From Gammaproteobacteria bacterium (GTDB lineage Bacteria > Pseudomonadota > Gammaproteobacteria > Arenicellales > Poriferihabitantaceae): 64,000 bases of DNA. Numbering within the stretch: position 1 is the stretch's first letter; each line of letters starts with the position of its first letter. Of the stretch, positions 1 to 64,000 are shown piece by piece. The notes beneath the pieces were generated by a model, which did not search any database, was not told where the DNA came from, and saw only the letters and a program-made list of their open reading frames with translations. Both the position numbers and the translations under genes were made by a program. The stretch covers positions 167 to 64,166 of the forward strand of contig JAUVBY010000001.1 of NCBI GenBank assembly GCA_030590945.1. Direction: 5' to 3'.

Positions 1-81
1 CTTGCAGTCTATTTCGTAATTCTATATTGGGGTTTGGGTAATAGTAATTGCGATAGAAATAGGCCAAAATAGATTCGCCCT

Positions 82-114
82 AAATTAAAAAAGGCCGTAT
101 ATAAATACGGCCTT
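82..114 (-). terminator. Rho-independent terminator-like hairpin after the binding-protein gene
   Basis: AAGGCCGTAT-ATAA-ATACGGCCTT forms a 10-bp stem at 91-114. Read on the minus strand it is followed by TTTTAATTT (90-82). It lies about 25 nt past the stop at 138. Confidence 0.6.
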
Positions 115-137
115 TTAATTTACATCTGACGAGAGAA

Positions 138-1163
138 CTAACTTTTAGGGTCAGATTTACCGTCATAACGAGACTGCCATTCCTCAAGGATGCGAGAACG
201 GTTGTTCGCTGACCATTCAAAATCACTTTCGAACATTCTCTCAATTAGCTCAGGAGGGAAGTTTTCCACCGGCTTGGCAACGCCTGGCATTCCAACAACA
301 GCATAGGCTACGTTATACATTTCATTGGCCTCTTTGGAAATTGACCATTCCATCAATACTTTAGCATCTTCCAGATTGTCCGTTCCTGCCATAATTGCCG
401 CAGCTTCCATTTCCCAACCTACGCCTTCCGAAGGCACAACTACCTTAAGTGGTGCACCTTTGGAAATTAAGCCAGCACCTTTGTTAGCGAAAGAAATACC
501 AATTGCAATTTCACCTGCACCAGCAAGCTTACAAGGTTTAGAGCCTGAGTGCGTATAGCGGGCAATGTTCTTATGTAGGCCGTCCATATATTCCCAACCG
601 GCATCTTCACCAAACATTTGTAACCATGTGTTGACGTCAAGGAAGCCCGTGCCGGAAGAGTTCGGGTTAGGCATAACAACATGGCCTTCATAGACTGGGT
701 CTAATAGATCCTTCCAGCTGCCAGGTATTGGCAGGTTATTCTTTTCAGCCTCTACTGTGTTCACACAAACAGAACCAACCCACGCATCCATGCCAACCCA
801 CTGTGGATTGTCGCTTTGATCTGCAAATTTAGGATCCAGCTTATCTGCGCCTGGTACTGCGTAAGTTTCAAGCATGCCTTCCGTTTTAAAAAGCAATAAA
901 GATGTACCCGCCAGGCCCCAAACCACATCCGCTTGTGGGTTGTTGCGCTCAGCAAGTATTTTTGCCGTGATAATACCCGTTGAATCACGAACAAAATCGA
1001 TATCAATATCTGGATGCGCTGTTTCAAATTGCGCCTCATATCTGGCCAGGTCTTCCGCTTCAATTGCGGTGTACACCGTTAGCTGACCTGCCAACGCTGC
1101 AGAAGTTAATCCTGCACCGAGCATGGTTACGATGGTGACGTCTCTCATTTTTTTTAGAGTCAT
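138..1163 (-). CDS. Periplasmic ABC-transporter substrate-binding protein, Fe3+/2-aminoethylphosphonate (PhnS-like) family
   Basis: 341-aa ORF with an N-terminal signal peptide (..GAGLTSAALAG). Motifs LTVYTA, NPQADVVWG, PNPNSSGTGF and HSGSKPC are typical of this binding-protein family. The substrate call is recall-based inference. Confidence 0.7.
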   Translation of the reverse strand: MTLKKMRDVTIVTMLGAGLTSAALAGQLTVYTAIEAEDLARYEAQFETAHPDIDIDFVRDSTGIITAKILAERNNPQADVVWGLAGTSLLLFKTEGMLETYAVPGADKLDPKFADQSDNPQWVGMDAWVGSVCVNTVEAEKNNLPIPGSWKDLLDPVYEGHVVMPNPNSSGTGFLDVNTWLQMFGEDAGWEYMDGLHKNIARYTHSGSKPCKLAGAGEIAIGISFANKGAGLISKGAPLKVVVPSEGVGWEMEAAAIMAGTDNLEDAKVLMEWSISKEANEMYNVAYAVVGMPGVAKPVENFPPELIERMFESDFEWSANNRSRILEEWQSRYDGKSDPKS

Positions 1164-1387
1164 GTATTTTCTCCTCTTATCCTGAATTATTAAAATTCGC
1201 TAAAGTCTAGCTGTCGTCGCCTTTAAAACAAAAGCACTGTTTCACGACAAAAGCCTTCTATGACGAAGCCACAATTATTTGCAAATTACAACCGCGTCTT
1301 CAAAACAATATTAAGTTGTTCCAGTCATAAAATATACCATAAAATTGACCAAACAGGATAGCCGATCTGGTTCGTTTTCAGAGGTGA

Positions 1388-1609
1388 GTTCCGGTAGGCG
1401 GTCTGACTATCCTCGCCGGAGTTGTCATTTTTGATGCCGAGCAAATGGCGGCTACCAGGGCGATGAATGCTAGTGCCGAACAGAGTATCGTATTAGCCGA
1501 TTGCTCAAAATTTAACCGAGACGGTATTACCCATCGGTACGCCGCCAGCGAAGGTAATGGTATCGATAGATCAAAACTTGACTCTCGTTTTTTAAAGTTC
1601 GTAGACTAA
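1388..1609 (+). pseudogene. Remnant of a DeoR-family regulator C-terminal (DeoRC) domain
   Basis: This is a 73-codon open frame with no start codon, preceded by an in-frame TGA. It reads ..GLTILAGVVIFDAEQMAATRAMNASAEQSIVLADCSKFNRDG.., which resembles the conserved DeoR C-terminal VLADxSKFxR region. No HTH-encoding part lies upstream. Confidence 0.4.
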
Positions 1610-2487
1610 TCCAGTCCCGTTTCCAGTATCTCCAGAAACGCCGTCACAATCCGCATCGATCGCGTCTTCTCAAGGCAAACCACGTACTCATCGTGTACTA
1701 AGCGGGCATTTTTAACCGTCAATGCGTGCAGGCGGTTATCGTTACCGAATTCGTTTTCAGAGACGACACCAATCCCGAGCCCGGCGGCAACGGCTTCGCG
1801 TACGCCTTCTCTGCCGCTAATTTCCAGGGTGTTATTTAAAGGTACGTTGGCCTTTTGCATCGCGGTTTCAAATATGGCGCGTGTAGTCGAGCCCTGTTCG
1901 CGCAATACAATGCGTTCTCCTGCAAGTTCTTCAATACGGATGCTGCGCCGATCAGCCCAGGCATGAGATTTATTGGTAAATACCACCAGTTTATCCGGAG
2001 CCAGGGCAATCGCGTGCAGGCGTTCATCGTCCACCGGAACATTGGGTAATACCGCGATCTCGCAGCGGTGAGTTTCCAGAGCCCTCATTAATTCACGGGA
2101 GTTACCGGTAATAATGGACAGGTGTATGCCCGGGTAACGGCGATGAAATTGTGCGAGCAGGGGGGTGATGAAGTAGGGTGAGTCGGCGCCAACCCTGAGA
2201 TTGCCCGAGATTAATTCTCGAGCCGACAGAAATAACTGTTCGACTTCATCTTCATGGCGGAATAACTGACGGGTGATGGCGAGTGCCGCTTCACCGAACT
2301 CGGTGAGTTCAATTCCGTGACCCCGGCGTTCAAATAATTTGACACCATAACGTTCTTCCAGTGCTTTGACCTGCCCGGACAGGGTAGGTTGGGTGACGTG
2401 TAACATTTGTGCAGCATGGGTAAAGCTACCGTGCGTAGCGACGCCATGAAAGGCACGCAGGTGTGCATGTATCATTGACATAAACAA
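1606..2487 (-). CDS. LysR-family transcriptional regulator
   Basis: 293 aa. The N-terminal wHTH reads HLRAFHGVATHGSFTHAAQMLHVTQPTLSGQVKALEERYGVKLFER and is followed by a LysR substrate-binding fold. It resembles LysR regulators associated with aminoethylphosphonate catabolism (recall). Confidence 0.85.
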   Translation of the reverse strand: MFMSMIHAHLRAFHGVATHGSFTHAAQMLHVTQPTLSGQVKALEERYGVKLFERRGHGIELTEFGEAALAITRQLFRHEDEVEQLFLSARELISGNLRVGADSPYFITPLLAQFHRRYPGIHLSIITGNSRELMRALETHRCEIAVLPNVPVDDERLHAIALAPDKLVVFTNKSHAWADRRSIRIEELAGERIVLREQGSTTRAIFETAMQKANVPLNNTLEISGREGVREAVAAGLGIGVVSENEFGNDNRLHALTVKNARLVHDEYVVCLEKTRSMRIVTAFLEILETGLD

Positions 2488-2591
2488 TATTCCTTATCAA
2501 TAGTATCGATTTGATGGATAATAGTTTAAGCAGATATAGCGTAGCAATACATTTATACTTGTCGCATCATTTTTGTCGGAAATAACTGAAA

Positions 2592-3431
2592 ATGGACCTG
2601 CTCGTTACACTGGCGGTGCTAAGTGCGGCGTTTTTACATGCAATATGGAATGCCTTTGTTAAAACTGGTGATGATCAGCTAATCTCGATCACCGGCATTG
2701 CGGCGGGTTCTACGATAGTTGCTCTGTTTGTTTTTCCGTTTGTGGTAGCGCCCGATATGCAAAGTTGGCCGTATATCTTTGCGTCCATTTTGTTGCACGT
2801 GGGGTATATGATTTTCCTGAGTCAGGCATATCGATACAGCGATTTTTCTTCCGCGTATCCCATTGCTCGCGGGACGGCACCCGTGTTAATTACCGCATGG
2901 AGTTTCATATTTCTGCACAACGTTTTATCAACCCGGGAAATGCTGGCAGTACTTGGTATTCTGGTAGGTATTATGGTCTTTTCTACGCGCAAACTCGGTG
3001 CCGTGGTGAACGATCGAAAGGCGCTCATGTATGCGCTGCTGACGGCATTATTCATCGCTTCTTACACCGTCGTGGATGGCATAGGGGTTCGCCTGTCCGG
3101 CAGTATAGGTGGCTATATGGTGTGGATGACCGCCTTTGAAATAGTACCGCTCTTTATTTATACCTATGCCAGGCGAGGCCCGAAAGTTTTTACCGCGCTG
3201 GCACACAATGCCCCGAAAATGTTGTTTGCGAGCATGATGGCTGTGGGAGGATACTGGATCATCCTCTGGGCGATGACCCAGGCGCCGATTGCCCTGGTGG
3301 CAGCTTTACGCGAAACGTCGATCATTATCGCAGCTCTAATTGGTGCGTTTTACTTTAAGGAACCTTCGGGGAAAAGGCGGATTGTGGCAGCGATCATTGT
3401 GTGTATCAGCGTGGTGATACTGCGCCTGTAA
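2592..3431 (+). CDS. EamA/DMT-superfamily permease
   Basis: 279 aa and highly hydrophobic, with about 10 predicted TM segments in the two-EamA-repeat architecture. Confidence 0.75.
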   Translation: MDLLVTLAVLSAAFLHAIWNAFVKTGDDQLISITGIAAGSTIVALFVFPFVVAPDMQSWPYIFASILLHVGYMIFLSQAYRYSDFSSAYPIARGTAPVLITAWSFIFLHNVLSTREMLAVLGILVGIMVFSTRKLGAVVNDRKALMYALLTALFIASYTVVDGIGVRLSGSIGGYMVWMTAFEIVPLFIYTYARRGPKVFTALAHNAPKMLFASMMAVGGYWIILWAMTQAPIALVAALRETSIIIAALIGAFYFKEPSGKRRIVAAIIVCISVVILRL

Positions 3432-3435
3432 TTCC

Positions 3436-3490
3436 GGAATTATCGGAATTATCGGAATTATCGGAATTATCGGAATTATTTAGGAATTAT
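3436..3490. repeat. 9-bp tandem repeat (CGGAATTAT)x5 plus one degenerate copy
   Basis: Five perfect head-to-tail copies occupy 3436-3480, followed by TAGGAATTAT at 3481-3490. The repeat fills the spacer between the EamA stop (3431) and the Nudix start (3505). Confidence 0.95.
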
Positions 3491-3504
3491 GGGATCTAAA
3501 TATT

Positions 3505-3990
3505 ATGTCTGAAGAAATTGTTGCCCTGGTTGATGCAAATGATCGCGTGATCGGTGAAGCCTTGCGCTCTCGCGTTCGTAAAGAAGGCCTGGTGCATCGT
3601 GTGACCTATATTTTTGTGTTTTGTGTAGAAGGACAGCTCTTATTACAAAAACGTACCGCGATTAAAGACCTGTATCCAGGATACTATGATGCGGCTGCGG
3701 GAGGCGTTTTGCTGGCTGGTGAAACGTACGAGCAATCTGCGAACCGGGAATTACAGGAAGAACTGGGAATCCATGCCCCGCTAAAAACGCATTTTGACCA
3801 CTATTTTGATGATGGGTTTAACCGTTACTGGGGCCGGGTGTTTTCCTGTGAACACGAAGGCCCGTTTACGCTTCAGGCTTCAGAGGTTCAAAGCGTTGAA
3901 TTTGTTGATGTAGAGCGTATAGTCGGTGGCGAATATTCTCCTTTAACGCCTGATACTCTTGAGGTTTTGCATAAATGGTTAGATCGATGA
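3505..3990 (+). CDS. Nudix hydrolase
   Basis: 161 aa with a Nudix box GGVLLAGETYEQSANRELQEELGI (GX5EX7REUXEEXGU). Confidence 0.85.
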   Translation: MSEEIVALVDANDRVIGEALRSRVRKEGLVHRVTYIFVFCVEGQLLLQKRTAIKDLYPGYYDAAAGGVLLAGETYEQSANRELQEELGIHAPLKTHFDHYFDDGFNRYWGRVFSCEHEGPFTLQASEVQSVEFVDVERIVGGEYSPLTPDTLEVLHKWLDR

Positions 3991-4535
3991 TGCCGGGCCC
4001 CGGCAGAATAGTACGGTCACTGCTTGTTTTTAGTTTGCTGGTTTCAAACTATTTTGTTGAACGAGTTTACGCTGATGAGGCCACGCTGGATGTTTTGTTT
4101 CTGGCTTTAAAATATGCACCGGATGAAGCAACATCGAGGGTATATGAACATGAAATATGGCAGGAGTGGTTCCAGTCCGGGGACGAGCGTACAGACAGCT
4201 CGATGCAGGAAGCCGTGCAAAAACGCGGAAACTATGATTTTGCGGGTGCGGTGGAGATATTGAGCAGGATAATTGAGTTAAATCCGGATTACCCGGAAGC
4301 CTGGAACCAGCGTGCGACCGTATATTATTACCAGGAAAAATACGAGGCATCGCTTGAGGATATTGCCAGAACACTTGAGCTTGAACCACGTCATTTCGGT
4401 GCATTGAGCGGGCGCGCCATGATACGTTTATATCAGTCTAAACCGGCGCTGGCTCGTCAGAATATATTGAAAGCATCCGAAATTCATCCTTATTTGAAAG
4501 AGCGTAATTTGTTTCCTGATAGCGCTAATCAGTAG
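3975..4535 (+). CDS. Secreted TPR-repeat protein
   Basis: 186 aa with an N-terminal hydrophobic signal-like segment. TPR-like helical repeats are present (AWNQRATVYYYQEKYEASLEDIARTLELEPRHFGAL). The start could be one of the nearby Met codons at 3987/3990. Confidence 0.6.
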   Translation: MVRSMMPGPGRIVRSLLVFSLLVSNYFVERVYADEATLDVLFLALKYAPDEATSRVYEHEIWQEWFQSGDERTDSSMQEAVQKRGNYDFAGAVEILSRIIELNPDYPEAWNQRATVYYYQEKYEASLEDIARTLELEPRHFGALSGRAMIRLYQSKPALARQNILKASEIHPYLKERNLFPDSANQ

Positions 4536-4654
4536 CTCACCAGTTTGTCTATTCCAGGAATTGATCAGAGTTTTGTTTTATACTCGCCTCCTTATTTGTT
4601 TGCCTTCGTCGGCATTTAAGTTGAGTTAACGACGTCTACTAATCATTATTTTAA

Positions 4655-5986
<1,332 letters not shown>

Positions 5987-6048
5987 CCAAAGTACGATCT
6001 AAGGCGATAGATGCATTATATAATTAACGGCTGGGTGCGGCAGCAGCA

Positions 6049-7347
6049 TCAGGGAACATCCCAACGAACCCCCACGGTATAGGTGTTCCCAGGGCGCGTA
6101 CCATCTGTACTCAGGCTGTTATCAAGGCGTATTTCAGAATAAACCATTTCACGAAATTTATCGAAAGAATAGCGTAAACCCAGTACACCATAACGTAGTC
6201 GGTAGTCACCTGCTAAAGGTTGCCTGCTATCAGGTTCCAGAACATTCCAGCCTCCGACGACCCACCAGCGGTTGGAGAAATTATAGGAGCCAAAAAATTC
6301 CCAGCCCCAGCCATCAAAGTAGATTCCGGTATTGGTTGTTTCCTGATTTTCAAGCCGGGATATAGTCATTCCGGCATAGTATTTATCGCCAAAGCGGCGT
6401 GTGCCGATGATCAAAGCCCTGGAGTCGCCATCCATGCCCTGATTTCTTAAGGCGGGTAAATCCTTTTCGTCAATTAGCGCGTGGTTATACGCAATACCAA
6501 TCATCTTTTTGCCAGTGGATTCCAATATAGCGCTGATGCCGAATGCCTGTTTATAGTTGGCGCCATCAACCTGGGGAATATCTTCGCCATTTTGTATCTG
6601 AACATTCAATTTAAACGGCTTTAACTTCCATTTCTCCGGCATTCCTTTTATTGAAAACCTTCCCTGAAAAACATTGTTTGCGCGACCTGTACCGGTTTCA
6701 CCACCATCGGTAAGCGCGTTGAATGTGCCGCTTGCTTCGCCGCCAAATGATTCAAAGCGATCCGTAATACCGGATACCCGGTAATAACTTGACCAGTTCT
6801 TTCCGTAGGTTAGTGTAGTAGATGTAGTTTGCAGACCGACGTACAACAGACGACGCGAGGCCTTTTTATCTGGATCATCCTGGCGGTTGGATGCGCTCAG
6901 TAATTGTTCCAGCGCATCAAACAGATTAATGCCAATTTCGGCACGGCCCAGCAGCCAAAATCGAGGGCGAAACTGAAATTCAGCGTTTGCACCAACGCGG
7001 CTACCGCCGTCATTCCAGTTATTTTCAGATTCTGAATCGGTATAGCGAAAACGCGCACTCCCGTAGAGTTTGAACGTGGTATGGTCTCCATACTTGAAAA
7101 AGGGTTTTTCCTGAAGTTCAGATATGGTTGATTCCAGAGGGTCCTGGTCCGCTTCCATTTCCCTTTCGACAGTTTCCTCTTTGACTTCTATTGGTTTAAC
7201 GTCTTTTTCATCGTTACTCACGGGGGCGGGAGTGAGATCGGGTTCGGCTGCATTCAGACATGGAATGCTACCTAAGAAAAGCAGTATGATATAAAAGGCT
7301 TGATGGCCAATATATCTCGACACGCGCTTTGTGATCGTTCGATTCAA
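6049..7347 (-). CDS. Outer-membrane porin (beta-barrel)
   Basis: 432 aa with a signal peptide (..IPCLNA|AEP) and an acidic N-terminal linker. The remainder shows alternating amphipathic beta-strand patterning rich in G/Y/N/R, typical of porins. Confidence 0.6.
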   Translation of the reverse strand: MNRTITKRVSRYIGHQAFYIILLFLGSIPCLNAAEPDLTPAPVSNDEKDVKPIEVKEETVEREMEADQDPLESTISELQEKPFFKYGDHTTFKLYGSARFRYTDSESENNWNDGGSRVGANAEFQFRPRFWLLGRAEIGINLFDALEQLLSASNRQDDPDKKASRRLLYVGLQTTSTTLTYGKNWSSYYRVSGITDRFESFGGEASGTFNALTDGGETGTGRANNVFQGRFSIKGMPEKWKLKPFKLNVQIQNGEDIPQVDGANYKQAFGISAILESTGKKMIGIAYNHALIDEKDLPALRNQGMDGDSRALIIGTRRFGDKYYAGMTISRLENQETTNTGIYFDGWGWEFFGSYNFSNRWWVVGGWNVLEPDSRQPLAGDYRLRYGVLGLRYSFDKFREMVYSEIRLDNSLSTDGTRPGNTYTVGVRWDVP

Positions 7348-7370
7348 GCGATCAGTGCCATGAATCGAGA

Positions 7371-7865
7371 CTAAAATTGCCTGCCGATCGCGATCCCGTA
7401 CACCTCTTCGTTTTCATGGCCTTCAATGAAATCCAGGTTCGCCTGCGGCTCTATGACCCAGCCTCCGCCGAGTTCAAACTCGTAGCCGATCGAAGCTCGA
7501 AAAGTGTTCTCCCGCTCATTGCCCGGGTCTTTTCGGCCGACACCCGCACCGATGAACCATTCTTTATAGGGCCACCAGTGGGCAAATACGATTGCAAGCG
7601 TAGAATCTTTTTCTCGTTCAGCGCGTTCGATTACGCCCCCGAAAGACCAGGACTGGTTATAACGGTAGGAGTATTCGATTCCCAGCGTTTCATGATATTC
7701 ACCGTCTTCACGCGTAGCACCGGCAAACAGGCCCAGGATATGTTTGGCGTGTTCTTCTTCTGCGTTGTGCACTTCCTTAGCGTCGTGTTCGGCGGCGACC
7801 GCCCCGGTCGAGCTAAAACATAGCCAGATGGCAAAAAATACTTTAGCAAAGTTGTGATTTATCAA
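7371..7865 (-). CDS. Small outer-membrane beta-barrel-like protein with a His/Glu-rich N-terminus
   Basis: 164 aa with a signal peptide (..STGAVA|AEH) and a HDAKEVHNAEEEHAKH segment. Beta-strand patterning is present and the sequence ends in ..GRQF, a terminal aromatic residue as in OMPs. Confidence 0.45.
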   Translation of the reverse strand: MINHNFAKVFFAIWLCFSSTGAVAAEHDAKEVHNAEEEHAKHILGLFAGATREDGEYHETLGIEYSYRYNQSWSFGGVIERAEREKDSTLAIVFAHWWPYKEWFIGAGVGRKDPGNERENTFRASIGYEFELGGGWVIEPQANLDFIEGHENEEVYGIAIGRQF

Positions 7866-7988
7866 GATATTCCTGTCTGTTTATGGTGGCCAAAAGGTTA
7901 TTTTATACTGTTCCCGATCTTTTTTGTGGGTTCATTAGCCGTTTGTTCACAGTTAACACAGGGCGCGTAAAAAATAGCTAATATTGAT

Positions 7989-8654
7989 TCAAGGCTGATC
8001 AGGAAAAGTAGCTTCGAAGGCTTTTAAAAAGGCTTTTTTCTGCGCAGATGTCATACCGCTGCCTTGTAGATATTCGCGAATAAACGGATCAAGACCATAG
8101 CGCTCTAACAGTGCATAATCCTGCGCATAGTGAAGCATGTTCTTCAGGTTCTTTAGGCGCCTATTGACTGAGACAGGCATTTTGTAAAATTTTGTAGAGT
8201 GAAAATCTATCAGGGCAAATGATCCATCCCGCTGTACGATGATATTTCCCAGATGCAGGGCTTTAAAATAAACGCCGTTTTGGTGCAATTTAGCCAGATA
8301 AACAGCCAGGCGCCCTAGAATTTTATCGGTTGATGGTTCGTGCTCCCCCAGTTCACGAATACTCGGGCCGGGCACCAATGCATAGATCACGAGGTGCATC
8401 CCCGGGTCGCGGCACCGCATTATTTTTTCGACAACGACCGAATCAAAACCAAGTTGTGAGAGTCGCCGCGCGCAGCGTGCAAACCTGAGTCCGTAAGGCA
8501 CTATTCTGTCAGAGGAAAACAGTTTTTTGGGCCAGAATACTTTGACTATGGTCTGGTCGGGAGTCAAGTAAACGCGCGGTCCATCAGGGCTGTTCGAGAG
8601 CACACTGGCATTTTTAACCAGCTGTTCAAATTCGTTCCGGGAGCAGCTTTCCAT
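7989..8654 (-). CDS. Lipopolysaccharide kinase (Kdo/WaaP/InaA)-family protein
   Basis: 221 aa. The kinase-like catalytic region reads LHLGNIIVQRDGSFALIDFH. The family assignment is from recall. Confidence 0.5.
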   Translation of the reverse strand: MESCSRNEFEQLVKNASVLSNSPDGPRVYLTPDQTIVKVFWPKKLFSSDRIVPYGLRFARCARRLSQLGFDSVVVEKIMRCRDPGMHLVIYALVPGPSIRELGEHEPSTDKILGRLAVYLAKLHQNGVYFKALHLGNIIVQRDGSFALIDFHSTKFYKMPVSVNRRLKNLKNMLHYAQDYALLERYGLDPFIREYLQGSGMTSAQKKAFLKAFEATFPDQP

Positions 8655-8784
8655 GATGATTTAAATAAAATTTGTGCTGGAGAATGGATTCAGTTTTATA
8701 GGGCGCCAATAAACTGATTAAATGTTAACGCATCCTGTTCAGGTATAAAAGATCAGGGGAAAAATAGATGCCTATATCAGAAAA

Positions 8785-11244
8785 TCAACCGCGCATTTTT
8801 TCCGCTTTAGGATCGTACATCGCGCTGAGGCTTGCTTTGGCAGGGATACGTTTGCCGGCGACATCGATCTCAAACTGACTGGCATCGATGGCTTTTTTAT
8901 CGATGATGTCTTCACTATAGATATAACCCAGGCCTACCGAGCCCCCCAGGGTATGGCCGTAGTTGCCGGAGGTTAAATGCCCGACCAGTTTTCCGTTCTG
9001 TAAAATCGGTTCATGATGATAAAGCATCGCTTCGGGGTCCTGTAGCAGAAACTGAACCAGGCGTTTTTTCATCCAGCTTTTGCTTTCTTTCTGGGCGGCG
9101 ATGGCCTCGTGGCCGATAAAACCGCCAGCTTTATTCATATCGCAGACGAATCCCAGCCCCGCTTCTAAAGGTGTATCTTCATTGGCGACGTCATGCCCGT
9201 AATGTACGAATTTCTTTTCCATTCGACAGGAATCCAGCGCATGCAGGCCGGCGGGTTTTAGGCCGAATGACTCACCGAATTGCCACAAATAGTCAAAGGC
9301 ATGACGCGCCTGATCAACTGGAATATATAACTCCCATCCCAGTTCTCCAACAAAGGAAACGCGAAACGCACGACCGATGGCCGCGCCGACTTCCACATCC
9401 TGCCAGCTGCCGAATGGGAACGCCTCACTGGATAAATCAAGTTTTAAAACTTCGCTTAGTAATTTACGGCTGTGAGGCCCCATCACGCCAAACACCGCCC
9501 AGCTGTTGGTAATGTCGCTTACGAAACAATGCGCTTCATCAGGAATATGTTGCTGTAACCAATGCAAATCTTTGTGCGTCGTGGCCGTTCCACTAACTAC
9601 CCAGAATTGTGTCGGGGAAATTCGCGTCACTGTCAAGTCCGCCTCAATGCCGCCGTTTTCATTTAACCAGTGGGTGTACACTATTTTCCCCGGTGGTACG
9701 TCGATGTTCGCACTGCTGATACGTTGCAGACAGGCGCAGGCGTCGCGCCCTTCCACCTGGTATTTGGAAAAACCACTTTGATCAAACAAAACCACATTTT
9801 CGCGTGCCGCCCGGTGTTCATCAGCTGAATACTCAAACCAGTTCTGCTTGCCAAAGCTGTATTTGTAAACGGGCTCTATGCCTTCGGGGGCAAACCAGTT
9901 GGGCCGCTCCCAGCCCGCGGTTTCGCCAAAACAGGCATTTAGCGATTCCAGGCGTTCATGTATAGGAGAGTGGCGCACGTTGCGGGCGCTTTCATACTGA
10001 CGGAAAGGATAGTGGCGCGCATACAGCAGGCCCAGGGTCTCGCTGACCCGGTCCTGCAGGTAATGCTGTGTATTTTGCACAGGAAACATGCGGCGAATAT
10101 CGTTTCCCCACAAATCCATGGTGGCCTGACCGTGTTCCATCCATTCAGCCAACGCCAATCCCAGCCCGCCGGAGGTTTGAATGCCAACAGAATTCAGGCC
10201 GCAGGCTACGTAGAAATTCTTCAGTTCGGGGGCCTCGCCCACATGAAACTGATCGTCCGGTGTGAAGCTTTCCGGGCCACAAAAAAAGGTGCGCCAGCCC
10301 GCTTCCTGCAGCATTGGAACGCGCTGCATCGCATCTTCCAGTATGGGCATGAGTTGTTCTTCCATGTGGCCTTCGAGTTCATCGAAACAAAAATCTTCGG
10401 GAATGCCGTTTTGCCCCCAGGGAATCGCTTTTTGCTCGAAAGCGCCGACCATAATACTACCCGCATCTTCGCGATAGTAGGCGCATTTATCATGGTCTCG
10501 CAATACCGGCAGGGTCTCTGGTAGCCCCGGTAGCTTTTCGGTTACCGCATAATAGTGTTCGCAGGCATGCAGTGGGACCTTGACACCCGCCATTTGCCCT
10601 ATTTTTCGTCCCCACAGGCCACCACAGTTAACGACGAAATCAGCCTGAATATCGCCCTGGTCAGTCTCTACACCCGTGACTTTGCCCGCCTTGGTCTGGA
10701 TTCCCGTGACGTTGATACCCTCAATACATTTGGCGCCGCGCAGGCGCGCGCCTTTCATAAATGCCATCGTGGTGTCTATGGGGCTGGCGGTGCCGTCCTG
10801 TGCGACCCAGCTGGCGCCCAGCAAATCCTCCGTGCTTAGATAGGGGTAGCGTTCTTTGGCTTCCTGCGGGCTGATAATATCAACCTGTGTCACACCAAAG
10901 GCGTTGTTCATGGCCGCGACGCGCTTTAATTCTTCAAATCGATCCTGAGAATGCGCAATACTGAGCGATCCGACCTGCCTGAATCCGGTGGATTGGCCTG
11001 TTTCCTTTTCCAGTTCCGGCAACAGAGACATGGAATACTCACACAGGCGGGCATGGGTTTCATTGGCACGCATGGTGCCGACCAGGCCGGCAGCGTGCCA
11101 GGTGGTGCCGCAGCTAAATTGCTTACGCTCAAGCAGAACCACATCCTGCCAGCCCTGTTTTGCCAGATGATAAGCGACGCTGGCACCGATAACGCCACCG
11201 CCGATGATTACGGCCGAAGCCCGGGAAGGAAGGCTGGAAGTCAT
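8785..11244 (-). CDS. FAD-dependent oxidoreductase fused to a GcvT-like folate-binding domain (dimethylglycine/sarcosine dehydrogenase family)
   Basis: 819 aa. The N-terminal dinucleotide fold is VIIGGGVIGASVAYHLA and the flavinylation-type motif is TTWHAAG. The C-terminal half is aminomethyltransferase-like (FVGELGWELY). Confidence 0.85.
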   Translation of the reverse strand: MTSSLPSRASAVIIGGGVIGASVAYHLAKQGWQDVVLLERKQFSCGTTWHAAGLVGTMRANETHARLCEYSMSLLPELEKETGQSTGFRQVGSLSIAHSQDRFEELKRVAAMNNAFGVTQVDIISPQEAKERYPYLSTEDLLGASWVAQDGTASPIDTTMAFMKGARLRGAKCIEGINVTGIQTKAGKVTGVETDQGDIQADFVVNCGGLWGRKIGQMAGVKVPLHACEHYYAVTEKLPGLPETLPVLRDHDKCAYYREDAGSIMVGAFEQKAIPWGQNGIPEDFCFDELEGHMEEQLMPILEDAMQRVPMLQEAGWRTFFCGPESFTPDDQFHVGEAPELKNFYVACGLNSVGIQTSGGLGLALAEWMEHGQATMDLWGNDIRRMFPVQNTQHYLQDRVSETLGLLYARHYPFRQYESARNVRHSPIHERLESLNACFGETAGWERPNWFAPEGIEPVYKYSFGKQNWFEYSADEHRAARENVVLFDQSGFSKYQVEGRDACACLQRISSANIDVPPGKIVYTHWLNENGGIEADLTVTRISPTQFWVVSGTATTHKDLHWLQQHIPDEAHCFVSDITNSWAVFGVMGPHSRKLLSEVLKLDLSSEAFPFGSWQDVEVGAAIGRAFRVSFVGELGWELYIPVDQARHAFDYLWQFGESFGLKPAGLHALDSCRMEKKFVHYGHDVANEDTPLEAGLGFVCDMNKAGGFIGHEAIAAQKESKSWMKKRLVQFLLQDPEAMLYHHEPILQNGKLVGHLTSGNYGHTLGGSVGLGYIYSEDIIDKKAIDASQFEIDVAGKRIPAKASLSAMYDPKAEKMRG

Positions 11245-11544
11245 TATTTCTCCTGATGGTTGGAGGTTACTGAGTGCATGAATAATAGGCTAAAGCCTGG
11301 TTGAATCAAAGTAATGCCAAATTGGTTTTGTCAATACTAGCTATTTGTTTCAGATCAATATGGATTTTTCCCGACTGTGGGAAGCATCCTCGATGGCATG
11401 GTGGTTCTGGATATCTACCCATCTGGCGTTATAAATAGCCATGCGCTGGTACTATATAAACACGCGCTGAATTCCTACATTCAACCCTCGCAGAGTGCGC
11501 TTATTTTAACTGCCATAATCGAGGCAAAACCCGGAGATAAAGAG

Positions 11545-12663
11545 ATGTTGATCGGTGTCCCTAAAGAAATTAAGAATCACGAATATCGTGTTGGTATGAC
11601 CCCCGCCAGTGTGCGCGAAATGGTACATCATGGCCACGATGTGCTGGTGGAAACCAATGCTGGAGTAGGTATTGGTGCCAGTGATGATGATTATCATCAG
11701 GCAGGGGCCACGATTATTGCTACGCCCGAAGAAATTTTCGCTAAGGCCGGGATGATCATTAAGGTAAAAGAGCCGCAGGCGGTAGAGCGTGCAATGTTGC
11801 GTGAAGATCAAATTTTGTACACCTATTTACACCTTGCCCCGGACCCTGAGCAAACCAAAGATTTGGTGGACAGCGGCGCGGTTTGTGTTGCTTACGAGAC
11901 GGTGACTTCACCGCATGGTGGTTTGCCATTGTTAGCGCCGATGTCCAAAGTGGCCGGGCGGTTGGCCGTGCAGGCGGGAGCGCATTGCCTGGAGCAACCC
12001 AATGGCGGTCTGGGCATGCTAATCGGTGGAGTGCCGGGTGTGGCTCCCGCAAAAGTGACCATCATCGGTGGTGGTGTGGTGGGAACCCATGCTGCGCAGA
12101 TCGCGGTTGGTATGGGCGCTGACGTTTGGGTGCTGGATCGTAATCCGGAAGTGCTCGAAGCACACTGGCGACAGTTTGGCCGTGCAACCAATGCGGTATA
12201 TTCAACCCAGGATGCACTTGAAGAACATGTAACCAGCTCAGAGCTGGTGATCGGTGGTGTGCTGGTTCCGGGTGCTGAAGCACCCAAACTGGTAACCCGT
12301 GAAATGCTCACGCGCATGCAAAAAGGTTCTGTCATTGTCGATGTCGCAATCGATCAGGGTGGTTGTTTTGAAACTTCGCACGCTACCACACATGCAGACC
12401 CAACCTATGTAGTGGAAGATGTAGTGCACTATTGCGTGGCGAATATGCCGGGCGCGGTGCCTAAAACATCAACCTATGCGCTGAACAATGTAACCCTGCC
12501 TCATGCTTTGGCGCTGGCAGATAAGGGTTATAAGCAGGCGTTGGCGGATGATGTGCATCTTAGAGCCGGGCTCAACGTGATCCACGGCAAGGTGGTTTAT
12601 GAGCAGGTCGCACACGACCTGGGTTATGATTTTGTACCGGCTGAGACAGCGTTGGGGATTTAG
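11545..12663 (+). CDS. ald: Alanine dehydrogenase
   Basis: Starting at the ATG at 11545 (GGAGA 8 nt upstream) gives 372 aa beginning MLIGVPKEIKNHEYRVGMTP, with the NAD fold IIGGGVVGTHAA. The tracked ORF start at 11377 (GTG) adds 56 residues that look non-homologous. Confidence 0.92.
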   Translation: MLIGVPKEIKNHEYRVGMTPASVREMVHHGHDVLVETNAGVGIGASDDDYHQAGATIIATPEEIFAKAGMIIKVKEPQAVERAMLREDQILYTYLHLAPDPEQTKDLVDSGAVCVAYETVTSPHGGLPLLAPMSKVAGRLAVQAGAHCLEQPNGGLGMLIGGVPGVAPAKVTIIGGGVVGTHAAQIAVGMGADVWVLDRNPEVLEAHWRQFGRATNAVYSTQDALEEHVTSSELVIGGVLVPGAEAPKLVTREMLTRMQKGSVIVDVAIDQGGCFETSHATTHADPTYVVEDVVHYCVANMPGAVPKTSTYALNNVTLPHALALADKGYKQALADDVHLRAGLNVIHGKVVYEQVAHDLGYDFVPAETALGI

Positions 12664-12715
12664 GAATACTTCTGGCTTAACATGGATTGTTCGAAATGGC
12701 TAAACCCGAAAGGTG

Positions 12716-13483
12716 CTAGCGTATTTCTCGTTTATAGCTAAACAGGTCCGCACGGCCCTTGGTTGTGCGGACTTCTACAATTTTCTCGTTGACGGTGTAA
12801 GTTGAGCGATTCAGGACAACCACCGGCGTGCGAGGTTCTATATCCAGTTTGTTGGCCGTAATCTCATCACAGGCTTCTGCGGTGAGCGTTTCTTCTGCGC
12901 GAACAATCGGGATATCGTATTGATCAACGATTAATGCATAGAATAAATCAGGGATGTGGGTCTCTTCTTTTTCCAGACCCGGTACGAGTTCGGCTATCCA
13001 CCACGAATATTCTATAAATGTGGGTAGTTGTTGAGTGTATCCAATGCGCTCGATGTAAAGTAATTCGGTTCCTTCTTCGACTTCCAGTCGATGATAAATT
13101 TCTACTGGTGCCGTTCCAAGTCGTCGATCTGTGGTGACTTTACGGATCCTGACGTCTTCACCCTTTTCGTTCCCATAGGAAAAGAATCGAAACAAACTAT
13201 TATTAAAATCGATGCGTGATACGAATGTCCCTTTGCCCTGGTGGCGAAATAACAGGCCTTGCCATGCCAGGTTGTCGATTGCTTTTTTCACCGTGCCCTG
13301 GCTGACATTCAGCTCCTTTGAAAGGCGTGGTTCAGAAGGAATCAGATCGCCTGGCACGAGCTTGCCGCGCGTTATTAAATCACGAATATAATTTTCCACG
13401 CGCAAATATAACGGTTCCGTGCGGCGTTGACGAATGTTGCCGGAATTGAGGTAGCGCTCTGTTTCGAGTGGGTTTAATGACAT
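12716..13483 (-). CDS. GntR-family (HutC/UTRA-type) transcriptional regulator
   Basis: 255 aa. It has an N-terminal wHTH (PSEPRLSKELNVSQGTVKKAIDNLAWQGLL) and a C-terminal UTRA-like effector domain. It is divergent from the tct-xsc cluster. Confidence 0.85.
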   Translation of the reverse strand: MSLNPLETERYLNSGNIRQRRTEPLYLRVENYIRDLITRGKLVPGDLIPSEPRLSKELNVSQGTVKKAIDNLAWQGLLFRHQGKGTFVSRIDFNNSLFRFFSYGNEKGEDVRIRKVTTDRRLGTAPVEIYHRLEVEEGTELLYIERIGYTQQLPTFIEYSWWIAELVPGLEKEETHIPDLFYALIVDQYDIPIVRAEETLTAEACDEITANKLDIEPRTPVVVLNRSTYTVNEKIVEVRTTKGRADLFSYKREIR

Positions 13484-13502
13484 CGTTGTCCTGATTTTTG
13501 TG

Positions 13503-13531
13503 TTGACAGGCGTATTATACTGAATTATGAT
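13503..13531 (+). promoter_or_regulatory. Sigma70-type promoter for the tctA operon
   Basis: TTGACA (13503-13508), a 17-nt spacer, then TATGAT (13526-13531). A perfect 16-bp palindrome ACTCATATATATGAGT (13539-13554) lies immediately downstream and is a candidate operator. Confidence 0.55.
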
Positions 13532-13632
13532 TCGGTTTACTCATATATATGAGTTATATGATGTATCGCATATACGCGTATTATTTTTATCTTAAAGTGG
13601 CAGCAAACACTATATTGAATGAGATGTTGTAA

Positions 13633-15138
13633 TTGGATTTCCTGAACTACTTTGGCAACGTTTTTACGGTCTATCACATATCATTGTTGATAGGGGGTAC
13701 CTTTGCGGGGTTGGTTCTGGGAGCCTTGCCTGGCCTGAGCCCGACCATGGCCGTGGCTTTGATGATCCCCTTTACGTTTCACATGGAGCCAGCAGCAGGC
13801 CTGATTTTGCTGGGTGCTATGTACACCGCAACGGTTGCCGGAGGGGCGATTAGCGCAATCCTGGTTAATGTGCCTGGAGCACCGGCAAATATTGCGACCG
13901 CAATGGATGGTCACCAGCTTGCGAAACAGGGCCGTGCTGCCGAAGCGTTATATTATTGTTTTACGAGTTCTTTCATTGGGGGTGTGCTCGGAATATTTGT
14001 CCTCATATTTTTCACCCCTCCTTTAGCCGATCTGGCGCTTAAATTTGGCCCCACTGAATTATTCTGGATCGCTATCCTGGGTATTACCATCATAGGCACC
14101 ATAGGCAGCAGGTCTGTCATTAAAGGCTTGTTGTCGGGTCTGTTTGGCATTGCGTTGTCAACGATTGGGGCGAATCCGATGCTTGGTGAAGATCGTTTTG
14201 TATATAGTGAACACCTCGAGAGTGGTATTCATATCGTAGCAGCGCTTATAGGCCTGTTTGCGGTTCCTCAAATACTGACGCTAATTGAGGAGGCACGTAA
14301 AGACAAAAATACCTCTGTTCATGCGCTCGGAGAGTCAAAACTAGTTCGAAGCGTGGTTTATAACCTAAAGCGCTTCAAGGCTCTTACCATTGGTTCCCTG
14401 GTAGGCATTATTGTAGGAATAATTCCCGGAGCGGGGGGGCAAATCGCAGGGCTGGTAGCCTATGACCAGGCCAGAAAACTGAGCCGTAATCCTGAAAACT
14501 TCGGCAAAGGCGAACCCGATGGGGTCATCGCTGCAGAATCGGCGAATAATGCGATGGTTGGCCCCTCTTTGGTCCCATTGTTAACTTTGAGCATCCCCGG
14601 CAGCCCGACGGCGGCTGTATTATTGGGAGGGTTATTGATTCATGGCCTGTTTCCCGGGCCAGATTTATTCACCATCCATGCGGAAGTTACCTGGACGTTT
14701 ATTGATTCCCTGCTTGTGGCGCAAGTATTCATGCTGGTTATCGGGCTGATTTTGAGTCGCCACAGTGGCTGGATAATGAAAATACCCGGCCACTATATGG
14801 CAGCCACAATTTTTATACTCGCGGCATTTGGGACCTACAGTATTCAATCAAGCTACTCAGATGTGGTGGTGATGGCTACGCTGGGGGTGTTTATGTACTT
14901 TGCAGCCAAACTAGGATTTAGTCCGGCTCCTGTAGTTCTGGGCATAATTCTTGGTCCCATTGCCGAAGACAATTTTCTTCAGGGCAAGCTGATTGGTGAG
15001 AGTGGCGATGGTGTCTTTAGTTATTTTACGTCAGGCATGCTTAATATCACGATGATTATTTTGTGTGCTGCTTCTATTGCTTACAGCGTCTATACGGAAA
15101 CAAAGGCGCGTAAGATGCGAGCTTCGTTGATAAAATGA
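13633..15138 (+). CDS. tctA: Tripartite tricarboxylate transporter (TTT) large permease
   Basis: 501 aa polytopic membrane protein with a TTG start. TctA-like motifs are present (GALPGLSPT, IPGAGG). It is followed by small-subunit and Bug/TctC genes. Confidence 0.85.
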   Translation: MDFLNYFGNVFTVYHISLLIGGTFAGLVLGALPGLSPTMAVALMIPFTFHMEPAAGLILLGAMYTATVAGGAISAILVNVPGAPANIATAMDGHQLAKQGRAAEALYYCFTSSFIGGVLGIFVLIFFTPPLADLALKFGPTELFWIAILGITIIGTIGSRSVIKGLLSGLFGIALSTIGANPMLGEDRFVYSEHLESGIHIVAALIGLFAVPQILTLIEEARKDKNTSVHALGESKLVRSVVYNLKRFKALTIGSLVGIIVGIIPGAGGQIAGLVAYDQARKLSRNPENFGKGEPDGVIAAESANNAMVGPSLVPLLTLSIPGSPTAAVLLGGLLIHGLFPGPDLFTIHAEVTWTFIDSLLVAQVFMLVIGLILSRHSGWIMKIPGHYMAATIFILAAFGTYSIQSSYSDVVVMATLGVFMYFAAKLGFSPAPVVLGIILGPIAEDNFLQGKLIGESGDGVFSYFTSGMLNITMIILCAASIAYSVYTETKARKMRASLIK

Positions 15139-15596
15139 AAACATTTATATCAAGGGAGCGCCTGGCCGCTATTTATGCGCTTGTTGTCGGGCTTATATTA
15201 TTAGTCGCCTCATTTTACGGAACCGACCCTGAGGTCTATTTGTTTCCACGCATTACTGCGGCTTTTATAGCCGTGCTCGCCCTAATTCTCAGTTATGACG
15301 CTTTCACGCACGGTGGTGCTGGAGATAAACAGGAGCCCGCGCTGGTGGAATGGAAGGTCTTGTTGCCCGGCCTCGCTGTTGGCGCCATTTACGTGTTATT
15401 ACTTGAACGAGTAGGTTTTTACACCTGTTCGTTTTTTGCGTTTTTTGCGATTTGCATGATTTACGGAAAACGTAGTTTGTTTGATCCACAGGCATTTGCT
15501 TTAAAGCTAGTGGTCACAGTTGTTACCATGATTGTACTGTACGTACTGTTCTGGAAACTTCTAAACGTGCGCACGCCAACGGGTATTTTATTTTAG
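15135..15596 (+). CDS. tctB: TTT small membrane subunit
   Basis: 153 aa with four hydrophobic segments. It overlaps the tctA stop by 4 nt (ATGA). Confidence 0.75.
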   Translation: MKTFISRERLAAIYALVVGLILLVASFYGTDPEVYLFPRITAAFIAVLALILSYDAFTHGGAGDKQEPALVEWKVLLPGLAVGAIYVLLLERVGFYTCSFFAFFAICMIYGKRSLFDPQAFALKLVVTVVTMIVLYVLFWKLLNVRTPTGILF

Positions 15597-15654
15597 TGAT
15601 GCTGGGTCTACCCATAGGCTTTATTTTATAACCACAATACAGAGGAGAAAACCA

Positions 15655-16650
15655 ATGAGTCTACTAACTCAAAAATTTACTAAAGCTGGAATTACCATCG
15701 GAACCGGGCTATTGATGCTAGGCGTTTCGGTCGCCAATGCGGAGAGCTATCCGGACAGACCAATCGGCGTTATGGTGGCCTATAATCCAGGTGGAGCGAC
15801 CGATTTCCAGGCGCGCATTGCAACCCTGGCGTCCGCCAAGTTAGATAAAGACGAGAAGCCGATTTCCGTCGGCCAGCCAATCTATGTGACGAATAAACCA
15901 GGTGCGGGAGGACGCAAAGGCTGGAACTGGTTTGCATCAAAGGCGCCTCAAGATGGCTATATGCTGGCAGCCTATAATGTGCCGCATTTTATTGCCCAGT
16001 CAATTGTGTTTGATACCAAGTACAGTGTAGACAATCTTGAGCCAGTAGGTAATTGGGGTGCAGATCCGGCGGTATTGATTGTGGGTAAAGATAGCCAGTT
16101 CAATAGTGCAACCGAGTTGGTTGAATTCGCTAAAGCGAACCCTGATAAAGTAACAGTAAGCGGGGCGGGTAAATTTGTCGGTCATCATATTGCCTTCCTT
16201 CAACTTGAAAAAGCAGCTGGAATCGACCTCAAGTACGTTCCTGGAAAGGGAGGGGTTGGAGCAATGAAGCTCGTAAAAGGAGGTCAGGTCAAGGCAGGTT
16301 TTAACAATTTGTCCGACGCCGCACGAACAGCGGGTGATATAAAAATCCTGGCGGTGGCAGACCTGGAGCGACATGCTTTTCTTCCAGACGTGCCGACGCT
16401 CAAGGAATTGGGAATTGATGTCGATAATTCGAGTGTAAATTTTCGTGGCTTGATGGTTCCTAAGGGAACGCCTCAGGCTGTGATCGATCATCTTGCTACG
16501 ACAGTCCCGATTATGTTTAACGACAAAAAGACCCTGGGTAAAATGAAGCAAACCAACTCGCCCGTACACATCATGAACCGCGATGAAGTCCTCAAGATGT
16601 GGGCAGAGCGTCAAGCTGCGTTAACCGAGTTGCTGGCTGAATTGAAGTAG
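15655..16650 (+). CDS. tctC: TTT periplasmic substrate-binding protein (Bug/TctC family)
   Basis: 331 aa with a signal peptide (..VSVANA|ES) and the motif YPDRPIGVMVAYNPGGATD, typical of Bug-family receptors. Confidence 0.85.
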   Translation: MSLLTQKFTKAGITIGTGLLMLGVSVANAESYPDRPIGVMVAYNPGGATDFQARIATLASAKLDKDEKPISVGQPIYVTNKPGAGGRKGWNWFASKAPQDGYMLAAYNVPHFIAQSIVFDTKYSVDNLEPVGNWGADPAVLIVGKDSQFNSATELVEFAKANPDKVTVSGAGKFVGHHIAFLQLEKAAGIDLKYVPGKGGVGAMKLVKGGQVKAGFNNLSDAARTAGDIKILAVADLERHAFLPDVPTLKELGIDVDNSSVNFRGLMVPKGTPQAVIDHLATTVPIMFNDKKTLGKMKQTNSPVHIMNRDEVLKMWAERQAALTELLAELK

Positions 16651-16685
16651 AACTAAGCCCGGAACCTAACCTCCTTCAGTGCCTG

Positions 16686-18161
16686 GTGTACCAATCGGTG
16701 CGCCAGGCTGATCTCTCCTTATTGACCTGTATGGATCGCCTTATGCAAAGATCAACGATAGACGCGGTGAATGAAGTCGTTGCACGCGCGCGTACTGCAC
16801 AAAAGCATTACGCTGAATATACGCAGGTACAGGTAGATGAGGTAGTAACGGCATTAGGCTGGAGCATTATCAATCCTGATAATAATACTGCGCTAGCCAA
16901 AATGGCAGTAGAGGACACCGGGCTTGGGAATGTCAAAGATAAAATCACTAAAAACCATCGTAAAACGCTGGGGCTATTAAGAGATTTAAAAGGAGCGAAG
17001 TCAGTAGGTATTATCGCTGAGTATCCTGACCGCGGGCTCATCGAGATCGCACGCCCGGTGGGCGTAGTTGGCGCCATCGTGCCGTCAACGAACCCCGCTG
17101 CAACGCCAGCCAATAAGGCCATCAATGCACTCAAGGGCCGTAATGCGATCATCCTTGCGCCTTCTCCGAAGGGAGCAAACAGCTGTAGTCAGCTGGTTAA
17201 GTTGATGCAAGCGGAGCTGGAGCGCGTTGGCGCACCACCGGAATTGGTGCAGCGATTGCCATCACCTATTTCAAAGGAAGCGACGCAAGCAATGATGCAG
17301 GAAGTTGATCTGGTTGTTGCAACCGGCTCACAAAATAATGTGCGTGCGGCCTATGCCAGCGGCACACCCGCCATTGGGGTTGGTGCGGGAAATGTTGTCT
17401 CCATCGTAGACGAAAGCGCGGATATTAATTCGGCGGCAGAGAAGATTGTTATTTCCAAATCTTTCGATAATGCGACCAGTTGTTCTTCTGAGAACAACCT
17501 GATTATTGTTGATGCGGTTTATGATCTAACCATGCGGGCTCTGGCTGATAATGGAGCGGTGCTATTGAGTGACGAGGATCGCCAGCGCCTGCGCGATATG
17601 CTCTGGCAAGAAGGTAAGTTGAATCAGGATCTGATCGCCAAAAAGGCGCATCAAATGGCCGAGCTAAGTGGATTAAAGACCGCGGGGTTGTCCTCTGCAC
17701 GCATACTGCTGGTAGGAGCAACAGGTGTGGGGCCGGAACATCCATTTTCCGGAGAGAAATTGTCACCCGTTTTGACAGTTTATCGCGTGAAAGATTTTAA
17801 TGCCGCGACCAAAACAGCAAACAGGATCATGGACTATCAGGGTAAAGGGCACTCGATCAGTATCCATACTTCTCTGGATGAAAGAGCCTTGTACCTGGGG
17901 CTGAATCTGCCAATTTGCCGTGTCATCGTCAACCAGATCCATTGTTATGCAACGGGCGGTAGTTTTGATAACGGCCTGCCTTTTTCCTTGTCGATGGGTT
18001 GTGGAACCTGGGGCAAGAACAATATTTCCGAAAATCTAAACTATCGACACTATTTGAACACGACGCGCATCGTGCGTGAAATAAAACCACAAAAACCGTC
18101 ATTGGCGGAGATATTTGGTGCGTACTGGGAAGCGCACGCCATAGAACCGGTTATCGATTGA
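16686..18161 (+). CDS. CoA-acylating aldehyde dehydrogenase (AdhE-N/EutE-type ALDH); SauS-like candidate sulfoacetaldehyde dehydrogenase
   Basis: 491 aa. AdhE-type ALDH motifs are present (AVEDTGLGNVKDKITKNH; catalytic region SFDNATSCSSENNLI). The start is ambiguous: GTG at 16686 or ATG at 16731. The SauS assignment is inferred from context with the CoA ligase and xsc. Confidence 0.75.
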   Translation: MYQSVRQADLSLLTCMDRLMQRSTIDAVNEVVARARTAQKHYAEYTQVQVDEVVTALGWSIINPDNNTALAKMAVEDTGLGNVKDKITKNHRKTLGLLRDLKGAKSVGIIAEYPDRGLIEIARPVGVVGAIVPSTNPAATPANKAINALKGRNAIILAPSPKGANSCSQLVKLMQAELERVGAPPELVQRLPSPISKEATQAMMQEVDLVVATGSQNNVRAAYASGTPAIGVGAGNVVSIVDESADINSAAEKIVISKSFDNATSCSSENNLIIVDAVYDLTMRALADNGAVLLSDEDRQRLRDMLWQEGKLNQDLIAKKAHQMAELSGLKTAGLSSARILLVGATGVGPEHPFSGEKLSPVLTVYRVKDFNAATKTANRIMDYQGKGHSISIHTSLDERALYLGLNLPICRVIVNQIHCYATGGSFDNGLPFSLSMGCGTWGKNNISENLNYRHYLNTTRIVREIKPQKPSLAEIFGAYWEAHAIEPVID

Positions 18162-19684
18162 TGTCCTCTATGGGAACAGTTCGGGAGATTATCAATAAAG
18201 GTGCTGTCGCGCATCCTGATAAGACCTTTCTATGTATTGCGGAGAGTGGGCAGTTGCTCAGCTGGGCACAGCTTCATGCGCGCTGTACTGAGGTTGGTGC
18301 ATTACTTGATGAACAAAATGTCGCGCCGGGCGCAACCATCGCCTTTCTGCTGGATAATGGCTATTGGAGCACGCTGCTATTTCTGGGGGTGATGTATAGC
18401 GGGCGCGTCGTATTATCACTGAATGCGCTTAGTGGTAAGCAATCATTGTCGTATGTGATAAACCATTCAGACGCAAAACTGTTGTTTATTAATACTGCTT
18501 ATCAACAACAGTATTCGGAGGTGCTATCTTCGTTAGAGGCGCCAATTTCTATAATTGAAACGGATGAAAATCTGGGGCCGGTTTTGCCCTCATCCGCCCA
18601 TCTGGAGCCAAAGTTGCCGCAGATCAATTTACATGATATCGCCTTGCTCATGTATACCTCTGGTACAACGGGTCAGCCGAAAGGTGTGTTGCTTTCGCAT
18701 AAAAATGTGCTTGCCGGAGGGCGAAATACCATGCAGGCTCATCAGTTGAGTGACAAAGATATTGGATTATGCGTGCTACCGCTTTATCACATCAACGCGC
18801 AGATGGTATCTGTCATGGGGGCGCTAGTGAGTTATAGCCAGCTTGTTATGGCACGAAAATTTAGTGCGCGGCAATTCTGGCACGACATCGCCAACTACAA
18901 TTGCACCTGGTTTAGTATAGTGCCGACGATAATATCGTACCTGATTGAGCATGATGCCGAGGGGGTCGATGAGCTTACTATGCAAAAAATCAGAAAAAAA
19001 GTACGCTTTGGACGGTCCGCTTCAGCCGCACTGTCACCCACGAAACATCAGCAATTTGAAAAACATTTTGGCATTCATATCATTGAAACGATGGGCTTGA
19101 CCGAAACAGCTGCACAAATACTATCCAACCCCATGCCGCCAGAGAAAATTAAATATGGTTCACCCGGTATTGCTGTCGGAAATCAGGCCAGGATTATTAA
19201 TGAGGCGGGTAAAGAGGCAGATAAGGGTGTTATTGGCGAATTAATGGTTCGAGGCGATAACGTGATGTGCGGGTATTATAAAAATAAAGCCGCAACGAAT
19301 GAAGCGTTGGAAGCAGATGGCTGGTTACATACGGGTGACCTGGCATACTGTGATGATCAGGGGTTCTTTTTTATTACCGGGCGCCTCAAAGAGTTGATTA
19401 TTAAGGGCGGAGAAAATGTAGCACCGCGTGAGATAGATGACGTTTTATATCGGCACCCCGCCGTGCTTGAAGCCGCTGCTTTTGGGGTGGACGATGAGCA
19501 CTATGGTCAGGAGATTATGGCATGTGTGGCTTTGTGCCCGGGGATGCAGGCAACCGAGCAGGAATTACTTGAACTGTGTGAAGCCAATCTTGGCTCGTAT
19601 AAAACGCCTAAACGGGTACTGATTAGGGATGCCTTACCTAAAGGTCCATCCGGGAAAATTCAGCGGTTGAAGATAAGTGCATGA
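18158..19684 (+). CDS. AMP-forming acyl-CoA ligase; SauT-like candidate sulfoacetate-CoA ligase
   Basis: 508 aa with the AMP-binding signature MYTSGTTGQPKGVLLSH and a C-terminal ..GKIQR. It overlaps the upstream stop by 4 nt (ATGA). Confidence 0.8.
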   Translation: MMSSMGTVREIINKGAVAHPDKTFLCIAESGQLLSWAQLHARCTEVGALLDEQNVAPGATIAFLLDNGYWSTLLFLGVMYSGRVVLSLNALSGKQSLSYVINHSDAKLLFINTAYQQQYSEVLSSLEAPISIIETDENLGPVLPSSAHLEPKLPQINLHDIALLMYTSGTTGQPKGVLLSHKNVLAGGRNTMQAHQLSDKDIGLCVLPLYHINAQMVSVMGALVSYSQLVMARKFSARQFWHDIANYNCTWFSIVPTIISYLIEHDAEGVDELTMQKIRKKVRFGRSASAALSPTKHQQFEKHFGIHIIETMGLTETAAQILSNPMPPEKIKYGSPGIAVGNQARIINEAGKEADKGVIGELMVRGDNVMCGYYKNKAATNEALEADGWLHTGDLAYCDDQGFFFITGRLKELIIKGGENVAPREIDDVLYRHPAVLEAAAFGVDDEHYGQEIMACVALCPGMQATEQELLELCEANLGSYKTPKRVLIRDALPKGPSGKIQRLKISA

Positions 19685-19831
19685 ATGTATCGCTCACAAT
19701 TGGATGGAATTTGTCAGTGTGGCAGGTCCCGCATGTAAAGCATTTCAGGCATGCTGATGATCTGGTATGCCGAATAAAAGCTGGCTGGTACTATGGTGCC
19801 GAAAGGCATATCTATAAGCTCGGTTCCCGGT

Positions 19832-19851
19832 TTATTCTGCATGCAGAATAA
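19832..19851. promoter_or_regulatory. Perfect 20-bp palindrome upstream of xsc (candidate operator)
   Basis: TTATTCTGCA|TGCAGAATAA sits in the 290-bp spacer between the ligase gene and xsc, about 125 nt upstream of the xsc ATG. Confidence 0.35.
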
Positions 19852-19974
19852 TTATGACCTGGAATTCAAGTTCAACGAGTTGGGGTTTGCTCGGCCAAAA
19901 GCCCGAGCAGTAATGCATTTTGTTTGTACCCGCTCAGGTTTAATTATATACAACTTAGTTTTGGAGAAGTAACC

Positions 19975-21756
19975 ATGAAAATGACAACAGAAGAAGCCTT
20001 CATCAAGGTACTGCAAATGCACGGCATCGATCAGGCGTTTGGGATTATCGGCTCTGCGATGATGCCGATTTCCGATTTATTCCCCTCCGCGGGCATCCAC
20101 TTCTGGGATTGCGCGCACGAGTGTAATGCGGGGATGACCGCCGATGGTTATACGCGCGCGACCGGTAAGATGAGCATGGCGATTGCACAAAATGGCCCGG
20201 GTATTACTAATTTTGTAACGCCAATCAAAACCGCCTACTGGAACCATACCCCCTTACTATTGGTGACGCCTCAGGCGGCCAACAAGACCATCGAACAGGG
20301 CGGTTTTCAGGAAATCAAACAGATGTCGTTATTTGAAGACATGGTATGTTATCAGGAAGAAGTGCGTGATCCGAGCCGTGTGGCAGAAGTGCTCAATCGA
20401 GTGATCGAGAATGCGCGGCGTGGTTCCGCTCCGGCACAAATCAATTTCCCCAGGGATTTCTGGACCCAGGTGATTGATATTGAGTTGCCACAGATTGTGA
20501 AACTGGAGCGTTCACCAGGCGGTGAGAACGCGATTACGGCTGCGGCTGCGTTGTTATCTGATGCCAAATTTCCGGTGATCCTCAATGGCGCCGGCGTGGT
20601 GTTGGCTAACGGTATCGAAGCATCCCAGGCATTGGCTGAGCGTCTGTCCGCGCCAGTGTGCTGCAATTATCAGCACAACGACGCGTTCCCGGGCTCTCAC
20701 CCGTTGGCTGCGGGCCCGCTGGGTTACAACGGCTCCAAAGCAGCAATGGAACTCATCGCTAACGCGGATGTGGTTCTGGCATTGGGCAATCGACTCAATC
20801 CGTTCTCGACGTTGCCGGGTTATGGCATAGATTACTGGCCTGTCAACGCGAGCATCATCCAGGTGGATATCAATGCGGATCGCATTGGCCTGACAAAGAA
20901 AGTAGATGTGGCCATCCAGGGCGATGCGCGCCGCGTCGCGGAGCAAATCCTGGAGCAGTTGTCGGATACGGCTGGGGACGCAGGTCGTCAGACCCGCCTG
21001 GATATAATTGAAGGCACCAAATCCAGCTGGAAACATGAACTGGCCGCGATGGTGCATGAAGAAGACAATGATGAAGGGATTACCTGGAATCAGCGCTGTC
21101 GTGACAAGCATCCGGATCGCATGTCACCTCGGCATGCCTGGCAGGCGATTATGAAAGTGTTGCCTAAAGAGGCCATGATTTCATCTGATATTGGGAACAA
21201 CTGCGCGATTGGTAACGCTTATCCAAGTTTTGAAACGGGCAGGAAATATTTCTCACCGGGTTTGTTTGGTCCATGCGGCTATGGTTTCCCCGCCATTCTG
21301 GGCGCAAAAATTGGTCGCCCCGATATGCCGGCAGTAGGTTTTGCCGGCGATGGTGCCTTTGGCATTTCGATGAATGAAATGACCTCATGCGGCCGTGATG
21401 ACTGGCCTGCTATTACCATGGTGATTTTTCGCAATTATCAATGGGGCGCAGAAAAGCGCAATACCACGCTGTGGTACGATGATAATTTTGTAGGTACTGA
21501 GCTTGACCTCGATGTTCGCTACGATGAAATTGCTAAGGCCTGTGGCGTCAAAGGGGTTCAGGTTCAAACCATGGATCAGCTAAGCGACACGCTTGAAACC
21601 GCCGTGGCGGAACAGATGAACGATAATGTAACGACCTTTATTGAAGTTATATTAACCCAGGAACTGGGTGAGCCGTTCCGTCGTGATGCGATGAAAGCCC
21701 CGGTTGCGGTGGCGGGGATCGACCCGGCAGATATGCAACCACAGAAAATGGCCTGA
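19975..21756 (+). CDS. xsc: Sulfoacetaldehyde acetyltransferase (ThDP-dependent)
   Basis: 593 aa from the ATG at 19975 (GGAGAAG 8 nt upstream). The N-terminus MKMTTEEAFIKVLQMHGIDQAFGIIGSAMMPISDLF and the motifs AYWNHTPLLLVTPQAANKT and MVCYQEEVRDPSR match my recollection of Xsc. A ThDP motif is present (GDGAFGISMNE). Confidence 0.88.
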   Translation: MKMTTEEAFIKVLQMHGIDQAFGIIGSAMMPISDLFPSAGIHFWDCAHECNAGMTADGYTRATGKMSMAIAQNGPGITNFVTPIKTAYWNHTPLLLVTPQAANKTIEQGGFQEIKQMSLFEDMVCYQEEVRDPSRVAEVLNRVIENARRGSAPAQINFPRDFWTQVIDIELPQIVKLERSPGGENAITAAAALLSDAKFPVILNGAGVVLANGIEASQALAERLSAPVCCNYQHNDAFPGSHPLAAGPLGYNGSKAAMELIANADVVLALGNRLNPFSTLPGYGIDYWPVNASIIQVDINADRIGLTKKVDVAIQGDARRVAEQILEQLSDTAGDAGRQTRLDIIEGTKSSWKHELAAMVHEEDNDEGITWNQRCRDKHPDRMSPRHAWQAIMKVLPKEAMISSDIGNNCAIGNAYPSFETGRKYFSPGLFGPCGYGFPAILGAKIGRPDMPAVGFAGDGAFGISMNEMTSCGRDDWPAITMVIFRNYQWGAEKRNTTLWYDDNFVGTELDLDVRYDEIAKACGVKGVQVQTMDQLSDTLETAVAEQMNDNVTTFIEVILTQELGEPFRRDAMKAPVAVAGIDPADMQPQKMA

Positions 21757-21783
21757 CCGTATTCTTCTCGTTATATCCTACTT

Positions 21784-21808
21784 GCCGGGGCTTGCCCCGG
21801 CTTTTTTT
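21784..21808 (+). terminator. Rho-independent terminator of xsc
   Basis: GCCGGGG-CTTG-CCCCGGC followed by TTTTTTT (21802-21808). Confidence 0.85.
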
Positions 21809-21926
21809 GTTTCAGTCCGGCAGGAGCTTCCAAATTCATTTCTAGCCTGATAGCCCAGAGGCTGGCGCTCTGTTTTTTATCATTATGGTGTTGTGTGCTA
21901 TACTTGTATAGCAAATTAATTATATA

Positions 21927-22160
21927 GTGGCTACAATGTTGGCAATACGATTACCCGAAGCCCTGGAAAAGCGTCTGGATGCTCTAGCGAAAGCAACGGG
22001 CAGAACAAAGTCTTACTATGCCCGTGAGGCGATTGAAGAGCACCTGGATGATCTGGAAGATATTTATATTGCAGAAAAAGCGCTTGAGGATATTCGAGCT
22101 GGACGCGCAGAGGTGATTGATTCAGAAGAGATGTGGAAACGCCTTGGTCTGGAAGATTAA
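21927..22160 (+). CDS. Type II antitoxin, ribbon-helix-helix (RelB/ParD-like)
   Basis: 77 aa from a GTG start; an alternative ATG lies at 21936. The RHH-type N-terminus reads LAIRLPEALEKRLDALAKATGRTKSYYAREAIEEHL. It is followed by an overlapping RelE/ParE-like ORF. Confidence 0.8.
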   Translation: MATMLAIRLPEALEKRLDALAKATGRTKSYYAREAIEEHLDDLEDIYIAEKALEDIRAGRAEVIDSEEMWKRLGLED

Positions 22161-22413
22161 ATTTGATGCCCGTGTTGAGAGGGCGCTGAAAAAGCTAGAC
22201 AAGCAACAGCTGCAGCGCATCAGGCGTTTTTTAGACGACAGGATCGCGAAATCTGATGATCCTCGCCAATTTGGAAAAGCTTTAACAGGTGCGCTATCTA
22301 CGTACTGGCGTTACAGAGTAGGGAACTATCGGATTCTCTGTGACATTCAAGATCAAGAGATTACTATTCTGGTGGTTGATATTGATCATCGGTCAAAGGT
22401 ATATCGAAAATAA
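22144..22413 (+). CDS. Type II toxin, RelE/ParE family
   Basis: The homologous part begins (V)WKIKFDARVERALKKLDKQ.. and ends ..YRILCDIQDQEITILVVDIDHRSKVYRK. The likely TTG start at 22144 overlaps the antitoxin 3' end. The tracked ORF start at 22117 (ATG) is also possible. Confidence 0.75.
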   Translation: MVWKIKFDARVERALKKLDKQQLQRIRRFLDDRIAKSDDPRQFGKALTGALSTYWRYRVGNYRILCDIQDQEITILVVDIDHRSKVYRK

Positions 22414-22422
22414 TCTTCCTGC

Positions 22423-22812
22423 CTATCCGTCGTAGCCCTGAGCGTTTACATCCGCCAGGTTGTTTGCGGGCAGTAACCAGTTGTTTTGTTCCGACAGTTC
22501 TGCTCGGTAAATGACATCCTCCAGACCACGAACGTAACCGACGATATTGATTCGGGACAGGCTGGGGCATTCGTAACTAAGCATGGCGCGCACTGTGTCG
22601 CCTATAGCCTGAAGTTGCGTCGCATCGGGCCCATATATTTCGGGTCGTGACGTATCGATTGATATTTGCGGTACGCTATAACAATCCAGGCTGCGAGTCA
22701 GGCTAACAGTCTGGTCAATATCGTTGATGAGAAAGCGATCCGCCAGGACAGTTGTGGAAGTAAAGGCTAGCATTACCAGCGCGATCATAGACTTGTAGTT
22801 CATGGTTTTCAT
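22423..22812 (-). CDS. Secreted hypothetical protein
   Basis: 129 aa with a signal peptide (..TSTTVLA|DR) and no recognisable motif. Its ATG overlaps the upstream stop (TAATG). Confidence 0.5.
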   Translation of the reverse strand: MKTMNYKSMIALVMLAFTSTTVLADRFLINDIDQTVSLTRSLDCYSVPQISIDTSRPEIYGPDATQLQAIGDTVRAMLSYECPSLSRINIVGYVRGLEDVIYRAELSEQNNWLLPANNLADVNAQGYDG

Positions 22813-23564
22813 TATATTTTTACCCAGTTCCCATTTGCTTGCTGGCAGGCTTGAAATGTGCGCGCTTCGCGATAGTCATTATCCGCATGGGCTGGCAGTG
22901 TGATGGTCCGGCAAGCGGGGCTTTGCGAGGCGACCCGGTGAAATTGTGCCCCGTACGAAGCATCGCGTATGGCATTGCTTTGTGCCGATTGTTGAAAATC
23001 AATGGCCATTAAGGGTGCGTACAAAAACCCAGACGCCTTACCCTGTTCCGCAATTAAATACCAATTGCTGTCAACGACTCGGCCTGCTACTGGTACGCGC
23101 TTTCCCTGCGGTATGGTATGCGTGACAACATAATCAGTACCGGGCCCACCGCGAACATTTATATTAGTGGTCGGATGGTAGTAGGCGTTTACCAGTTCGA
23201 TCGGAGGTAAGCGATTGAGTGCAGGCTTTAAAGCATGACGGTATGGCCTCGCGGCATGCCGGTTAGTGCGGGACGGCTTTGCAGAATGTCTGCTATTGTG
23301 GGATGGCTTTGGCGTTGCTTGCTGTGTTTCAGTAAAATGTTGGCCGACCTTACCACCTGCCCAATACCCTGCGAGGGTACCCGCTGCAATGGCTGCGGTA
23401 CGCCCGCGCCCTCCGCCTATATTAGAGCCAATCACAGCGCCAGTGATAGCACCCACGCCTTTCCCGACATTTTCTTTGGTGAGTTCGGGCCAGTTTTCTG
23501 CATGGCCTGGCAACGCGGTTAACGATAAGAGGGTTAGGGCAGCGATTGCGTGACGTTTACTCAT
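22812..23564 (-). CDS. Secreted glycine-zipper / SH3b-domain protein
   Basis: 250 aa from the ATG at 23564 (AGGAGA 5 nt upstream) with a signal peptide (..ALPGHA|EN). A glycine-zipper segment (GAITGAVIGSNIGGGRGRTAAIAAGTLAGYWAGG) is followed by a basic linker. A bacterial SH3-like segment follows (NVRGGPGTDYVVTHTIPQGKRVPVAGRVVDSNWYLI). Confidence 0.6.
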   Translation of the reverse strand: MSKRHAIAALTLLSLTALPGHAENWPELTKENVGKGVGAITGAVIGSNIGGGRGRTAAIAAGTLAGYWAGGKVGQHFTETQQATPKPSHNSRHSAKPSRTNRHAARPYRHALKPALNRLPPIELVNAYYHPTTNINVRGGPGTDYVVTHTIPQGKRVPVAGRVVDSNWYLIAEQGKASGFLYAPLMAIDFQQSAQSNAIRDASYGAQFHRVASQSPACRTITLPAHADNDYREARTFQACQQANGNWVKI

Positions 23565-23723
23565 CTTGGTCTCCTGTATTTGCATGTTGTTGTTGGTATG
23601 CAAATACTAAGCTACACTAGATGAACGCGGTTTGAATTTTAACCAAACAGTTGCTGAACGCTGCAATTAGTTACCTTCAGTGTGCGCTTAAATCAGGTAA
23701 CAACCGGCTAAAAACTATATTTC

Positions 23724-23880
23724 GATACTACTGTCCGGTTTAATTTTCGTAGGATCACGATAAACGGCAGTACAACAATGTTTGCAGAAGACACTTATGT
23801 TTAGAGACTTAAAACCTAAATCCCGTTTTATCGTCATTCCCGCGAAGGCGGGAATGACGCTTTAACCGGACAGTAGTATC
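23724..23880. mobile_element. Palindromic MITE-like element
   Basis: The 20-bp terminal inverted repeats GATACTACTGTCCGGTTTAA (23724-23743) and TTTAACCGGACAGTAGTATC (23861-23880) match at 19/20. A nested imperfect inverted repeat is present (ACGATAAACGG / CCGTTTTATCGT). An internal 12-bp-stem hairpin CGTCATTCCCGC-GAAG-GCGGGAATGACG lies at 23832-23859. There is no ORF. Confidence 0.5.
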
Positions 23881-24004
23881 TCTGATTAAAAAATTTGGCC
23901 GTTTATATACGTTAAAGCTCATATAAATATGTCAGGGTATTGTAATTCGCTGTTTTGTTCTGTATCTTGGCGCGGTAATTAATTCGCCTGAAATAAAAAG
24001 TAAA

Positions 24005-24349
24005 ATGATTAAAAAAATCTCCTCAGTTGTGCTAATTGCGGCAAGCTTGTTTTTATCGGCTTGTGCGAGCCAAAATCATGGTGCAGCCCTGATTCAGTCG
24101 CAACCTGACGGTGCCGAAGTAGTCAACACTAAAACGGGCGCTGTTCTGGGTGTAACGCCAGTCAAGGTTTGGTGGCGCGAAGACGGTGAGTCTCGGCTGT
24201 TTGTGAATATTCGAGTGCAAAAACCGGGCTATCAGGACAAAACCAATTCTTTCTGGGTGACGCTGCGGTATAAGAATCGCGAAGACGCACTGACCAACCC
24301 TCAATCCGTAAAAATGATACTGGACGAAAAAGCTAACCAGGCTGATTGA
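24005..24349 (+). CDS. Lipoprotein with a PEGA-like domain
   Basis: 114 aa with lipobox LSAC. The sequence IQSQPDGAEVVNTKTGAVLGVTPVKV...VQKPGYQD fits the PEGA pattern. Confidence 0.6.
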   Translation: MIKKISSVVLIAASLFLSACASQNHGAALIQSQPDGAEVVNTKTGAVLGVTPVKVWWREDGESRLFVNIRVQKPGYQDKTNSFWVTLRYKNREDALTNPQSVKMILDEKANQAD

Positions 24350-24395
24350 GTCGTTCATCGTGCACGGATAAAATTTCAACTGTGGTAGACAAGCA

Positions 24396-24770
24396 ATGAT
24401 AAAACAAATAGTTTCAACATCCCGTTATGGTTTGGCGCTGGGAGCGCTGGCCGTATTGGCAGGCTGCGCGAGCAGTGAATCCGTACCCTTTTCAATTCAA
24501 TCTGACCCGCTGGGTGGTCATGTCATCTATCAGGTGAGTACCAAGGGAAAAGATGGTTCCACAGACTGGATTTATCTGGGTAAAACGCCGATAGACATTA
24601 AGCGCCAAATCAGTCGACACGATCTTAATAAAGCCGAAGCATTTCGTATCAAAGTATTCAAAAACGGTTATCACGATCAGATTCGTGACTGGAATGGTGA
24701 TGAAATCAAAGAAGGCATTGATGAAAAAGGTTATTTGTTCTGGAACCCGAAACTGGTTCCTGACAGCTAA
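24396..24770 (+). CDS. Lipoprotein with a PEGA-like domain (paralogue of 24005..24349)
   Basis: 124 aa with lipobox LAGC. The sequence reads IQSDPLGGHVIYQV...YLGKTPIDIK...VFKNGYHD. Confidence 0.6.
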   Translation: MIKQIVSTSRYGLALGALAVLAGCASSESVPFSIQSDPLGGHVIYQVSTKGKDGSTDWIYLGKTPIDIKRQISRHDLNKAEAFRIKVFKNGYHDQIRDWNGDEIKEGIDEKGYLFWNPKLVPDS

Positions 24771-24788
24771 TAGTAACAACCAGGCATC

Positions 24789-24818
24789 AAAAAAAGCCGT
24801 CCCCGTGACGGTTTTTTT
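24789..24818 (+). terminator. Rho-independent terminator
   Basis: AAAAAAGCCGTC-CCCGT-GACGGTTTTTTT lies directly after the lipoprotein gene. Confidence 0.8.
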
Positions 24819-24882
24819 GTACGTCTCTTGCCCTGTATTGAAGATCTGGTGGCGGCGCAGATGATGTCGATCCGAGGCTAAA

Positions 24883-25719
24883 TCAATAGACCCCCAGATC
24901 TTCACCACAAACCACTTCCCCGGCGTAGGTTTCTTTGATTTCGGCCACCAGTTCATCTTCAGTCGTACCCCATAAAAGCAAATGGGTCAGCACCAGCTTT
25001 TTAGGCTGAACCTGATTGGCAATAGCGGCAAGCTGTTTGGTGGAGGTATGCATGTGCGCATGATAATACTGCCATTTAGAGGGTCGATTCTGGTAGGCCT
25101 TGTGCGAATACACCTCGTGTACCAGCACGTCGCACCCACGCCAGAGGTCGATCAGTGAATCCATCGGTGTGGTATCACCCGAGATGACAATGCGCCGGTC
25201 GGCCGTGGTAAATTGATAACCAAGTGCAAGCCAGTTTTCACCATGATCGACCCCGAAGGCGTCGACTTTGACGTGTTCATCCTCGTATACCGGGCCGGGC
25301 CCGATTTCATGGCAAACCGCACCGTATGCATCCGGATTAATCAACTCAAAACCACATACCCTGGTTTTGCGATCCATCGCATAGGCCGCCAGAATGTGTC
25401 GGGTCATATCGGCCAGGCCAGGCGGGCCGTAGACTTCCAGCGGATGTTTACGGCCCAGCACCCAGGGCGTAAAGATGAGGTCGGCATAGCCGGTGGTGTG
25501 GTCCGAATGCAAGTGTGTTAAAAAAGCGGTATTTAAGTTTTCCATCGCCAGCGCCGTGATGCCATTTTGTTCGGCGGCTGCCGCGCGCCGCACTACGCCC
25601 GGACCGAAATCAACAATATACGGTACATCATCGACCACAATGGCGAGCGACGGCCCCATCCGCTGCGGGTCGGCATTTGGGGTGCCTGTTCCCAGTAAAA
25701 CCACTTTCGTATTTTGCAT
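24883..25719 (-). CDS. MBL-fold metallo-hydrolase (RNase Z-like)
   Basis: 278 aa with the HxHxDH motif (THLHSDHTTG) and downstream His/Asp ligands. Confidence 0.75.
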   Translation of the reverse strand: MQNTKVVLLGTGTPNADPQRMGPSLAIVVDDVPYIVDFGPGVVRRAAAAEQNGITALAMENLNTAFLTHLHSDHTTGYADLIFTPWVLGRKHPLEVYGPPGLADMTRHILAAYAMDRKTRVCGFELINPDAYGAVCHEIGPGPVYEDEHVKVDAFGVDHGENWLALGYQFTTADRRIVISGDTTPMDSLIDLWRGCDVLVHEVYSHKAYQNRPSKWQYYHAHMHTSTKQLAAIANQVQPKKLVLTHLLLWGTTEDELVAEIKETYAGEVVCGEDLGVY

Positions 25720-25878
25720 TGAGTATTTTTATCGTGCCTCAAGGTGGGGTTCAATTATAGAATCTTGTGCGGGCAAGTGCGAATACGTACGCCGGGCGAG
25801 GGTAAAGCTGCACCTGCTCTTCTATGTTTCGATAGATTATAATGTCGGCCACATTATATTCCAGAAAACGAGCCTTTT

Positions 25879-27228
25879 ATGAAAACAGGTATTCTTGCGC
25901 CACTTATATGCTTTGTCGTATCGCTCACTGCATACGCCCAGGTGCAGCCGCTCTCAGAAGAGGGTAAGTTGCTATTGGAATCAGCCAATAAGGAAATTCA
26001 GAATATTGATACAGAACAACTGCAGCAGCAAATTTTAGATCAGCCCGATACCGTGCTTATTGATGTGCGTACTGCGGAAGAGATCAAACAGGTAGGGACG
26101 ATTGGTTTATATCAGAACATAAACATTCCACGTGGCTGGATTGAGTTTCGTATCGCCGATTCCGCCCGGGCTAAAGACAGGCCAATTGTGGTTTATTGCG
26201 GTATCAATGCGCGCAGTCCCATGGCTGCGAAAACCTTGATGGAGATGGGTTACAGCGACGTCAAAAATTACGCGTCCGGTTATTTTGAATGGAAAAGCCA
26301 GGGTCTTGATGTCAATCTGAGCGATATGGATACCAGTTCGATACTCTATCGCCGGCCCGAAGAAGTAATTGAGGGTGTGTATTCGGCTATTGGCGCTACC
26401 CAGCCGGCAACCTATGAAAACTCGGGGCACAATAACAATCTGTCGTTTGTTATTGCCGAAGATGCGGTGGTGGTATTCAATGCCGGGGGCAGCTACCTGC
26501 TGGCTGAATCCATGCACGAAGAAATCAAAAAGCTAACCTCATTGCCGGTCAAATATGTGGTGCTGGAGAACGCCCAGGGTCATGCCATATTGGGCGCAAA
26601 TTACTGGAAAGCGCAGGGCGCAGAAATCATTGCACATGAGCATACGGCCGAAATCATCGCCGAAGAATTGAGCGCGGTGGTTGTCGTGGAAGGTGAACCC
26701 GGGATTTATGAGCGCGCCGCAATGGTCTTGAACGACAAGCTTTTTAAGTCTCAAATCATCATGCCGGATCGCACCTTTAAAGACAAATTGAGCCTGTCGC
26801 TTAAGGGACGCACCATTGAATTGCTGCACCTTGGTCCTTCCCATAGCCCGGATGATATTCAACTCTGGCTGCCGGAAGATGGCCTGTTGATTTCAGGTGA
26901 TTTCACCTTTAACGAGCGCCTGTTACCCATACTGGATCATACCGATATCCGCGGCTGGATAGAAAGCTGGGACAAACTCGATGAACTCAATCCAAAAATC
27001 ATTATCCCCGGGCACGGAGGCGTCACGGACCTCGAAACCGTCCGGTATTTCACCAAAGACTACCTGGTCTATATGCTCGATCAGATCGTAACACTGGTAG
27101 ACGAAGGCGGTGATTTATTTGACGCTTACGAAATTGATCAATCGGCCTTTCGTCAATGGAAAACGTTTCGAGAGCTGTCGATACAAAATACGGACCGATT
27201 GTTCAGACAGCTTGAGTTTGAGTTTTGA
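25879..27228 (+). CDS. Periplasmic rhodanese-domain / MBL-fold fusion protein
   Basis: 449 aa with a signal peptide (..LTAYA|QV). The rhodanese module has the active-site loop VVYCGINARS. The C-terminal MBL-like fold carries a variant metal motif (LGPSHSPDD ... PGHGG). Confidence 0.65.
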   Translation: MKTGILAPLICFVVSLTAYAQVQPLSEEGKLLLESANKEIQNIDTEQLQQQILDQPDTVLIDVRTAEEIKQVGTIGLYQNINIPRGWIEFRIADSARAKDRPIVVYCGINARSPMAAKTLMEMGYSDVKNYASGYFEWKSQGLDVNLSDMDTSSILYRRPEEVIEGVYSAIGATQPATYENSGHNNNLSFVIAEDAVVVFNAGGSYLLAESMHEEIKKLTSLPVKYVVLENAQGHAILGANYWKAQGAEIIAHEHTAEIIAEELSAVVVVEGEPGIYERAAMVLNDKLFKSQIIMPDRTFKDKLSLSLKGRTIELLHLGPSHSPDDIQLWLPEDGLLISGDFTFNERLLPILDHTDIRGWIESWDKLDELNPKIIIPGHGGVTDLETVRYFTKDYLVYMLDQIVTLVDEGGDLFDAYEIDQSAFRQWKTFRELSIQNTDRLFRQLEFEF

Positions 27229-27314
27229 TCTGGTCGGTTTGTTTGATTTCAGAGCACTCGTATTTAGCGATATATTGCAGTTAATCTGGTGGTTCCTGAT
27301 GGCTTATTGTTCGC

Positions 27315-29177
27315 TTAGGCTGATGCCCGGGCGGGTACTGCAGCGTTAAAGTTCGCTTTGTCTGCGATTAACTTATGTACCGCCTCGACTGCCAGTGGTG
27401 CATTCTCGCCGTATCCATCTGCTTTAATGACCTCTGCAAATTCTTCGGTAACCGGTGCTCCCCCAACAATCACAGGAAACTTCGAACCCACTTTCTTAAA
27501 CAGGTCAACCGTCTTTTGCATCGATGGCATCGAAGTAGTCAGCAAGGCAGAAAGTCCCACTACATCCGGGTTGATCTCGTTGGCACGCTCCAGGATTTCT
27601 TCCGGTTTTTTATTGACGCCCAGATCGATAACTTCGTAACCTGCACCTTCGAGCATCATGCCCACCAGGTTTTTTCCGATGTCGTGGACATCGCCCTGAA
27701 CCGTAGCAAGCATGATAGTGCCTTTTACCGGTTCTCCGGTTTCGGTCAAAATCGGGCGAACCACTTCCAACCCTGCTTTCATTGCGCGTGCGGACATCAG
27801 CATTTCAGGCACAAAGATCGTGCCATCGGCAAAATCATCGCCTATTTCATCCATGGCAGCGATCAAGGCATCGTTGAGGATGGTATGAACGTTAATGTCT
27901 TTTTCGAGGGCTTCTTTGACCAATGCCTCTGTATCGACATCATCTGCGTCCATGACGGCGTCGAAGATATCATCCAGCATTAACTCTTCCGGAGTGTCCG
28001 GGCTGTCGCTGACCGTTACGGGCTTAGCGGCCTTGGTCTTGGTGGCTTTTTTGCCGGTTTCTCCGCGAGCCTCGGGGGTGCCAGCGTTTGGTTGGCCCGC
28101 CCAGGGGCGATCACCGGCCCGAAAATTCTTGCAGGCCTCGATGGCAATGCGCACGTTTTGTGCGGGTGTAACGGCTGAAAGTGAACATAGGTAAAGTGCT
28201 CCTTTGCCGACCGTTTCAATCGCTTCCATGTATTCATGAATACGCATGCGAATTTCTTTTTCTGTCCCGTTTTGAAAAACATTATTGTCGACCCCCAGGA
28301 CGATCGGTATATTGTGTTCCCTGCCGTAGTCGATAACGGGCTGTACTCCCAGTTTATAAAGATCAGGATCTTGCACCTTAAGATAGTCTGGCGTTGCGCG
28401 GCGTTTCTGCGCCCAGAATTCTGGTAGATCAGGCGCATAGGAATCCCCCCACCAATTGTCACAAAAGGCCGGTCGTGTCACTTGCTTTTGCAATCGCTCG
28501 AGGGGTTGCAAGGCAAATTCCTCGAGCATGCCCTGAGTGATGAATGGTAGGGAAGCGACGGCATCAGAGCCTTCGACCGCAACAATATCCGGAAACTCTT
28601 TGATCAATGCATTCATGTAAGGTGCGATGACCTCGTCAACCAGAAAATTCATCAGCTTATGTACGAAACCGGGGTTTTGTTTGATTTGCACAATGAGGTT
28701 TTCAAAGGTCATGACGTGCGAAGCCAGCGTGAAAGGCGCGCAGAAACAGGGGGCTGGTATCATGCCGGCCTGGGCTTTCATTTCGTGCATGATCTCAAAC
28801 ACCATTGGCATGCGCCCTGAGGAATATGGGTCGGGTGCTTTTAATGTCGCGATGTCGGCTTCACAGGCGACTAGAGGTGAAACATTTTCAATGGCAGGCG
28901 CCATGTCTTCGAAGGTGACAAAGCTACAGCCCAGGGCCTGTGCTTCAACATTGTATACGTCCCAGACAAATGAAGGGCTATCAAAATCGAAGCGCTCACA
29001 TACCTCAAGCGTACCGCGTACGAATTTTTTCGCGTCGGTATAAAACTGGTCCCCCGGAATGCCGCTTTCGCGCATTGCGAATTCGTGCATTTGAGCAATG
29101 AACGGAACCTCTGTCGTGCCGCTGGTCATGGCGTCACCTAAGAGTTTGATGTTTTTAGAGAAATCGAATTTTGCCAC
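27315..29177 (-). CDS. Fusion of a URO-D-like (MtaA/CmuA-family) methyltransferase domain and a cobalamin-binding (corrinoid) domain
   Basis: 620 aa. About 370 aa at the N-terminus form a URO-D-like fold, followed by a Lys/Thr/Ala/Pro-rich linker and a B12-binding cap. A Rossmann-like B12 domain follows, with DxHxxG (GDVHDIGKN), SxL (GLSALLTT) and GG (VIVGGAPV). Confidence 0.8.
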   Translation of the reverse strand: MAKFDFSKNIKLLGDAMTSGTTEVPFIAQMHEFAMRESGIPGDQFYTDAKKFVRGTLEVCERFDFDSPSFVWDVYNVEAQALGCSFVTFEDMAPAIENVSPLVACEADIATLKAPDPYSSGRMPMVFEIMHEMKAQAGMIPAPCFCAPFTLASHVMTFENLIVQIKQNPGFVHKLMNFLVDEVIAPYMNALIKEFPDIVAVEGSDAVASLPFITQGMLEEFALQPLERLQKQVTRPAFCDNWWGDSYAPDLPEFWAQKRRATPDYLKVQDPDLYKLGVQPVIDYGREHNIPIVLGVDNNVFQNGTEKEIRMRIHEYMEAIETVGKGALYLCSLSAVTPAQNVRIAIEACKNFRAGDRPWAGQPNAGTPEARGETGKKATKTKAAKPVTVSDSPDTPEELMLDDIFDAVMDADDVDTEALVKEALEKDINVHTILNDALIAAMDEIGDDFADGTIFVPEMLMSARAMKAGLEVVRPILTETGEPVKGTIMLATVQGDVHDIGKNLVGMMLEGAGYEVIDLGVNKKPEEILERANEINPDVVGLSALLTTSMPSMQKTVDLFKKVGSKFPVIVGGAPVTEEFAEVIKADGYGENAPLAVEAVHKLIADKANFNAAVPARASA

Positions 29178-29281
29178 GTCTAGAAAACCCCCGCCTAAAG
29201 TTGAATGGATTCAAGCGAGCCTGATTCCGTTGAAAAATTACGTTTAGAAATCAAATGTAATGATATGATTGGATCATAGAA

Positions 29282-29313
29282 ATACCCATTTATTCGAAAA
29301 TGGTATACCCAAT
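29282..29313. promoter_or_regulatory. Direct repeat ATACCCA(T/A)T x2, a candidate MocR operator
   Basis: ATACCCAT at 29282-29289 and ATACCCAAT at 29305-29313 are spaced 23 bp start to start. They lie in the 159-bp divergent spacer between the corrinoid-fusion gene and the MocR gene. Confidence 0.3.
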
Positions 29314-29336
29314 TGACAATCTGAGGGGGTGAGAGC

Positions 29337-30839
29337 GTGGTAAAGAAAACGGGTGGTGCGTTATTTTCGACGCTTAACATTAATGTATCAAGCGACACGC
29401 CATTGTACAGGCAGCTGGAGACGAAACTTCGCCGGCTCATTCTGGATGGTGAGCTGGTCGCAAAAACAAGGATGCCAGCGACTCGCCAATTGGCAGCGGA
29501 TCTGGGCATATCACGCCTGACGGTTAAAAACGTTTACGAGCAGTTGATTGCCGAAGGATTTTTGTGCGCAAAACAGGGGTCGGGAACTTACGTTGAACCA
29601 GTGCAGAGTAGTGAATTGCACTCCGGGGTTGTCGCCAGGAAACAGCGCAAAGTTTCGCCAATCGCTGCTTTATCACCTCGCACGGTATCGATAGGAGCGT
29701 CTAAAGCGACTACACGGCTTGACCGGGTGCGTGCATTTCGCCCCGGCATTCCGGCCCTGGATCTGTTTCCTCGTCGCGCCTGGCTGGATGCCTGCTCACG
29801 AGTGTTGCGGACCAGCAGCGATGATTTTCTGGGTTACGGCCCCTCCAGTGGGCTTGAAGATTTGAAGCAGGCGATTGCAGAACATGTGCTCGATCACCGC
29901 GGCATTAAATGCTCGAGCAAACAGATTATTATTACTTCAGGCGCGCAACAGGCTTTTTCATTAATTGCGATAACGCTATTGGAGGCCGAAGATGTCGTCT
30001 GGATGGAAGACCCGGGGCATATTGCTATACGCGATTCGATGCGTTTGCTGGGGATCAACGTTCGATCTGTGCCGATTGATGATGAAGGCTTTTCTATTGA
30101 TGATGCTATCAGGCATCATCCGCCAGGCAGTGCATTGTTTACCACGCCATCTCACCAGCATCCCCTGGGTGTGGTGATGAGTTTACAGCGCCGCCTCAGC
30201 CTGCTTGATTACGCCAGCCAAACTGGAAGCTGGATCGTGGAAGATGATTATGACAGTGAGTTTCACTACACCGACAGAGCCTTGCCTGCCCTGCAGGCGC
30301 TGGATAATGACGGCCGTGTATTGTATGTCGGCAGTTTTTCTAAATCCCTGTTTCCAGCCCTGCGCCTGGGGTACCTGATTTGCCCGCTCGGGCTTGCTCA
30401 GTCTTTTGCAGCGGCTCAGACTTTATTGTCGCAGAACGTGTCTTTGCTTCAGCAAAAGGCGCTGGCCAATTTTATGCTCGATGGTAATTTTAATGCGCAC
30501 ATTCGCAAGATGCGAGTGGCCTACCGCCGGCGAAGAGACAAACTAATCCTGACCCTTGAACAGCATGCATCGGATCTGTTTGAGCAGGAACCCTGCCATG
30601 CAGGAATGCACCTGGTCGCCTGGATAAAAGCATCAGGGGTATCCGATAGTGAAGTGGCTGAATGTGTCTGGGCCACAGGCGTCGATTGCCTGCCGCTGTC
30701 TATATTTTGCGACACGCAACGGTTGCGGCCAGGATTAATACTCGGATTTGCCTGTGCGGTAGATGAGAAAATTGAACCTTATGTGATTCGTCTGGCAGAA
30801 GCGGTTCGGCACTTTCTGACTGATCAGGCCGTTAGCTGA
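29337..30839 (+). CDS. MocR-subfamily GntR regulator (wHTH + PLP-aminotransferase-like domain)
   Basis: 500 aa with a GTG start. The N-terminal wHTH reads PLYRQLETKLRRLILDGELVAKTRMPATRQLAADLGISRLTVKNVYEQLIAEGFL. A fold-type-I aminotransferase-like domain follows (SFSKSLFPALRLGY). Confidence 0.85.
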   Translation: MVKKTGGALFSTLNINVSSDTPLYRQLETKLRRLILDGELVAKTRMPATRQLAADLGISRLTVKNVYEQLIAEGFLCAKQGSGTYVEPVQSSELHSGVVARKQRKVSPIAALSPRTVSIGASKATTRLDRVRAFRPGIPALDLFPRRAWLDACSRVLRTSSDDFLGYGPSSGLEDLKQAIAEHVLDHRGIKCSSKQIIITSGAQQAFSLIAITLLEAEDVVWMEDPGHIAIRDSMRLLGINVRSVPIDDEGFSIDDAIRHHPPGSALFTTPSHQHPLGVVMSLQRRLSLLDYASQTGSWIVEDDYDSEFHYTDRALPALQALDNDGRVLYVGSFSKSLFPALRLGYLICPLGLAQSFAAAQTLLSQNVSLLQQKALANFMLDGNFNAHIRKMRVAYRRRRDKLILTLEQHASDLFEQEPCHAGMHLVAWIKASGVSDSEVAECVWATGVDCLPLSIFCDTQRLRPGLILGFACAVDEKIEPYVIRLAEAVRHFLTDQAVS

Positions 30840-30865
30840 TCAGCGCTATCGGTGTTTAACCTGAA

Positions 30866-31096
30866 TTCCTCAGTTGGACAGGGTATAGGGCGCTTGTGTG
30901 GTGGCGTATGGCAAGGCGTACCTGCGCGGAATGGTCATTCCCTTTCAAGCAGTTACAACGCGGCCATACGCCACCACAGGAGTGCAATATACTCTGTAGC
31001 GCCTTAAACCCATAGAGTGAAAAGGATGAAATACAATTCCCTAATGAATTCATGTGCTTATTCATATCTCGTAGCGGTCAACTGAGGATTTTAGGT
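30866..31096 (+). repeat. Copy A of a roughly 230-bp structured repeat (unclassified; ncRNA or non-autonomous mobile element)
   Basis: It is about 90% identical to 57431..57660 over the first roughly 150 nt and over the last roughly 25 nt. Its termini are complementary (CCTCAGTTG / CAACTGAGG). It carries a perfect 16-bp long-range helix (30897-30912 with 30963-30978) and nested hairpins. The strand shown is arbitrary. Confidence 0.7.
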
Positions 31097-33544
31097 TTAA
31101 GCATCGGTTCTTGAGCGAATCGATTCCGGGTCCCAGACCGGGTTGTTTATTACCAGGGCGCGGTATTGTTTGCCCAGTAACTCGACGAATAATTGCGTTC
31201 CGGCTTGCGCATATTTTGCTGCGACATACGCAAAACCGAGGCTTTTTCGGGTGGTATGGCCATAACCACCTGAGGTTGTGACGCCCACGGGGTTTCCATC
31301 GGCAAACACCGGTTCACCCCCGGCGATATCGCAGTCACTGGAATCCACTTCCAGGTAAACTATTTGTTCAGCAATACTATTTTCGAGCACGTTTAACGTA
31401 GCCTCTTTACCAGTAAAGTGATCTTTTTTATCTGCAAAAAATCGCATCAGGTCAGCTTCCACCATGGTGATTTCGTTGGTTAGTTCACTGCCCCAGCCTT
31501 TGTAGGCTTTCTCCATGCGCATCGAGTTGACCGCGTAGGTACCAAAGTTGGTGATATTAAACTCCTGTCCGGCAGCCCACAGCGCATCGTAAACATGCAG
31601 CAGATCCGCCATTGGTACGTGTAGTTCCCAACCCAGTTCTCCGACATAATTGACCCGCAGGGCGCGTACCTGGCAGCCTGCTACGGTTATTTCCTTGCCC
31701 GTCAGCCAACGAAAATTCAGGTTATCCAGCCCGGCACCCGTCAATTTACTGAGTACATTGCGTGAGTGTGGTCCCGCCAGTACCAGCACACCATAATCGT
31801 CGCTTACATTTTTAAGCTGTACGTCTTCACCATCCAGAATGCCTTGTTTAAGTGTATCGAAATCCCGGTCTTCAGCGACTGCGCCGGACAGGACGTAATA
31901 TTGTTCTTCATTTAAGCGAGTGATGGTCGATTCGCCGCTGATACGGCCGGTTGGAGATAGATAGTGTGTCAAACAGATCCCACCATTGCGCGACGATATA
32001 GTGTTAGCGCTTATCCGGTTGAGCAGCGACCGCGCATCTTTGCCGGCCACATCATACTTGGCAAAGCTAGACAGATCCAGCAGGCCAACTCGCTCCCGCA
32101 CCGCCTTACATTCATCGCCTATGACGTCAAAGATGTTGTTGTGCCGAAAGCCTGCCTGTTCCTGCCTGCCATCAGGGGAAAACCATTTAGGCCGCTCCCA
32201 GCCATTGGCCTCAGTGTAGACGCATCCCTGTTCCAACAGGCGATCATATAGAGGTGTGATTCTTGCCTTACGTGCGGCAGGGCGTTCCTCGCCGGGCAGA
32301 TGTAAGGCATACATGTGTTCGTAGTCCTGATGTGATCTGCTTTTGGTAAAGCAGCCGGGTGCAAATCGGCCAAAGCGTCGCGGGTCGACCCCCGCCATGT
32401 TGATTTCGGCATCACCGTAAATCATCCATTGCGCGAGATACTTACCGGAGCCCGCGCCCGCCGCAATGCCAATCGAAGCACCATTGCAATGCCAGAAATT
32501 GCGTAATCCGGCAGCCGGACCCAGACAGGGGTTCCCGTCTGGCGTATGTGGAATGGCACCGCAGACCACGCGTTTGATGCTCAGATCTTCCCACATGGGT
32601 ATGCGTTGCATGACGCGTTCGATAAAGGGCAGTAGATTATCGAAATCAGGGTTGAACAGTTCGTTTTCAGATTTCCACTCCGGCCAGCCATCCCGGTGAG
32701 TCCAGCATTCTTCTGAGTTGGCGGTTTCGTATATCCCGATCAGGGCAGATTTTTGTTCCTGACGATAATACGCGGAGGGGTAGGGATCTCGCATGACCGG
32801 CATTTCTTCATCGCATTCCAGAAATTCGGGCACAGATTCTGTGACGACGTAAGTATGTTTCATATTGGTGATGGGGGAATCCGTACCCACCATCTGGCTG
32901 ACCTGTCGAGCGTAGCATCCCGCGGCATTCACCACCATCTCGCAATGAATATTTCCCTCTTCTGTAACGATCTCCCAGTCACCGGATTTTTTCTGATTGA
33001 TATCAATGACCCGGTTTCCGGTAATGATTTTGGCACCTAAGTTCCTTGCTCCTATAGCCATCGCCTGGGTAATACCCGCTGGATCAACGTGCCCGTCATT
33101 GATCGTCCAGGCACCCGCAATCACCCCGTCGGTATTTACATGCGGGTTAAGCTGGCGTATTTTGGCCGGGTCAATGATCTCGCAGTCAAACCCAATCAGT
33201 TTGCCCACACTGGCAACGCGGTGAAACCAGTCTACTTCGGATTGCTTAAGCGCAAAACGGATACCCCCGCAGCCATGCCAGCTGACATACTGACCGGTTA
33301 GTTCCTCGAGTTTGGGGTATAGTTGGATGCCGTGGTCGTGTATCTTCGCCATATTGTAATCAGCGATAAAACTGGGGCATTGCCCGGCCGCATGCCAGGT
33401 TGAGCCCGATGTGAGTTCACCTTTTTCGATCAACAGAATATCTGTCCAGCCCTCCAGTGCGAGATGGTATAACAGGCTAACGCCCATGACGCCACCGCCT
33501 ACGATGACTACTTTGGCCTGCGAAGGGAGGGCAGTATCACTCAT
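31097..33544 (-). CDS. FAD-dependent oxidoreductase + GcvT-like domain (dimethylglycine dehydrogenase-like), second paralogue
   Basis: 815 aa with VIVGGGVMGVSLLYHLA, STWHAAG, and a C-terminal aminomethyltransferase-like domain (YVGELGWELHVP). Its ATG overlaps the MttB-like gene stop (ATGA). Confidence 0.85.
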   Translation of the reverse strand: MSDTALPSQAKVVIVGGGVMGVSLLYHLALEGWTDILLIEKGELTSGSTWHAAGQCPSFIADYNMAKIHDHGIQLYPKLEELTGQYVSWHGCGGIRFALKQSEVDWFHRVASVGKLIGFDCEIIDPAKIRQLNPHVNTDGVIAGAWTINDGHVDPAGITQAMAIGARNLGAKIITGNRVIDINQKKSGDWEIVTEEGNIHCEMVVNAAGCYARQVSQMVGTDSPITNMKHTYVVTESVPEFLECDEEMPVMRDPYPSAYYRQEQKSALIGIYETANSEECWTHRDGWPEWKSENELFNPDFDNLLPFIERVMQRIPMWEDLSIKRVVCGAIPHTPDGNPCLGPAAGLRNFWHCNGASIGIAAGAGSGKYLAQWMIYGDAEINMAGVDPRRFGRFAPGCFTKSRSHQDYEHMYALHLPGEERPAARKARITPLYDRLLEQGCVYTEANGWERPKWFSPDGRQEQAGFRHNNIFDVIGDECKAVRERVGLLDLSSFAKYDVAGKDARSLLNRISANTISSRNGGICLTHYLSPTGRISGESTITRLNEEQYYVLSGAVAEDRDFDTLKQGILDGEDVQLKNVSDDYGVLVLAGPHSRNVLSKLTGAGLDNLNFRWLTGKEITVAGCQVRALRVNYVGELGWELHVPMADLLHVYDALWAAGQEFNITNFGTYAVNSMRMEKAYKGWGSELTNEITMVEADLMRFFADKKDHFTGKEATLNVLENSIAEQIVYLEVDSSDCDIAGGEPVFADGNPVGVTTSGGYGHTTRKSLGFAYVAAKYAQAGTQLFVELLGKQYRALVINNPVWDPESIRSRTDA

Positions 33545-35112
33545 GGTTTCATTTGTTCGCGGGGCAGGCGAATATCAAAGTTGGCGCGAAGGCGGGCATC
33601 GAGTTTTTCGCTGATATGTTGCGGAAAATGGCTGGCCAGAATTTCCCGGGTTTTTACTCTGGCTGGCACGTTTATCGGTTGAGAACCCATTTCCTTCCAA
33701 AGGTCTGGCGGAAATCGATTACCCACCTCCGGGTAAACGTAATCTTTTAACATTCTTGATAAGGTGGATTCATGCGAGAGAAAATGCTCGGGACCATTGA
33801 GGCAAACATCTTCGATAGTTTTGAGCGCCAGCGTGTCGTCGTCAATTTCAATGCCACGTACGCTGCGATTAATGGCGCCAAGCATATCATTGTCCAGCGT
33901 GCAACCTTCAAAGCTGAAGCCCAGCAGGCTCGCTTGCATGCCTGCCGCTTCATAGACCATATTGGCACCGCTGTGCCCGGCCAGAGCGAGGGTATAACCC
34001 TTCTCAAAGCCTGACTGCGCATCTGGAATTTTGGAATCGGCCATGCCGGCTGCGATGCCGGTCGGTAAATCATAATAACGTCCCATCTGGCCACAGGCCG
34101 CCATTAATATAGCCTGCTCTCCGCTACCACCACTCATGGCGCCGGTTCTCAAATCAGAGACGAATGGCCAGGGGCCGGCAACACAAGGGTGGCCGGGGAC
34201 CATGCTATTTACATAGGCCAGTGCGCCCAGCACTTCGGCCATTTCCTGAACAACTGCACCGGCGAGTGTGGCCGGACTGGTTGCCCCGGCCTGCCCGGCA
34301 GCAAGTAACAGTACGGGCATGCCACCATGCACTACAACCTCTAATACACGACAGGCATCTTCAGCAAATCGCAGGGGGGGGACCACAAAGCAGGACGACA
34401 TGCTAACAAACGGTCGCTCGCGCCATTTTTTTTCACTGCCCGCGATTTCGTGTAACATTTTGAGTGTTTGCTGTGCGTGTTCGGGTTCGACATAACTTAC
34501 CCCGACATGCTTCGTGGTACCTGATACCGAAGCGTAGGTAGTATTGAGATCCATCGCAGCGGGTTGCACAATATCTCTTGCCACCAGAGGGCGTTGAAAA
34601 AAGTGAATGTGATCCAGGCTGTCAACTAACCGTGCCGCGTCGTACAAATCCTGAATGGTCGAATCACGATAGGCACTCGCGTTTGGATAATCAGCATGGG
34701 TTTTCCAGTCATCGACAATATGCACGGCCGCGCCTGCGGTTCCAAAGTAGACTTTATTTCCACTCAAATGCAGGTCGTGTTTTTCTTCCTGGCCGTATAA
34801 GGTAATATTTCTTGCGGCAATATCGAGTGTTTTTAAAATTAGATCGCGCGGAAAGAGTAAACGGCCATCATCTGTATATTTTCCACCGGCCGCGGTCACT
34901 GTTTTAATACACGAGGGAATTACGCGGGAAAAGCCGACGTTCTCCAGCAAATCCAGAATGGCTTCATGGATGCGCTGCATATCTGCTTCAGTCAGAGGAT
35001 GAAAACGCCCCCCCGACTGGCCCGGATGAACGGCTTTATCTTCTTCGGCCAGTGGTGCTGCACGCAATGCACGACGGGCGACCCTACCGCCTGCTCTTTT
35101 AGATGCCATCAA
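33541..35112 (-). CDS. MttB-superfamily methyltransferase, non-pyrrolysine type (quaternary amine:corrinoid methyltransferase candidate)
   Basis: 523 aa with an uninterrupted frame and no in-frame TAG. The Arg-rich N-terminus is followed by ..PLTEADMQRIHEAILDLLENVGF.., with TIM-barrel-like MttB family resemblance throughout (recall). Confidence 0.75.
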   Translation of the reverse strand: MMASKRAGGRVARRALRAAPLAEEDKAVHPGQSGGRFHPLTEADMQRIHEAILDLLENVGFSRVIPSCIKTVTAAGGKYTDDGRLLFPRDLILKTLDIAARNITLYGQEEKHDLHLSGNKVYFGTAGAAVHIVDDWKTHADYPNASAYRDSTIQDLYDAARLVDSLDHIHFFQRPLVARDIVQPAAMDLNTTYASVSGTTKHVGVSYVEPEHAQQTLKMLHEIAGSEKKWRERPFVSMSSCFVVPPLRFAEDACRVLEVVVHGGMPVLLLAAGQAGATSPATLAGAVVQEMAEVLGALAYVNSMVPGHPCVAGPWPFVSDLRTGAMSGGSGEQAILMAACGQMGRYYDLPTGIAAGMADSKIPDAQSGFEKGYTLALAGHSGANMVYEAAGMQASLLGFSFEGCTLDNDMLGAINRSVRGIEIDDDTLALKTIEDVCLNGPEHFLSHESTLSRMLKDYVYPEVGNRFPPDLWKEMGSQPINVPARVKTREILASHFPQHISEKLDARLRANFDIRLPREQMKP

Positions 35113-35193
35113 TATTCATGATCCGTTTGTATAAAGAGCAGTATCTATTAATTTCTTTACGTGAGATTTAGTATTAGCGACGTGAAGTTAAGT

Positions 35194-35700
35194 TTACGCG
35201 GCGCCCTTGCTGCGAGCGAGCCCAGGCGAATGTCCGTACCGCGATTGGTAACAGGTGCAGAAATGGCTCGATGATTTAAACCCGCAGGCTAGCGCGGCCT
35301 CAATTATCTTTAGGTTGCTGTTTTGCAACAATTCATGTGCGGCATCGAGACGCAGTCCCAGGTAGTATCGGCCGGGCGTTATTTTAAGGTGGCGTTGAAA
35401 TAACCGTTCCATCTGACGTTTTGAGCTATGTATTAACCTGGCCAGTTCGTCCGGCATCAGAGGTTCTTCGATATTAGCCTCCATCAGCTCAACGCATTCC
35501 AGCAGTGCTGAGTGATTTGTGCCGATACGCGATTGTAAATTCATTCGCTGTGGTTCATGCGGTGTTCGTATTTGGGAGTGAATCATGCTGTCCGCAACCG
35601 AAGCTGCCAGTTCATGACCATGTTGTTGTTCAATCAGATACAGCATCATATCCATAGAAGCACTGCCCCCTGCACAGGTAATACGATTGCCCCTCTTTAG
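35194..35700 (-). pseudogene. 5'-truncated GlxA/GbdR/CdhR-type AraC regulator (only the tail of the DJ-1/GATase1-like domain plus the HTH domain remain)
   Basis: The frame opens just after a TGA at 35701-35703, only 12 nt from the betA stop. It reads LKRGNRITCAGGSASMDMMLYLIEQQHGHELAASVA.., which is the end of a GATase1-like domain, followed by a complete AraC HTH (..SSHFCTCYQSRYGHSP). About 170 N-terminal residues expected for the family are absent. A 153-aa product from the ATG at 35655 remains possible. Confidence 0.6.
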
Positions 35701-35715
35701 TCAATTGAATATAGT

Positions 35716-37380
35716 CTAGCGCTGGCAACTTTGATAATCCAGGTGATACCAGACCGGAACTTTTGTGGCAGGCAGGGGGGGCTTACCGAGAATCAGGTCA
35801 GCCGCTTTTTCTGCCACCATTATGGTCGGGGCATTGAGGTTGCCATTAGTGATGCTGGGAAAAATTGAAGAATCCACCACGCGTAAGGCGTCGATTCCAC
35901 GAACCCGACATTCACTGTCAAGCACGGCCATAACATCTTCGTCTGCCCCCATTTTGCAGGTGCACGAAGGGTGGTAGGCACTTTCTACGTTTTGTCTCAC
36001 CCAGGCATCAATGTCGTCATCGCTTTCGATATTTTCCCCCGGCTGAATCTCACCATTGTCAAAGGCCTGAAATGCGCTTTGTGACAGGATCTCGCGGGTC
36101 AGGCGAATGCAGGCCCGCCAGTCTTCGATGTCCTGCTGACTTGATAGATAGTTGAATTTTATTTCCGGGTGATCGTTTGGATTTGAAGAGTGAATACGTA
36201 CGTGTCCCCGACTGCCTGGTGTATTGGGTCCGACGTGGACCTGATAACCATGTCCTTTTACCGCCGCCTGCCCGTCATAGCGCATGGCTGCGGGCAGAAA
36301 ATGATATTGAATGTTCGGGGCTTTGAGGCCCGCACGAGAGCGAATAAAAGCGCACGATTCAAAATGATTGGTAGCCCCTAAGCCCGATTTAAATAACAGC
36401 CATTGTGCGCCGATCAGCGCTTTACTGAACAAACCCAGCTTGCTGTTGAGGGTGACGGGTTTTTTACATTGTATCTGAAAGTACACTTCCAGGTGATCCT
36501 GCAAATTTTCGCCTACCCCGGGTAGCTCCTTACGCACCTCAATGCCGGCTGCTTCCAGCACCGAACGCGGGCCGATACCCGATAGTTGCAGAAGCTGAGG
36601 AGACCCGATTGACCCTGCTGACAGGATAACTTCTTTAGTTGCTGTCGCTTGCTTAATTTTACCTTCGTGTTGAAACTCAATACCAGTAGCAGTATTTCCT
36701 TTGAACAAAATTTGTCGGCTGTGTACGTCCGTTTTCAGGTTTAGATTGGGCCGCTTTAGCGCAAGCCTGAGATGCGCAGAACTGGTGTTGGCGCGCACTC
36801 CGTCCTTGACGGTCATATGCATCGGACCAAAGCCTTCCTGCTGATAGCCGTTATAATCCTCAGTGAGAGGGTAACCTGCCTGGTGTCCGGCATGAATAAA
36901 GGCCTGGTAAAGCGGGTTGAGTTTCATGTGATTACCATTGCAGGTACCCACCGGGCCACTACCACCACGATACACATCTTCTCCGCCTTCCCAGGTTTCC
37001 GATTTTTTAAAGTAGGGCAGGCAGTCCTCATAGCTCCAGCCTTTTGCTCCCTGAGCTTCCCATTGATCAAAATCATCCGCATGGCCACGCACGTATACCA
37101 TACCATTTATGGATGAACTGCCCCCCAGCACTTTTCCGCGAGGGCAATGCAATGATCGATTGTTAATGCCCGGCTCGGGCTGGCTGTAAAACTGCCAGGT
37201 GAAACGGTCCATGTTCATCGGGTAGGACAAAGCCGTCGGCATACGGATGAGAATGTGCTTATCCGAGCCTCCTTTTTCGAGCAGCAATACGCTGTGTTCA
37301 CCGCTTTCGGTCAGGCGATTCGCAAGGATGCAACCCGCTGAGCCCGCACCGACGATGATGTAGTCATATTGTTCAGACAT
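35716..37380 (-). CDS. betA: Choline dehydrogenase (GMC oxidoreductase)
   Basis: 554 aa. The N-terminus is [24 protein letters not shown] signatures are present, and the ORF shows full-length BetA-like sequence. It is adjacent to betB. Confidence 0.9.
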
Positions 37381-37391
37381 AACCGCATGAA

Positions 37392-37512
37392 CCTCCCCCT
37401 TTAATAAAGGGGGATAGAGGGGGATTTGCGCGAAGTTGGTAATCTGTATTCAATTTTATTAATTAGATAAACCTGCAAATCTCCCCCAACCCCTCTTTGT
37501 TAAAGAGGGGAG
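37392..37512 (-). mobile_element. MITE-like element X (inverted orientation relative to 53714..53831)
   Basis: Its reverse complement shares both roughly 37-bp termini with element Y, with 1-2 mismatches each (CTCCCCTCTTTAACAAAGAGGGGTTGGGGGAGATTTG ... CAAATCCCCCTCTATCCCCCTTTATTAAAGGGGGAGG). The cores are unrelated. Each terminus contains a hairpin. The element sits 11 nt upstream of the betA ATG. Confidence 0.75.
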
Positions 37513-37559
37513 CTTAACAGCTAGTTCATGATTCAAGAGGTAACCCGCTGCGACAGTCA

Positions 37560-39017
37560 TCAATATGGCCGCTCCATCGGTTCCAACTGCACGTAAACAC
37601 TCTTGGTTTGCGTGTATTTGTACAAAGTCTGAATACCATTCTCGCGCCCAATGCCCGATTCTTTGTAACCCCCAACCGGCATTTCGGCGGGCGATGCCCC
37701 CCAGGCGTTGATCCAGCAAATGCCCGATTCCAATTCGGCGATAACCCGGTGCGCGCGGCTGATATCGCGCGTAAAGACGCCCGCTGCAAGGCCATATTTA
37801 GTGTCATTGGCTCGTTTTAGAACCTCAGTTTCATCACTGAAGCGTAACACCGCCATCACCGGGCCGAAGATTTCATCTCTTACATTTGGCATGTCATCGT
37901 GGCAGTCTATAAATACGGTAGGCTGCACGAACGCACCTCTATCAAGGCCATGATCCAGTACGCGTTTTCCACCGCACAACAGGCGTGCCCCGGCCGCTTT
38001 CGCTGCATCGATATAACCTAGCACTTTTTCCATATGTGCCTGCGAAATCAGAGCGCCGACCTGCGTATTAATATCCAGCGGGTCACCGATGATCATCGCT
38101 TCGGTGCGGATTTTTAATTCAGCACAAAATTCGTCGTAGAGTGCGTCCTGTACGAATACCCGGGTGCCGTTCGTACACACTTCGCCCTGAGTATAAAAAT
38201 TGGCCAGCATTGCAGCAGAAACTGCGCTATCGAGGGGTGTATCATCAAAAATAATCAGCGCGGATTTTCCGCCCAGTTCGACGGTTACTTCCTTGAGGTT
38301 TACTGAGGCAGCAGCCATTACTTTTTTACCGGTTTCACACTCTCCGGTAAACGAGATTTTAGCAATGCCCGGGTGTGCAGTCAGCATCTGCCCGACGAGC
38401 GCATCGCCCTGCACAATATTAAATACACCGTCCGGAACGCCTGCTTCGGTATATATCTCAGCGAGTTTTAATGCTGTTAAAGGTGTTTCTTCAGAGGGTT
38501 TAAATACCATAGCGTTACCCGCCGCCAGTGCAGGGGCCGATTTCCACATCGCGATTTGCATAGGATAGTTCCAGGCACCAATGCCGGCGCATACGCCCAA
38601 TGGTTCCTGGCGCGTATAGAAAAAATCACCATTACCCAGGTCCTGGTAGCTGCCTTCAATTTTTCCAGCCAGGCCAGCATAATATTCGATTACGTCGGCG
38701 CCGGTCTGGATATCCACGCAGTTGGCTTCCTGCAAAGGCTTGCCGGTGTCCCTGACTTCAAGTTCAGCCAGTTCATCATTGCGATCACGCAAAAGTTCTA
38801 CAGCCCTGCCCAGGATACGACCACGTTCCGCGCCCGGCATTGCAGCCCAGATTTTCTGTCCCCGATGGGCAGATTCAACCGCCATATCGACATCTGCCTG
38901 TGAAGCGAGTTGTACCTCGGCCAGGATCTCCCCGGTGGCGGGATTGGTACTGCGAAAAATCTCGCCTGAAGTGGCATTGACATTCCTGCCATTGATATAC
39001 AGCTTCACGTTTATCAT
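37560..39017 (-). CDS. betB: Betaine aldehyde dehydrogenase
   Basis: 485 aa ALDH-superfamily protein with VELGGKSA and the catalytic region [10 protein letters not shown]. It is BetB-like across its full length and sits immediately upstream of betA. Confidence 0.9.
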
Positions 39018-39190
39018 AAATTAATTAGGGGTGCCCATGTGTCCAGGCAGGAACAGGGTTTGATTGCTTCATTTGCTTGCAGACGCGAGGCCAATTCCGA
39101 AAAGTACAAACATGCTGCCACCAGCACGCCGGGTCCCGGGCTCAATATGGTTGCCGTTGCGATCACTATAAATAGAAGATATGGTTCCAT
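39014..39190 (-). pseudogene. 58-codon remnant resembling the N-terminus of a LysE/RhtB-family exporter
   Basis: My own translation is MEPYLLFIVIATATILSPGPGVLVAACLYF.., which carries the LysE-type SPGP motif, followed by unrelated sequence. Its TGA overlaps the betB ATG (ATGA). It is below the ORF-track length cut-off. Confidence 0.3.
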
Positions 39191-39464
39191 TTTATTTTGA
39201 GCCCTGGTGTTGCCTTGATGTCACGGACAAAAGATTCTATCACCGTAAGCATGGCGAGAAAAGTGTGGTTGCAGTTATGGTGACACCGTATGCGGTATAC
39301 ACAACCAAAAAACCGGGTGGACTGTTCTATGTATTTAAAACGCTTTTACCGGGTGATTTCCCTTTTGACGACGAATGGGCACACCGGGCCTGCCGCGCGG
39401 ACATGAATACATTTTGAAGGGGTTGCACTTTTCGCGCCTCTGGCCCCGCTGCAACGTTAGTTCG

Positions 39465-41222
39465 TTACACGAATAAAACATAACCCCCAACCACGATTAG
39501 CCCAATTCTTAATAAAATGGCTTTGGGTGCGATTATGCCAAAAGAAATCATTGCCAGCGCGATTGCCATTTTTACGCCGCTTATTAATGCTGGTATCGCT
39601 GCGCTCTCCAGCTCTATGAGCGTCGGATTGGCAATCATACCCAGGGGGATCAAATAAAGGCCAATGCCCAATGCCATGGCTGTGCCCGCCACTTTTAGCC
39701 AGTTTTCTTCCACCATGCCGGCGGCGATAAACACCGCACCGCACACCGGGGGGGTAATGGTGCTCAACAGGGCGAACCAGAAAATAAACAGGTGCGCTTG
39801 CAAGGGGGCTAATCCCAGATTAATTAACGCCGGGCCTGCAACCGAAACACAGATCACGTAGGCCGCAGTGGTGGGTACTTCCATCCCCAGAATCAGGCAG
39901 GCGAATGCGGTCAGTAGCAGTGCCGGCCATAGCTGGCCGCCCGAACCGGATAGTATCAGCGAAGTAATTTTTACGCCCAGGCCGGTAATGCCCAATACCC
40001 CGATAATGATTGAGGCGCACAGGATGATTGAGGCAATAGTGGCAATCTGCAAACCGCTGTTGATGCAGACGGTTTTCAGCCGCATCAGACTACGTTCTGT
40101 ATCAAAGCTAAACTGGCTGTCAACCAATAATAGAACTGCGCCTGCAATGATTGCCAGACTGGCGGCATATTGTGGCGTCAAACCGGCTACGAACATCCCC
40201 CAGAGCAATACTGAGAACGGCAACAGGAAAAAACCGGAGGTGACCAGTACATCCCGTAATCCGGGTTGTTGATCTGAAGGTATGGCCTTGAGATCATATC
40301 GCCCGGCATAAGCATCAATGCCAACCCAGACCGCGAAAAAATAAAGCAGGGCGGGTAGCAGTGCTGCCATCATAATGCTGGTATAGGGAACGCCGGTAAG
40401 CTCTACCATCACAAAGGCGCCTGCCCCCATTAGTGGCGGCATAATCTGGCCTCCTGAAGAAGCGACTGCCTCTACCGCCCCGGCCAGCGACCGGGGATAA
40501 CCCAGCCGCGTCATAGCGGGCAGTGTAATCGCGCCCGTCGAAGCGACGTTGGCAGAAGCAGAGCCCGAAATGGAACCAAACAGCGCAGATGAAATGACCG
40601 ATACTTTTGCGGCACCGCCGCGTAATCGTCCTGCCGCTGCCGCCGCTACATTCATAAACCCCTGTCCGGCTTCACCGCCATTCAGAACGGCGCCAAAGAT
40701 CACGAAAATAGCCACGATACTGACGGAAATACCGGTTAGCTTTCCCCATATCCCACCTTCAGCAATAGTTAGTGTTCCGAGGAAACTCGCGATGGGTGTG
40801 CCCGGGTGGCCGAATTCGCCCGGGATATACTGCCCCCACAAGCCATACGCCAACGCGATGAGTGCGACCAGCGGCAGAGGCCAGCTGATGGCGCGCCGTG
40901 CCATCTCCAGGGTGATTAACAACAGCGCAATTGCAATTACATGCTGATAAGCGTCTGCCAGATATCCATACTGGTCGCCCAGCATAGACTGATTGAAGAC
41001 GATCCAGAGGCAGGCCGCCAGCCCGGTAATGCACAGCAGAATTCCGGTCAGATACTGCGTTCGAGTTGTCGCGATATATATCAGCACCCAGGGCAAGGCC
41101 AGGGCCATGTGCAGAGGCCGGCTGACCAGGTTGGGAACCAGGCCGGAGAAAATCAGCCAGAGGTGGAACACGATTGAGATAAGGCCAAGTAGTGGCCAGC
41201 CCCATCGTGAAAACTGAATCAT
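39465..41222 (-). CDS. TRAP transporter fused permease (TAXI-type)
   Basis: 585 aa polytopic membrane protein, immediately downstream of a TAXI-family binding protein gene. Confidence 0.8.
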   Translation of the reverse strand: MIQFSRWGWPLLGLISIVFHLWLIFSGLVPNLVSRPLHMALALPWVLIYIATTRTQYLTGILLCITGLAACLWIVFNQSMLGDQYGYLADAYQHVIAIALLLITLEMARRAISWPLPLVALIALAYGLWGQYIPGEFGHPGTPIASFLGTLTIAEGGIWGKLTGISVSIVAIFVIFGAVLNGGEAGQGFMNVAAAAAGRLRGGAAKVSVISSALFGSISGSASANVASTGAITLPAMTRLGYPRSLAGAVEAVASSGGQIMPPLMGAGAFVMVELTGVPYTSIMMAALLPALLYFFAVWVGIDAYAGRYDLKAIPSDQQPGLRDVLVTSGFFLLPFSVLLWGMFVAGLTPQYAASLAIIAGAVLLLVDSQFSFDTERSLMRLKTVCINSGLQIATIASIILCASIIIGVLGITGLGVKITSLILSGSGGQLWPALLLTAFACLILGMEVPTTAAYVICVSVAGPALINLGLAPLQAHLFIFWFALLSTITPPVCGAVFIAAGMVEENWLKVAGTAMALGIGLYLIPLGMIANPTLIELESAAIPALISGVKMAIALAMISFGIIAPKAILLRIGLIVVGGYVLFV

Positions 41223-41283
41223 TGTGAAATGGCCAACGGCCGGACTTGCACTGCCTGAGTGATGTCCGACCGCGCGACGGGTT

Positions 41284-42237
41284 TTACATTTGATCTGCTG
41301 TTAAGCTAAATCCCGCTTCTTGGTAATACTTCGCAGCGCCTGGATGAATCTTCCCTTTGATATTCACCATCAGGTCTTTATCAACCGCGTTCCACCAGGC
41401 AGCGGCTTCGCCCATACTTGCCTTTTGAGACCAGTAGGTTTTAGTCAGTGCGTAAGCGGTATCGTCATCCATCTGGGTGGTTGTGTAAGCCACCACGGGT
41501 AAAGACGTGGTTGTAATGTCTTCGCTCTGCCCCGCGTAGGTGCCTGCAGGTATGATCAGACGAGTACGCTTGCTCGCTGTGATTTGCTCGTCATTCAGCG
41601 ATAGCACGCGGACGCCGGTTCCGGCAGCTGCCTCGATTACGTTCGGAGCCGGATAGGATCCGGCGGTGACAAAACCATCGATCTGACCATTTTTAAGTGC
41701 TGGCCCGGCATTTGAAAGCTCAACTTCGGCCAGTGTTACCTTGCCTTCAAGACCGAACAGCTTAAGGTATTTTGCGCCTTCTTTGGCGCCGAAAGAGCCT
41801 TTGCCCAGCAGTATTGTCTTGCCTTCCAGCCCTGCAAAATCAGTTACGCCGCTTTTCTCGCTCATGACAAAATGCATGGTCAGAGAAGGAATAGGGAACA
41901 AAGCTCGAATATCTGCAAATTTTGGGTTTTGCTTGTCCTTGAACATGGCTTTACCGGCCTTTGCAAGCTTCACCAATACCGGGGGTGTGGTAAACACATA
42001 GTTTCCAGGTCGAACTGCGGACTCCATGACGTTTTGCACCGAGCCCTGGCTTTCCTCTACCGTCACGATGATACCGCCTGATGAACCTGCCTTCATGGCC
42101 TCGGCAATTTGTACCGCCATTTGATAGTAGGATGAGGTGGTTTTGGCTGATTTATACGTCACGCGTGTTTCAGCAGAACTCGTATTGACCATCAACAAGC
42201 CGATAGTTATCAACCCAATTAGTTTAAATCGTTTCAT
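41284..42237 (-). CDS. TAXI-family TRAP transporter solute-binding protein
   Basis: 317 aa with a signal peptide (..NTSSA|ET). Its TAXI/immunogenic-protein-like sequence includes a C-terminal ..IHPGAAKYYQEAG. Confidence 0.8.
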   Translation of the reverse strand: MKRFKLIGLITIGLLMVNTSSAETRVTYKSAKTTSSYYQMAVQIAEAMKAGSSGGIIVTVEESQGSVQNVMESAVRPGNYVFTTPPVLVKLAKAGKAMFKDKQNPKFADIRALFPIPSLTMHFVMSEKSGVTDFAGLEGKTILLGKGSFGAKEGAKYLKLFGLEGKVTLAEVELSNAGPALKNGQIDGFVTAGSYPAPNVIEAAAGTGVRVLSLNDEQITASKRTRLIIPAGTYAGQSEDITTTSLPVVAYTTTQMDDDTAYALTKTYWSQKASMGEAAAWWNAVDKDLMVNIKGKIHPGAAKYYQEAGFSLTADQM

Positions 42238-42367
42238 TTTTACTCCTCTGGAACAAATAGTTTTAAGTGTTGTTTAAGCTGTTGCTAAATTTAGCGGTGC
42301 TAGTATTACACATACTGAGCAGCCTTGCGCTGGTTGTGCGCTTGCGTAGCACTCTTTTTCAAGAGCC

Positions 42368-43213
42368 TTAGCTATCCGGGGGAAATTCTCCGTTTTGAAT
42401 TTCTCGCCAGGTCTGTGCGATCTCTTCCCGGGTATTCATCACGAAAGGCCCTGATCTTACGATGGGTTCGTTATTGGGCTGCCCGGCTGCGAGCAGTACG
42501 CGCGCGTGGCCATCTGATTGCAAAAGTAATTGTTCACCTGGCGTGAGCACAGCGAGTGAGGGTGCCGGGATAGGGGTTGTGCTGCCCGTGTCGTTGATGA
42601 GTTCAAGCTTGCCGGAGTAGACATATATAAAGGCGTTATATTCCGGGGGCAGAGAAAGCTCGAGTTGCCCTGCGCCCATGGCGATGTCAGCATAAATGGG
42701 TTGGGTGCTGACGTGGCTGATTGTGCCTTGCTGGTCAAGCAGTTCGCCGCTTATCAGACGGATAAAGTGGCCGGCGTGCCCAAATATTTTTATTTCACTC
42801 GCGGGGTACTCCTGGTATTCAGCCTTCTTCATCTTGTCTTTGGCCGGCAGGTTTACCCATAGCTGAAAACCATCAAGTTTACCGTCGGCCACTTCAGGCA
42901 TTTCTTCGTGCATGATGCCGCGGCCTGCGCTCATCCATTGCACGTCCCCTGCTTCAATAGTACCACTGTGCCCGGTACTGTCTTTATGACGAATGCGGCC
43001 TTCCAGCATATAGGTGACGGTCTCGATACCACGATGCGGATGTAAAGGAAAACCTGCAATAAAGTCATCGGGATTGTCTGAGCCAAAATGATCCAGCAGC
43101 ACAAAAGGATCAATGTTATCCAGGCCGGCAACCGGAAAGTAGCGTTTGAGTTTTACCCCTGCACCATCCTGTGCGATGGTGGGGGGGTGAATGGATTGTA
43201 TGTCACGGTTCAT
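42368..43213 (-). CDS. Pirin-family protein
   Basis: 281 aa bicupin with the metal motif GFPLHPHRGIETVTYMLEG. Confidence 0.85.
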   Translation of the reverse strand: MNRDIQSIHPPTIAQDGAGVKLKRYFPVAGLDNIDPFVLLDHFGSDNPDDFIAGFPLHPHRGIETVTYMLEGRIRHKDSTGHSGTIEAGDVQWMSAGRGIMHEEMPEVADGKLDGFQLWVNLPAKDKMKKAEYQEYPASEIKIFGHAGHFIRLISGELLDQQGTISHVSTQPIYADIAMGAGQLELSLPPEYNAFIYVYSGKLELINDTGSTTPIPAPSLAVLTPGEQLLLQSDGHARVLLAAGQPNNEPIVRSGPFVMNTREEIAQTWREIQNGEFPPDS

Positions 43214-44205
43214 GGCTTACCTCCAGTAGTGATTCGGGTTCGATTATGCGGGGCCAGCCAGTCCTGGTCAGGCCCCAGGGGTACGATACCAAAAGGGTTG
43301 AGCGAGAGGTGGCTGGCATAGTAGTGTCGCTTGATGTGTGCCAAATTCACCGTCCTGGCAATATCCGCATGCTGATACAGTTCCAGCATATAATGGTAGA
43401 GAGCGTCATATTCTTTTAGCTGTCGGATATTACATTTGAAGTGAGTATGGTAAACCGCATCAAAGCGAATCAGGGTGGTGAACAATCGCCAATCGGCTTC
43501 GGTGATTTGATTACCTGCTAGATAACGTTGATGGCTCAACCGTTGTTCCATGGCATCCAGTGTAGAAAATAGTGTACCGCAGTTTTTCTCATAGGCCTGC
43601 TGAGTGGTGGCAAAACCGGTTTTGTATACGCCGTTGTTAATGAAACGATATACCTGCGTATTTATTTCATCGATCTCGTCGCGTAATCGCTCAGGATAAA
43701 AATCCAGGGTGTTGCCGGTAATGTCATTGAAGGCCGTATTGAACATACGAATGATCTCAGATGATTCATTGTTCACAATGCGTTTCTGCAGCTTATCCCA
43801 CAACACCGGCACCGTGATGTTGCCAGCATATACGGATGAGCTTTGTGCGTAGCATTCGCTCAAATAGTCGCTGGCATACAGCGTATCACCGGTGGTGCCG
43901 TAGAGTCTGGCCGTCTCGCTGGTGTGCGTAAAGGACCAGCCTTTCTCTAACATGTCAGGATGAACCACACTTACCGAAACCAACTCCTCCAGTCCCTTGA
44001 GCTTGCGAAAAATAAGTGTGCGATGCGCCCAGGGGCAAGCCAGCGAGACGTAAAGGTGGTAACGGCCTGCTTGTGCCTCAAAACCAGGTTCACCGCTTGG
44101 GCCTGCTCTACCATCAACCGTTACCCAATGGCGAAATTCTGAGTCTTTACGCTGGTATTCGCCTTTGTTTATGCTGGTTTTCCAGCTGGAAGTTACGCTT
44201 TGCAT
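43210..44205 (-). CDS. yqjG: Glutathionyl-hydroquinone reductase (Xi-class GST, YqjG-like)
   Basis: 331 aa with the motif YHLYVSLACPWAHRTLI (CPWA active site). It overlaps the pirin gene start by 4 nt. Confidence 0.85.
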   Translation of the reverse strand: MQSVTSSWKTSINKGEYQRKDSEFRHWVTVDGRAGPSGEPGFEAQAGRYHLYVSLACPWAHRTLIFRKLKGLEELVSVSVVHPDMLEKGWSFTHTSETARLYGTTGDTLYASDYLSECYAQSSSVYAGNITVPVLWDKLQKRIVNNESSEIIRMFNTAFNDITGNTLDFYPERLRDEIDEINTQVYRFINNGVYKTGFATTQQAYEKNCGTLFSTLDAMEQRLSHQRYLAGNQITEADWRLFTTLIRFDAVYHTHFKCNIRQLKEYDALYHYMLELYQHADIARTVNLAHIKRHYYASHLSLNPFGIVPLGPDQDWLAPHNRTRITTGGKP

Positions 44206-44234
44206 GGGGTGGTCGCTTCTATTAAATTGTTGAT

Positions 44235-44630
44235 CTATGCTGTCGTAAGCTTGTTATCCAGGCTGATTTTTCCAGCGCCGGTAGACGCTAATACCAGGAA
44301 GCTACCTGCCAGCGCTATATTTTTCATGAACAATATCATTTGCATCTGATCATCGGGCTGGTAGTGAAAAATAAAGGCTGATACTGCACAGAATCCGGCT
44401 AATGCCAGGGCGGTCCAGCGCATCTTAAAACCAATGATAAGTGCAATGCCGCCGCCAATCTCAAGCAGGATGACCAGGGGAAGAAGGCCTCCGGGTATGC
44501 CCATCGCTTCCATATATCCTTGCGTGCCAGCATAAGCGCCAATTTTTTGTATTCCGGCGGGTAAAAATAAACTCGCCAGTAAAAGCCGACCGATCAGGTT
44601 GAATAGATTGTTTGTGGTCTGGTTAAACAT
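44235..44630 (-). CDS. DoxX-family membrane protein
   Basis: 131 aa from the ATG at 44630 (GAGGA upstream) with four TM segments. The 16-aa N-terminal extension in the tracked ORF is unlikely. Confidence 0.75.
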   Translation of the reverse strand: MFNQTTNNLFNLIGRLLLASLFLPAGIQKIGAYAGTQGYMEAMGIPGGLLPLVILLEIGGGIALIIGFKMRWTALALAGFCAVSAFIFHYQPDDQMQMILFMKNIALAGSFLVLASTGAGKISLDNKLTTA

Positions 44631-44764
44631 AGTTTTTCCTCGTTGTTTAGGTGGATGTTCAGTGCATTTATCAGGCAAATCTGGATAGAAGACACTTTAC
44701 AACATCAAGTATACGTGCAATATATAGAATGAATACTGAAATATATGGCATTAATCATTCGAAT

Positions 44765-45655
44765 ATGACGAACATTAAATTGGAGCAAATCAACGCCTTT
44801 GTGGCTGTATCTGAATATGGAGGCGTGAATGCGGCGGCAGAGAAGCTGTTTAAAAGCCCCTCTACTATCAGCCATGCGTTGAATAGATTGCAAGAGGCTT
44901 TGGGTCTAGCCCTGTTTGAGCAACAGGGGCGCCGGTTACACCTGACAGAACAAGGATCCACTTTGCTCAAGCAAGCCAGGGTTCTGCTTGATGAGAAGCA
45001 AACTTTGTTGAATATCGCGCAACATCTGCAACAGGACCATCGCGGTGAAATTGCGCTCGCGGTGGATGCCATTTTCCCGCATGGTCTATTATTAGACGCC
45101 TTGCAGGAATTTGCTGCCCGGTTCCCGCTTTGCCAGATTAAATTGCATGAAGGCGTATTGTCGGGTTCAGAAGAGCAATTGCTTAATGGTCAGGCGGATA
45201 TTTGTGTTGCGTACCGAGTTCCGCAGGGCTTTCTGGGGGAGCGGCTTATCGAAATTCCCTTTGTGCCGGTCGTCCATGCCGGTCATCCCCTGGCTCATGA
45301 ATCGTCTATTTCTTCTCGCACCCTAATGGCGCAGCGGCAGGTTGTCATCAGTGATTCGGGTAGCCAGGACAAGGTTGATTCGGGCTGGTTAAAAGCGACA
45401 CAACGCTGGAGCGTCTCCAGCATGCATACGGCGATTGAGATTATTAACAGCGGCATGGCCTTTGGGTGGGTTCCCCTGCATTTGATAAACAGGGAAATTA
45501 ACTCTGGAGAATTAATTCAATTACAACTCAAATCAGGCGGAGAAAAATCGGGATCCCTGTTTATAACCCTGGCAGATGAGTCCTGTGCGATGTCTCAGGC
45601 CCTGGCGGGGATGTTGAAATCCAGGATTACGGCCATTCCTTCACAGGCAGGCTGA
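44765..45655 (+). CDS. LysR-family transcriptional regulator
   Basis: 296 aa from the ATG at 44765 (MTNIKLEQINAFVAVSEYGG..). The wHTH reads FKSPSTISHALNRLQEALGLALFEQ. It is divergent from doxX-yqjG-pirin. The tracked GTG start at 44651 is probably too far upstream. Confidence 0.8.
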   Translation: MTNIKLEQINAFVAVSEYGGVNAAAEKLFKSPSTISHALNRLQEALGLALFEQQGRRLHLTEQGSTLLKQARVLLDEKQTLLNIAQHLQQDHRGEIALAVDAIFPHGLLLDALQEFAARFPLCQIKLHEGVLSGSEEQLLNGQADICVAYRVPQGFLGERLIEIPFVPVVHAGHPLAHESSISSRTLMAQRQVVISDSGSQDKVDSGWLKATQRWSVSSMHTAIEIINSGMAFGWVPLHLINREINSGELIQLQLKSGGEKSGSLFITLADESCAMSQALAGMLKSRITAIPSQAG

Positions 45656-45698
45656 ATCCTCTCAATAAAGAGGAGAGTGGTGCCTTATGTGCGATGCT

Positions 45699-45914
45699 TT
45701 AATTACGCGGCATGTAAGCCGCAACAAGCAGCGACAGACCAATCGCTCCGAACAACAGGGGATGGGTTGTCAGAGTATGTAATATCCCGCTCAAAGTATC
45801 GTGCTGCATGTGGCTATGGCCGGTATGGGCGAGCACGCCTGATGAAAACAGTGCGGTGGCTGCCGTAATCGAAAGGGTGCCTAAGGTTTTTTTCCAGACG
45901 TTTTTGTAGATCAT
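45699..45914 (-). CDS. Small His-rich membrane protein resembling the N-terminus of HupE/UreJ nickel transporters
   Basis: 71 aa from the ATG at 45914. It has a signal-like segment ending ..GVLA|HTGHSHMQHD, then SGILHTLTTHP, and one TM helix. Full-length HupE/UreJ proteins are much longer (recall), so it may be a truncated remnant. Confidence 0.35.
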   Translation of the reverse strand: MIYKNVWKKTLGTLSITAATALFSSGVLAHTGHSHMQHDTLSGILHTLTTHPLLFGAIGLSLLVAAYMPRN

Positions 45915-45924
45915 AATAAACTCG

Positions 45925-47646
45925 CTATTTAATTTTGACTTTGACCAGTTCTTCACCTTCCGGATCGGTCACGTGCACCGCGCAGGCGATGCAGGGGTCG
46001 AAACTATGGATGGTGCGAAGGATCTCGATGGGCTGTTTTGGATCGTACAGGGTATGGTTATCCTCCAGTGCTGCCTCGTAAGCCCCTGGAACACCTGCCG
46101 GATCACGCGGACCGGCGTTCCAGGTACTTGGAACCACGGCCTGGTAGTTATCTATTTTCCTGTCTTTGATCACGATGTAGTGCGCAAGGCCTCCGCGCGG
46201 GGCTTCCATAATACCTACACCACGGGCTTCAGCGGGCCATGAAGAGGGGTCCCACTGTTTTTCATTGAAAGTTTTGGTATCACCCGCCTTAATGTTGGCA
46301 ACCAGATTGTCGAACCAGCCCTGCATGTTATCCGCAATAATCTTGGTTTCCAGAGTGCGCGCAGCTGTTCGTCCCAGGGTTGAAAACAACGCGGTGACTG
46401 GAACATCCAGGGTGCGTAATGTCATGTCGACCAATTCTTTGGTTTGCTCGTGCCCTTTGGCATACAGCATTAATACACGCGCCAGCGGACCGACTTCCAT
46501 GGAGTGGCCTTTCCAGCGGGGTGATTTCAGCCAGGAATAGGATTGCTCGACGTCCAGATGTTCGTAAGGGGGTTTGGGGCCGGTATAATTAAGGTTAGTT
46601 TCACCGTCATAAGGGTGCAAACCTTTTTCTTTGCCGCCGCTGTAGTCATACCATGAGTGTGCGACATATTCCTGAATCTGATCGGCGGCATTCATATCGA
46701 TATCGTGAATCGTGGACAGGTCACGATTGAGGATAACACCGCTGGGGATTAGGAAACTGGAGGGGTCGTCCATGCCTTTTTCCGGGAAATCCCCAAAAGT
46801 CATGAAATTGCCCAGGCCTTCTCCGCGCGTGGTCCAGTCTTTGTAAAAACCCGCGATAGCCAGGGTGTCAGGTACGTAGACCTGATCTACGAAAGTTTTC
46901 ATTTCGCTGATGATTCCCTGTACCTGTGCCAGGCGTTTGGCATTGATCGCTGAATCCGAATTGAGATCGATCGGGCTGGGTACGCCGCCCACAACAAAAT
47001 TGGGGTGTGGATTTTTGCCGCCGAATATAGCGTGCAATTTGGCTACGTCGCGTTGCCAGGCTAAGGCTTCAAGATAGTGCGAGACCGCCATCAGGTTGGC
47101 TTCAGCAGGAAGTTTGTAAGCCGGGTGCCCCCAATAGGCTTTGGCAAAAATACCCAGTTGTCCTGATTCAACAAAGCCCTTGAGTTTTTTCTTCATGTCG
47201 GCGAAATAGCCAGGGGAAGATTTAGGGTAGGAACTGATAGATTGTGCCAGCTCCGAGGTGGCTTTAGGGTCTGCGTCCAGAGCGGAAACGACGTCCACCC
47301 AGTCCAGTGCATGCAGGTGATAAAAGTGCATGACGTGATCATGTACGTATTGCGCGCCGATCATAAGGTTACGGATTAACTGGGCATTCGGCGGAATGCT
47401 GTAATTCAGTGCGTTCTCCACAGAGCGCACCGAGGCAATACCATGCACCAGCGTGCACACGCCGCAGATCCGCTGCGCAAAGGCCCAGGCATCACGTGGG
47501 TCACGGCCCTTGAGGATGGTCTCGATGCCGCGCACCATGGTGCCGGCAGAATAGGCCTGGGCAATTTTATTCCCTTCCATTTGCGCTTCGATGCGCAGGT
47601 GGCCTTCGATACGGGTGATCGGATCAACGACGACGCGTTTGCTCAT
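45925..47646 (-). CDS. hynL: [NiFe] hydrogenase large subunit (group 1, Isp-type)
   Basis: 573 aa. The N-terminal motif is RIEGHLRIE ... RICGVCT. The C-terminal motif is DPCIACAVH, followed by a 17-aa extension that serves as the maturation-protease substrate. Confidence 0.93.
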   Translation of the reverse strand: MSKRVVVDPITRIEGHLRIEAQMEGNKIAQAYSAGTMVRGIETILKGRDPRDAWAFAQRICGVCTLVHGIASVRSVENALNYSIPPNAQLIRNLMIGAQYVHDHVMHFYHLHALDWVDVVSALDADPKATSELAQSISSYPKSSPGYFADMKKKLKGFVESGQLGIFAKAYWGHPAYKLPAEANLMAVSHYLEALAWQRDVAKLHAIFGGKNPHPNFVVGGVPSPIDLNSDSAINAKRLAQVQGIISEMKTFVDQVYVPDTLAIAGFYKDWTTRGEGLGNFMTFGDFPEKGMDDPSSFLIPSGVILNRDLSTIHDIDMNAADQIQEYVAHSWYDYSGGKEKGLHPYDGETNLNYTGPKPPYEHLDVEQSYSWLKSPRWKGHSMEVGPLARVLMLYAKGHEQTKELVDMTLRTLDVPVTALFSTLGRTAARTLETKIIADNMQGWFDNLVANIKAGDTKTFNEKQWDPSSWPAEARGVGIMEAPRGGLAHYIVIKDRKIDNYQAVVPSTWNAGPRDPAGVPGAYEAALEDNHTLYDPKQPIEILRTIHSFDPCIACAVHVTDPEGEELVKVKIK

Positions 47647-48107
47647 GATAGACCTCGCTTGCTTAAGAAATTGTTAAGAATTTGATATTGCGCTTCTCGT
47701 TCACCGGTTTCGCTGCCGTCATCGGTATCGATTGACCAGGCGGTTCTGGCCATGCGCGCTGAGGTAGCAGCCTGTAGTGCAGGGCCGGCTTTTTTATATC
47801 CTTCCGGCATTAACGCGGCTTCGCAGGCGCGTGCGACAAAATACGCAGCCTGGGCTTTCCAGTCTCCTTCCGAGCCGCAACGTGTATGGCTTTCGATGGC
47901 GGCGGCTTTGACGGTTTTGAAACTGGCGGCCAGTTCAGATGGGGTCGCACCGGGGTCGGATGCCACGCCCACATTGTTGGCGATTCGACTATCGTCCGTC
48001 AGTTCAAGCACGTGCTCGGTAAATTGCGCGGCTAACTGGCGCTGTAAATTGCCATCCAGCGTTCCAGCCACTTCTCTGAATTGAGTTTCATTATTAATCG
48101 TGGTCAT
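47643..48107 (-). CDS. Hypothetical acidic, Ala-rich protein inserted between isp2 and hynL
   Basis: 154 aa with no motif I recognise. Its stop overlaps the hynL ATG (ATGA) and its start lies 2 nt after the isp2 stop, so it is translationally embedded in the operon. Confidence 0.55.
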   Translation of the reverse strand: MTTINNETQFREVAGTLDGNLQRQLAAQFTEHVLELTDDSRIANNVGVASDPGATPSELAASFKTVKAAAIESHTRCGSEGDWKAQAAYFVARACEAALMPEGYKKAGPALQAATSARMARTAWSIDTDDGSETGEREAQYQILNNFLSKRGLS

Positions 48108-48109
48108 GC

Positions 48110-49378
48110 TTATGTCTCCACAGAATCGTCTAAATGTTCGGCCAGTGTCTCGGTCAGGCTGAGTACCGGTAATTCCATATGGTATTCCTCAAGGCCATCT
48201 TCGATATGAATTCGGCAGTTGGAACAGGCCGATACCAGCGCATCCGGATTGACTGCATCAATCTGATCTTTCTTGCGCTGAAATACCTTGATGCGTATTT
48301 CATCTGCACGCTCGTTGGAGCTGACGCCACCTCCGGCGCCACAGCACCAGTTCATGGCTCCGGCATCGGGCATCTCGACGAAATTATCAGAAAATTCCCT
48401 GATCAGCTTGCGCGGCTGCTCAAGTACCCCGCCACGGCGTGCAATCTGGCAGGGGTCGTGATATGTCAGGCGTTCGCTCATCTTGTCTTTGGTTTTAATC
48501 TTACCGGCGGCGCGCAATTCGTCCAGCACTTCCAGGATGTGCTTGACTTCAAAATCAAAGCGTTTACCAACAAGGTTGGGGCCCTCCCAGCGCAGCGCAG
48601 TATAGGCGTGTCCGCATTCCGGGCTGATGACGGTATTAACTTTCAGTTTCTCTGCGGCGTCCACGATGCGTTGCACCAGCTCTGCGGCAATCTCGGAGAC
48701 ACCAATTTGTATACCGCTGTTGGTGGCCTCAAAGGCTTCGCTTGAAAGCGTCCAGCTCACGCCTGCGTGTTTGAAAATTTTGGCAATCGCACCGATGTAT
48801 TCCGGGAAGTTCATGATTTCCATTGAAGACAGCATGCACAGATACTCCACGCCTTTCACATCCATGGGAATGCTCAGACCGGTATCTTCTTCCAGATGGC
48901 GAATCTGGGCTTGCAACGCCGGCAACTTGACCCCCATCGGGCTGCCAATTTCGACCGCGCGCCGTGTGGCGCCAACCAGGCTTTCCGGTGCGTGGCCGCT
49001 GGCCGCAAAGCCTTCACGCATTTTACGAATCATGTAGGCGATATCATTGCCGACCGGGCACACCATCGAACAGCGACCGCACATGGTACAGCTGTCGTAA
49101 ACCAGTTCTTCCCAGTCCGTCAGGTCCTGATCAGTGAGTGGTTTGCTGATTCCGGCCAGTTTGAGTAGTTTTCCCGTCAGGGTGTATTCCTGAAACCAGA
49201 CCTTACGCAGCGGTGCGAGCTTGTTGATCGGGGTATATTTTGGATCGCCGGTCTCGGTATAAAACAAACAGGCATCCGCACACATACCGCAGCTAACACA
49301 GCTACTGAAAAAAGCCGCGGTGGGTGCGTCGATCTGTTCTTTAAAAACCTGGGTGGCTCGTTCGGTTGCTTTACTCAT
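48110..49378 (-). CDS. isp2: Isp2: HdrD/DsrK-like Fe-S protein with CCG domains
   Basis: 422 aa with two ferredoxin-type clusters (CVSCGMCADAC, CTMCGRCSMVCP) and CCG-type Cys motifs (NWCCGAGGG, HDPC). Confidence 0.85.
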   Translation of the reverse strand: MSKATERATQVFKEQIDAPTAAFFSSCVSCGMCADACLFYTETGDPKYTPINKLAPLRKVWFQEYTLTGKLLKLAGISKPLTDQDLTDWEELVYDSCTMCGRCSMVCPVGNDIAYMIRKMREGFAASGHAPESLVGATRRAVEIGSPMGVKLPALQAQIRHLEEDTGLSIPMDVKGVEYLCMLSSMEIMNFPEYIGAIAKIFKHAGVSWTLSSEAFEATNSGIQIGVSEIAAELVQRIVDAAEKLKVNTVISPECGHAYTALRWEGPNLVGKRFDFEVKHILEVLDELRAAGKIKTKDKMSERLTYHDPCQIARRGGVLEQPRKLIREFSDNFVEMPDAGAMNWCCGAGGGVSSNERADEIRIKVFQRKKDQIDAVNPDALVSACSNCRIHIEDGLEEYHMELPVLSLTETLAEHLDDSVET

Positions 49379-50034
49379 GACTGGACCCCTTTGATGCCTG
49401 TCACAGCACCGTTATAAAAACGCGCCAGGAACAAGGTGAACGCATGGCTAAGTTTGGTGAATGGGATTGCGATCATCAGTAATTCGACGCTCATAATGTG
49501 CAGGGCGATTAACATCGGCCCGGAGAAACCGATTCGGTGAAACGCCATATAACCCGTGATCAGTGGCAAGGTGGTGAGCGCCCAGACAATATAGTCCATG
49601 GGCCCGGACAAATAACGCTTCACTTTATTGTTCAGGCGATTAATCAATACCGCGATCAAGGCCAGTATCGTTATTACTGCAAAGGCGTCTACGATGGTGG
49701 TCGGCAGCGCCGGCCAGCTCAGCCCGGTCAGTTTGCTGAATACGAGGATATGGGGCGCTAGCAGGAAGATCACTACGAACAGGCCTATATGAAATATATA
49801 ACCCGCCACAATGGTAAAGGTTGAGCGTTGGAAGGTTCCCGAATCCGGAACGGAACGGCTCACGATGGTGCGTAAGCCGCCCGTGGTAGCCGAGCCTTTG
49901 GGAGCTGCAAGATTTTCTTTTCGCCCCAACATCAGAATTTCGATGAGGCGCACAATTATGCCCATCACCAGAATGACGGTGGCAATTTCAAAAGCAGGGC
50001 CACGCGCCCATAATAACCATTCAGTAGCTGTCAT
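49375..50034 (-). CDS. isp1: Isp1: integral membrane b-type cytochrome-like subunit (NarI/DsrM-like)
   Basis: 219 aa with 5 TM segments and conserved His in the helices. It overlaps the isp2 start (ATGA). Confidence 0.75.
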   Translation of the reverse strand: MTATEWLLWARGPAFEIATVILVMGIIVRLIEILMLGRKENLAAPKGSATTGGLRTIVSRSVPDSGTFQRSTFTIVAGYIFHIGLFVVIFLLAPHILVFSKLTGLSWPALPTTIVDAFAVITILALIAVLINRLNNKVKRYLSGPMDYIVWALTTLPLITGYMAFHRIGFSGPMLIALHIMSVELLMIAIPFTKLSHAFTLFLARFYNGAVTGIKGVQS

Positions 50035-50047
50035 GATTGTTCCTCGT

Positions 50048-51190
50048 TTATGTCCCGGGGCTTAAATCGTCCAGGGTAGTGGTTTGATGTTCGCTCAACG
50101 CGCGTTTTTTATTCGCCTTGTTAAGCGCCCCTGCTGCGACACCCGCGGCCGCACCCGCCGCGACCGCGTACACAGCGGTTCGTGCGATATCTGTAGTTGG
50201 AGTAGACAGAGCTTCATAAAAACCACCGGCATCCCAGAATTTAGGTTCCGAGCAGCCCAGACAGGGGTGTCCCGCCTCGATCGGGAAGCTGGTTCCATCA
50301 TTCCACTTGGTTACCGCGCAGGCGTTGTAGGTAGTGGGCCCCTTGCAACCCAGTTTGTACAGGCACCAGCCTTTCCTGGCGCCTTCATCGTCGAAGGTTT
50401 CCGCGAATAAGCCCTTGTCATAGAAGGGTCGGCGATAGCAGCGATCATGAATACTCTGCCCGTAGAAAGCGACGGGACGCCCGAGTTGATCCAGTTCAGG
50501 CAGGCCGCCAAAGGTTAGAAAGTGCGCGAGTACGCCGGTGATTACCACCGGAATTGGTGGGCAACCTGGCACATTAACCACCGGCTTATCGGTAATGATC
50601 TCCTGTACGGAGACAGCGCCTGTCGGGTTTGGATCTGCGTTTGGCAGCCCGCCAAACGCCGAGCAGCTGCCCACGGCGATAATGGCTGCGGCGCCCGCGG
50701 CCGCCTCTTTGAGCATATCTTCATTACTGACACCGGCGATGGTTGAATAGCCCGGATTACCCAGGGGAATGGAGCCATCGACGACCAGCACGTAGTTGCC
50801 GTAATTTTCTTTCATCGCCTCTTCGCGTGCGGCTTCGGCAGCGTCACCGGCTGCGGCCTGCAAGGTGTGATGATAATCGAGTGAAATAGCATCAAATATC
50901 AGCCCCTCGATTGTGGGCGCGTGCGAACGTGTTAGCGACTCTGTGCAACCCGTACATTCCTGAAAAGATAACCATATCACCGATGGCCGGCGCGCGTTCT
51001 CCAGTGCTTCAGCGATGCGCGGAATCATTGTGGGAGGCAGGGCCATGAGCGAGGCTGTGGTGGCGCAGAATTTCAGAAAACCGCGCCGGCTAATGCCCTG
51101 GCGACGCAATGCTTCACCAACGGTTTCTCCTTGTGCCCCGGTGCTTTTAACTGCTGGGTTTAAGTCCATCGGGGATTTAACTGGTTCCAT
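50048..51190 (-). CDS. hynS: [NiFe] hydrogenase small subunit with a Tat signal
   Basis: The Tat motif is ISRRGFLKF and Fe-S ligands include ECTGCTES, GSCSAFGG and PGCPP. A hydrophobic C-terminal anchor is present. The ATG at 51190 has GGAGA 6 nt upstream; the tracked start at 51196 is also possible. Confidence 0.92.
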   Translation of the reverse strand: MEPVKSPMDLNPAVKSTGAQGETVGEALRRQGISRRGFLKFCATTASLMALPPTMIPRIAEALENARRPSVIWLSFQECTGCTESLTRSHAPTIEGLIFDAISLDYHHTLQAAAGDAAEAAREEAMKENYGNYVLVVDGSIPLGNPGYSTIAGVSNEDMLKEAAAGAAAIIAVGSCSAFGGLPNADPNPTGAVSVQEIITDKPVVNVPGCPPIPVVITGVLAHFLTFGGLPELDQLGRPVAFYGQSIHDRCYRRPFYDKGLFAETFDDEGARKGWCLYKLGCKGPTTYNACAVTKWNDGTSFPIEAGHPCLGCSEPKFWDAGGFYEALSTPTTDIARTAVYAVAAGAAAGVAAGALNKANKKRALSEHQTTTLDDLSPGT

Positions 51191-51623
51191 TATCATTCTC
51201 CGTAGAGGTCGTTTTTAGAGTATCGCCAAGTTGTTCGAGGCCGGCCTGAATGTCGCCTTCCTGAGCCTGCAAAATATCGGGGATCAGGGCAATTTCAATG
51301 TACTTTCCAAGTATCGTGCCGTCGGTATTGCTATGCGTAATCAGCCACACGCCGGGGTATTGAGTTTCTATGATGTCGCTACGCCCGAGTGCGTTGAGTT
51401 CAACCCTGACTTCGCCCTGGCCCAGTGCGGTTTCAATATGGGCTTCTTCACCCGGGGCCAATGGCATGCTACGCAGGTCGATGATGGTTTGTTCGCCTTT
51501 GTCCAGCAAGGCGCCGAGAGCATGGCGAACTTCATGCAGCAGGGGCGTGACGTTGCCCGTGAACTCTTCGGTTACCCTGACAGGAATGTCAAAATTGGCG
51601 GGCAGGGCATCGCCGCGATTCAT
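51177..51623 (-). CDS. hupH: HupH/HyaF-like hydrogenase expression/formation protein
   Basis: 148 aa. The pattern ..GNVTPLLHEVRHAL...IDLRSMPLAPGEEAHIETALGQGEVRV..GVWLI fits the HupH C-terminal domain family (recall). Confidence 0.6.
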   Translation of the reverse strand: MNRGDALPANFDIPVRVTEEFTGNVTPLLHEVRHALGALLDKGEQTIIDLRSMPLAPGEEAHIETALGQGEVRVELNALGRSDIIETQYPGVWLITHSNTDGTILGKYIEIALIPDILQAQEGDIQAGLEQLGDTLKTTSTENDNGTS

Positions 51624-52165
51624 GGCGAAATTTCCTCAAGATGGCTCGCAGGGAGCAATGTTTGGCCAACTGTGGGTAGTTGTTTCCAGTCTCTCAATAT
51701 TTTTTCAATTTCCTCGATGGCCTGCGGGATCGCAGCGGCAACGACAGGGCTGGGAAATTCACCCCAGTCGATTTTCTCAGCCTGAATGCCGACCAGTACG
51801 CGTGGTTCGGGCAGGCACTCAGTTAAACGGGCGATATCCAGTAAATCCAGCAGACTGACTTCATGTACGCTGCGTCTTGGCAGGCCGAGAAAACGATCCA
51901 TTTCCTCGTTGTGAAGGCAGCAGACGGTGCCGGGGGCCTGGTGGAAATTTGCTGCATCAATTACGATCAGCCGGCCGGCTTTTTCAATCCAGCTGGCGAG
52001 CGAAAAGCTCAAGGTGCCGCCATCAATATATTCAACACCGTCGATATCAGGATATTTGTCCTGCAGCGCATTTAATACATGAATGCCAATTCCCTCGTCC
52101 GAGAGCAGTGTGTTTCCAACCGCAAGTATTAAGGTATTTTTAGAACGCATTTTTATCTTTTCCAT
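51620..52165 (-). CDS. Hydrogenase maturation endopeptidase (HyaD/HupD/HynD family)
   Basis: 181 aa with the motif LILAVGNTLLSDEGIGIHV and a later His. The start may be the internal Met (MRSKN..). Confidence 0.85.
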   Translation of the reverse strand: MEKIKMRSKNTLILAVGNTLLSDEGIGIHVLNALQDKYPDIDGVEYIDGGTLSFSLASWIEKAGRLIVIDAANFHQAPGTVCCLHNEEMDRFLGLPRRSVHEVSLLDLLDIARLTECLPEPRVLVGIQAEKIDWGEFPSPVVAAAIPQAIEEIEKILRDWKQLPTVGQTLLPASHLEEISP

Positions 52166-52272
52166 ACCTTAATATATTAAGGGTTTTATGATTTTATTAT
52201 TTGACGAGCATCAAGGTTAGACGGGAAATGGTTTATTAGAATAGCTTCACCAAAAAAAAGAGGAATTAGTCT

Positions 52273-52536
52273 ATGTGCCTGGGTATCCCGATGCAGGTAA
52301 AGTCGATCGATCAGTATCAGGCGATTTGCGAGGCCAAAGGCATCGAGCGTGACGTAAGCCTGTTTATGCTACAGGATGAGGACATCAGGCCCGGTGATTT
52401 TGTGGTGGTGCATGTGGGTTACGCGATCCAGAAGATTTCTCAGCAGGAAGCACAATCAGCATGGGAAGTTTATGATCAGATGCTCGCAGCCGAAGATGCG
52501 CTGGCCGAAGAGCTGGTAGACGCTCCCGGCGCGTGA
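52273..52536 (+). CDS. hypC: Hydrogenase assembly chaperone HypC
   Basis: 87 aa beginning MCLGIPMQV. Confidence 0.92.
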   Translation: MCLGIPMQVKSIDQYQAICEAKGIERDVSLFMLQDEDIRPGDFVVVHVGYAIQKISQQEAQSAWEVYDQMLAAEDALAEELVDAPGA

Positions 52537-52543
52537 CACGCCC

Positions 52544-52909
52544 ATGCATGAGCTAGCGATTTGCCAGGCGCTAATGGATCAGGTCGATCAGATTGTTCTT
52601 GAGCAGCATGCGACAGGGGTGGCGAAAATTATTTTACAGATTGGGCCTTTGTCGGGTGTTGAGCCGCACTTGCTGAAGCAGGCCTTTCCTCTGGCCAGTG
52701 CGGGTACACTGGCGGAGCATAGCCTGTTGGAGATTAAACCACAGGCGATCGAGGTTGAATGCTCAAAGTGTAGCCAGCGTACGCTTGCGAAACCCAATCG
52801 ACTGGTGTGTGGGGCCTGTGGCGACTGGAAAACCCGTTTGATTAGCGGCGATGAAATGTTGCTGGAAAGTGTTGAACTTATTTGCGAAGAGGAGATGAAT
52901 CATGTGTGA
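52544..52909 (+). CDS. hypA: Hydrogenase nickel-insertion protein HypA
   Basis: 121 aa beginning MHELAICQ, with a zinc site CSKC...CGAC. Confidence 0.92.
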   Translation: MHELAICQALMDQVDQIVLEQHATGVAKIILQIGPLSGVEPHLLKQAFPLASAGTLAEHSLLEIKPQAIEVECSKCSQRTLAKPNRLVCGACGDWKTRLISGDEMLLESVELICEEEMNHV

Positions 52910-53726
52910 TACCTGTGGCTGTAACATTACAGATGGCAATGCGCACCTGGTAAAGCCGGGTGGTAAGTTGTCTTTGACCGCGTCGGGCAATGAAGCCGTA
53001 TCAGTGTTGCGTAGCTTGCTTCATGAAAACGATCATGCCGCCGCGCATAACCGCAGCCATTTTGACGAACATGGTGTACTGGCAATCAACCTGATGTCTT
53101 CGCCCGGAGCCGGGAAAACAGCCCTGCTGGAAGCGACGATACAAGCTCTGGGTGACCGTTATCGTTTTGCGGTGGTGGAAGGTGATCTTGAAACCGAGAA
53201 TGATGCTGAGCGTATACGGCGCCATGGAATTCCAGCGGTACAAATCACCACTGGCAGTGCCTGTCATCTGGATGCTCACATGGTGCATGATGCCCTGCAT
53301 GAACTGAATCTCGATGATATCGATGTATTATTTATAGAGAACGTGGGTAATCTGGTATGCCCGGCCAGTTTCGATCTGGGCCAACACTTAAATGTGACCT
53401 TATTGTCCGTGCCGGAAGGCGATGACAAGCCCGCCAAGTACCCGGTAATATTTCGCGTAGCGGATCTGGTGCTGCTGACCAAGGCCGACCTGTTGCCTGT
53501 ACTGGACGATTTCAGCCCCGAGAAAGCCGAACAAAATCTGCGTAACCTGGCTTCTGAGGCGCCTTTGTATACGGTGACCGTTAAATCAGTCCTCGCGCTT
53601 GAAAGCTGGTTGAACTGGCTGAAGGCTGAAGTTAAAGCTCAACGGGCGCGCGTTGCGAAAGGGGAGACATCGCAACCGGCGATCCAGCCGGAAGGTGCGG
53701 CATTGCATGAAAGCTCCCCTCTTTAA
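52902..53726 (+). CDS. hypB: Hydrogenase nickel-incorporation GTPase HypB
   Basis: 274 aa. The N-terminus is MCDTCGC, the P-loop is SSPGAGKT, and ENVGNLVCP is present. The last four codons and the stop lie inside MITE-like element Y. Confidence 0.92.
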   Translation: MCDTCGCNITDGNAHLVKPGGKLSLTASGNEAVSVLRSLLHENDHAAAHNRSHFDEHGVLAINLMSSPGAGKTALLEATIQALGDRYRFAVVEGDLETENDAERIRRHGIPAVQITTGSACHLDAHMVHDALHELNLDDIDVLFIENVGNLVCPASFDLGQHLNVTLLSVPEGDDKPAKYPVIFRVADLVLLTKADLLPVLDDFSPEKAEQNLRNLASEAPLYTVTVKSVLALESWLNWLKAEVKAQRARVAKGETSQPAIQPEGAALHESSPL

Positions 53727-53831
53727 CAAAGAAGGGTTGGGGGAGATTTGGGTGTTGCAAGCAGTTTTGGAATATCAATACCTTGTCTTCCGCTCAAATC
53801 CCCCTCTATCCCCCTTTAATAAAGGGGGAGG
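53714..53831 (+). mobile_element. MITE-like element Y (same family as 37392..37512)
   Basis: Both roughly 37-bp hairpin-containing termini match the reverse complement of element X. It spans the hypB 3' end and the hypB-hypD spacer. Confidence 0.75.
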
Positions 53832-53852
53832 TAATTCTGGAGCATTAAACCC

Positions 53853-54953
53853 ATGACCACTACCGCAAAAAAATGGCTGGAGCGTATTCATGCCTTGCCG
53901 CTTGAAGGCGTCACCAAAATTATGAATGTTTGCGGCGGGCATGAGCGTTCAATCACCATGGCTGGTTTACGAAAGGTTTTACCGGACGAAATTGAACTGG
54001 TGCCGGGGCCGGGTTGTCCGGTGTGTATTTGCCCGGAAGAGGACGTGTTTGAAGCGATCCAGCTGGCGCTGAATGAAGACATAATCCTGATTGCTTTTGG
54101 TGATATGCTGCGTGTGCCGGTAAACGTATCTAAAACTCGGGCACGTACGCTTGAACAGGCCAAAGCAGCCGGCGCCGATATTCGGCCGATCGCGACTCCC
54201 CGGGAGGCCGTTGATATTGCCGCTCAGAATCCGGATAAAGCCGTCGTATTTTTCGCCGCAGGATTTGAAACCACCACTGCACCAGTGGCGTCTATGTTAG
54301 TGCAGGGGGTGCCGAAAAATCTCTTCATACTGTTATCCGGCAGGCTCACCTGGCCCGCGGTGGCCATGTTACTCGATTCCGGCCAGGCCGCCTTTCAAAC
54401 GCTGATTGCACCGGGGCATGTCGCCACAGTAATGGGTCCCGAAGAATGGCAGTTTGTACCGGAGGAGCATAAAATGCCGGCAGCCGTTGCTGGATTCAGT
54501 CCGGAATCGCTGTTGGCAGCGATGTATTCGGTATTGCGTCAGAGGGTTGAAGGCAAGGCCTTCCTTGATAATTGTTATCCGGAGCTGGTTCGCGCCGGGG
54601 GCAACCCGACGGCGCAGGCCCAGCTAAAAACCTCGATGGACGTGGTGGATGCTAACTGGCGGGGAATCGGGGTAATTCCACAATCAGGCTTTGCTTTGAG
54701 TGAGGCGTATGCGCAACACAATGCGCGGAAGCAATTTCCCAGTTACGCCGAAGATGCGCGTAAACGCGCCGGCGAAATGCCGCCCGGTTGCGATTGCGCG
54801 AAAGTGGTGCTGGGCCAGATTTATCCGGATCAGTGTCGTTTGTATGCCAACGCCTGTGTCCCCAGGAATCCGGTGGGGCCGTGCATGGTGTCTGATGAAG
54901 GCGCTTGCCGGATATGGTGGTCGGGTGGTGTACGCAAAAACGCTGTTTCGTAG
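53853..54953 (+). CDS. hypD: Hydrogenase maturation protein HypD
   Basis: 366 aa with the motifs CGGHE, GPGCPVC and a C-terminal Cys cluster. Confidence 0.92.
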   Translation: MTTTAKKWLERIHALPLEGVTKIMNVCGGHERSITMAGLRKVLPDEIELVPGPGCPVCICPEEDVFEAIQLALNEDIILIAFGDMLRVPVNVSKTRARTLEQAKAAGADIRPIATPREAVDIAAQNPDKAVVFFAAGFETTTAPVASMLVQGVPKNLFILLSGRLTWPAVAMLLDSGQAAFQTLIAPGHVATVMGPEEWQFVPEEHKMPAAVAGFSPESLLAAMYSVLRQRVEGKAFLDNCYPELVRAGGNPTAQAQLKTSMDVVDANWRGIGVIPQSGFALSEAYAQHNARKQFPSYAEDARKRAGEMPPGCDCAKVVLGQIYPDQCRLYANACVPRNPVGPCMVSDEGACRIWWSGGVRKNAVS

Positions 54954-54992
54954 TTCTGGAAGCAATGGAGTTATCGATCAGCCCCGTCGACA

Positions 54993-55104
54993 GGATTGCG
55001 TCATTGAGGAAGAAAGTGACGTGGCAAATTACATGGATGACGTATTATGCAAACCACGAGAAAGGCATAAAACATCTGGATTGTCGCGCTACGCGCGCAA
55101 TGAC
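54993..55104. repeat. Short TIR-bearing MITE-like element in the hypD-hypF spacer
   Basis: GTCATTGAGGAAGAAAGTGACGTGGCAA (55000-55027) faces GGATTGTCGCGCTACGCGCGCAATGAC (55078-55104), giving GTCATTG...CAATGAC ends. The element is preceded by GGATTGC (54993-54999). Only a single copy is present in this window. Confidence 0.35.
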
Positions 55105-55112
55105 ATTGCAAA

Positions 55113-57419
55113 ATGAAAGATAAATCGGTTGCCCGGAAAATCTACGTAAGCGGTCGGGTTCAGGGCGTTGGCTTCAGGCCATATATTTACCGCCTCGCTG
55201 ATCACTGCCAGCTGACCGGTAGTGTGTGTAATCGCATGGGCCAGGTCGAAATTGTTGTGCAGGGCAGGGCTGAGCAGGTAGATCAGTTTGGCGCTGTTCT
55301 GGTCGAACTATCACCGCGGATTGCAAAACCATTTATTGTGTCCAGCAAAGCCGTGCCCCCGAAAGAGCGGGATAAATTTGAAATCTTGCCGAGTGAAGCA
55401 AAGGGCGAGGCCTCAATACATGTGCCGCCTGATTTTTTCACTTGCCCCGATTGCCTGGCGGAGCTGCGTGATCCGAAAAATAGGCGATACGCTTACCCCT
55501 TTATTAACTGCACCCAATGCGGGCCACGTTATACCCTGATCGAAGGCTTGCCATACGATCGGCCTAATACCAGCATGGCCGGTTTTAAACTGTGTGATGA
55601 TTGCAGGAAAGAATACGAGGCACCGCTGAATCGTCGTTTTCACGCGGAACCGATCGCCTGCCCGACGTGCGGGCCGGCACTTTGTTATGAATCGGCTGCG
55701 CTGAAAACAGGTACTGATCTGGCGCCGCTGAGGCAGGCTGTAAAGGCTTTACGTAATGGTCAGATTGTGGCGGTAAAAGGAATTGGTGGTTACCACCTGA
55801 TATGTGATGCGCGTAATAAAGCTGTGGTTGATCGCCTGCGCGCATCCAAGCATCGTCCGCATAAGCCCCTTGCGGTGATGTTCGTGGCGGAAGCTTATCG
55901 GGAAGATTCTGAATTAAACCGCGCAGTGATTGTGCCGGATGCGCAGTGGGACCGACTTAATCAGCCGGATCGGCCAATAGTATTGTTGCGCAAGCAAGGC
56001 GATTGCGGGCTGGCTGAATCAATAGCGCCCGGGCTAAATGAAATAGGAGTGATGCTGGCGTACAGCCCGTTACACGATGTGTTGCTGCGTGAATTTGGCG
56101 GGCCAGTGGTGGCCACTTCCGGGAACCTGAGTGGTGAGCCGGTAATTACTTCAAGTGCTATGGCTGCGCGCCGACTTGCGGGAGTGGCGGATGCCTTTTT
56201 GCATCACAACCGACCCATTGTTCGCCCGGCAGATGATTCTGTACTGCGTTTTATCGCCGGCCGTCCGCGGACAATGCGTTTAGGGCGCGGTTTGGCACCG
56301 CTGGAGCTGACCTTGCCCTTTAGCTTGCCGGAACCCGTTCTGGCGCTTGGGGGGCATATGAAAGTGACAGTTGCACTCGCGTGGGGCCGGCGAATAGTGG
56401 TTTCTCCGCATATTGGTGAAATGGAGTCGCCACGTAGCCTTAGGGTTTTTGAGCAGGTGCTGGGTGATCTTCAGGCTTTGTACGGCGTTGTTGCGAAGCG
56501 ACTGATTTGTGATGCCCACCCTGCGTATGCCAGTCATCGATGGGCGTTGAAACAGGATTTACCCGTCAATACTGTGTGGCATCATCACGCGCATGCTTCA
56601 TCGCTGGTTTTAGAGCCCATGTCCACATTTTCCGGGCAGGAAAAAATGCTGGCTTTCACTTGGGACGGAGTCGGCTGGGGGCCGGATGAAACACTTTGGG
56701 GTGGAGAGGCCTTGCTGGGTACCCCGGGGAACTGGCAGAGATTTGCGCATTGGCGGCCTTTTAATGTGCCCGGAGGTGATCGGGCCGGCCGCGAGCCGTG
56801 GCGCAGTGCGGCGGCTTTGTGTTGGGCCCTGGGGATTAATTATTCGCGGTCCGAAGCGCTGCGGGAAAATACTATAGAACTGCTGCACACCGCCTGGGAG
56901 AAAAGGATTAACGCCCCGCAAACGAGCGCAGTGGGGCGCCTGTTTGATGGTGCCTCTGCGCTGTTGGGTCTTGTCGAGCAGGCGAGTTTTGAGGGGCAGG
57001 GGCCAATGTATCTCGAAGCACTTGCCGAAGGGATTCGTGGTTCGACGATATTATTGCCCATCCATGTTTTACCGGACAAGTCAGGTTTAAAGGGCAAGGG
57101 GTACCAAATCGACTGGGCGCCGCTGGTCAGGCATATGCTGGATGACGAACTAAGCCCCGGACAGCGCGCGGCAGACTGGCATGAATCGATGGCGAAAGCC
57201 TTGCTGGTGGTTTCCGAGCTGGCAAGGAAAGAACACGCAATAGAGCGTATCGGTCTGTCAGGGGGTGTGTTTCAGAATCGCGTTCTGAGTGAGCGGGTGA
57301 TCCAGCTGTTAAAGAAACAGGGATTCGATTATCAGTTTCCCGGGCAGGTTCCAGTGAATGATGGTGGCTTATGCGTGGGGCAGATCGTGGAATATTTATA
57401 TCAACAAAATTCAGGTTAA
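55113..57419 (+). CDS. hypF: Carbamoyltransferase HypF
   Basis: 768 aa. It carries an acylphosphatase domain (VSGRVQGVGFRPYIYRLA), two CxxC-x18-CxxC zinc fingers, and YrdC-like and Kae1-like domains. Confidence 0.93.
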   Translation: MKDKSVARKIYVSGRVQGVGFRPYIYRLADHCQLTGSVCNRMGQVEIVVQGRAEQVDQFGAVLVELSPRIAKPFIVSSKAVPPKERDKFEILPSEAKGEASIHVPPDFFTCPDCLAELRDPKNRRYAYPFINCTQCGPRYTLIEGLPYDRPNTSMAGFKLCDDCRKEYEAPLNRRFHAEPIACPTCGPALCYESAALKTGTDLAPLRQAVKALRNGQIVAVKGIGGYHLICDARNKAVVDRLRASKHRPHKPLAVMFVAEAYREDSELNRAVIVPDAQWDRLNQPDRPIVLLRKQGDCGLAESIAPGLNEIGVMLAYSPLHDVLLREFGGPVVATSGNLSGEPVITSSAMAARRLAGVADAFLHHNRPIVRPADDSVLRFIAGRPRTMRLGRGLAPLELTLPFSLPEPVLALGGHMKVTVALAWGRRIVVSPHIGEMESPRSLRVFEQVLGDLQALYGVVAKRLICDAHPAYASHRWALKQDLPVNTVWHHHAHASSLVLEPMSTFSGQEKMLAFTWDGVGWGPDETLWGGEALLGTPGNWQRFAHWRPFNVPGGDRAGREPWRSAAALCWALGINYSRSEALRENTIELLHTAWEKRINAPQTSAVGRLFDGASALLGLVEQASFEGQGPMYLEALAEGIRGSTILLPIHVLPDKSGLKGKGYQIDWAPLVRHMLDDELSPGQRAADWHESMAKALLVVSELARKEHAIERIGLSGGVFQNRVLSERVIQLLKKQGFDYQFPGQVPVNDGGLCVGQIVEYLYQQNSG

Positions 57420-57430
57420 ATGATCCTAAT

Positions 57431-57660
57431 TTCCCCAGTTGGACAGGGTATAGTGTGCTTCTGTGGTGGTGCAGGGCAAGGCGTAACTGCGCGGAATGGT
57501 CATTCCCTTTCAAGCCGTTACAACGTGGCCATACGCCAGCACAGGGGTGCAATATACCCTGTAGCGCCTTTAACCCATACAGTGAAAAGAAAAAACACAC
57601 CCTTTTTAATTGATTCATATGCTTATCCATCTTTCATAGCGGTCAACTGAGGATTTTAGG
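57431..57660 (+). repeat. Copy B of the roughly 230-bp structured repeat, located inside the hyp operon
   Basis: It is homologous to 30866..31096 and fills almost the whole hypF-hypE spacer. Its conserved 3' tail TAGCGGTCAACTGAGGATTTTAGG supplies the only SD-like GAGGA (57649-57653), 10 nt before the hypE ATG. Confidence 0.7.
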
Positions 57661-57663
57661 ATT

Positions 57664-58668
57664 ATGCGAGACAAATATATATCTCTGGCACATGGTAACG
57701 GTGGCATCTATATGCGTGAGCTCATTGAGCAGCTTTTCGCGCGTTACCTGGGCAATCCGGATCTCGATGTTCAGGCAGATGCCGCACATTTGCAGTTAAG
57801 CTCCAGCGATATCCTGTTCACTACCGACGGGTTCACCGTGCAGCCGCTGGAGTTCCCTGGCGGTGATATTGGATCATTAGCAGTGCATGGCACCACCAAT
57901 GATCTGGCGGTTTCGGGGGCTAAGCCCGTGTATCTGAGCCTGAATGCGTTTATCGAAGAGGGTCTGGAGATCTCGGTGCTTGAGCGTATTATTCAGAGCC
58001 TGGCGAGAGCCGCAAAGCAGGCAGGTGTCGTAGTCGCAGCGGGTGATACTAAGGTGCTGCCACGCGGTGAAGGTGGCGGACTGTATCTTGCGACCACGGG
58101 CATTGGTATACGCCAGAACCCGTACCCGCTGGGGCTGGACCAGATTCAGGCCGGGGATAAGATGCTGGTCAGCGGTTCGGTCGGTGATCACGGTATTGCG
58201 GTGATGCTGGCGCGCGAGCAATTTGGTCTGCGTGGTGATTTACAATCCGATTCGGCCAGCGTACTGCCCTTTACAGAGTGCCTTCTGGACCTGCCCGGCT
58301 TGCATTTTATGCGTGATCCGACTCGAGGTGGTCTGGCGACGGTTTGCCACGAGTTGAATCGTGCTACCGGCCTGGGAATCCGACTAAAACAGGATGACAT
58401 ACCGGTTAATGAGCCCGTGCAGTCGGTCTGTGATATGTTGGGATATGATCCGCTCTATCTGGCCTGTGAAGGGCGCGTAGTTGCGGTGCTTGCCGCTGCG
58501 GATGCCGATGAGGCGCTGCAACGCTGGGCGGAGTTACCCGGCGGAGAGTCAGCTTCGATATTTGCTGAGTTCGGTAATGATCATGACTCGGTCTTACTGG
58601 AAACCCATTTCGGGGGGGAGAGAATTCTGGAAGAACTTGAAGACGATCCCCTGCCACGCATTTGCTAG
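57664..58668 (+). CDS. hypE: Hydrogenase maturation protein HypE
   Basis: 334 aa with an AIR-synthase-like fold, ending in the conserved ..PRIC. Confidence 0.92.
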   Translation: MRDKYISLAHGNGGIYMRELIEQLFARYLGNPDLDVQADAAHLQLSSSDILFTTDGFTVQPLEFPGGDIGSLAVHGTTNDLAVSGAKPVYLSLNAFIEEGLEISVLERIIQSLARAAKQAGVVVAAGDTKVLPRGEGGGLYLATTGIGIRQNPYPLGLDQIQAGDKMLVSGSVGDHGIAVMLAREQFGLRGDLQSDSASVLPFTECLLDLPGLHFMRDPTRGGLATVCHELNRATGLGIRLKQDDIPVNEPVQSVCDMLGYDPLYLACEGRVVAVLAAADADEALQRWAELPGGESASIFAEFGNDHDSVLLETHFGGERILEELEDDPLPRIC

Positions 58669-58693
58669 TGCTCTTTCGGTGAAAGAGCACTAG
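58665..58693 (+). terminator. Strong hairpin at the hypE stop (possible terminator, no T-tract)
   Basis: CTAGTGCTCTTT-CGGTG-AAAGAGCACTAG forms a 12-bp stem that includes the TAG stop. Confidence 0.4.
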
Positions 58694-58843
58694 TAGCCGG
58701 ATAACAGGTATATCACACAGGTGATTCTCAGATTGACGCCCCCTAACAGCAGCCAGCCTTGAACGCGTAACCTGGTTATACTTTGTGCGATATACCAGAA
58801 ATCAGTTTTACTAAAAAATCAAACCCAATTGAGTATCGCTATA

Positions 58844-59809
58844 TTAAAACCCTCGTTTTTGCTGGGCGCGTATCAGGTAGTTCATGCGGTTTAGATCCCG
58901 TTCGTCCAGAGTCAACGCCGTTTCTACCCAGATGTCCACCACAGACATCAGTGATTCCCTTGATACCGGGTCAGCCACATTGATTGCACTGCGCAATGCG
59001 CGGGCCGCGTGGCCTGTTTTTTTGTGCTGTTCGATGTAATCATTGACCGCCGCTTCACCCTGGCCTTCATCGGCCAGCACGTCTACAATGCCCATGTCGA
59101 ACAGTTCTTCAGCGCCATAGGTTCGCCCGCTCAGGATAAATTTTTCGGCTTCGACCGGTGATAGTCTTCTGGCCAGAAACTGGTAGGCACCCATGCCTGG
59201 AAACATATTAAACAGTACTTCGGGCAGGCCCATGGTGGCTTGTCGTTCAGCTACCAGTACGTTTGCAGCTAATGCGGTTTCCATGCCCCCGCCCATAGCG
59301 CTACCCTTGACCAGCGCAATGGTGGTCATGGGCAGGCCCATGGCGATAGAGTTCTGGTAGATAAGCTCTACGCAGATGGTGGCGTATTCGGTCAGGCGTT
59401 TTCGATCGCCCTGCTTGATCAGTGAATAAAAGTAGGGCAGATCGCCGCCTAAGTTAAAGGTGTCGGCAATTTCCGAGTTGATCACCATGTAGGCCGGGTG
59501 TTTGGAATTTCTATCATTTTCAGTGCGGTTCTGATAATGATTGGCGAAATTTGACTGAAACGTGCGAAATGCCTGTATTAATTCCAGGGTGAATTTCGGA
59601 GGGCAATCCGGTCGTAAGCTCAGCCAGAACGTCGAAGAATCGACATCAAATCTCGTATCAAAAAACGGGTTGTCAGATTCAGGATTGCGACTGGTTGTCG
59701 AAAATAGTTGATGGACCGTAGATTTTGTTGCATAGTCGGTAGTGGGGTAGATTGCGTCATATTTTAGGTCACGCTTGGTTGTGTCTGTGTCTAGTGCTCG
59801 TACTAACAT
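58844..59809 (-). CDS. rpfF: RpfF-like crotonase (DSF-family signal synthase homologue)
   Basis: 321 aa. The motifs FNLGGDL, GGGMETALAANVLVAERQATMGLPEVLFNMFPGMGAY and the C-terminal ..IWVETALTLDERDLNRMNYLIRAQQKR closely parallel my recollection of Xanthomonas RpfF. Confidence 0.7.
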   Translation of the reverse strand: MLVRALDTDTTKRDLKYDAIYPTTDYATKSTVHQLFSTTSRNPESDNPFFDTRFDVDSSTFWLSLRPDCPPKFTLELIQAFRTFQSNFANHYQNRTENDRNSKHPAYMVINSEIADTFNLGGDLPYFYSLIKQGDRKRLTEYATICVELIYQNSIAMGLPMTTIALVKGSAMGGGMETALAANVLVAERQATMGLPEVLFNMFPGMGAYQFLARRLSPVEAEKFILSGRTYGAEELFDMGIVDVLADEGQGEAAVNDYIEQHKKTGHAARALRSAINVADPVSRESLMSVVDIWVETALTLDERDLNRMNYLIRAQQKRGF

Positions 59810-60034
59810 GGTATTACTCCTCTGAAGTTAAGGACACAAATGAAGGTTTTTCATCCGTGCCAAGGTTGGCTTAGTTGACAGAATACAATAGCAATAGACC
59901 AAAAACACTGTTTTGCCGCAATAATTTCACCGCTGTTCAGCTTGTGTATGGGTAGCAGATTTAAATTTATTTGCTGGTAAACAAGCTATAATGCCCCGCA
60001 TAAATCAATAAACCGCGAGACAAACTAACTGCTC

Positions 60035-60304
60035 ATGACTCAAACAAGCTACACCGCTGAAGAAATCCGCCAGAAAGTGTATTCAGTCGTATTTGAAGTA
60101 TCCGGGATTGAAACTTCGAAGCTGGATGATAAATTAACCGTTAACGATGATATTGCGCCCAGATCACTTGATCGTGTCACTCTGTTTATGGCGCTGGAAG
60201 ATGAGTTTTCTACGTCCGTTGCGGAAGAGGAATTGCAGGATATTGTAACGCTGGGAGATTTAATTAAATATGTGGAACGCAAGGCTGGAATAAGCCCGGA
60301 CTGA
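60035..60304 (+). CDS. Acyl carrier protein (stand-alone, atypical)
   Basis: 89 aa. The phosphopantetheine-site region IAPRSLDRVTLFMALEDEF corresponds to the canonical DSLDxVELVMALEEEF. Confidence 0.75.
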   Translation: MTQTSYTAEEIRQKVYSVVFEVSGIETSKLDDKLTVNDDIAPRSLDRVTLFMALEDEFSTSVAEEELQDIVTLGDLIKYVERKAGISPD

Positions 60305-60326
60305 GTTCTAAGATATTGTTTTAGCT

Positions 60327-61700
60327 ATGGAAAGCAAAAACAAAGTAGTCATTACCGGCATGGGCACACTCTGCCCGCTGGGATTATCAACAGCTGAATT
60401 CTGGCACGCCTGTCTGGAGGAAAAACAGGCGGTTTCGTCTATACCCGGTAAGTGGTTGGAATATGCTGACTATAGCTCCCGATATTGGGCACCCTTGCCC
60501 GAAATTGATTATTCTCAATTTGGTATTAACCGAATTGAAGCCCTGCGCCTGGATCCGGTCAGTAAACTGAGCCTTGCCGCGGCCGGACAAGCGCTCGACG
60601 ATGCCGGCGTCAAAGTTCGCCCTGTTAATCGTAAGCAAACTATCTTTGAGCTAGACGGTCTCGATCAGGAACGCTGTGGAGTAATCCTGGGAACAGGAAT
60701 AGGCGGTTTGAATACGACCCTTGACTCACATACGGTTCATCTTTTTACGCGATATCGCCAGGAGATTGAGAACCTGCTGGATACACGTGAACTGGGACCC
60801 GATACGCAACGAGAGTTGCAAACGCTATTAAAGCGCATGGACTACCCGCATCGCTATAATCCCTTCACCGTGTCGATGATCATGAATAATTCGATATCGG
60901 CGAATATTGCCATCCGATATCAATGTAAAGGGCCGAATAAAGTTATTTCCATTGCCTGTGCCTCAGGCACGGCCGCGCTGGGGCAGTCTTACGAAGAAAT
61001 TCAGAACGGACGCCTTGATTTTGTGATTTCGGGCGGTGCGGAGTACAAATACGATAAAACAGGAGCGGTGTTCAGGGGGTATGACATCGCGGGTACCCTG
61101 GCGCATGATTTTGCCTCGCCTCAGGACGCGAACCGACCTTTCGATAAAAATCGTAACGGGTTTTTATTTAGCGAAGGCGCAGCTGCGATCCTTATACTTG
61201 AGGAGAAACAACATGCGCTTGGGCGGGGGGCTAACATCATTGCGGAAATTAGTGGCTATTCAGAAAGTTTCGATGCGTATAGCATTATGAGTCCGGAGCC
61301 GGATGGAGTACAGATAGAGCGCATGATTCGAAGTGTATTGCAGCAGGCGGATGTGGCGCCGGATGAACTCGATTATATAAATGCACATGGTACCGGCACG
61401 GTGGCCAATGATGAAATCGAATGCCGTGTCATCGAACGGGTATTCGGTGACAAGCCCGTAGTGAATTCTACCAAGTCATGGGTTGGTCACACTATTGGCG
61501 CAAGTGGCGCCTTAGAGGCGCAAGTCGCCGCACTTAGTATCCGGGACCAGATTACGCATGGCAACGCCAATCTGGAAAATCCAATTTCAGATATCCGGCT
61601 ACTAAAAACACAGGAAAACCTTGATATTTCTTCAGCTTTGACGCATTCTTTCGCATTCGGTGGGCATAATTGCGCACTGATGCTTAGAAAATCGACCTGA
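60327..61700 (+). CDS. Beta-ketoacyl-ACP synthase (KAS I/II-like, Cys-His-His)
   Basis: 457 aa with the active-site Cys in SIACASGTAALG and the His motifs INAHGTGT and VGHTIGASGALE. An extra segment of about 35 aa (..TRYRQEIENLLDTRELGPDTQRELQTLLKRMDYPH..) is absent from FabF/FabB as I recall them. Confidence 0.8.
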   Translation: MESKNKVVITGMGTLCPLGLSTAEFWHACLEEKQAVSSIPGKWLEYADYSSRYWAPLPEIDYSQFGINRIEALRLDPVSKLSLAAAGQALDDAGVKVRPVNRKQTIFELDGLDQERCGVILGTGIGGLNTTLDSHTVHLFTRYRQEIENLLDTRELGPDTQRELQTLLKRMDYPHRYNPFTVSMIMNNSISANIAIRYQCKGPNKVISIACASGTAALGQSYEEIQNGRLDFVISGGAEYKYDKTGAVFRGYDIAGTLAHDFASPQDANRPFDKNRNGFLFSEGAAAILILEEKQHALGRGANIIAEISGYSESFDAYSIMSPEPDGVQIERMIRSVLQQADVAPDELDYINAHGTGTVANDEIECRVIERVFGDKPVVNSTKSWVGHTIGASGALEAQVAALSIRDQITHGNANLENPISDIRLLKTQENLDISSALTHSFAFGGHNCALMLRKST

Positions 61701-61732
61701 AGGAGACTCTGTAGCGAACAGATTTAAGCAAA

Positions 61733-63868
61733 ATGTTTGAACGAATTCGGCAAATTGTCAGTGACAAAATTCCATCTGAGGTGTCCTCGGAGTTGGAGCA
61801 GGCGCTGCTGCGTACTGCGCTCGGCACACTAGTCGTGATCTTTTTGCTTGCAACAAATGTACTAAGTGGGTTGCAGCTAAGCCTTATGTTGCCCGCTTAC
61901 CTGGGTGCCATTTACGCATTCCCGGTGCTGGTCATACAGCAGGGGTTTTCCAATATTATACGCAGAGTGCTGGGTATTTTGCTCGATATTGGTATGATCT
62001 CTCTGGCCATTCATCTGGCCGGGGAGCAGGGCGCACCGCTGTTGTTTTTGTATTTATGGATTACCATCGGTAACGGTTTTCGCTACGGCATACCATATTT
62101 ACTCGCCGCCATGGCCGTCAGTGTCCTCTGTTTTGCACTGGTAATATCCGGCAGTGATTACTGGCAGGAGCACATCATGGTTAGCATCGGCGTTCTGCTC
62201 GCTATGGTGGTTACGCCTCTGTACGCTGCGGGCCTGATAAGCCGGCTTGAAGAGGCCCGGGCTAAAGCGGAATCTGCTAACCAGGCGAAGAGTAATTTTG
62301 TCGCCAACATGAGTCACGAAATTCGCACGCCGCTCAATGGTGTCATCGGCTTGAGTGATTTGCTTGCGCAGACCAGCCTGAACAAGACACAGACTGAAAT
62401 GGTTGAAACCATTCAAAGTTCAGCACATTCGTTATTGTTCCTGGTCAACGACATCCTGGATTTTTCCAAAATTGAAGCCGGAGAATTCGAATCACACGCC
62501 AAGGAGTTTGATCTGCACGGCGTCGTCAATGCAACCGTGCGCATGTTGAGCCCACAGGCTGAATCAAAAGGTGTTTCACTTACCGCCGATATCGATTCCG
62601 GTATCCCGGACTATGTGATGGGCGATGATCAGCATATCAGGCAGGTGCTGATCAATCTGGTTGGCAATGCGGTTAAATTTACCGAAAAGGGCGAAATAGA
62701 CGTTCGTGTAACACTGGGCGAAGAACGTGAACGGAATTTGTCGGTTCGTTTTGAGATTATAGATACCGGGGTCGGTATCCCTTATGAAGATCAGGGGCGA
62801 ATTTTCGAAAGCTTCCAGCAGGCGGATAACTCCGAAGCTCGTAAGCATGATGGTACAGGTTTGGGTGTAACCATCAGCCGTGAATTGATACGAATTATGG
62901 GAGGTGACTTGCGGCTGCAAAGTACCCCCGGACAGGGCTCGCGTTTCTGGTTTACGCTGAATCTTCAGTTATGTGAAGAGGAAGAAATCCTGCTTCCGGA
63001 AGAGACTGCCGCTTCATTAAATAACACCATCATACCATTTGTCCGCCCGGGTGTTACTGCCACGGCCGACAACACAAACCTGGAAATACTGGTAGCAGAA
63101 GATAACGTCGTCAATCGAAAAGTTATCACCATGATTCTTGAAAATGCAGGGTTTAAGGTTCACACGGTTAATGATGGTGCCCAGGCGCTCGATGCGCTTG
63201 ACGATAATCGATATGACCTGGTCATTGTCGACATGCAAATGCCAATTATGGGTGGTATTGAAGCAATGAAAATGTACCGCATGGGGAATCCGCAGCATGT
63301 CAATACGATTCCTTTTCTTGTCTTGACGGCCAACGCGACCACCGACGCCCGGAAAATGTGTCTTGAAGCCGGTGCCGATGCATTTTTGACCAAACCGGTC
63401 GATTCAGGACGTTTGTTGCATTATGTGACAGCGTTGACCGGGATTGAGGAAGAATACAAGCAGGTGCGCAAGAGGGAAAATGAATCCCGCTCAAAGGTAT
63501 TTGACCCGGAGATTTTGCTCGAGCTTAAGATGATTCGAGAAACTGCGGGCGCATTGGAGGACATGATTGAAATTTTCCAGAGCAGCGCCAGCGAGCTTCG
63601 ACAATCAATGGCGGACGACCTGGCGAGTAATAACATCCAGTTGTTTAAGGATCATGCGCATGCAATGAAAGGTAGTGCGGCGAATGTGGGGGCCAACCGA
63701 ATTGCGGATGCCTGCCACCAGGCAAAAGCGCTGCTGCCGGGAAGCCTGCAATCTTCGGGGCGTGAACTGCTGGCCGTTCTAGCTAATGAATTCAGTCAAT
63801 TTGATAAAACGTTCGCCTCATTTTCCGCCGAACGGAATAACGACAGTAGCAATACAACGGATATTTAA
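61733..63868 (+). CDS. rpfC: RpfC-like hybrid sensor histidine kinase (TM sensor-HisKA-HATPase-REC-HPt)
   Basis: 711 aa. An N-terminal ..[12 protein letters not shown].. segment is followed by about 5 TM helices. The H-box is [14 protein letters not shown], and N/G boxes are present. The receiver contains [14 protein letters not shown] and the HPt contains [12 protein letters not shown]. Confidence 0.75.
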
Positions 63869-63917
63869 GTTTTGATTGTGGTGGTATTTAACCGGGGCAT
63901 TGCTTCGTGGTAAGGCT

Positions 63918-64000
63918 ATGAAAAAACTTGAAGTCACCTTACTCAAACCTTCGAAATACCGACTTGACGGTATGCTGGAACGTTTCGAATCGGGCTTTAT
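63918..64000 (+). CDS. 5' end of an unidentified ORF running off the window
   Basis: The ATG at 63918 opens a frame to the window edge (MKKLEVTLLKPSKYRLDGMLERFESGF). It is too short to assign. Confidence 0.3.
   Translation, partial: MKKLEVTLLKPSKYRLDGMLERFESGF

Follow-up and report, generated by a model that had tools for sequence, protein, structure and literature searches.

A probable sulfoacetate catabolic operon with a TTT importer in a marine gammaproteobacterium

Introduction

In Cupriavidus necator H16, the sauRSTU genes underlie a pathway in which an AMP-forming ligase acts on sulfoacetate, followed by the acylating dehydrogenase SauS and cleavage by Xsc (Weinitschke et al. 2010, as cited in PMC10413351). 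In Bilophila wadsworthia, SauXYZ includes the binding protein SauZ, for which Liu et al. 2023 (PMC10413351) give a Kd of 0.13 uM for sulfoacetate as well as discrimination against 3-sulfopropanoate and isethionate. The genome-neighbourhood section of the same paper describes alpha- and gammaproteobacterial SauZ homologues that adjoin SauT, SauS and Xsc, and thereby hybrid clusters in which sauST stands with a TTT system of the SauXYZ type. Such a hybrid sauST and TTT cluster was also explicitly described in the 2025 account of metagenome-assembled genomes (MAGs) of Arctic sponge symbionts (PMC12625764).

Here we analyzed a gammaproteobacterial contig segment of 64,000 nucleotides (the window), in which positions 12716 to 21808 carry a GntR regulator gene, a TTT importer, sauS, a sauT-like ligase gene and xsc. 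We assign a probability of about 0.82 to the reading that this cluster is an operon with which a marine gammaproteobacterium breaks down sulfoacetate, because of equivalog matches for SauS and Xsc, conserved synteny, published TTT analogues and a GntR-linked palindrome.

Gene content and synteny

Domain and family profile matches for each gene locate seven genes within 12716-21808, where a previous sequence-only reading had placed them, and none of the seven reading frames is interrupted or shortened relative to the family models. Pfam domains and strands also bear out the divergent HutC-type GntR gene opposite tctA-tctB-tctC. One detail of that reading was wrong, namely the ATGA overlap ascribed to the dehydrogenase/ligase junction; ATGA is the tctA/tctB junction (15135-15138), and the dehydrogenase/ligase junction reads TTGATG, with the stop codon TGA (18159-18161) sharing one base with the ATG at 18161. 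Public gene calls on the contig give a 472-aa dehydrogenase beginning at 16743, a 507-aa ligase beginning at 18161 and a 593-aa Xsc beginning at 19975; the dehydrogenase, the ligase and TctC carry the public names "aldehyde dehydrogenase family protein", "AMP-binding protein" and "Bug family substrate binding protein", respectively.

The closest genomes belong to Arenicellales, in the sponge-associated family Ca. Poriferihabitaceae. Two independent contigs from close relatives (L087 and L088) show the identical seven-gene order including the spacer of about 290 bp before xsc, and close relatives retain the same genes at 79-98% identity. The five-gene core tctA-tctB-tctC-sauS-sauT was found again in 23 of 80 species-level genomes. 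Because the seven-gene order and the five-gene core recur in other genomes, the cluster is not a chance arrangement.

Just upstream of the cluster stands a gene for alanine dehydrogenase, as is typical of taurine pathways, and a ParDE toxin-antitoxin pair lies directly downstream. A search of the 64-kb window for the taurine and isethionate genes tpa, tauXY, iseJ and tauABC gave none, and neither an exporter of the SafD or SafE type nor a source pathway for sulfoacetaldehyde was found there. The absence of pta and of sulfite-handling genes, noted before for the cluster, holds for the entire window as well.

The SauS dehydrogenase and the adjoining ligase

The dehydrogenase gene (16743..18161, plus strand; alternative starts at 16731 and 16686) encodes an AdhE-type acylating protein of 472 aa, sulfoacetaldehyde dehydrogenase by NF047625. 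It scores 738.5 bits on this NCBIfam SauS equivalog (cutoff, 600), against 407.5 bits on AdhE PRK13805 and 343.6 bits on the EutE-type TIGR02518, both under their own cutoffs. Because the SauS score far exceeds the AdhE and EutE-type scores, the EutE/PduP alternative, which the sequence-only reading had named as its own refutation, fails (738.5 against 343.6 bits). Alignment of 12 diverse SauS-type sequences, including those of Cupriavidus-type loci, reveals that the catalytic cysteine C247 in the TSCSSE motif is invariant. The protein is thus a member of the SauS family, and NAD(P)H-dependent reduction of sulfoacetyl-CoA is its predicted activity.

The sauT-like gene for a putative AMP-forming sulfoacetate-CoA ligase (18161..19684, plus strand; 507 aa) overlaps the sauS stop codon by one base. 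Its product combines AMP-binding (PF00501) and AMP-binding_C (PF13193) domains with the motifs YTSGTTGQPKG and PKGPSGKIQR, and it is identical over its full length at 46% and 42% of positions to the ligases in the SauT position of Cupriavidus numazuensis (L050) and Caballeronia (L004), respectively. A homologue follows sauS immediately in 72 of the 80 species-level loci, these being spread over Gamma-, Beta- and Alphaproteobacteria, SAR324 and one Chthoniobacterales genome, two further loci have the ADP-forming SauCD in place of the AMP-forming ligase, and one protein of 967 aa (P0259) is a natural fusion of SauS and ligase. This adjacency and the fusion disfavor an ordinary fatty-acyl ligase, which had been raised as the other way in which the assignment could fail.

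NCBIfam holds no SauT model, and the Cupriavidus ligase likewise matches generic models only. The nearest solved structures are an oxalate-CoA ligase and a malonyl-CoA synthetase; oxalate and malonate are, like sulfoacetate, small dianionic acids. In locus L003, a 51%-identical ligase lies among 2-oxoacid:ferredoxin oxidoreductase genes without sauS, and because of this different context, the substrate of the ligase cannot be read from sequence similarity alone. The TctC beside the L003 ligase was considered as a SauZ-like protein and rejected, its identity being only 27%. Judging from gene context, on which the assignment rests, the substrate of the window ligase is probably sulfoacetate.

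The TTT importer

All three TTT components were found (PF01970, PF07331 and PF03401), each on the plus strand. The large membrane subunit, TctA (13633..15138; Pfam TctA, 452 bits), is equivalent to one of SauX and SauY; its TTG start lines up with the starts of orthologues, and it is 56-84% identical to the TctA proteins of syntenic loci. The small membrane subunit gene, tctB (15135..15596; Pfam TctB), shares the ATGA overlap with tctA, and tctC (15655..16650; Pfam TctC) encodes a SauZ-like periplasmic binding protein with an N-terminal signal peptide, visible in the translation and ending ...VANA/ES.

By comparing TctC proteins across loci, we found identities of 53-84% to the 23 loci with the same gene order, including 58-62% to Rhodobacterales (61% for Ruegeria) and 53-84% to other gammaproteobacteria, and only 27-31% to TTT binding proteins from different sau-type clusters or from unrelated ones. 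This TctC lineage stands directly upstream of sauS in the window and in 23 of the 80 loci. When the Ruegeria TctC served as query, all homologues recovered came from Ruegeria, Leisingera and their near kin (Falsiruegeria, Tropicibacter), at identities of at least 87%. The taxa and gene context of the window-type TctC proteins are those given for SauZ homologues in the neighbourhood section of PMC10413351, and by this analogy the TctC substrate is likely to be sulfoacetate. The proposal that a TTT system takes the place of SauU is supported and fits what PMC10413351 and PMC12625764 report on such clusters; it was therefore already described and is not new.

xsc and its upstream spacer

The spacer between the ligase gene and xsc (19685..19974, plus strand) is exactly 290 bp long, as had been stated, and contains no canonical terminator or promoter. 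A block at about 19750-19833 is conserved with close relatives. Within the spacer, a 20-bp perfect palindrome (19832-19851) is unique in the window; as a conserved operator it was rejected, being unconserved in close relatives and missing from all other loci, and it is probably nonfunctional. A sigma-54 promoter in the conserved block was likewise rejected, since the GG-GC spacing deviates by one and L087 does not preserve the -12 element. A search of 11000-24000 against Rfam gave no match, including no TPP riboswitch ahead of xsc, the spacer RNA has an unexceptional fold (z = -0.94), and no convincing small open reading frame was found in the spacer.

The xsc gene (19975..21756, plus strand) encodes a sulfoacetaldehyde acetyltransferase of 593 aa and starts with ATG at 19975, preceded by the ribosome-binding site GGAGAAG. 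Xsc scores 902.8 bits on TIGR03457 (cutoff, 676.4) and 1003 bits on NF005713 (cutoff, 620), and carries all three ThDP-enzyme domains (TPP_enzyme_N, _M and _C). xsc co-locates with sauS in 26 of the 80 loci, and in the species scan it was near only 2 of the 23 SauZ-like TTT loci. The window Xsc is 44-45% identical to the proteins of those two loci, which makes it a different Xsc lineage, and 72-74% identical to Xsc from alphaproteobacterial and deltaproteobacterial loci. xsc may be co-transcribed with the upstream genes across the 290-bp spacer. As previously read, xsc has its own terminator: the best terminator-like site of the region lies at 21784..21808 (plus strand), where GCCGGGGCTTGCCCCGGC is followed by TTTTTTTG, giving a 7-bp all-G+C stem and a T-run. 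Together, the SauS model, the Xsc models and the ligase context lend support to each step of the Cupriavidus-type chemistry that had been proposed.

The GntR regulator and its predicted operator

The regulator gene (12716..13483, minus strand) encodes a protein of 255 aa in which an N-terminal GntR winged helix (PF00392) is joined to a C-terminal UTRA effector domain (PF07702), the architecture of the HutC subfamily. In the NCBIfam profile search it reached no specific equivalog. In 10 loci of gammaproteobacteria, homologues with 47-74% identity are encoded upstream of tctA in the divergent orientation, and the protein is predicted to repress the operon. The region's best promoter-like match is the sigma-70-like TTGACA-17-TATGAT upstream of tctA (13503..13531, plus strand; 11 of 12 positions); promoter-like matches in the region are no more numerous than in shuffled sequence, and hence this tctA promoter is a prediction only.

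Just 3' of the -10 hexamer lies the perfect 16-bp palindrome ACTCATATATATGAGT (13539..13554), the predicted GntR operator, which occurs once in the 64-kb window. Nine loci (L007, L008, L009, L014, L015, L048, L049, L087 and L088) carry its core CTCATNTANATGAG between the GntR gene and tctA, and L012, L013 and L027 carry variants of the core; it was not found in the other 81 loci searched. Conservation of the palindrome is thus restricted to GntR-bearing loci, and it is common to Arenicellales, Cocleimonas and other gammaproteobacterial lineages. The portions of PMC10413351 and PMC12625764 that describe sulfoacetate clusters yielded no mention of a HutC-type GntR regulator. We give even odds to a regulatory model in which the HutC-type GntR is an uncharacterized repressor that responds to sulfoacetate, stands in for the IclR-type regulator of Cupriavidus and has ACTCATATATATGAGT as its predicted operator, with the spacer block of about 80 bp as a second, independent control point for xsc.

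Discussion

Starting from the observed gene content, the SauS and Xsc family membership, the conserved synteny and the conserved operator motif, we propose the following course of events. Without substrate, the HutC-type GntR protein would occupy ACTCATATATATGAGT just 3' of the tctA promoter and block transcription, and sulfoacetate is the presumed inducer. The periplasmic SauZ-like TctC would capture sulfoacetate for import by TctAB, after which the AMP-forming ligase would convert sulfoacetate, ATP and CoA into sulfoacetyl-CoA, and SauS would reduce this with NAD(P)H to sulfoacetaldehyde. Xsc, a thiamine-diphosphate enzyme, would then turn sulfoacetaldehyde and phosphate into acetyl phosphate and sulfite, while conversion of acetyl phosphate (by Pta or AckA) and disposal of sulfite would be encoded outside the 64-kb window.

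A different substrate might be supposed for the TTT-dehydrogenase-ligase module, such as oxalate (through oxalyl-CoA to glyoxylate), malonate (through malonyl-CoA to malonate semialdehyde) or another sulfonate, for example, 3-sulfopropionate, with xsc as a mere neighbor for taurine or isethionate breakdown. The best solved-structure matches of the ligase, oxalate-CoA ligases and a malonyl-CoA synthetase, would agree with this, as would the 51%-identical ligase that exists without sauS, the 290 bp that separate xsc, its absence from most SauZ-like TTT loci and the taurine-type alanine dehydrogenase gene just upstream. However, the Bilophila SauZ discriminates against 3-sulfopropanoate and isethionate, according to the binding results in PMC10413351, and the dehydrogenase passes the SauS equivalog cutoff, with generic acylating aldehyde dehydrogenase models far lower. 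The substrate of Xsc is exactly the product of SauS, xsc accompanies sauS in 26 of 80 loci with the adjacency kept in close relatives, and the window lacks tpa, tauXY, iseJ and tauABC, so that we consider another substrate unlikely.

Acylating aldehyde dehydrogenases are reversible, and in some marine bacteria, sulfoacetate made from taurine is excreted via SafD; the pathway might accordingly run in the oxidative direction, from sulfoacetaldehyde derived from another sulfonate through sulfoacetyl-CoA (by SauS) to sulfoacetate that is formed or excreted. We hold this to be very improbable, since TTT systems need a binding protein and work as importers, the reaction of AMP-forming ligases is in effect irreversible, Xsc of the same cluster consumes sulfoacetaldehyde, and the window offers neither a source pathway for sulfoacetaldehyde nor a SafD- or SafE-type exporter. 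There is just as slight a chance that the cluster has decayed or fallen silent and no longer functions. While Pta and sulfite handling are not nearby and the ParDE pair directly downstream hints at local rearrangement, the seven full-length frames are intact against their family models, the catalytic motifs and the predicted promoter, operator and terminator are intact, and close relatives hold the same genes at 79-98% identity. Sulfoacetate catabolism is therefore the reading that we retain for this locus.

Sulfoquinovose and taurine, both very abundant organosulfur compounds, yield sulfoacetate when they are broken down. Clusters of this sort mark marine bacteria able to return the sulfur and carbon of sulfoacetate to the cycle, among them sponge-associated gammaproteobacteria and even some Pelagibacter genomes. 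Papers of 2023 and 2025 had already described this cluster type, and the window is a well-supported ordinary find that leaves knowledge of the pathway unchanged. Its value lies mainly in annotation, in that generically named dehydrogenase, ligase and binding protein genes receive specific roles and the proposed regulator a testable predicted operator. The conserved 16-bp palindrome, as a predicted GntR operator, and the rarity of xsc adjacency among TTT-type loci are small additions to what is known.

Compared with the described systems, the window shares with sauXYZ-sauS-sauCD-tauF-iseGH of Bilophila wadsworthia a TTT importer and a SauS; in Bilophila, the binding protein binds sulfoacetate and SauS reduces sulfoacetyl-CoA to sulfoacetaldehyde. 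Unlike in the window, as the account in PMC10413351 has it, the Bilophila ligase is the ADP-forming SauCD, sulfoacetaldehyde is reduced to isethionate, the cleavage enzyme is the glycyl-radical enzyme IseG rather than Xsc, and the metabolism is anaerobic respiration. An Azospirillum plasmid cluster, pta-tctCBA-sauS-sauCD-soeABC-xsc (L006 and L078), resembles the window in its TTT importer, in a 57%-identical SauS and in an Xsc of the same lineage (73% identical, L078). However, its TctC, from a different TTT lineage, is only 31% identical, its ligase is ADP forming, and it encodes Pta and a SoeABC-type sulfite dehydrogenase, both missing from the window.

Cupriavidus numazuensis (L050) and Caballeronia pNK83 (L004) both showed the canonical IclR-sauS-sauT-MFS architecture. 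These sauRSTU-type loci have the same two-step ligase and SauS chemistry as is predicted for the window, whose SauS is 59% (L050) and 55% (L004) identical to theirs, but they use the MFS protein SauU instead of TTT uptake, an IclR-type instead of a GntR/HutC regulator, and have no xsc in the locus. Closest are the hybrid sauST and TTT clusters, which like the window bring together TTT import, SauS and an AMP-forming ligase of the SauT type, Xsc often being encoded nearby or at another place in the genome; Ruegeria (L005) and 22 other loci have the order tctA-tctB-tctC-sauS-sauT, identical to that of the window. The window differs from them in that xsc stands directly downstream, as in only 2 of 23 species-level SauZ-like loci (and in L087 and L088, which share it), in that its Xsc is of another lineage than in those two loci, and in that a HutC-type GntR regulator is present with its conserved palindromic predicted operator.

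Gene organization of the cluster

The ORF map reproduced the gene layout proposed from the sequence alone, and all assignments are backed by Pfam and NCBIfam models. A HutC-subfamily GntR regulator (window 12716-13483, minus strand; HTH and UTRA domains) is followed on the plus strand by tctA (13633-15138; 452 bits), tctB (15135-15596; Pfam TctB), tctC (15655-16650; Pfam TctC), the aldehyde dehydrogenase gene sauS (16686/16743-18161), whose best model is NF047625 SauS (738.5 bits, cutoff 600), an AMP-binding ligase gene (18161-19684; Pfam AMP-binding and AMP-binding_C) and xsc (19975-21756; TIGR03457, 902.8 bits, cutoff 676.4). By exact-sequence look-up, the public gene starts on the 67-kb NCBI source contig are 16743 for sauS, 18161 for the ligase and 19975 for xsc. 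The spacer 5' of xsc has the claimed length of 290 bp, GGAGAAG forms the ribosome-binding site ahead of the xsc ATG, and the expected terminator after xsc (GCCGGGGCTTGCCCCGGC plus a T-run, 21784-21808) is the strongest of the region. The ATGA overlap that had been assigned to the dehydrogenase and ligase genes actually lies at the tctA/tctB junction; the sauS/ligase junction is TTGATG, an overlap of one base.

Identity of the dehydrogenase and the ligase

The dehydrogenase, read as SauS-like, is no nearer to EutE/PduP or to AdhE, whose models gave 233-407 bits, under their cutoffs. Its catalytic cysteine is invariant in 12 diverse SauS-type sequences, and the closest solved structure is an acylating succinate-semialdehyde dehydrogenase. 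For the window ligase there is no specific curated model; because the ligase at the SauT position of Cupriavidus sauRSTU also matches generic models only, ranked in the same way, the generic database name is uninformative on substrate. Among solved structures, the window ligase is most closely related to oxalate-CoA ligases and malonyl-CoA synthetase, enzymes whose substrates are small dianionic acids resembling sulfoacetate. Its full-length identity to the SauT-position ligases of Cupriavidus numazuensis and Caballeronia is 46% and 42%, respectively. A representative search also yielded a natural SauS-ligase fusion of 967 aa (protein P0259) from a low-G+C organism.

Protein P0270 (971 aa), from a halophile-like source with an acidic proteome, carries a SauS-like domain (515 bits, under the cutoff) fused to an unrelated N-terminal domain that precedes it and spans some 500 aa. 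The comparison locus L003 encodes a 603-aa ligase with a duplicated C-terminal domain (5271-7082; 51% identical to the window ligase), a sister protein of which is named 'sulfoacetate-CoA ligase' by JGI. Its neighbors (158-11470) comprise a GntR(FCD) regulator, a GltD-like ferredoxin protein, an MFS gene, three 2-oxoacid:ferredoxin oxidoreductase subunits and a TctCBA set unrelated to the window's, with no sauS among them; L003 may represent a different pathway using the same ligase clade.

Conservation of the sauS-ligase pair across species

A scan with a SauS alignment, limited to a single genome for each species, gave 80 loci (SauS 53-71% identical), whose neighborhoods we scored by tblastn. 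In 72 of the 80, sauS is followed immediately by a homologue of the window ligase; ADP-forming SauCD takes the place of the AMP-forming ligase in two, and contig ends cut most of the remaining loci without a downstream ligase. The canonical order IclR-sauS-sauT-MFS was found in C. numazuensis (L050) and on a Caballeronia plasmid (L004), while two close relatives (L087 and L088; TctC 89% identical) show an arrangement identical to that of the window, with ald, GntR, the five-gene core tctA-tctB-tctC-sauS-ligase, a 291-bp spacer and xsc. Among named genomes, Ca. Poriferihabitaceae (Arenicellales), Cocleimonas and Arenicella come closest. The proposal of a sulfoacetate cluster with a TTT importer in place of SauU is supported; we put the probability that it serves sulfoacetate catabolism at roughly 80%, the chief remaining doubt being that the ligase and TctC have inferred substrates.

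The same tctA-tctC-sauS-ligase module occurs in two Candidatus Pelagibacter genomes (L065 and L079; TctC 69% identical), a gene content which suggests that some SAR11 lineages use sulfoacetate.

Transporters associated with sauS

The window's TTT lineage (gene order tctA-tctB-tctC-sauS-ligase, with a TctC identity of 50% or more) accompanies sauS in 23 of the 80 loci, the Azospirillum TTT lineage in 11 and the MFS protein SauU in 6, one of which also has the Azospirillum-type TTT; no transporter was seen near sauS in 18. The window TctC carries a signal peptide and is 61% identical to the TctC of a Ruegeria locus with the same gene order. Since its identity to the TctC of the Azospirillum sau cluster is only 31%, and to an unrelated TctC 27%, it belongs to one specific TTT lineage.

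In the other 23 loci, most of them from Betaproteobacteria (L021, L023, L024, L041, L047, L080, L081 and L084 among others), a different, lone Bug-type binding protein (28-35% identical to the window TctC) adjoins sauS on its 5' side. Most of these have no TctA match beside it, and the protein may be an orphan binding protein for a distant TctAB.

Predicted GntR operator and the xsc spacer

A near-consensus predicted promoter (TTGACA-17-TATGAT, 13503-13531) is followed by a perfect 16-bp palindrome, ACTCATATATATGAGT, at 13539-13554. The palindrome or close variants recur in the otherwise divergent GntR-tctA intergenic regions of every locus with a GntR homologue (L007-L009, L012-L015, L027, L048, L049, L087 and L088) and in none of the compared loci lacking one. 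It is a phylogenetic footprint of a predicted GntR operator, and its position predicts that GntR represses.

The 290-bp ligase-xsc spacer contains no canonical terminator or promoter and no Rfam family, and its fold is not unusual. Around 19750-19833, a non-coding block shares 80-83% identity with L087/L088, against 33-57% for the flanking spacer, and has no Rfam match, convincing ORF or obvious promoter. In 26 of the 80 loci an xsc gene is found no more than 10 kb from sauS, yet this holds for only 2 of the 23 of the window's TTT lineage; the Xsc of those two differs in lineage from the window's, and both lineages pass the Xsc model.

Surroundings of the cluster

An alanine dehydrogenase gene (11377-12663, plus strand) adjoins the cluster, as in close relatives. 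Genes 68-70% identical to it share a locus with xsc and sauS in six betaproteobacterial cases (L026, L044, L052, L053, L057 and L060), immediately 5' of xsc in L053 and L060; the window has no taurine:pyruvate aminotransferase. Directly past the xsc terminator (21937-22413, plus strand), a ribbon-helix-helix antitoxin-like ORF precedes a ParE toxin gene (PF05016); because the pair was not called at the matching position in L087 and L088, it looks like a local insertion. A rhodanese-metallo-beta-lactamase fusion resembling persulfide dioxygenase lies 4 kb 3' of xsc (25879-27228, plus strand). Regions 27315-47646 and 45925-58668 hold genes of methylated-amine and osmolyte catabolism (an MttB-family methyltransferase, two DMGDH-like proteins, a corrinoid protein, a GMC choline-dehydrogenase-like protein and a betaine-aldehyde-type ALDH) and a [NiFe] hydrogenase with maturation genes hypB, hypD, hypE and hypF.

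Comparison with known sulfoacetate systems

The absence of pta and sulfite-handling genes, noted by the sequence-only reading for the cluster, extends to the scanned ORFs of the whole 64-kb window: among those of at least 150 aa, with overlapping shadow ORFs skipped, there is no phosphate acetyltransferase, TauE/SafE-type exporter or sulfite dehydrogenase. The Azospirillum cluster has its own pta and soeABC, whereas the window cluster has neither, and phosphate acetyltransferase and sulfite export or oxidation must be encoded outside the window. Liu et al. (PMC10413351) showed that in alpha- and gammaproteobacteria close homologues of SauZ, the binding protein of the Bilophila TTT importer SauXYZ, mostly adjoin SauT and SauS, and that Xsc is encoded either close by or elsewhere. 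Judging by taxonomic distribution, gene order and degree of identity, we infer that the window TctC is a member of the SauZ family. The cluster type is already known, and the modest additions here are the conserved predicted GntR operator, the directly attached xsc and the survey of alternative transporters around sauS-sauT.

Follow-up and report, generated by a model that had tools for sequence, protein, structure and literature searches.

In 2025, Mausz et al. (PNAS, PMC12478193) described cobalamin-dependent demethylation of glycine betaine in aerobic marine bacteria. In Ruegeria pomeroyi, betaine demethylation was shown to be MtgBCD-dependent, and the aerobic pathway is backed by published genetics and proteomics; MtgC, the proposed acceptor of the methyl group from MtgB, is also required for methionine synthesis, and two different MttB-family proteins are induced by betaine (PMC12478193). 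In marine Alpha-, Gamma- and Deltaproteobacteria the mtgBCD genes were reported beside genes for dimethylglycine/sarcosine demethylation, so that marine Gammaproteobacteria are already among the known hosts (PMC12478193). Other non-pyrrolysine (non-Pyl) members of the MttB superfamily, namely MtgB of Desulfitobacterium hafniense (PDB 2qne/9yce) and MtpB, MtcB, MtyB and MthB of Eubacterium limosum, are coupled to an acetogenic or methanogenic pathway. A second kind of corrinoid methyltransferase, CmuA of Methylorubrum extorquens CM4, carries an N-terminal URO-D/MtaA-family domain and a C-terminal corrinoid-binding domain, and has a partner, CmuB. MtsD/F/H of Methanosarcina are likewise fusions of a URO-D/MtaA-family methyltransferase with a corrinoid domain.

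Here we compare these systems with a locus from a marine gammaproteobacterium, contained in a 64-kb stretch of DNA that was analysed as a whole and is called the window (Table 1). The gene content reported in the first-pass annotation was confirmed: the profile searches it had proposed recovered the MTTB, B12-binding, B12-binding_2, URO-D, DAO and GCV_T domains, and an amber-free MttB-superfamily gene overlapping that of an oxidase, a 620-aa fusion of URO-D with a complete B12-binding domain, divergent from a MocR regulator, and betBA upstream were all found as described. Its 523-aa mttB ORF is also a real gene, but with a start that is almost certainly the ATG at 35109, one codon inside the listed TTG at 35112, because the N-terminus MASKRAGGR... 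is kept in homologues.

Table 1. Features of the locus, numbered from the first position of the window.
Feature	Description	Positions	Strand	Matches and remarks
fusion	URO-D/MtaA-fold barrel + MtgC-type cobalamin-binding domain, 620 aa	27315..29177	-	Pfam URO-D, B12-binding_2, B12-binding
direct repeat	ATACCCA(T/A)TT, two copies 23 nt apart	29282..29314	.	repeat search, mocR-fusion intergenic region
mocR	MocR-type regulator (GntR HTH + PLP aminotransferase-fold)	29337..30839	+	Pfam GntR + Aminotran_1_2
dmgdh	dimethylglycine-dehydrogenase-type flavoenzyme, 815 aa	31097..33544	-	DAO + FAO_M + GCV_T + GCV_T_C
mttB	non-pyrrolysine MttB-superfamily methyltransferase, 522 aa	33541..35109	-	Pfam MTTB (PF06253) 347 bits (cut-off 25)
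PYLIS_3 match	Rfam match inside mttB	33945..34044	-	58.2 bits (gathering score 38)
gbdR remnant	5'-truncated gene of a GbdR-family (DJ-1/PfpI + AraC HTH) regulator	35194..35694	-	C-terminal ~160 codons only
betA	choline dehydrogenase	35716..37380	-	NF002550 888 bits (cut-off 605); TIGR01810 793 bits (cut-off 732)
betB	betaine-aldehyde dehydrogenase	37560..39017	-	NF009725 826 bits (cut-off 593); TIGR01804 679 bits (cut-off 669)
TRAP transporter	TAXI type	39465..42237	-	fused permease 39465-41222, binding protein 41284-42237

The product of mttB belongs to the MttB superfamily, the MTTB match running over its full length (residues 6-511 against profile positions 1-491 of 500). No in-frame TAG was found in the ORF, the pyrrolysine position of Methanosarcina MttB (PDB 7xcl) is occupied by Met356 (ATG, 34042-34044), and the score with TIGR02369, the Pyl-type trimethylamine methyltransferase model, is 332 bits, below the cut-off of 525; a Pyl-type identity was therefore rejected. 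The PYLIS_3 match begins exactly at the ATG that stands in for the amber codon; since the amber-free mttB homologues of four other loci (L081, L082, L085 and L087) match too, we discarded it as a pyrrolysine insertion element and consider it an artefact of coding homology.

In a phmmer search against the PDB, the enzyme scored 183 bits with Pyl-MttB (7xcl) and 178 bits with D. hafniense MtgB, being equally far from both, and 98 bits with MtgB of Sinorhizobium meliloti (4yyc), whose gene adjoins that of MtgC and to which it is 23% identical; the S. meliloti and D. hafniense MtgB proteins score 419 bits with each other. On these scores it falls outside the MtgB clade and is a member of a distinct one, together with a S. 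meliloti paralogue that adjoins a DMGDH-like gene (53% identity) and a R. pomeroyi megaplasmid paralogue (50% identity). The comparison with R. pomeroyi covered this paralogue; the MtgB proteins of that species are MtgB1 (SPO2108) and MtgB2 (SPO2134). A betaine methyltransferase function may be compatible with this position; with only 23% identity to the MtgB clade, however, the assignment of glycine betaine as substrate is based on context and not on orthology. Like the other non-Pyl members, with which it has the superfamily and fold in common, the enzyme lacks pyrrolysine and would be expected to transfer a methyl group from a quaternary amine to a Co(I)-corrinoid; unlike those of D. hafniense and E. 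limosum, it comes from an aerobic or microaerobic proteobacterium and is coupled to a flavin-dependent DMGDH.

This coupling consists of a 4-base overlap between the mttB stop and the dmgdh start (ATGA, 33541-33544), which is identical in the relatives L081 and L085 and is replaced by a 200-bp spacer in L082 and L083. The 815-aa product aligns end to end with rat and human DMGDH (617 bits, E 5e-184), its residues 8-812 corresponding to residues 43-851 of the rat enzyme. It has the same four-domain layout and full-length similarity as DMGDH (PDB 4pab, 5l46) and Arthrobacter dimethylglycine oxidase (1pj5), including their S-T-W-H-A-A-G flavin-attachment region, and by this architecture and similarity it is an enzyme of the DMGDH type. 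A second DMGDH paralogue, 34% identical to the coupled one, lies in the window at 8785-11244 and scores 458 bits with authentic DMGDH; known DMGDH systems differ from the window in this respect, and the specificity of the coupled enzyme for dimethylglycine is a prediction from sequence.

Both betA and betB exceed the NCBIfam equivalog cut-offs. They also precede mttB in L085, and betA near mttB is rare, occurring in 2 of 85 loci of the clade. Between betA and mttB lies a feature that the first description of the locus did not include, the gbdR remnant. Against the GbdR model, which has 365 positions, it aligns from 177 to 324 (173 bits; the C-terminal ~150 residues). In L081 an intact regulator of 323 aa is encoded upstream of mttB, and the remnant shares 71% identity with its residues 162-322; an in-frame stop is found just upstream of the remnant, 60 bp past the betA stop. 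The corresponding regulators are intact in L081, L082, L083 and L092, and the intact relatives score 340-343 bits, under the GbdR equivalog cut-off of 480. Given these scores we regard the regulators as GbdR-family paralogues and the window copy as a pseudogene. The bet-mttB juxtaposition is lineage-specific, and with it the GbdR-type regulator at this locus has lost its N-terminal half. The TRAP transporter further upstream (TIGR02123 466 bits, TIGR02122 159 bits, both over cut-off) is on the same strand as the bet-mttB genes and may be a candidate member of the unit.

The neighbourhoods of the MttB clade were surveyed in 85 loci, only 37 of which are 12 kb or longer; because many are short contigs, a missing neighbour is weak evidence at many of them. 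DMGDH-like genes were present near the clade in 29/85 loci, and immediately 3' of mttB in 17 of the 53 with room for one; GbdR-like regulators were found near the clade in 11/85, an adjoining RamA-type activase in seven and stand-alone MtgC/MtgD in three. Two loci, L161 and L162, contain a complete ramA-dmgdh-mttB-mtgB-mtgC-DUF1638-mtgD operon whose MtgC and MtgD share 81% and 63% identity with their S. meliloti counterparts, and a partial association with MtgC, MtgD, RamA or DUF1638 is seen in L125 and in L095, L150, L151, L158 and L160. The window thus resembles the aerobic MtgBCD(E) system of R. pomeroyi and S. meliloti in tying a non-Pyl MttB-family enzyme of an aerobe to dimethylglycine-type demethylation genes; unlike that system, it yielded no stand-alone MtgC, MtgD, RamA, DUF1638 or MetF (MetF2) homologue over its 64 kb. 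We conclude from the conserved context that the mttB/dmgdh pair is a real unit and, since it occurs elsewhere in operons with a RamA-type activase, MtgC, DUF1638 and MtgD, that a cobalamin-dependent route from quaternary to tertiary to secondary amine is well founded as a prediction.

The fusion gene lies about 2 kb past the dmgdh end of this pair and encodes the sole cobalamin-binding domain in the window. Its GTG start is backed by a conserved M-x-x-F-D-F N-terminus. A complete barrel (residues ~1-360, with the Pfam URO-D match at 24-235) is followed by the cobalamin-binding domain (~396-612; 107 and 77 bits with B12-binding and B12-binding_2), in which D496-x-H498-x-x-G501, S543-x-L545 and G572-G573 are invariant among 21 homologues; these three motifs and a helical cap identify a corrinoid domain with the fold of MttC and the MetH B12 domains. 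In an AlphaFold2 model (pLDDT 83.7), the structure closest to the N-terminal half is the M. mazei methyltransferase 4ay7 (TM 0.80), UROD being a further match; the C-terminal half matches MttC and MetH B12 domains and shares 45% sequence identity with S. meliloti MtgC. Homologues with the same three domains form at least 120 clusters at 58-100% identity, and the N-domain makes up a small family of its own, of which 48 representatives reach E≤1e-30 in a search of 1.84 billion.

The domain order is that of CmuA, and in some genomes the fusion, as CmuA with CmuB, has a separate pterin-binding methyltransferase 3' of it. However, in a tblastn search against pCMU01 the fusion aligned only over residues 331-608 (27.5% identity), mainly the corrinoid half, leaving the N-terminal methyltransferase domain unaligned, and its 52.7 bits with TIGR01463 (mtaA_cmuA) fall short of the cut-off of 235; it is thus not a CmuA, from which it also differs in its MtgC-type B12 domain and predicted control by MocR. 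In thiol methyltransferases of the MtaA/MtbA type, zinc is bound by an H-x-C...C motif that falls within the last third of the barrel. No H-x-C motif was found in residues 236-390 of the fusion, a further difference from CmuA, and the MtaA/CmuA profiles cover only residues ~29-235, so the protein was not assigned to the MtaA/MtbA-type methylcobamide:thiol methyltransferases either. Invariant in the N-domain are C146 and C331, H31, H154 and H314, and many acidic residues; those compared with the secondary structure of the model are located at or just past strand ends, and C146, C331, H154 and H314 could form an alternative metal site.

The fusion gene and mocR are divergent and 159 bp apart. 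A pair of the AATTGGGTAT repeats found between them occurs also in the mocR-fusion intergenic region of L089, and we propose ATACCCA(T/A)TT as a candidate MocR operator. The divergent pair recurs in 4 of 18 other fusion loci (L001, at 77% identity, L089, L091 and L172), making five with the window. A methyl-THF:corrinoid (MtgD-like) methyltransferase is encoded near the fusion in 4/18, directly 3' in L003 (NF005719 352 bits, cut-off 259), L012 and L014 and at a distance of ~5 kb on the 3' side in L011; L011, L012 and L014 also encode an AcsV/RamA-like activase, and MetF-like genes are near the fusion in L001 and L014.

Searches in both directions found no link between the two sets of genes: neither the fusion N-domain nor MocR was found in any of the 85 MttB-clade loci, and MttB was absent within 10 kb in all 18 other fusion loci. 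In L084, whose MttB is 88% identical to that of the window, the genes called within 10 kb of mttB likewise include neither the fusion nor MocR, DMGDH or bet genes. Because of this lack of co-occurrence, inclusion of the fusion and MocR in the mttB-dmgdh module is not supported; of the single integrated B12 module first proposed, the mttB/dmgdh unit stands and the fusion and MocR do not. The novelty claimed for an aerobic, B12-dependent betaine route has likewise been overtaken by Mausz et al. 2025 (PMC12478193).

Taking into consideration the observed domain identities, gene overlap, conserved neighbourhoods and absent linkage, we think that the locus probably consists of two independent methyl-transfer modules that are neighbours within a catabolic island. 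Module A, betB-betA-(gbdR remnant)-mttB-dmgdh, would follow the aerobic MtgBCD scheme (PMC12478193): BetA and BetB would convert choline to glycine betaine, MttB would move a single N-methyl group onto a corrinoid protein in its Co(I) state from a quaternary amine, which is most probably glycine betaine, and the translationally coupled DMGDH would then demethylate the tertiary amine product, dimethylglycine, by oxidation. The methyl-corrinoid would pass its methyl group to tetrahydrofolate through an MtgD-type pterin methyltransferase, and a RamA-type activase would keep the corrinoid reduced, these partners being presumably encoded outside the window. Glycine betaine is a reasonable choice of substrate, which we infer from betBA lying upstream and from the close resemblance between the coupled enzyme and authentic DMGDH. 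Module B, mocR/fusion, would be a self-contained, CmuA-like protein under MocR control; its URO-D-fold domain would move a methyl group from a donor other than that of module A onto its own MtgC-type corrinoid domain, a direction of transfer that is likewise our inference.

A different substrate for module A is conceivable but less likely. MttB-clade enzymes would then demethylate a non-betaine quaternary amine, and the DMGDH-type enzyme would take the matching dimethyl product. The distance from the MtgB clade is consistent with this, as are the adjoining sub-cut-off GbdR paralogues and the R. pomeroyi megaplasmid locus (LysR, and mttB - class-III aminotransferase - two DMGDH-like genes - TPP enzyme), which resembles full demethylation and deamination of a non-betaine trimethylammonio compound. 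An MtgB-type gene stands beside the clade mttB in one operon in L161 and L162 and in one locus in L151 and L158, so the two clades could differ in substrate; yet two clades in one betaine operon are not contradictory, because R. pomeroyi induces two MttB-family proteins on betaine. Against another substrate stand also betBA directly upstream, in the window and in L085, and the coupled enzyme being far closer to authentic DMGDH than the second window paralogue.

It is improbable that MttB methylates the corrinoid domain of the fusion and that the URO-D domain, in the role of a second methyltransferase like MtbA, hands the methyl group on to an acceptor, after the MttB-MttC-MtbA scheme of methanogens. 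As the only B12 domain of the window, where MtgC and its partners were not found, that of the fusion could serve MttB; its proximity to dmgdh, its MtgC type, the proposed role of R. pomeroyi MtgC (PMC12478193) and the match of the N-domain to a Methanosarcina MtaA-type methyltransferase all agree with such a partnership. However, the clade MttB is found elsewhere beside stand-alone MtgC, MtgD and RamA and never with the fusion, the fusion is a single-gene transcription unit with its own regulator, MocR separates it from dmgdh, and the zinc motif typical of MtaA/MtbA is missing. Equally improbable is a biosynthetic fusion resembling a MetH in separate parts, with a corrinoid domain that receives its methyl group from methyl-THF via an MtgD-type protein and a URO-D/MetE-like barrel that passes it to homocysteine or another thiol. 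The methyl-THF:corrinoid methyltransferase after the fusion (with the activase in L012 and L014, alone in L003), the fold common to MtaA-type thiol methyltransferases, the invariant Cys, His and acidic residues and the automatic annotation as methionine synthase in several sources fit it, but the local regulators (MocR or GcvA-like LysR) are typical of catabolic genes, MetF/MetV, DMGDH-like genes, sulfatases and ABC importers near the fusion in several loci fit methyl-group oxidation, and the canonical H-x-C...C motif is absent.

With two side-by-side modules as the preferred reading, the mttB-dmgdh pair would represent in this organism the kind of cobalamin-dependent demethylation already described in 2025, and the adjacent fusion an uncharacterised B12-binding methyltransferase that comparative genomics does not tie to it.

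Profile searches bore out every domain named in the first-pass annotation, and its observation of sequence features is confirmed: the MttB-family ORF contains no in-frame TAG, its stop codon shares the ATGA at 33541-33544 with the following start, and the B12-binding domain of the URO-D/corrinoid fusion is complete, with D-x-H-x-x-G, S-x-L and G-G invariant (21 homologues). A promoter/terminator scan of 27000-42600 returned sites no more frequently than in shuffled sequence, and is therefore silent on transcription units.

Genes and clusters of the window; the betB-to-fusion region and the TAXI-TRAP genes upstream of it come first
Feature	Position	Strand	Remark
TAXI-TRAP binding protein	41284-42237	-	first in transcription direction
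TAXI-TRAP fused permease	39465-41222	-	
betB	37560-39017	-	
betA	35716-37380	-	
AraC-type ORF, 153 codons	35194-35655	-	within GbdR-family remnant 35194-35694
MttB-family gene	33541-35109	-	profile search
Flavoenzyme gene, 815 codons	31097-33544	-	profile search
MocR-type regulator gene	29337-30839	+	after flavoenzyme gene
URO-D/B12 fusion gene, 620 codons	27315-29177	-	divergent from mocR
Rhodanese domain, secreted, fused to SoxH-related metallo-beta-lactamase-fold protein	25879-27228	+	convergent with fusion gene
Sulfoacetate/sulfoacetaldehyde catabolic cluster	13633-21756	+	
Second DMGDH-like paralogue, 819 aa	8785-11244		within region 8785-12663
Putative 2-aminoethylphosphonate ABC transporter binding protein	138-1163	-	PhnS2 equivalog, 480 bits, cut-off 393
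[NiFe] hydrogenase cluster	45925-58668		Isp-type resemblance

When the window MttB is aligned with Methanosarcina MttB, Met356 (ATG 34042-34044) stands opposite the pyrrolysine. A match to the Rfam model PYLIS_3 at 33945-34044 (-) was rejected as a real pyrrolysine insertion element, as it begins exactly at the ATG replacing UAG; the model is also above its gathering threshold inside the amber-free mttB homologues of L081, L082, L085 and L087 (loci of other genomes or metagenomes), and appears to pick up coding homology, not a functional RNA element. Translation probably begins at ATG 35109, the codon after the listed TTG, which yields the conserved N-terminus MASKRAGGR.

Identity of the window MttB to the S. 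meliloti MtgB that adjoins MtgC (PDB 4yyc, 419 bits to D. hafniense MtgB) is only 23%. It reaches 53% with a second S. meliloti paralogue, whose gene lies beside those for a LysR regulator and a DMGDH-like protein, and 50% with a paralogue on the R. pomeroyi megaplasmid. Judged from these identities, the window MttB is a member of a clade separate from MtgB. Against solved structures it scored 183 bits with Pyl-MttB, 178 with D. hafniense MtgB and 98 with 4yyc. Betaine as its substrate rests on context, namely betBA upstream (in the window and in L085), GbdR-family regulators and the DMGDH-like partner. The R. pomeroyi megaplasmid locus (L086, NC_006569.1 338765-358219) carries a LysR gene beside genes for, in order, an MttB-family protein, a class-III aminotransferase, two DMGDH-like oxidoreductases and a TPP enzyme, and looks like a full pathway stripping three methyls and the amino group off a trimethylammonio compound. 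The window Xsc was dropped as a counterpart of this TPP enzyme, being only 30% identical.

The flavoenzyme encoded after MttB is matched along its full length by rat and human dimethylglycine dehydrogenase (617 bits, E 5e-184), compared with 302 bits for Arthrobacter dimethylglycine oxidase. The second window paralogue, 34% identical to the first, scores 458 bits with mammalian DMGDH; its gene is divergent from an alanine dehydrogenase gene, and a GntR/HutC-type regulator gene lies beside them.

No record was returned by exact-sequence look-ups of the window MttB (both possible starts), the window DMGDH or P0121, a 604-aa database entry identical over its length to the window fusion; genomic context was therefore drawn from homologues. 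MttB homologues (58-93% identity) are frequent both in marine metagenomes and in MAGs of Gammaproteobacteria. The MttB-clade set comprised 85 loci, five obtained via exact-protein look-ups and 80 from a metagenome scan. A DMGDH-like gene was found nearby in 29 of these 85, and, in 17 of the 53 metagenome-scan loci that offered room, directly downstream on the same strand; a GbdR-family regulator was present in 11/85, a RamA-type corrinoid activase in 7/85, and MtgC- and MtgD-like genes in 3/85. Two metagenome or genome loci, L161 (5503-16506) and L162 (1-9888), show the order ramA-dmgdh-mttB-mtgB-mtgC-DUF1638-mtgD, where mttB is of the window clade and mtgB of the 4yyc type. Their MtgC and MtgD are 81% and 63% identical to the S. 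meliloti proteins, whose reference cluster holds bmt, mtgB, mtgC, DUF1638, metV, metF, mtgD and an ASKHA activase. Because these operons hold ramA, mtgC and mtgD beside a clade member, the window MttB clade is, by gene neighbourhood, tied to the aerobic cobalamin machinery. The two MttB clades in the L161/L162 operon may correspond to MtgB1 and MtgB2 as described by Mausz et al., or may serve two substrates.

The genes from betB to dmgdh had been taken for an integrated operon. In L081, L082, L083 and L092, a complete 323-residue DJ-1/PfpI plus AraC regulator lies immediately upstream of mttB; this intact protein scores 340 bits on the GbdR model, under the cut-off of 480. The GbdR-family gene of the window has lost its N-terminal DJ-1/PfpI half and kept the last ~160 codons, and the remnant, which starts behind an in-frame stop 60 bp beyond the betA stop, corresponds at 71% identity to residues 162-322 in the regulator of L081. 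L085 (MttB 93% identical) has the betB-betA-mttB-dmgdh order of the window with a spacer decayed further, and in L084 (MttB 88% identical) a hydrogenase large-subunit gene and two short ORFs precede mttB, with no dmgdh, bet, MocR or fusion genes near it. These intact regulators, the decayed spacer and the partner-free mttB of L084 mark the arrangement as a lineage-specific rearrangement in a plastic region and not as a conserved design. Since the window regulator is truncated and intact copies precede mttB in relatives, we propose that mttB-dmgdh may be expressed in the window lineage via read-through from betBA.

For the fusion, a GTG start is backed by the conserved N-terminus M-x-x-F-D-F. 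Its AlphaFold2 model (pLDDT 83.7) comprises a complete eight-stranded barrel (~1-360), a disordered linker (374-393) and then a cap and Rossmann B12 domain. The barrel matches 4ay7, an MtaA-type methyltransferase of Methanosarcina mazei (TM 0.80), as well as uroporphyrinogen decarboxylases, and the C-half matches MttC, MtaC and the B12 domains of MetH and is 45% identical to S. meliloti MtgC. MtaA/CmuA profiles cover only residues ~29-235, far under their cut-offs, and no H-x-C motif was found in the last third of the barrel. Orthology with CmuA was rejected, the identity to M. extorquens CM4 CmuA being 27.5% and confined to residues 331-608. The fusion family is widespread: gamma- and alphaproteobacterial MAGs contain at least 120 clusters of it (58-100% identity), each with the same three Pfam domains. 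The N-domain defines a small family, which also has stand-alone forms of 350-400 residues and numbers 48 representatives (E<=1e-30) among 1.84 billion.

The first-pass annotation had placed the fusion and MocR in one module with mttB and dmgdh. A cobalamin-dependent quaternary-amine/DMGDH module is indeed present, but the fusion and MocR lie outside it: no MttB occurs within 10 kb of the fusion in any of 18 further loci that carry it at full length. What accompanies the fusion is a divergent MocR (L001, L089, L091 and L172), a methyl-THF:corrinoid methyltransferase, either directly downstream (L003, 352 bits, cut-off 259; L012 and L014) or 5 kb downstream (L011), an AcsV/RamA-type activase (L011, L012 and L014), a MetF-like gene (L001 and L014), a DMGDH-like oxidase (L001 and L172), an Opp-type ABC importer (L090, L091 and L172) and a sulfatase (L001 and L091). 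L001 (295-9053), whose fusion at 86% identity is the nearest relative from the genome-collection scan, has an MvhD-like gene, MetV, MetF and an HdrC/B-like gene ahead of MocR and a choline-sulfatase-like gene between MocR and the fusion; these neighbours hint at methyl-THF oxidation and a sulfated substrate. The mocR-fusion spacer of the window contains two copies of the direct repeat ATACCCA(T/A)TT at 23-nt spacing, also found in L089, a plausible candidate for the MocR operator.

In its simplest reading, the fusion would be a CmuA-like, self-contained methyltransferase and corrinoid protein with its own methyl donor, from which the methyl group would pass to a pterin methyltransferase and on to tetrahydrofolate. 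The neighbouring DMGDH-like oxidases, choline-sulfatase-like genes, Opp-type importers, MetF/MetV and pterin methyltransferases suggest, tentatively, that the MocR-controlled fusion could be a new substrate-specific methyltransferase and carrier of aerobic marine Proteobacteria, feeding tetrahydrofolate from a donor that aerobes are not yet known to process through cobalamin, such as a methylated amine or an osmolyte of the sulfonium or sulfated kind. In a bolder version, it would double as an MtbA-like acceptor for the adjoining MttB. The fusion could conceivably also work in reverse, in a methionine-synthase-like direction. That its corrinoid domain is the acceptor for MttB we consider unlikely. 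It is the sole B12 domain of the window, which speaks for this role, and no MtgC, MtgD, RamA, DUF1638 or MetF homologue, nor a cobalamin riboswitch reaching the gathering score, was found in these 64 kb, nearly all of the 67-kb contig and the extent to which the absences apply. The role is conceivable because corrinoid proteins of the MtgC type can be shared, R. pomeroyi MtgC serving betaine demethylation and methionine synthesis alike (PMC12478193); however, the comparative evidence lends it no support.

The sulfoacetate cluster contains TctA/B/C-type transporter genes, an AMP-forming CoA ligase (SauT-like), the acylating sulfoacetaldehyde dehydrogenase SauS (739 bits, cut-off 600) and the sulfoacetaldehyde acetyltransferase Xsc (903 bits, cut-off 676). 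In the hydrogenase cluster, genes for a membrane protein and for an HdrD-like protein lie between those for the small and large subunits; after them come maturation-type genes read, from translations only, as hypB, hypD, hypF and hypE. The same kind of cluster lies just upstream of mttB in L084. Taken with the putative PhnS2, these other clusters give the window the look of an island for organic N/S/P osmolyte-type compounds.

Glycine betaine and methylated osmolytes like it rank among the ocean's major currencies of carbon, nitrogen and energy. Glycine betaine demethylation in Ruegeria pomeroyi, and methionine synthesis too, requires MtgC, a corrinoid protein, and MtgD, a pterin methyltransferase; betaine, choline and carnitine induce the MttB-family proteins MtgB1 and MtgB2 along with RamA, DUF1638 and proteins of cobalamin synthesis (Mausz et al., PNAS 2025; PMC12478193). 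The initial claim of an undescribed pathway is thus out of date, and the window provides one more case of a known concept, aerobic cobalamin-dependent demethylation. Literature searches on the R. pomeroyi megaplasmid MttB cluster and SPO2108/SPO2134 elsewhere, and on MttB in SAR11 and URO-D/corrinoid fusions, returned nothing beyond that study and anaerobe papers.

The 2025 finding of a cobalamin route in many aerobes widened the known demand for vitamin B12. To this the window adds a gammaproteobacterial case where one row of genes combines choline oxidation with an MttB-family step and a true DMGDH, evidence, from operons with ramA, mtgC and mtgD, that a non-MtgB MttB clade is part of the same machinery, and a widespread, uncharacterised family of CmuA-like fusions. 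Current understanding is not overturned, and the main yield is candidates for biochemical assignment; the remaining interest lies in the substrate of the window MttB clade and in the fusion family, which probably marks another B12-dependent demethylation in aerobes.

Follow-up and report, generated by a model that had tools for sequence, protein, structure and literature searches.

A probable 236-bp MITE with the ends of an IS1380-family insertion sequence carries a covarying, strand-specific hairpin

The 236-bp repeat that stands twice in the 64,000-nucleotide stretch of gammaproteobacterial DNA analysed here (the window) is, judged from its sequence, very probably a MITE dependent on a transposase supplied by an ISEcp1-like (IS1380-family) insertion sequence (IS). 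It is well under the 600-bp MITE limit and without a transposase gene, is bounded by terminal inverted repeats and flanked by target-site duplications, has ends in common with autonomous ISs, and occurs in dispersed copies, with filled and empty sites. Its core is a long hairpin that may, as a tentative reading of the predicted fold, be an undescribed functional RNA carried along by a MITE that an IS1380-type transposase mobilises.

The first-pass annotation of this DNA had described two copies in the same orientation, with a 5′ part about 90% identical, a diverged AT-rich segment and a conserved 3′ tail. Comparison of copy A (30860-31095) with copy B (57425-57660) bore this out: overall identity is 84-86% (blastn, 86% over 230 nt, E=2.5e-74); the two hairpins agree at 90% of positions, the AT-rich parts at 57% and the 3′ tails (last 24 nt) at 100%. 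No third copy was found within the 64-kb window by blastn. The ends, previously placed at 30866-31096 and 57431-57660, had to be moved, being 6 nt short on the left side. The pairing of the termini noticed earlier does exist, at greater length than was claimed; because it runs outward as a terminal inverted repeat of 17-20 bp, it defines new ends for both copies. Alignment of relatives showed conservation reaching 6 nt left of the former start, and short direct repeats in the flanks. The features of both copies are collected in Table 1.

Table 1. Features of the two copies of the repeat and of the adjoining sequence (window coordinates).
Feature	Position	Strand	Remarks
Copy A, left target-site duplication TTTAA	30855..30859	.	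Same as 31096-31100
Copy A, left terminal inverted repeat CCTGAATTCCTCAGTTGGAC	30860..30879	+	Terminal-repeat consensus with 2 mismatches, 0 expected; pairs with 31076-31095
Copy A, long hairpin	30878..30997	+	5′ arm 30878-30912, 3′ arm 30963-30997, apex 30913-30962
Copy A, apex motifs	GGCAAGGCG 30910-30918; GTTACAACG 30952-30960	+	Conserved; plus GGAAT/ATTCC hairpin
Copy A, GTAGCG motif, then small hairpin (family consensus TCACC-loop-GGTGA)	30996..31022	+	From alignments; coordinates counted by hand
Copy A, AT-rich variable segment	31023..31071	+	57% identity to copy B; length kept, sequence not
Copy A, right terminal inverted repeat	31076..31095	-	GGTCAACTGAGGATTTTAGG on + strand; preceded by TAGCGG; 20/20 identical to right end of the L021 IS
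Copy A, right target-site duplication TTTAA	31096..31100	.	Holds stop codon of DMGDH-like gene, 31097-31099, minus strand
DMGDH-like gene	31097-33544	minus	Stop codon in right duplication of copy A
Copy B, left target-site duplication ATGAT	57420..57424	.	One position mutated; directly after hypF stop 57417-57419
Copy B, whole MITE	57425..57660	+	Left terminal repeat 57425-57444, right terminal repeat 57641-57660; covariance-model score 153 bits, + strand
Copy B, hairpin arms	57443-57477 and 57528-57562	+	Within whole MITE
Copy B, right target-site duplication ATTAT	57661..57665	.	Overlaps hypE start codon 57664-57666

Each copy carries terminal inverted repeats of 17-20 bp, CCTARAWTCCTCAGTTG. 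Searching the window with CCTARAATCCTCAGTTGGAC returned exactly four sites, 30860-30879(+), 31076-31095(-), 57425-57444(+) and 57641-57660(-), where none was expected by chance. The copies are flanked by 5-bp direct repeats, TTTAA/TTTAA for copy A (5/5 positions matching) and ATGAT/ATTAT for copy B (4/5). Scanning metagenomes for the right-end pattern YCAACTGAGGAWTTTAGG identified at least 120 loci, and a more tolerant search for terminal repeats across the loci listed recovered at least 78 inverted pairs. Among the matches listed, 76 pairs had readable flanks; the flanking 5-mers agreed at 5/5 positions in 36 of them and at 4/5 in a further 27, that is, at 4/5 or better in 63/76. The next-outer 5-mers, used as a control, reached this level in 1/76 and had 0-2 matching positions in 74/76. 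The duplicated pentamers follow the consensus WTNAW, with T at position 2 in 125/126 and A at position 4 in 123/126 among the matches listed.

The same ends were found on larger elements. They bound L021 and L037 (1679 bp), L087 (1526 bp), L108 (1869 bp) and L142, and among the matches listed four pairs of terminal repeats lie 1.5-1.9 kb apart, each pair enclosing one ORF of 473-574 aa (513 aa for the L021 transposase). NCBIfam NF033539, ‘IS1380 family transposase’, was the best match for the L021, L087 and L108 proteins (6e-42 to 7e-61). Against the NF033539 cut-off of 180 bits, L087 passes with 206 bits and L021 and L108 fall below it with 144-145 bits; Pfam PF13701 is above its cut-off in all three. 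Members of the IS1380 family, as portrayed in ISfinder, are 1.5-2 kb long with a single ORF, ends starting CC and a duplication of 4-5 bp. The partner elements fit this description, being 1526-1869 bp long with one ORF, ends CCTAGATTC... and 5-bp AT-rich duplications. The L021 IS has a perfect ATTAT duplication on both sides, and its right end is identical over 20/20 positions to that of both window copies. Its left end and that of L142 read CCTAGATTCCTCAG, the first 9 nt of which are those of the ISEcp1 IRL, CCTAGATTCTACGT; ISEcp1 likewise generates 5-bp AT-rich direct repeats (PMC6061673). Relatives of the transposase number in the hundreds, mostly on contigs of 1.7-2.5 kb, the named hosts being Sedimenticolaceae, Thiotrichaceae and Leucothrix, and one of them, belonging to a Sedimenticolaceae MAG, is bounded by these ends too. 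The window itself holds no transposase gene, and no terminal repeat besides the four ends of the two copies.

Only the terminal 18-30 nt are common to the repeat and these ISs, and an origin of the MITE interior as a remnant of IS deletion was rejected. The untranslated ends of the ISs measure 10-124 nt, which leaves no room for the hairpin module. Elements with these ends fall into several families; among the matches listed, those of 96, 109/141, 175 and 250 bp have interiors unrelated to that of the window copies, so that the ends appear to suffice for movement.

To compare filled and empty sites, we turned to relatives of the two insertion loci. At the site of copy B, the gap between hypF and hypE is 3 nt in L137 and L133, whose HypE proteins are 87-91% identical to the window protein. 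The closest of them, L137 (HypE 91% identical), reads ...GGGTTAA-ATTAT-GCAGGAC..., where the element is absent and ATTAT present once; its junction is the window sequence minus the 236-bp element and one pentamer. At the site of copy A, the convergent MocR-like and DMGDH-like genes lie 257 nt apart in the window (16 + 5 + 236 nt) and 0-6 nt apart in L139 and L140, where the MocR-like protein is only 80% identical and the comparison is one of spacing, not of the junction base by base. The right duplication of copy A carries the TAA stop of the DMGDH-like gene and that of copy B overlaps the hypE ATG. Both insertions therefore sit on gene boundaries, with the codons preserved by the duplication.

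These observations suggest how the element would move. Having no transposase, it would be moved in trans by a DDE transposase that an IS1380-family (ISEcp1-like) IS encodes and that is expected to recognise the 17-20-bp terminal inverted repeats. Insertion would occur at AT-rich, near-palindromic WTNAW pentamers, duplicated by a 5-nt staggered cut; both mobilisation in trans and the cut are modelled on the known behaviour of ISEcp1. Because such a pentamer would often include a stop (TAA, TGA) or start (ATG) codon, surviving insertions could lie exactly at gene boundaries, the codon being restored by the duplication. In this way, the target of copy A would have been the stop codon that ends the DMGDH-like gene, and that of copy B the junction where hypF stops and hypE starts.

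The first-pass annotation had offered two alternatives, a structured ncRNA family and a non-autonomous mobile element whose ends fold. The latter is upheld by the terminal inverted repeats, the 5-bp duplications, the empty site in a relative and the IS1380-family IS with the same ends. The annotation had also foreseen that a match to a known IS end, or to a MITE with target-site duplications, would make the repeat an element of an ordinary kind; the match to IS ends together with the duplications places it there.

BLAST detected no match to the repeat in 5,426 E. coli genomes or in PLSDB plasmids. An exact search with a 22-mer from the apex, covering one genome per species, hit 12 contigs from 4 MAGs (Thiotrichaceae and an unclassified ‘Proteobacteria’ MAG). 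A single MAG accounted for 6/12 of these contigs, and 7/12 matches lay within ~130 nt of a contig end; such clustering is the behaviour of repeats that break assemblies. Besides the two window copies, the element was found at more than 40 distinct loci in unrelated contexts. Full-length relatives are 73-93% identical and come from hosts of 40-52% G+C.

Among the matches listed, some 45 elements make up the superfamily that includes the window copies; they measure 223-252 bp, and the majority 234-237 bp. A hairpin of ~135 nt is common to the whole superfamily and missing from the other MITEs with the same ends. Between subfamilies the stems are wholly different, with architecture and length kept. 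What persists in sequence is a set of short motifs: GGCAAGGCG, (G)TTACAACG, GTAGCG (invariant or nearly so in all subfamilies of the alignment), the TCACC-loop-GGTGA hairpin and AGCGGTCAACTGAGGA. Some variants carry 25-90 extra nt, which build a further hairpin at the GGC^AAGGCG loop. For the window repeat, the predicted RNA minimum free energy (MFE) is -103.4 kcal/mol (z = -9.0), and 0/200 shuffles fold as well.

Most of the helices previously proposed for copy A were recovered. The perfect 16-bp helix (30897-30912 with 30963-30978) is there, as is the GGAAT-GGTC-ATTCC hairpin; the 8-bp helix is, as had been seen, broken by a single mismatch whose position differs between the copies, and its family consensus, GTAACTGC/GCAGTTAC, pairs perfectly. 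A ‘second hairpin’ with a compensatory change at A30981:T30993 did not survive family-wide comparison. Only 72.8% of its cells pair, the A30981:T30993 pair is unpaired in 10/19 sequences, and its bases belong to one continuous helix, 30878-30912/30963-30997, in which 94.7% of cells are paired. Within this long helix, the two changes thought to be compensatory are single changes compatible with wobble pairing.

RNAalifold applied to 19 sequences predicted 59 pairs, 30 of them with compensatory double changes, and such changes were present at 26/33 pairs of the two main helices. When partners were slid by 1-3 columns as a control, pairing dropped to 34-45%, compared with the observed 94.7%, and 0/500 shuffles reached the observed values, although shuffle-based covariation statistics are inflated by the shared descent of MITE copies. 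Furthermore, a covariance model built from one subfamily detected the other at 60-100 bits. The interior fold has better covariation support than is usual for MITEs.

The fold is also specific to one strand. The covariance model scored ~150 bits on the sense strand and ~45 bits on the antisense strand. In 42/43 elements the MFE of the + strand was below that of the - strand, by a mean of 18 kcal/mol. Folding of the minus strand added A-C-rich ‘pairs’ only at invariant loop columns without covariation. Within the covarying helices, G-U pairs outnumbered A-C oppositions by 109:10, and G-U was kept across subfamilies at alignment columns 33:124 and 18:239 (G-U in 16/19 sequences). This 109:10 asymmetry suggests that just one strand folds, the one read from the GTTGGAC end, and fits either RNA or folded single-stranded DNA. 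It argues against a neutral palindrome, template-switch correction and a cruciform, all of which are strand-symmetric.

We next looked for signals of transcription or translation. Rfam returned nothing at gathering thresholds for the whole window, and for the element only two chance-level matches at E<=10, neither of them relevant. Consensus scans found no sigma-70 promoter and no intrinsic terminator in either copy. The terminal repeat contains an inward-facing TAAAAT, a -10-like hexamer, just upstream of the hairpin base, and does so at both ends. A crude ORF-based analysis revealed no orientation bias relative to host genes (7 sense and 11 antisense between co-directional ORFs); by the same analysis, three elements lay between convergent genes and none between divergent genes. 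Apart from this avoidance of divergent spacers, the only pattern was a marginal one: the right end faces gene 3′ ends in 24/32 cases, compared with 11/24 for the left end. No conserved neighbourhood suggesting a target was seen among the elements examined.

Three possibilities for the fold were weighed. With a probability that we put not far below even, the hairpin module would act as RNA when the + strand is transcribed and, being compact, stable or processed, might influence what becomes of transcripts that cross the element, a role to which the lack of sense bias between co-directional ORFs is unfavourable. The fold might act as single-stranded DNA in transposition, which we consider somewhat unlikely, or it might be without present function, to which we give a comparably low chance.

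A reading of the core as a functional ncRNA class, with the MITE as its vehicle and its own or a terminal-repeat-borne promoter, acting in trans or on neighbours, is one that we consider somewhat unlikely. Extensive covariation speaks for it, as does the retention of the internal-loop motifs GGCAAGGCG, ACAACG and GTAGCG while the stems wholly differ, together with the excess of G-U over A-C, the greater stability of the + strand and the tight length of 234-237 bp. The extra hairpins of some variants are placed precisely at the GGC^AAGGCG loop, like the expansion segments of functional RNAs. Moreover, the interior is unlike the parent IS and absent from other MITEs with the same ends, and is therefore not needed for mobilisation as such, and the TAAAAT upstream of the hairpin base could serve such an RNA. 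That hexamer is present at both ends, however, and cannot explain strand specificity; nor does the ncRNA reading gain from Rfam, where no family emerged even at E<=10, from the consensus scans, which gave no full promoter or terminator in either copy, or from the neighbourhoods, none of which hinted at a target. For the structured-ncRNA alternative of the first-pass annotation the evidence is divided: a covarying, strand-specific fold exists, without the Rfam match, promoter or terminator consensus or sense bias that would go with it.

The fold could alternatively assist transposition at the DNA level, one strand folding, for example during replication, so as to join the ends or present a binding site. 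The terminal repeats pair in the consensus fold and the hairpin rises from that stem, which would juxtapose the ends; the absence of any preferred orientation with respect to host genes would suit a process that does not depend on their transcription, and the strict length may reflect a geometric constraint. In DNA hairpins, moreover, no mismatch is tolerated better than G-T. On the other hand, DDE transposases of the IS4/IS1380/piggyBac type act, as far as is known, on double-stranded ends, and the other MITE families (96-250 bp) and the ISs use the same ends without the module, duplications still being seen. Extrusion as a cruciform would fold both strands and predicts no asymmetry of G-T over A-C. 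We regard a DNA-level aid as rather improbable.

The third explanation, equally improbable in our estimate, is that the hairpin has no function and is a quasi-palindrome held by template-switch correction or inherited from master copies. Many MITEs are long imperfect palindromes without known function, and the inflation of the shuffle statistics by shared descent weighs on the same side. Template-switch correction, however, follows Watson-Crick pairing and is strand-symmetric, and would leave the kept G-U positions and the 109:10 ratio unexplained; the subfamilies with unrelated stems nevertheless retain architecture, loops and length.

Two further explanations are very improbable. A palindromic element of REP/RAYT type or of IS200/IS605 origin (PATE), which an HUH transposase would move in single-stranded form, would account for a strand-specific hairpin adjoined by a GTAG-containing motif (GTAGCG), but HUH elements have neither terminal inverted repeats nor duplications, both of which are present here (the latter of 5 bp), and DDE (IS1380-family) elements have the very same ends; membership of these groups was rejected on the terminal repeats, the duplications and the DDE partner. 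A small minus-strand protein (a 69-aa ORF of copy A, 30856-31065, with an equivalent in copy B) is suggested by the open minus-strand frame of 60-78 codons kept in many copies, but in-frame stops interrupt it in L050, L052, L079, L004 and L005, no start codon is conserved, no Pfam match was found, the sequences are unrelated between subfamilies save where nucleotides are invariant, substitutions track base pairing and not codons, and the C/A-rich minus strand is naturally poor in stops. Coding on either strand was rejected; the minus-strand ORFs are not conserved, and the earlier judgement that a peptide was unlikely was sound.

Taken together, these results account for two odd intergenic inserts in the window and for the breaks at the repeat in related MAG assemblies, and they supply an annotation signature for masking or labelling, CCTARAWTCCTCAGTTG ends plus a WTNAW duplication. 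The WTNAW target places insertions exactly on stop or start codons, which the duplication repairs. In one short element family a complex fold of a single strand has outlasted the replacement of all its stem sequences. Should that fold serve as RNA, it would clearly exemplify the spread of structured RNA by a mobile element; should it serve as DNA, it would give new insight into how IS1380-type enzymes deal with short substrates. Were the functional-RNA reading true, the genomes of marine sulfur-oxidising Gammaproteobacteria would carry dozens of copies of a structured RNA, regulatory or processing in role, spread over their gene boundaries.

Elements of this kind have been described before among bacterial MITEs, Correia, ERIC and Nezha included, which also fold stably (PMC3184786). 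Our literature searches found no earlier description of this MITE family, and none of a MITE family tied to an IS1380 (ISEcp1-like) transposase.

Like Correia elements of Neisseria and ERIC/IRU of Enterobacteria, the window element is short, non-autonomous and bounded by terminal inverted repeats, lies in intergenic positions beside gene ends or within operons, and would form a long hairpin when transcribed. The RNA hairpins of Correia and ERIC are processed and alter mRNA stability. There is no sequence similarity to either, however, and the 5,426 E. coli genomes, which bear ERIC, gave no match. Correia duplicates TA, whereas the duplication here is a 5-bp WTNAW, and the parent IS family differs too. 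In the window element the predicted hairpin occupies only the 5′ 60%, is strand-specific and has conserved internal loops. Membership of ERIC or Correia was accordingly rejected, given the 5-bp WTNAW duplication and the lack of a match in E. coli genomes or plasmids.

piggyBac transposons, the eukaryotic relatives of IS1380 transposases, similarly duplicate a short AT palindrome, TTAA there and W-T-N-A-W (often TTNAA) here. They differ in that their duplication is of 4 bp and not 5 bp, and the hosts here are bacterial.

Nezha and other cyanobacterial MITEs resemble the present element in having ends in common with an IS (ISNpu3), direct repeats, filled and empty sites and a stable predicted fold (PMC3184786). 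They are 130-170 bp long, however, with another host and another sequence, and we found no report of a covariation-supported core in them. Nezha and MaeMITE were rejected as the same element, their sizes and hosts being different.

The MITEs of Candidatus Thiomargarita nelsonii (hupL, dsrA-intron) belong to the same or a neighbouring clade (large sulfur bacteria and Thiotrichaceae) and are abundant, hairpin-forming and assembly-breaking; one is near hydrogenase genes, as is copy B (PMC4853749). They are unlike the window element in having a 10-bp direct plus a 19-bp inverted repeat, or TATAG ends, and no parent IS was found for them (PMC4853749). Identity was rejected, the terminal-repeat sequences of the window being absent from the supplementary sequences of PMC4853749.

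Finally, the element can be set beside its presumed parent type, the IS1380 family, of which ISEcp1 is the best-studied member. The partner elements are 1.5-1.9 kb long with one ORF encoding a DDE transposase that matches the IS1380 profile, their ends start CCTAGATTC as does the ISEcp1 IRL, and their duplications are likewise 5 bp and AT-rich (PMC6061673). The partner transposases are nonetheless distant from the curated equivalog, 2/3 scoring below its cut-off, and the window element itself, at 236 bp and without a transposase, has nothing in common with the IS inside the terminal 18-30 nt. ISEcp1 is hosted by Enterobacterales; here the hosts are uncultured marine sulfur-oxidising Gammaproteobacteria.

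MITE loci obtained from an exact 22-mer scan of genomes and a right-end scan of metagenomes were used to analyze placement relative to genes. Among the matches listed, a position 0-20 nt from ORF ends was very frequent, and none of the 21 elements with both neighbours called lay between divergent genes. The right MITE end was turned toward the 3′ end of a gene in 24 of 32 cases and the left end in 11 of 24, again among the matches listed, a polarity that we regard as marginal.

Copy B, located between hypF and hypE, carries in its right terminal repeat a GAGGA motif that lies 10 nt before the ATG start codon of hypE (57649-57666). It is possible that this motif acts as a substitute Shine-Dalgarno sequence for hypE now that the inserted element separates it from hypF. 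As the terminal repeats are symmetrical, each end of every MITE copy has an outward-facing GAGGA. At the other end of copy B, mutation of the left duplication to ATGAT created a new ATG, opening a 76-codon frame (57420-57650) that crosses the element and stops at the TGA of CAACTGA.

Expanded forms of the structured core were present at three loci from public sequences, L068, L069 and L014, each longer by 25-90 nt that fold into a further hairpin. In L068 and L069 the added sequence sits precisely at GGC^AAGGCG, the conserved internal loop; the L014 core has extra hairpins within its 5′ arm as well.

Among the matches listed, further MITE families shared IS1380-type terminal repeats and 5-bp duplications and had unrelated interiors. 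One such same-ended family carries a REP-like hairpin, GTAGGTGCGAAT..ATTCGCACCTAC, in one or two copies. The ends of the more distant IS relative on contig L141 read CCTATTTTAATCAGTT... and ...TAACTGATGATTTTAGG, the right one including TAACTGA, a heptamer described as a direct repeat that is abundant in Beggiatoa and cyanobacterial genomes.

Features of the window and of loci from public genomes and metagenomes (L handles)
Feature	Location	Strand	Remark
DMGDH/sarcosine-oxidase-like FAD plus GCV_T protein	window 8785-11244	-	
DMGDH/sarcosine-oxidase-like FAD plus GCV_T protein	window 31097-33544	-	
URO-D/B12-binding fusion	27315-29177		neighbour of MttB-family gene
Rfam PYLIS_3 match	window 33945-34044	-	inside ORF 33541-35112 (-)
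Second repeat	37391-37515, 53711-53832		mutually inverted
Expanded core	L068 367-550		
Expanded core	L069 3211-3530		
Expanded core	L014 4094-4437		
109/141-bp MITE family	L041-L130		
250-bp MITE family	L028, L060, L096, L101, L118, L124		
175-bp MITE family	L024, L061		
96-bp MITE family	L015, L022		
Distant IS relative	L141 1440-3126		transposase 67% identical

One segment of the window scored 58 bits with the Rfam model PYLIS_3, which represents the pyrrolysine insertion sequence found in mttB and has a gathering score of 38. The MttB-family gene around this match is not interrupted by any stop codon in frame. The matched segment is probably not a recoding signal but coding sequence conserved in an MttB homologue of the non-pyrrolysine type. 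Since a DMGDH-like oxidase, the URO-D/B12-binding fusion and a MocR-type regulator are neighbours of this gene, the neighbourhood suggests a quaternary-amine demethylation cluster. The two DMGDH-like proteins are paralogues (34% identity across their full length), which accounts for a 37-nt direct repeat (9879-9915 and 32167-32203).

The second repeat of the window is unrelated to the 236-bp MITE. Its two palindromic modules, CCCCCTTTAATAAAGGGGG... and CCCCTCTTTGTTAAAGAGGGG, are rich in G+C, show 95-98% identity between copies and flank a diverged spacer of ∼45 nt. This second repeat resembles REP/BIME elements.

Follow-up and report, generated by a model that had tools for sequence, protein, structure and literature searches.

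The Isp-type [NiFe] hydrogenase operon in the window (the whole 64,000-nucleotide stretch of gammaproteobacterial DNA that was analysed) carries a fifth gene, orf154, between isp2 and hynL. We call this gene X, as we do its family members elsewhere, and are highly confident of the combined reading that X is a real, soluble, helical and selected protein, that its family is dedicated to Isp-type clusters, and that the isp2-hynL slot is its ancestral position, from which it has moved in sublineages. In sulfur oxidisers, symbiotic ones as well as free-living ones, Isp-type hydrogenases couple H2 to the metabolism of sulfur, and the gene set of this enzyme type was defined from two purple sulfur bacteria. 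In the present sampling, most gammaproteobacterial Isp-type loci have a fifth conserved gene and the model organisms are the locus-level exception; X was overlooked because these organisms do not have it inside the operon. It could help to explain the wiring or assembly of Isp-type enzymes and the difficulty of heterologous Hyn enzyme expression, and it merits a family entry of its own, while the way in which group 1e gene organisation is described needs correcting.

Gene content of the hydrogenase locus

The locus is a group 1e (Isp-type) [NiFe] hydrogenase cluster, as seen from the grouping of HynL, the presence of isp1 and isp2 between hynS and hynL, and the Tat signal of HynS. HynL is 76% identical to Allochromatium HynL (L089), lies inside the clade of Isp-linked HynL in a neighbour-joining tree, and has the A. 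vinosum Isp-type enzyme as its best PDB match (3MYR_B, 1025 bits vs 726 for the runner-up). The hynS-to-hynL gene order given in the initial annotation, which had been made from the sequence alone, was confirmed, and the whole operon reads hynD-hupH-hynS-isp1-isp2-orf154-hynL on the minus strand of the window, with hynD as its first gene. The maturation genes hypC-hypA-hypB-hypD-hypF (52273..57419, plus strand) run divergently from it. The features are as follows:

hynD, 52165..51620, minus strand: HyaD/HybD-type large-subunit endopeptidase (Pfam HycI 9.4e-21, TIGR00072 5.9e-38)
hupH, 51623..51177, minus strand: hydrogenase expression protein (Pfam HupH_C 3.1e-28), overlapping the start of hynS
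hynS, 51196..50048, minus strand: small subunit, 382 aa (matches to NiFe_hyd_SSU_C, Oxidored_q6 and TIGR00391)
isp1, 50034..49375, minus strand: membrane b-type-cytochrome-like anchor of the DsrM/TmcC/HmcE kind, 219 aa (NCBIfam TmcC 8.5e-40, HmcE 1.1e-29)
isp2, 49378..48110, minus strand: Fe-S protein, 422 aa (Pfam CCG 7.9e-18 and Fer4_8, NCBIfam DsrK 7.9e-72 and TmcB 2.4e-62)
orf154, 48107..47643, minus strand: 154 aa, between isp2 and hynL
hynL, 47646..45925, minus strand: large subunit, 573 aa (Pfam NiFeSe_Hases 3.8e-241)
small ORF 3' of hynL, 45699..45956, minus strand: no Pfam match
hypC, 52273-52536, plus strand: Pfam HupF_HypC
hypA, 52544-52909, plus strand: Pfam HypA
hypB, 52902-53726, plus strand: Pfam cobW
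hypD, 53853-54953, plus strand: Pfam HypD
hypF, 55113-57419, plus strand: Pfam HypF domains

The Tat signal annotated in HynS was found as SRRGFLK at residue 36 (TIGR01409 1.5e-4). The gene boundary given as 51190 corresponds to the third codon (a second Met), the longest open reading frame starting at 51196. Of the five transmembrane segments claimed for Isp1, four are clear by crude hydropathy and the fifth is weaker. The description of Isp2 as an HdrD/DsrK-like Fe-S protein holds: this cytoplasmic protein has a CCG domain as well as two CX2CX2CX3C motifs, and no transmembrane segment. Both junctions of orf154 were read directly and are as originally described: the isp2 TAA is followed by GC and then the orf154 ATG, a gap of 2 nt, while at the other end the stop codon of orf154 (TGA) and the start codon of hynL share the sequence ATGA. 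The C-terminus of HynL has a 15-aa extension, VTDPEGEELVKVKIK, after the DPCIACAVH motif. The small ORF behind hynL probably begins with the ATG at 45914 and is then 71 aa long; its product is hydrophobic at the N-terminus, contains the stretch HTGHSHMQH and has a transmembrane segment (62-80) at the C-terminal end. The ORF is kept behind hynL at three further loci (L005, L008 and L009) with 40-70% identity.

The orf154 protein and its family

The product of orf154 is a real, soluble cytoplasmic protein under purifying selection. Comparison with orthologues gave a dN/dS of 0.04-0.10, which together with hundreds of syntenic homologues sets it far apart from a chance ORF, and the gene has its own Shine-Dalgarno sequence (GGAG, 7 nt 5' of the ATG). 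The protein is acidic, Ala-rich and helical, as had been noted (pI 5.04, 16.9% Ala, seven predicted helices), has a mass of ~16.5 kDa, two Trp and the two Cys reported earlier (positions 77 and 95), and neither a transmembrane segment nor a signal peptide was found in it. The structure prediction recommended alongside the initial annotation yielded a confident model of a soluble seven-helix bundle (AlphaFold, pLDDT 91.6). Its invariant Cys (C77) belongs to an exposed loop, HTRCG, which joins helices 4 and 5. This loop is part of the family motif H74-T-R-C77-G..G-D-W83..Q-A.Y-F..R93, and 23 columns are invariant among 50 diverse family members, while H74 is replaced by Tyr in the family's second branch. 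The loop Cys is present in every hydrogenase-linked arrangement class and absent only from divergent stand-alone copies, and 118 of 314 family members have a single Cys only.

X belongs to no named family, and its fold is not one that could be recognised. Its relatives form 952 clusters at the 90% identity level and 131 at the 50% level, and all named members are annotated as "hypothetical"; no Pfam or NCBIfam family matched orf154 at E<=0.1, and the family has no PDB match. The earlier statement that orf154 lies outside the known accessory families was borne out, with no HyaE, HybE, HupF/HypC or rubredoxin-type match in Pfam or NCBIfam, and a scan of 50 family members at E<=1 likewise gave no profile match to HyaE/HoxO, HybE, HypC/HupF, HupH/HyaF, HycI, HupI/J or HypA-F. 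These small cytoplasmic proteins (HyaE/HoxO, HybE, HyaF/HoxQ/HupH and HypC/HupF) resemble X in being encoded in [NiFe] clusters, evolving fast and being dispensable in some lineages; HupH and HypC are each present separately in the window besides X, and the thioredoxin-like fold of HyaE and the beta-barrel of HypC are both unlike the bundle of X. A TorD/DmsD/NarJ-type REMP identity was rejected in the absence of a Pfam match and of any such protein among the 50 Foldseek PDB matches listed, of which the best E-value was 0.72. The highest Foldseek TM-scores were with the DUF416 (YjaG-like) structures 2q9r and 3f7c (TMq 0.60 and 0.53), which are likewise all-helical bundles and similar in size to X, a structural match which is not significant, given E-values of 4.2 and 1.2, 11-12% identity and an rmsd of 6.6-8.4 Å, and the family scan contained no DUF416 Pfam match. 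X shows no homology to the 407-aa Orf2 of Alteromonas macleodii either (hhalign probability 0.05%, E 0.8), an accessory protein required for maximal HynSL activity (PMC3102683) and encoded upstream of hynD-hupH-hynS in that organism.

Distribution of the family and history of the operon

Searching for syntenic homologues, as the initial annotation had suggested, returned hundreds, so that orf154 is not peculiar to the window. The family is found in at least 117 reference species and is genetically dedicated to gammaproteobacterial Isp-type (group 1e) clusters; most of the sulfur-oxidising Gammaproteobacteria have it along with their Isp-type hydrogenase. Thiothrix caldifontis and Endothiovibrio diazotrophicus are among the carriers in culture. 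The isp2-X-hynL order was present in 80/80 genome loci. In the second branch of the family X is linked to a cluster with isp1/isp2 in 67 of the 72 informative loci: it occupies the isp2-hynL slot in 47 loci, the cluster head near hypC/hynD in 17 metagenome loci and a position behind hynL in two (L120 and L130), and is unlinked in 5/72. Two more unlinked copies were found (L092 and L096), and the unlinked copies have no recurrent alternative neighbour. X also stands at the cluster head by hypC/hynD/hupH in L220-L222, upstream of the four-gene core in some purple sulfur bacteria (Thiorhodovibrio, Thiohalocapsa), and beside a HycI-type protease in L094 and L095, where isp2 is missing from the vicinity. 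Among the loci surveyed X was never found beside any other hydrogenase group, and it is absent from the Alteromonas (L218) and Bradyrhizobium BTAi1 (L219) loci, which have close HynSL relatives (HynL identity 63% and 69%, respectively) without Isp genes. A tblastn search for X in all plasmids gave no match.

The claim that the operons of the model organisms consist of four genes proved correct: the Allochromatium and Thiocapsa loci were read directly, and the hyn genes of T. bogorovii BBS have the consecutive tags LT988_03130-03145 (PMC10892978). These operons (A. vinosum and Thiocapsa roseopersicina/bogorovii BBS) share the hynS-isp1-isp2-hynL order with the operon in the window, as well as the Tat signal of HynS, the DsrM/TmcC-like Isp1 and the DsrK/HdrD-like Isp2, whereas the coupled fifth gene here takes the place of an isp2-hynL gap of 1-60 nt, and hynD and hupH also belong to the operon here. 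No X was found within 7 kb of the Allochromatium, Thiocapsa and Thiodiazotropha loci, and hynD is likewise not at the locus in the first two; absence of X is meant at the level of the locus throughout.

The initial annotation had regarded orf154 as an extra gene, but on the HynL tree it looks ancestral rather than added: Allochromatium, Thiocapsa and Thiodiazotropha are sisters of lineages in which X has already relocated, so that in the present sampling the operon seems to have had five genes originally, with the four genes of the textbook version as a derived state. In several sublineages X has moved to the cluster head, behind hynL or out of the locus. While the translational coupling proposed earlier is confirmed by the junctions in the window, coupling to hynL is not essential, as X also occurs at other positions.

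Possible roles of X

X is an accessory component of the hydrogenase, outside the catalytic core, as follows from its fast evolution and its tolerance of relocation. The view that orf154 is an unassigned protein stands, and between the two roles suggested for it, subunit or large-subunit chaperone, the evidence leans slightly away from a chaperone specific for HynL and towards the Isp module. Our leading mechanism, which we put forward tentatively and at less than even odds, is that X is a cytoplasmic partner of the Isp2/Isp1 module. X would act at the cytoplasmic face with Isp2/Isp1 and not with the periplasmic HynSL dimer, as a small fifth component or adaptor of Isp2, with the invariant, Arg-flanked C77 offered to the CCG active site of Isp2, which is of the HdrD/DsrK type; by analogy with DsrC and DsrK, it might join H2-derived electrons to cytoplasmic thiol/sulfur chemistry, or else tune or assemble the Isp2 site. 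Partnership with Isp2 is supported by the restriction of X to Isp-containing clusters, by its cytoplasmic location, like that of Isp2, and by the retention of the loop Cys in all hydrogenase-linked arrangement classes. Co-variation was scored as mirror-tree distance correlation with the shared signal removed, a weak kind of evidence, and although all partial r are modest, the highest were with Isp2 (0.30-0.37) and Isp1 (0.27-0.30), compared to -0.12 to -0.16 for HynL, 0.11 for HynD and 0.06 for HupH. The only locus with a strongly divergent, relocated Isp2, that of Methylovirgula, lacks X too, and there 31% of otherwise invariant positions are changed in Isp2 vs 1.5% in HynL. Counting against this partnership, the substitution rate of X (0.49) matches HynD (0.48) and HupH (0.51) rather than Isp2 (0.24), relocated X lands by hypC/hynD or hynL and never by isp2, invariant Isp2 positions show no relaxation in loci without nearby X, and H74 is not kept in the second branch.

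A narrower version, in which X would be a cytoplasmic thiol-redox partner of Isp2 and a structurally new functional analogue of DsrC, we consider unlikely. The analogy draws on Isp2 being a DsrK homologue (7.9e-72) and on X being small, soluble and cytoplasmic, with a conserved Cys on an exposed element and its gene beside that of an HdrD-like subunit. DsrC/TusE identity itself was rejected: X is an all-helical bundle with no PF04358 match and no sequence or fold relation to DsrC, and DsrC has two Cys on a C-terminal arm, whereas the single conserved Cys of X lies in an internal loop; since many X proteins have a single Cys, a two-Cys mechanism like that of DsrC cannot apply literally. If true, this version would show the cytoplasmic destination of the electrons of Isp-type hydrogenases, and the four-gene textbook operon would be a derived state, the partner gene having left the operon. 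Genuine DsrC-family genes occur separately near some Isp loci (L001, L090). There is also a likeness to the Desulfovibrio TmcABCD complex, as Isp1 and Isp2 match TmcC and TmcB; its cytochrome-b and HdrD-like pair receives electrons from periplasmic H2 oxidation and is encoded with TmcD, a small cytoplasmic protein. TmcD is described as tryptophan-rich, whereas X has two Trp, and X gave no NCBIfam match at E<=0.1.

The main rival, in our view somewhat less likely than the leading mechanism, is that X serves the hydrogenase proper as a cytoplasmic chaperone of maturation or assembly, where it would hold pre-HynL or a HynS-HynL precursor during cofactor insertion, during C-terminal processing by HynD or ahead of Tat export, as a functional analogue of HyaE/HoxO, HybE or HoxQ-type factors with a different fold. 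A small, acidic, helical protein of the cytoplasm would suit this role, the substitution rate of X equals those of HynD and HupH, and small orphan genes in [NiFe] clusters have mostly proved to be maturation factors. Its neighbours point the same way: the ATGA coupling to hynL in the isp2-X-hynL arrangement, hypC/hynD/hupH at the cluster head (the 17 metagenome loci and L220-L222), hynL ahead of X in L120 and L130, and the HycI-type protease in L094 and L095. The Allochromatium and Thiocapsa loci lack both X and hynD, which fits X travelling with maturation genes. Conversely, there is no residual co-variation of X with HynL, HynD or HupH, the C-terminal tails of HynL are the same with or without X, X is absent from Alteromonas and Bradyrhizobium BTAi1, whose maturation needs should be similar although they have no Isp genes, and neither the TorD/DmsD-like helical REMPs nor any other known chaperone family or fold gave a match to X.

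We regard it as improbable that X is an assembly factor for Isp2, for instance in insertion of the non-cubane Fe-S cluster or docking of Isp2 to Isp1, rather than a permanent subunit or a redox substrate. This would reconcile the accessory-like rate with the co-variation with Isp2/Isp1 and the restriction to Isp-containing clusters, and a cluster could be ligated transiently by the conserved Cys/His/Arg loop, but X proved related to known Fe-S assembly proteins neither in sequence nor in fold, the His of that loop is lost in the second branch, and DsrK/HdrD homologues elsewhere are not known to need such a factor. Least probable of all is that X has only a loose connection with the hydrogenase, for example as a regulator, a sensor or a stress protein, and is retained for convenience of co-expression, which would suit the unlinked copies with no recurrent alternative neighbour (5/72 informative loci, L092 and L096) and the divergent stand-alone members without the Cys, but X lacks any domain for DNA binding or sensing, its linkage to Isp-type clusters holds in 93-100% of informative loci even though the lineages are very divergent, and the commonest arrangement has X under tight translational coupling on both sides.

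The hydrogenase operon of the window and its fifth gene

The Isp-type (group 1e) [NiFe] hydrogenase operon of the window is of a known kind, and what is new is a conserved fifth gene of such loci, orf154, whose product belongs to a widespread, unnamed and structurally unmatched family restricted to Isp-type hydrogenases. Apart from this gene the operon is ordinary, and family scans upheld every one of the gene identities (hynS, isp1, isp2 and hynL) assigned in the initial annotation.

Features of the hydrogenase locus
hynD: 52165..51620, minus strand
hupH: 51623..51177, minus strand
hynS: 51196..50048, minus strand; NiFe small-subunit domains and Tat motif SRRGFLK (family scans)
isp1: 50034..49375, minus strand; match to TmcC/HmcE membrane anchors
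isp2: 49378..48110, minus strand; CCG and ferredoxin domains, DsrK match (7.9e-72)
orf154: 48107..47643, minus strand
hynL: 47646..45925, minus strand; large-subunit family match (3.8e-241)
hypCABDF block: 52273-57419, divergent from the hynD-hynL operon

Among solved structures HynL is closest to 3MYR_B of the A. vinosum Isp-type enzyme (1025 bits), and the computed identity to Allochromatium HynL is 76%. Direct reading bore out the junctions claimed for orf154, a 2-nt gap after the isp2 stop (TAA-GC-ATG) and an ATGA overlap with hynL, and a GGAG is present 7 nt 5' of the orf154 ATG.

A small ORF lies directly 3' of hynL (45699-45956, minus strand, probable start 45914), and is kept behind hynL in the closest relatives (loci L005, L008 and L009, 40-70% identity), while a 71-aa ORF is likewise found behind hynL in Alteromonas (L218, 8879-9094). 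The product had no match in a family search. Its hydrophobic N-terminus, His-rich HTGHSHMQH stretch and C-terminal TM segment may point to a small metal-related protein of the membrane or periplasm. Downstream of the operon, the gene scanned at 44651-45655 (plus strand) encodes a LysR-family regulator, and the region 42368-45655 also holds three minus-strand ORFs, labelled from reading their translations as small membrane, glutathione-S-transferase-like and pirin-like proteins.

The orf154 protein family

A first search gave 39 clusters with 47-97% identity to orf154, an exhaustive phmmer search 131 clusters at the 50% level, and a profile search with the family 952 clusters at the 90% level. 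These homologues, the dN/dS of 0.04-0.10 against the nearest orthologues and the 23 columns invariant across 50 diverse members mark orf154 as a genuine gene. The invariant columns centre on H/Y-T-x-C-G..G-D-W..Q-A.Y/H-F-V-A-R-A, with further conservation of Q22-R23, D39, R118-M-A-R121 and E136...Q140-Y141. Neither a TM segment nor a signal peptide was found in the protein (16.5 kDa, pI 5.04), which is therefore predicted to be cytoplasmic and soluble. All members carrying database names are 'hypothetical' or 'uncharacterized', including those of the Solemya pervernicosa symbiont (WP_078483464.1), Endothiovibrio diazotrophicus (WP_459862808.1), Ca. Sedimenticola endophacoides (OQX32479.1) and Thiogranum (MDT8387118.1).

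The window protein had no match in Pfam or NCBIfam, and none of the 50 members scanned matched a family above threshold, with DUF1266 matched weakly, below threshold, by 7/50. The family profile gave nothing significant against all PDB chains (best E 2.2). The structure prediction and profile checks proposed in the initial annotation thus matched no known accessory family, and yielded a confident AlphaFold2 model (50-sequence alignment, pLDDT 91.6, pTM 0.89) of seven helices, with C77 in the loop joining helices 4 and 5. A Foldseek search of the PDB with this model gave nothing with an E below 0.7; the top TM-scores (0.53-0.60, non-significant) were to DUF416 proteins, the function of which is itself unknown.

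With regard to the cysteines, an obligatory dithiol with an either/or second cysteine (C95 or C123) was ruled out, as C77 is the sole cysteine in 118 of 314 members. Secondary cysteines fall in alignment columns corresponding to positions 37, 73, 95, 98, 117 and 123 of the window protein and differ by subclade (C123 47%, C98 28%, C117 23%, C95 22%), with no consistent pairing rule; C95 of the window is restricted to its own subclade.

Distribution and origin of the five-gene arrangement

We scanned one genome per species with patterns particular to one branch of the family (Y89, 'YFVARA'), and found relatives in 117 species. Named carriers were Gammaproteobacteria or unclassified MAGs, bar a few MAG labels which look like binning errors, and include Thiothrix caldifontis DSM 21228, Ca. 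Thiomargarita nelsonii, Achromatium and Solemya symbionts. The syntenic homologue that the initial annotation proposed to look for was present in all 80 loci returned, as isp2-orf154-hynL on the same strand, and in 7 more from contig look-ups, so that the gene is not confined to the window. Since these patterns fitted only the Y89 branch, the other branch (H89, 'HFVA') was sought in metagenomes with a hand-built degenerate DNA pattern, giving 120 loci with 117 true members, 72 of them informative; the same order was found in 47 of these.

Position of the orf154 homologue in the 72 informative H89-branch loci
(a) isp2-orf154-hynL: 47 loci
(b) upstream of [hypC]-hynD-hupH-hynS-isp1-isp2-hynL: 17 loci
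(c) directly or closely 3' of hynL: 2 loci
Other linkage: 1 locus
No hydrogenase gene within 2.5 kb either side: 5 loci

In the surveyed loci no homologue adjoined a hydrogenase of another class, and unlinked copies had no recurrent neighbour (none common to more than 4 of 19 loci). More divergent members (~30% identity) stand alone, and the cysteine is gone in two of the three examined. One of these two cysteine-less members (loci L094 and L095, 4645-7447) follows a HycI-type protease gene at a distance of 300 nt and adjoins IS605 OrfB/TnpB, and hydrogenase structural genes are absent from the surrounding 7 kb. This protein occurs on >60 contigs, and it and the protease would seem to be either a remnant that was retained or a pair put to a new use. 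The Alteromonas cluster contains neither Isp genes nor an orf154 homologue. Its Orf2, which is reported to be needed for maximal HynSL activity and lies upstream of hynD-hupH-hynS (PMC3102683), was rejected as a homologue despite this (b)-like place, being an unrelated protein of 407 aa.

Only isp1 and isp2 are described between the structural genes of T. roseopersicina/bogorovii BBS (PMC3102683), where the four locus tags are consecutive (LT988_03130-03145; PMC10892978), and A. ferrooxidans has been given the same description (PMC7735108). The Endoriftia accessions are likewise consecutive in a four-gene locus, with no protein evidence for an orf154 product (PMC7787665), and full-text literature searches found no mention of a fifth gene in an Isp-type operon. 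With the A. vinosum HydL sequence, recovered from a PDB alignment, as query for purple sulfur loci, we found an isp2-hynL spacing of 1-60 nt in Allochromatium humboldtianum, Thiocapsa sp. KS1 and Ca. Thiodiazotropha. No member was detected by HMM within 7 kb of these loci, which leaves room for an unlinked copy elsewhere in the genome, and six-frame translations of four-gene loci contained no cryptic remnants (HMM). The hynD gene is likewise missing from the locus in Allochromatium and Thiocapsa. A 152-aa ORF in A. humboldtianum (L089, 2859-3317) is unrelated to orf154 (E 0.33); it is Arg/Glu-rich, has no Pfam match, and occupies the usual hynD slot upstream of hupH without being related to HynD. 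In Thiorhodovibrio, Thiohalocapsa sp. ML1 and a related metagenome contig the cluster has the four-gene core and is headed by an orf154 homologue (E ~1e-65). The four-gene operon given in the initial annotation is thus correct for T. bogorovii BBS, Allochromatium and Thiocapsa, but not as a general pattern, given the 80 genome loci.

In a neighbour-joining HynL tree, constructed without support values, loci lacking orf154 are sister to lineages in which the gene had earlier moved out from between isp2 and hynL: Allochromatium and Thiocapsa cluster with (b) loci and Thiodiazotropha with (c) loci, while (a) fills the remaining clades, the deepest included. On this basis the most parsimonious reading is that isp2-orf154-hynL would be ancestral for the radiation sampled and the textbook operon derived, and the distribution of the family suggests that the accepted four-gene description reflects atypical model organisms.

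Two alphaproteobacterial plasmid loci also lack orf154. On pHY1 of Methylovirgula sp. HY1 (L088, 5908-12195) the Isp-type cluster is rearranged, with isp2 relocated to give isp2-hynD-hupH-hynS-isp1-hynL, and Isp2 is highly divergent, with changes at 31% of otherwise invariant positions in Isp2 versus 1.5% in HynL. Plasmid pBBta01 of Bradyrhizobium sp. BTAi1 (L219, 5965-8725) has a hynS-hynL pair without isp1, isp2 or orf154, and in the neighbour-joining tree its HynL is nested in a clade of Isp-type loci with orf154, which would fit a single loss of the isp1-isp2-orf154 segment after plasmid transfer.

Possible roles: partner of Isp2 or maturation chaperone

The observation of an extra ORF in an Isp-type operon is confirmed, and of its interpretation the reality of the gene and its lack of a named family were borne out; on the choice offered between a subunit and a large-subunit chaperone, two soft lines of evidence disagree. 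We tentatively take the protein to be a partner of Isp2. It occurs only in clusters containing isp1/isp2, is cytoplasmic like Isp2, and is also absent from the sole locus with a heavily altered Isp2 (Methylovirgula), all of which we counted for a link with the Isp module. In partial correlations, with the signal common to all operon proteins regressed out, its distances followed those of Isp2 (0.30-0.37) and Isp1 (0.27-0.30), and were not correlated with those of HynL (-0.12 to -0.16), HynD (0.11) or HupH (0.06). A role as maturation chaperone for HynSL, which we consider somewhat less likely, is favoured by the substitution rate (0.49), which equals that of HynD (0.48) and HupH (0.51) and is unlike that of the structural subunits (0.17-0.38), and by the moved copies, which are always beside hypC/hynD or hynL and never isp2. 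The HynL C-terminal extension does not differ between loci with and without orf154, and thus does not discriminate these readings. Relaxation of invariant positions in the partner proteins was essentially absent from loci L089-L091, which lack orf154, and three single HynL changes in such loci fall at different positions, giving no convergent substitution signal.

For a partner of Isp2, the conserved, Arg-flanked loop cysteine would suit CCG proteins of the HdrD/DsrK type, with their thiol/disulfide chemistry. Finally, DsrC/TusE-family genes (PF04358) adjoin the Isp-type clusters of two unrelated loci, one with orf154 and the other without (L001, 3897-4286; L090, 9699-10058), which may hint at a DsrC-like protein as the substrate of Isp2.
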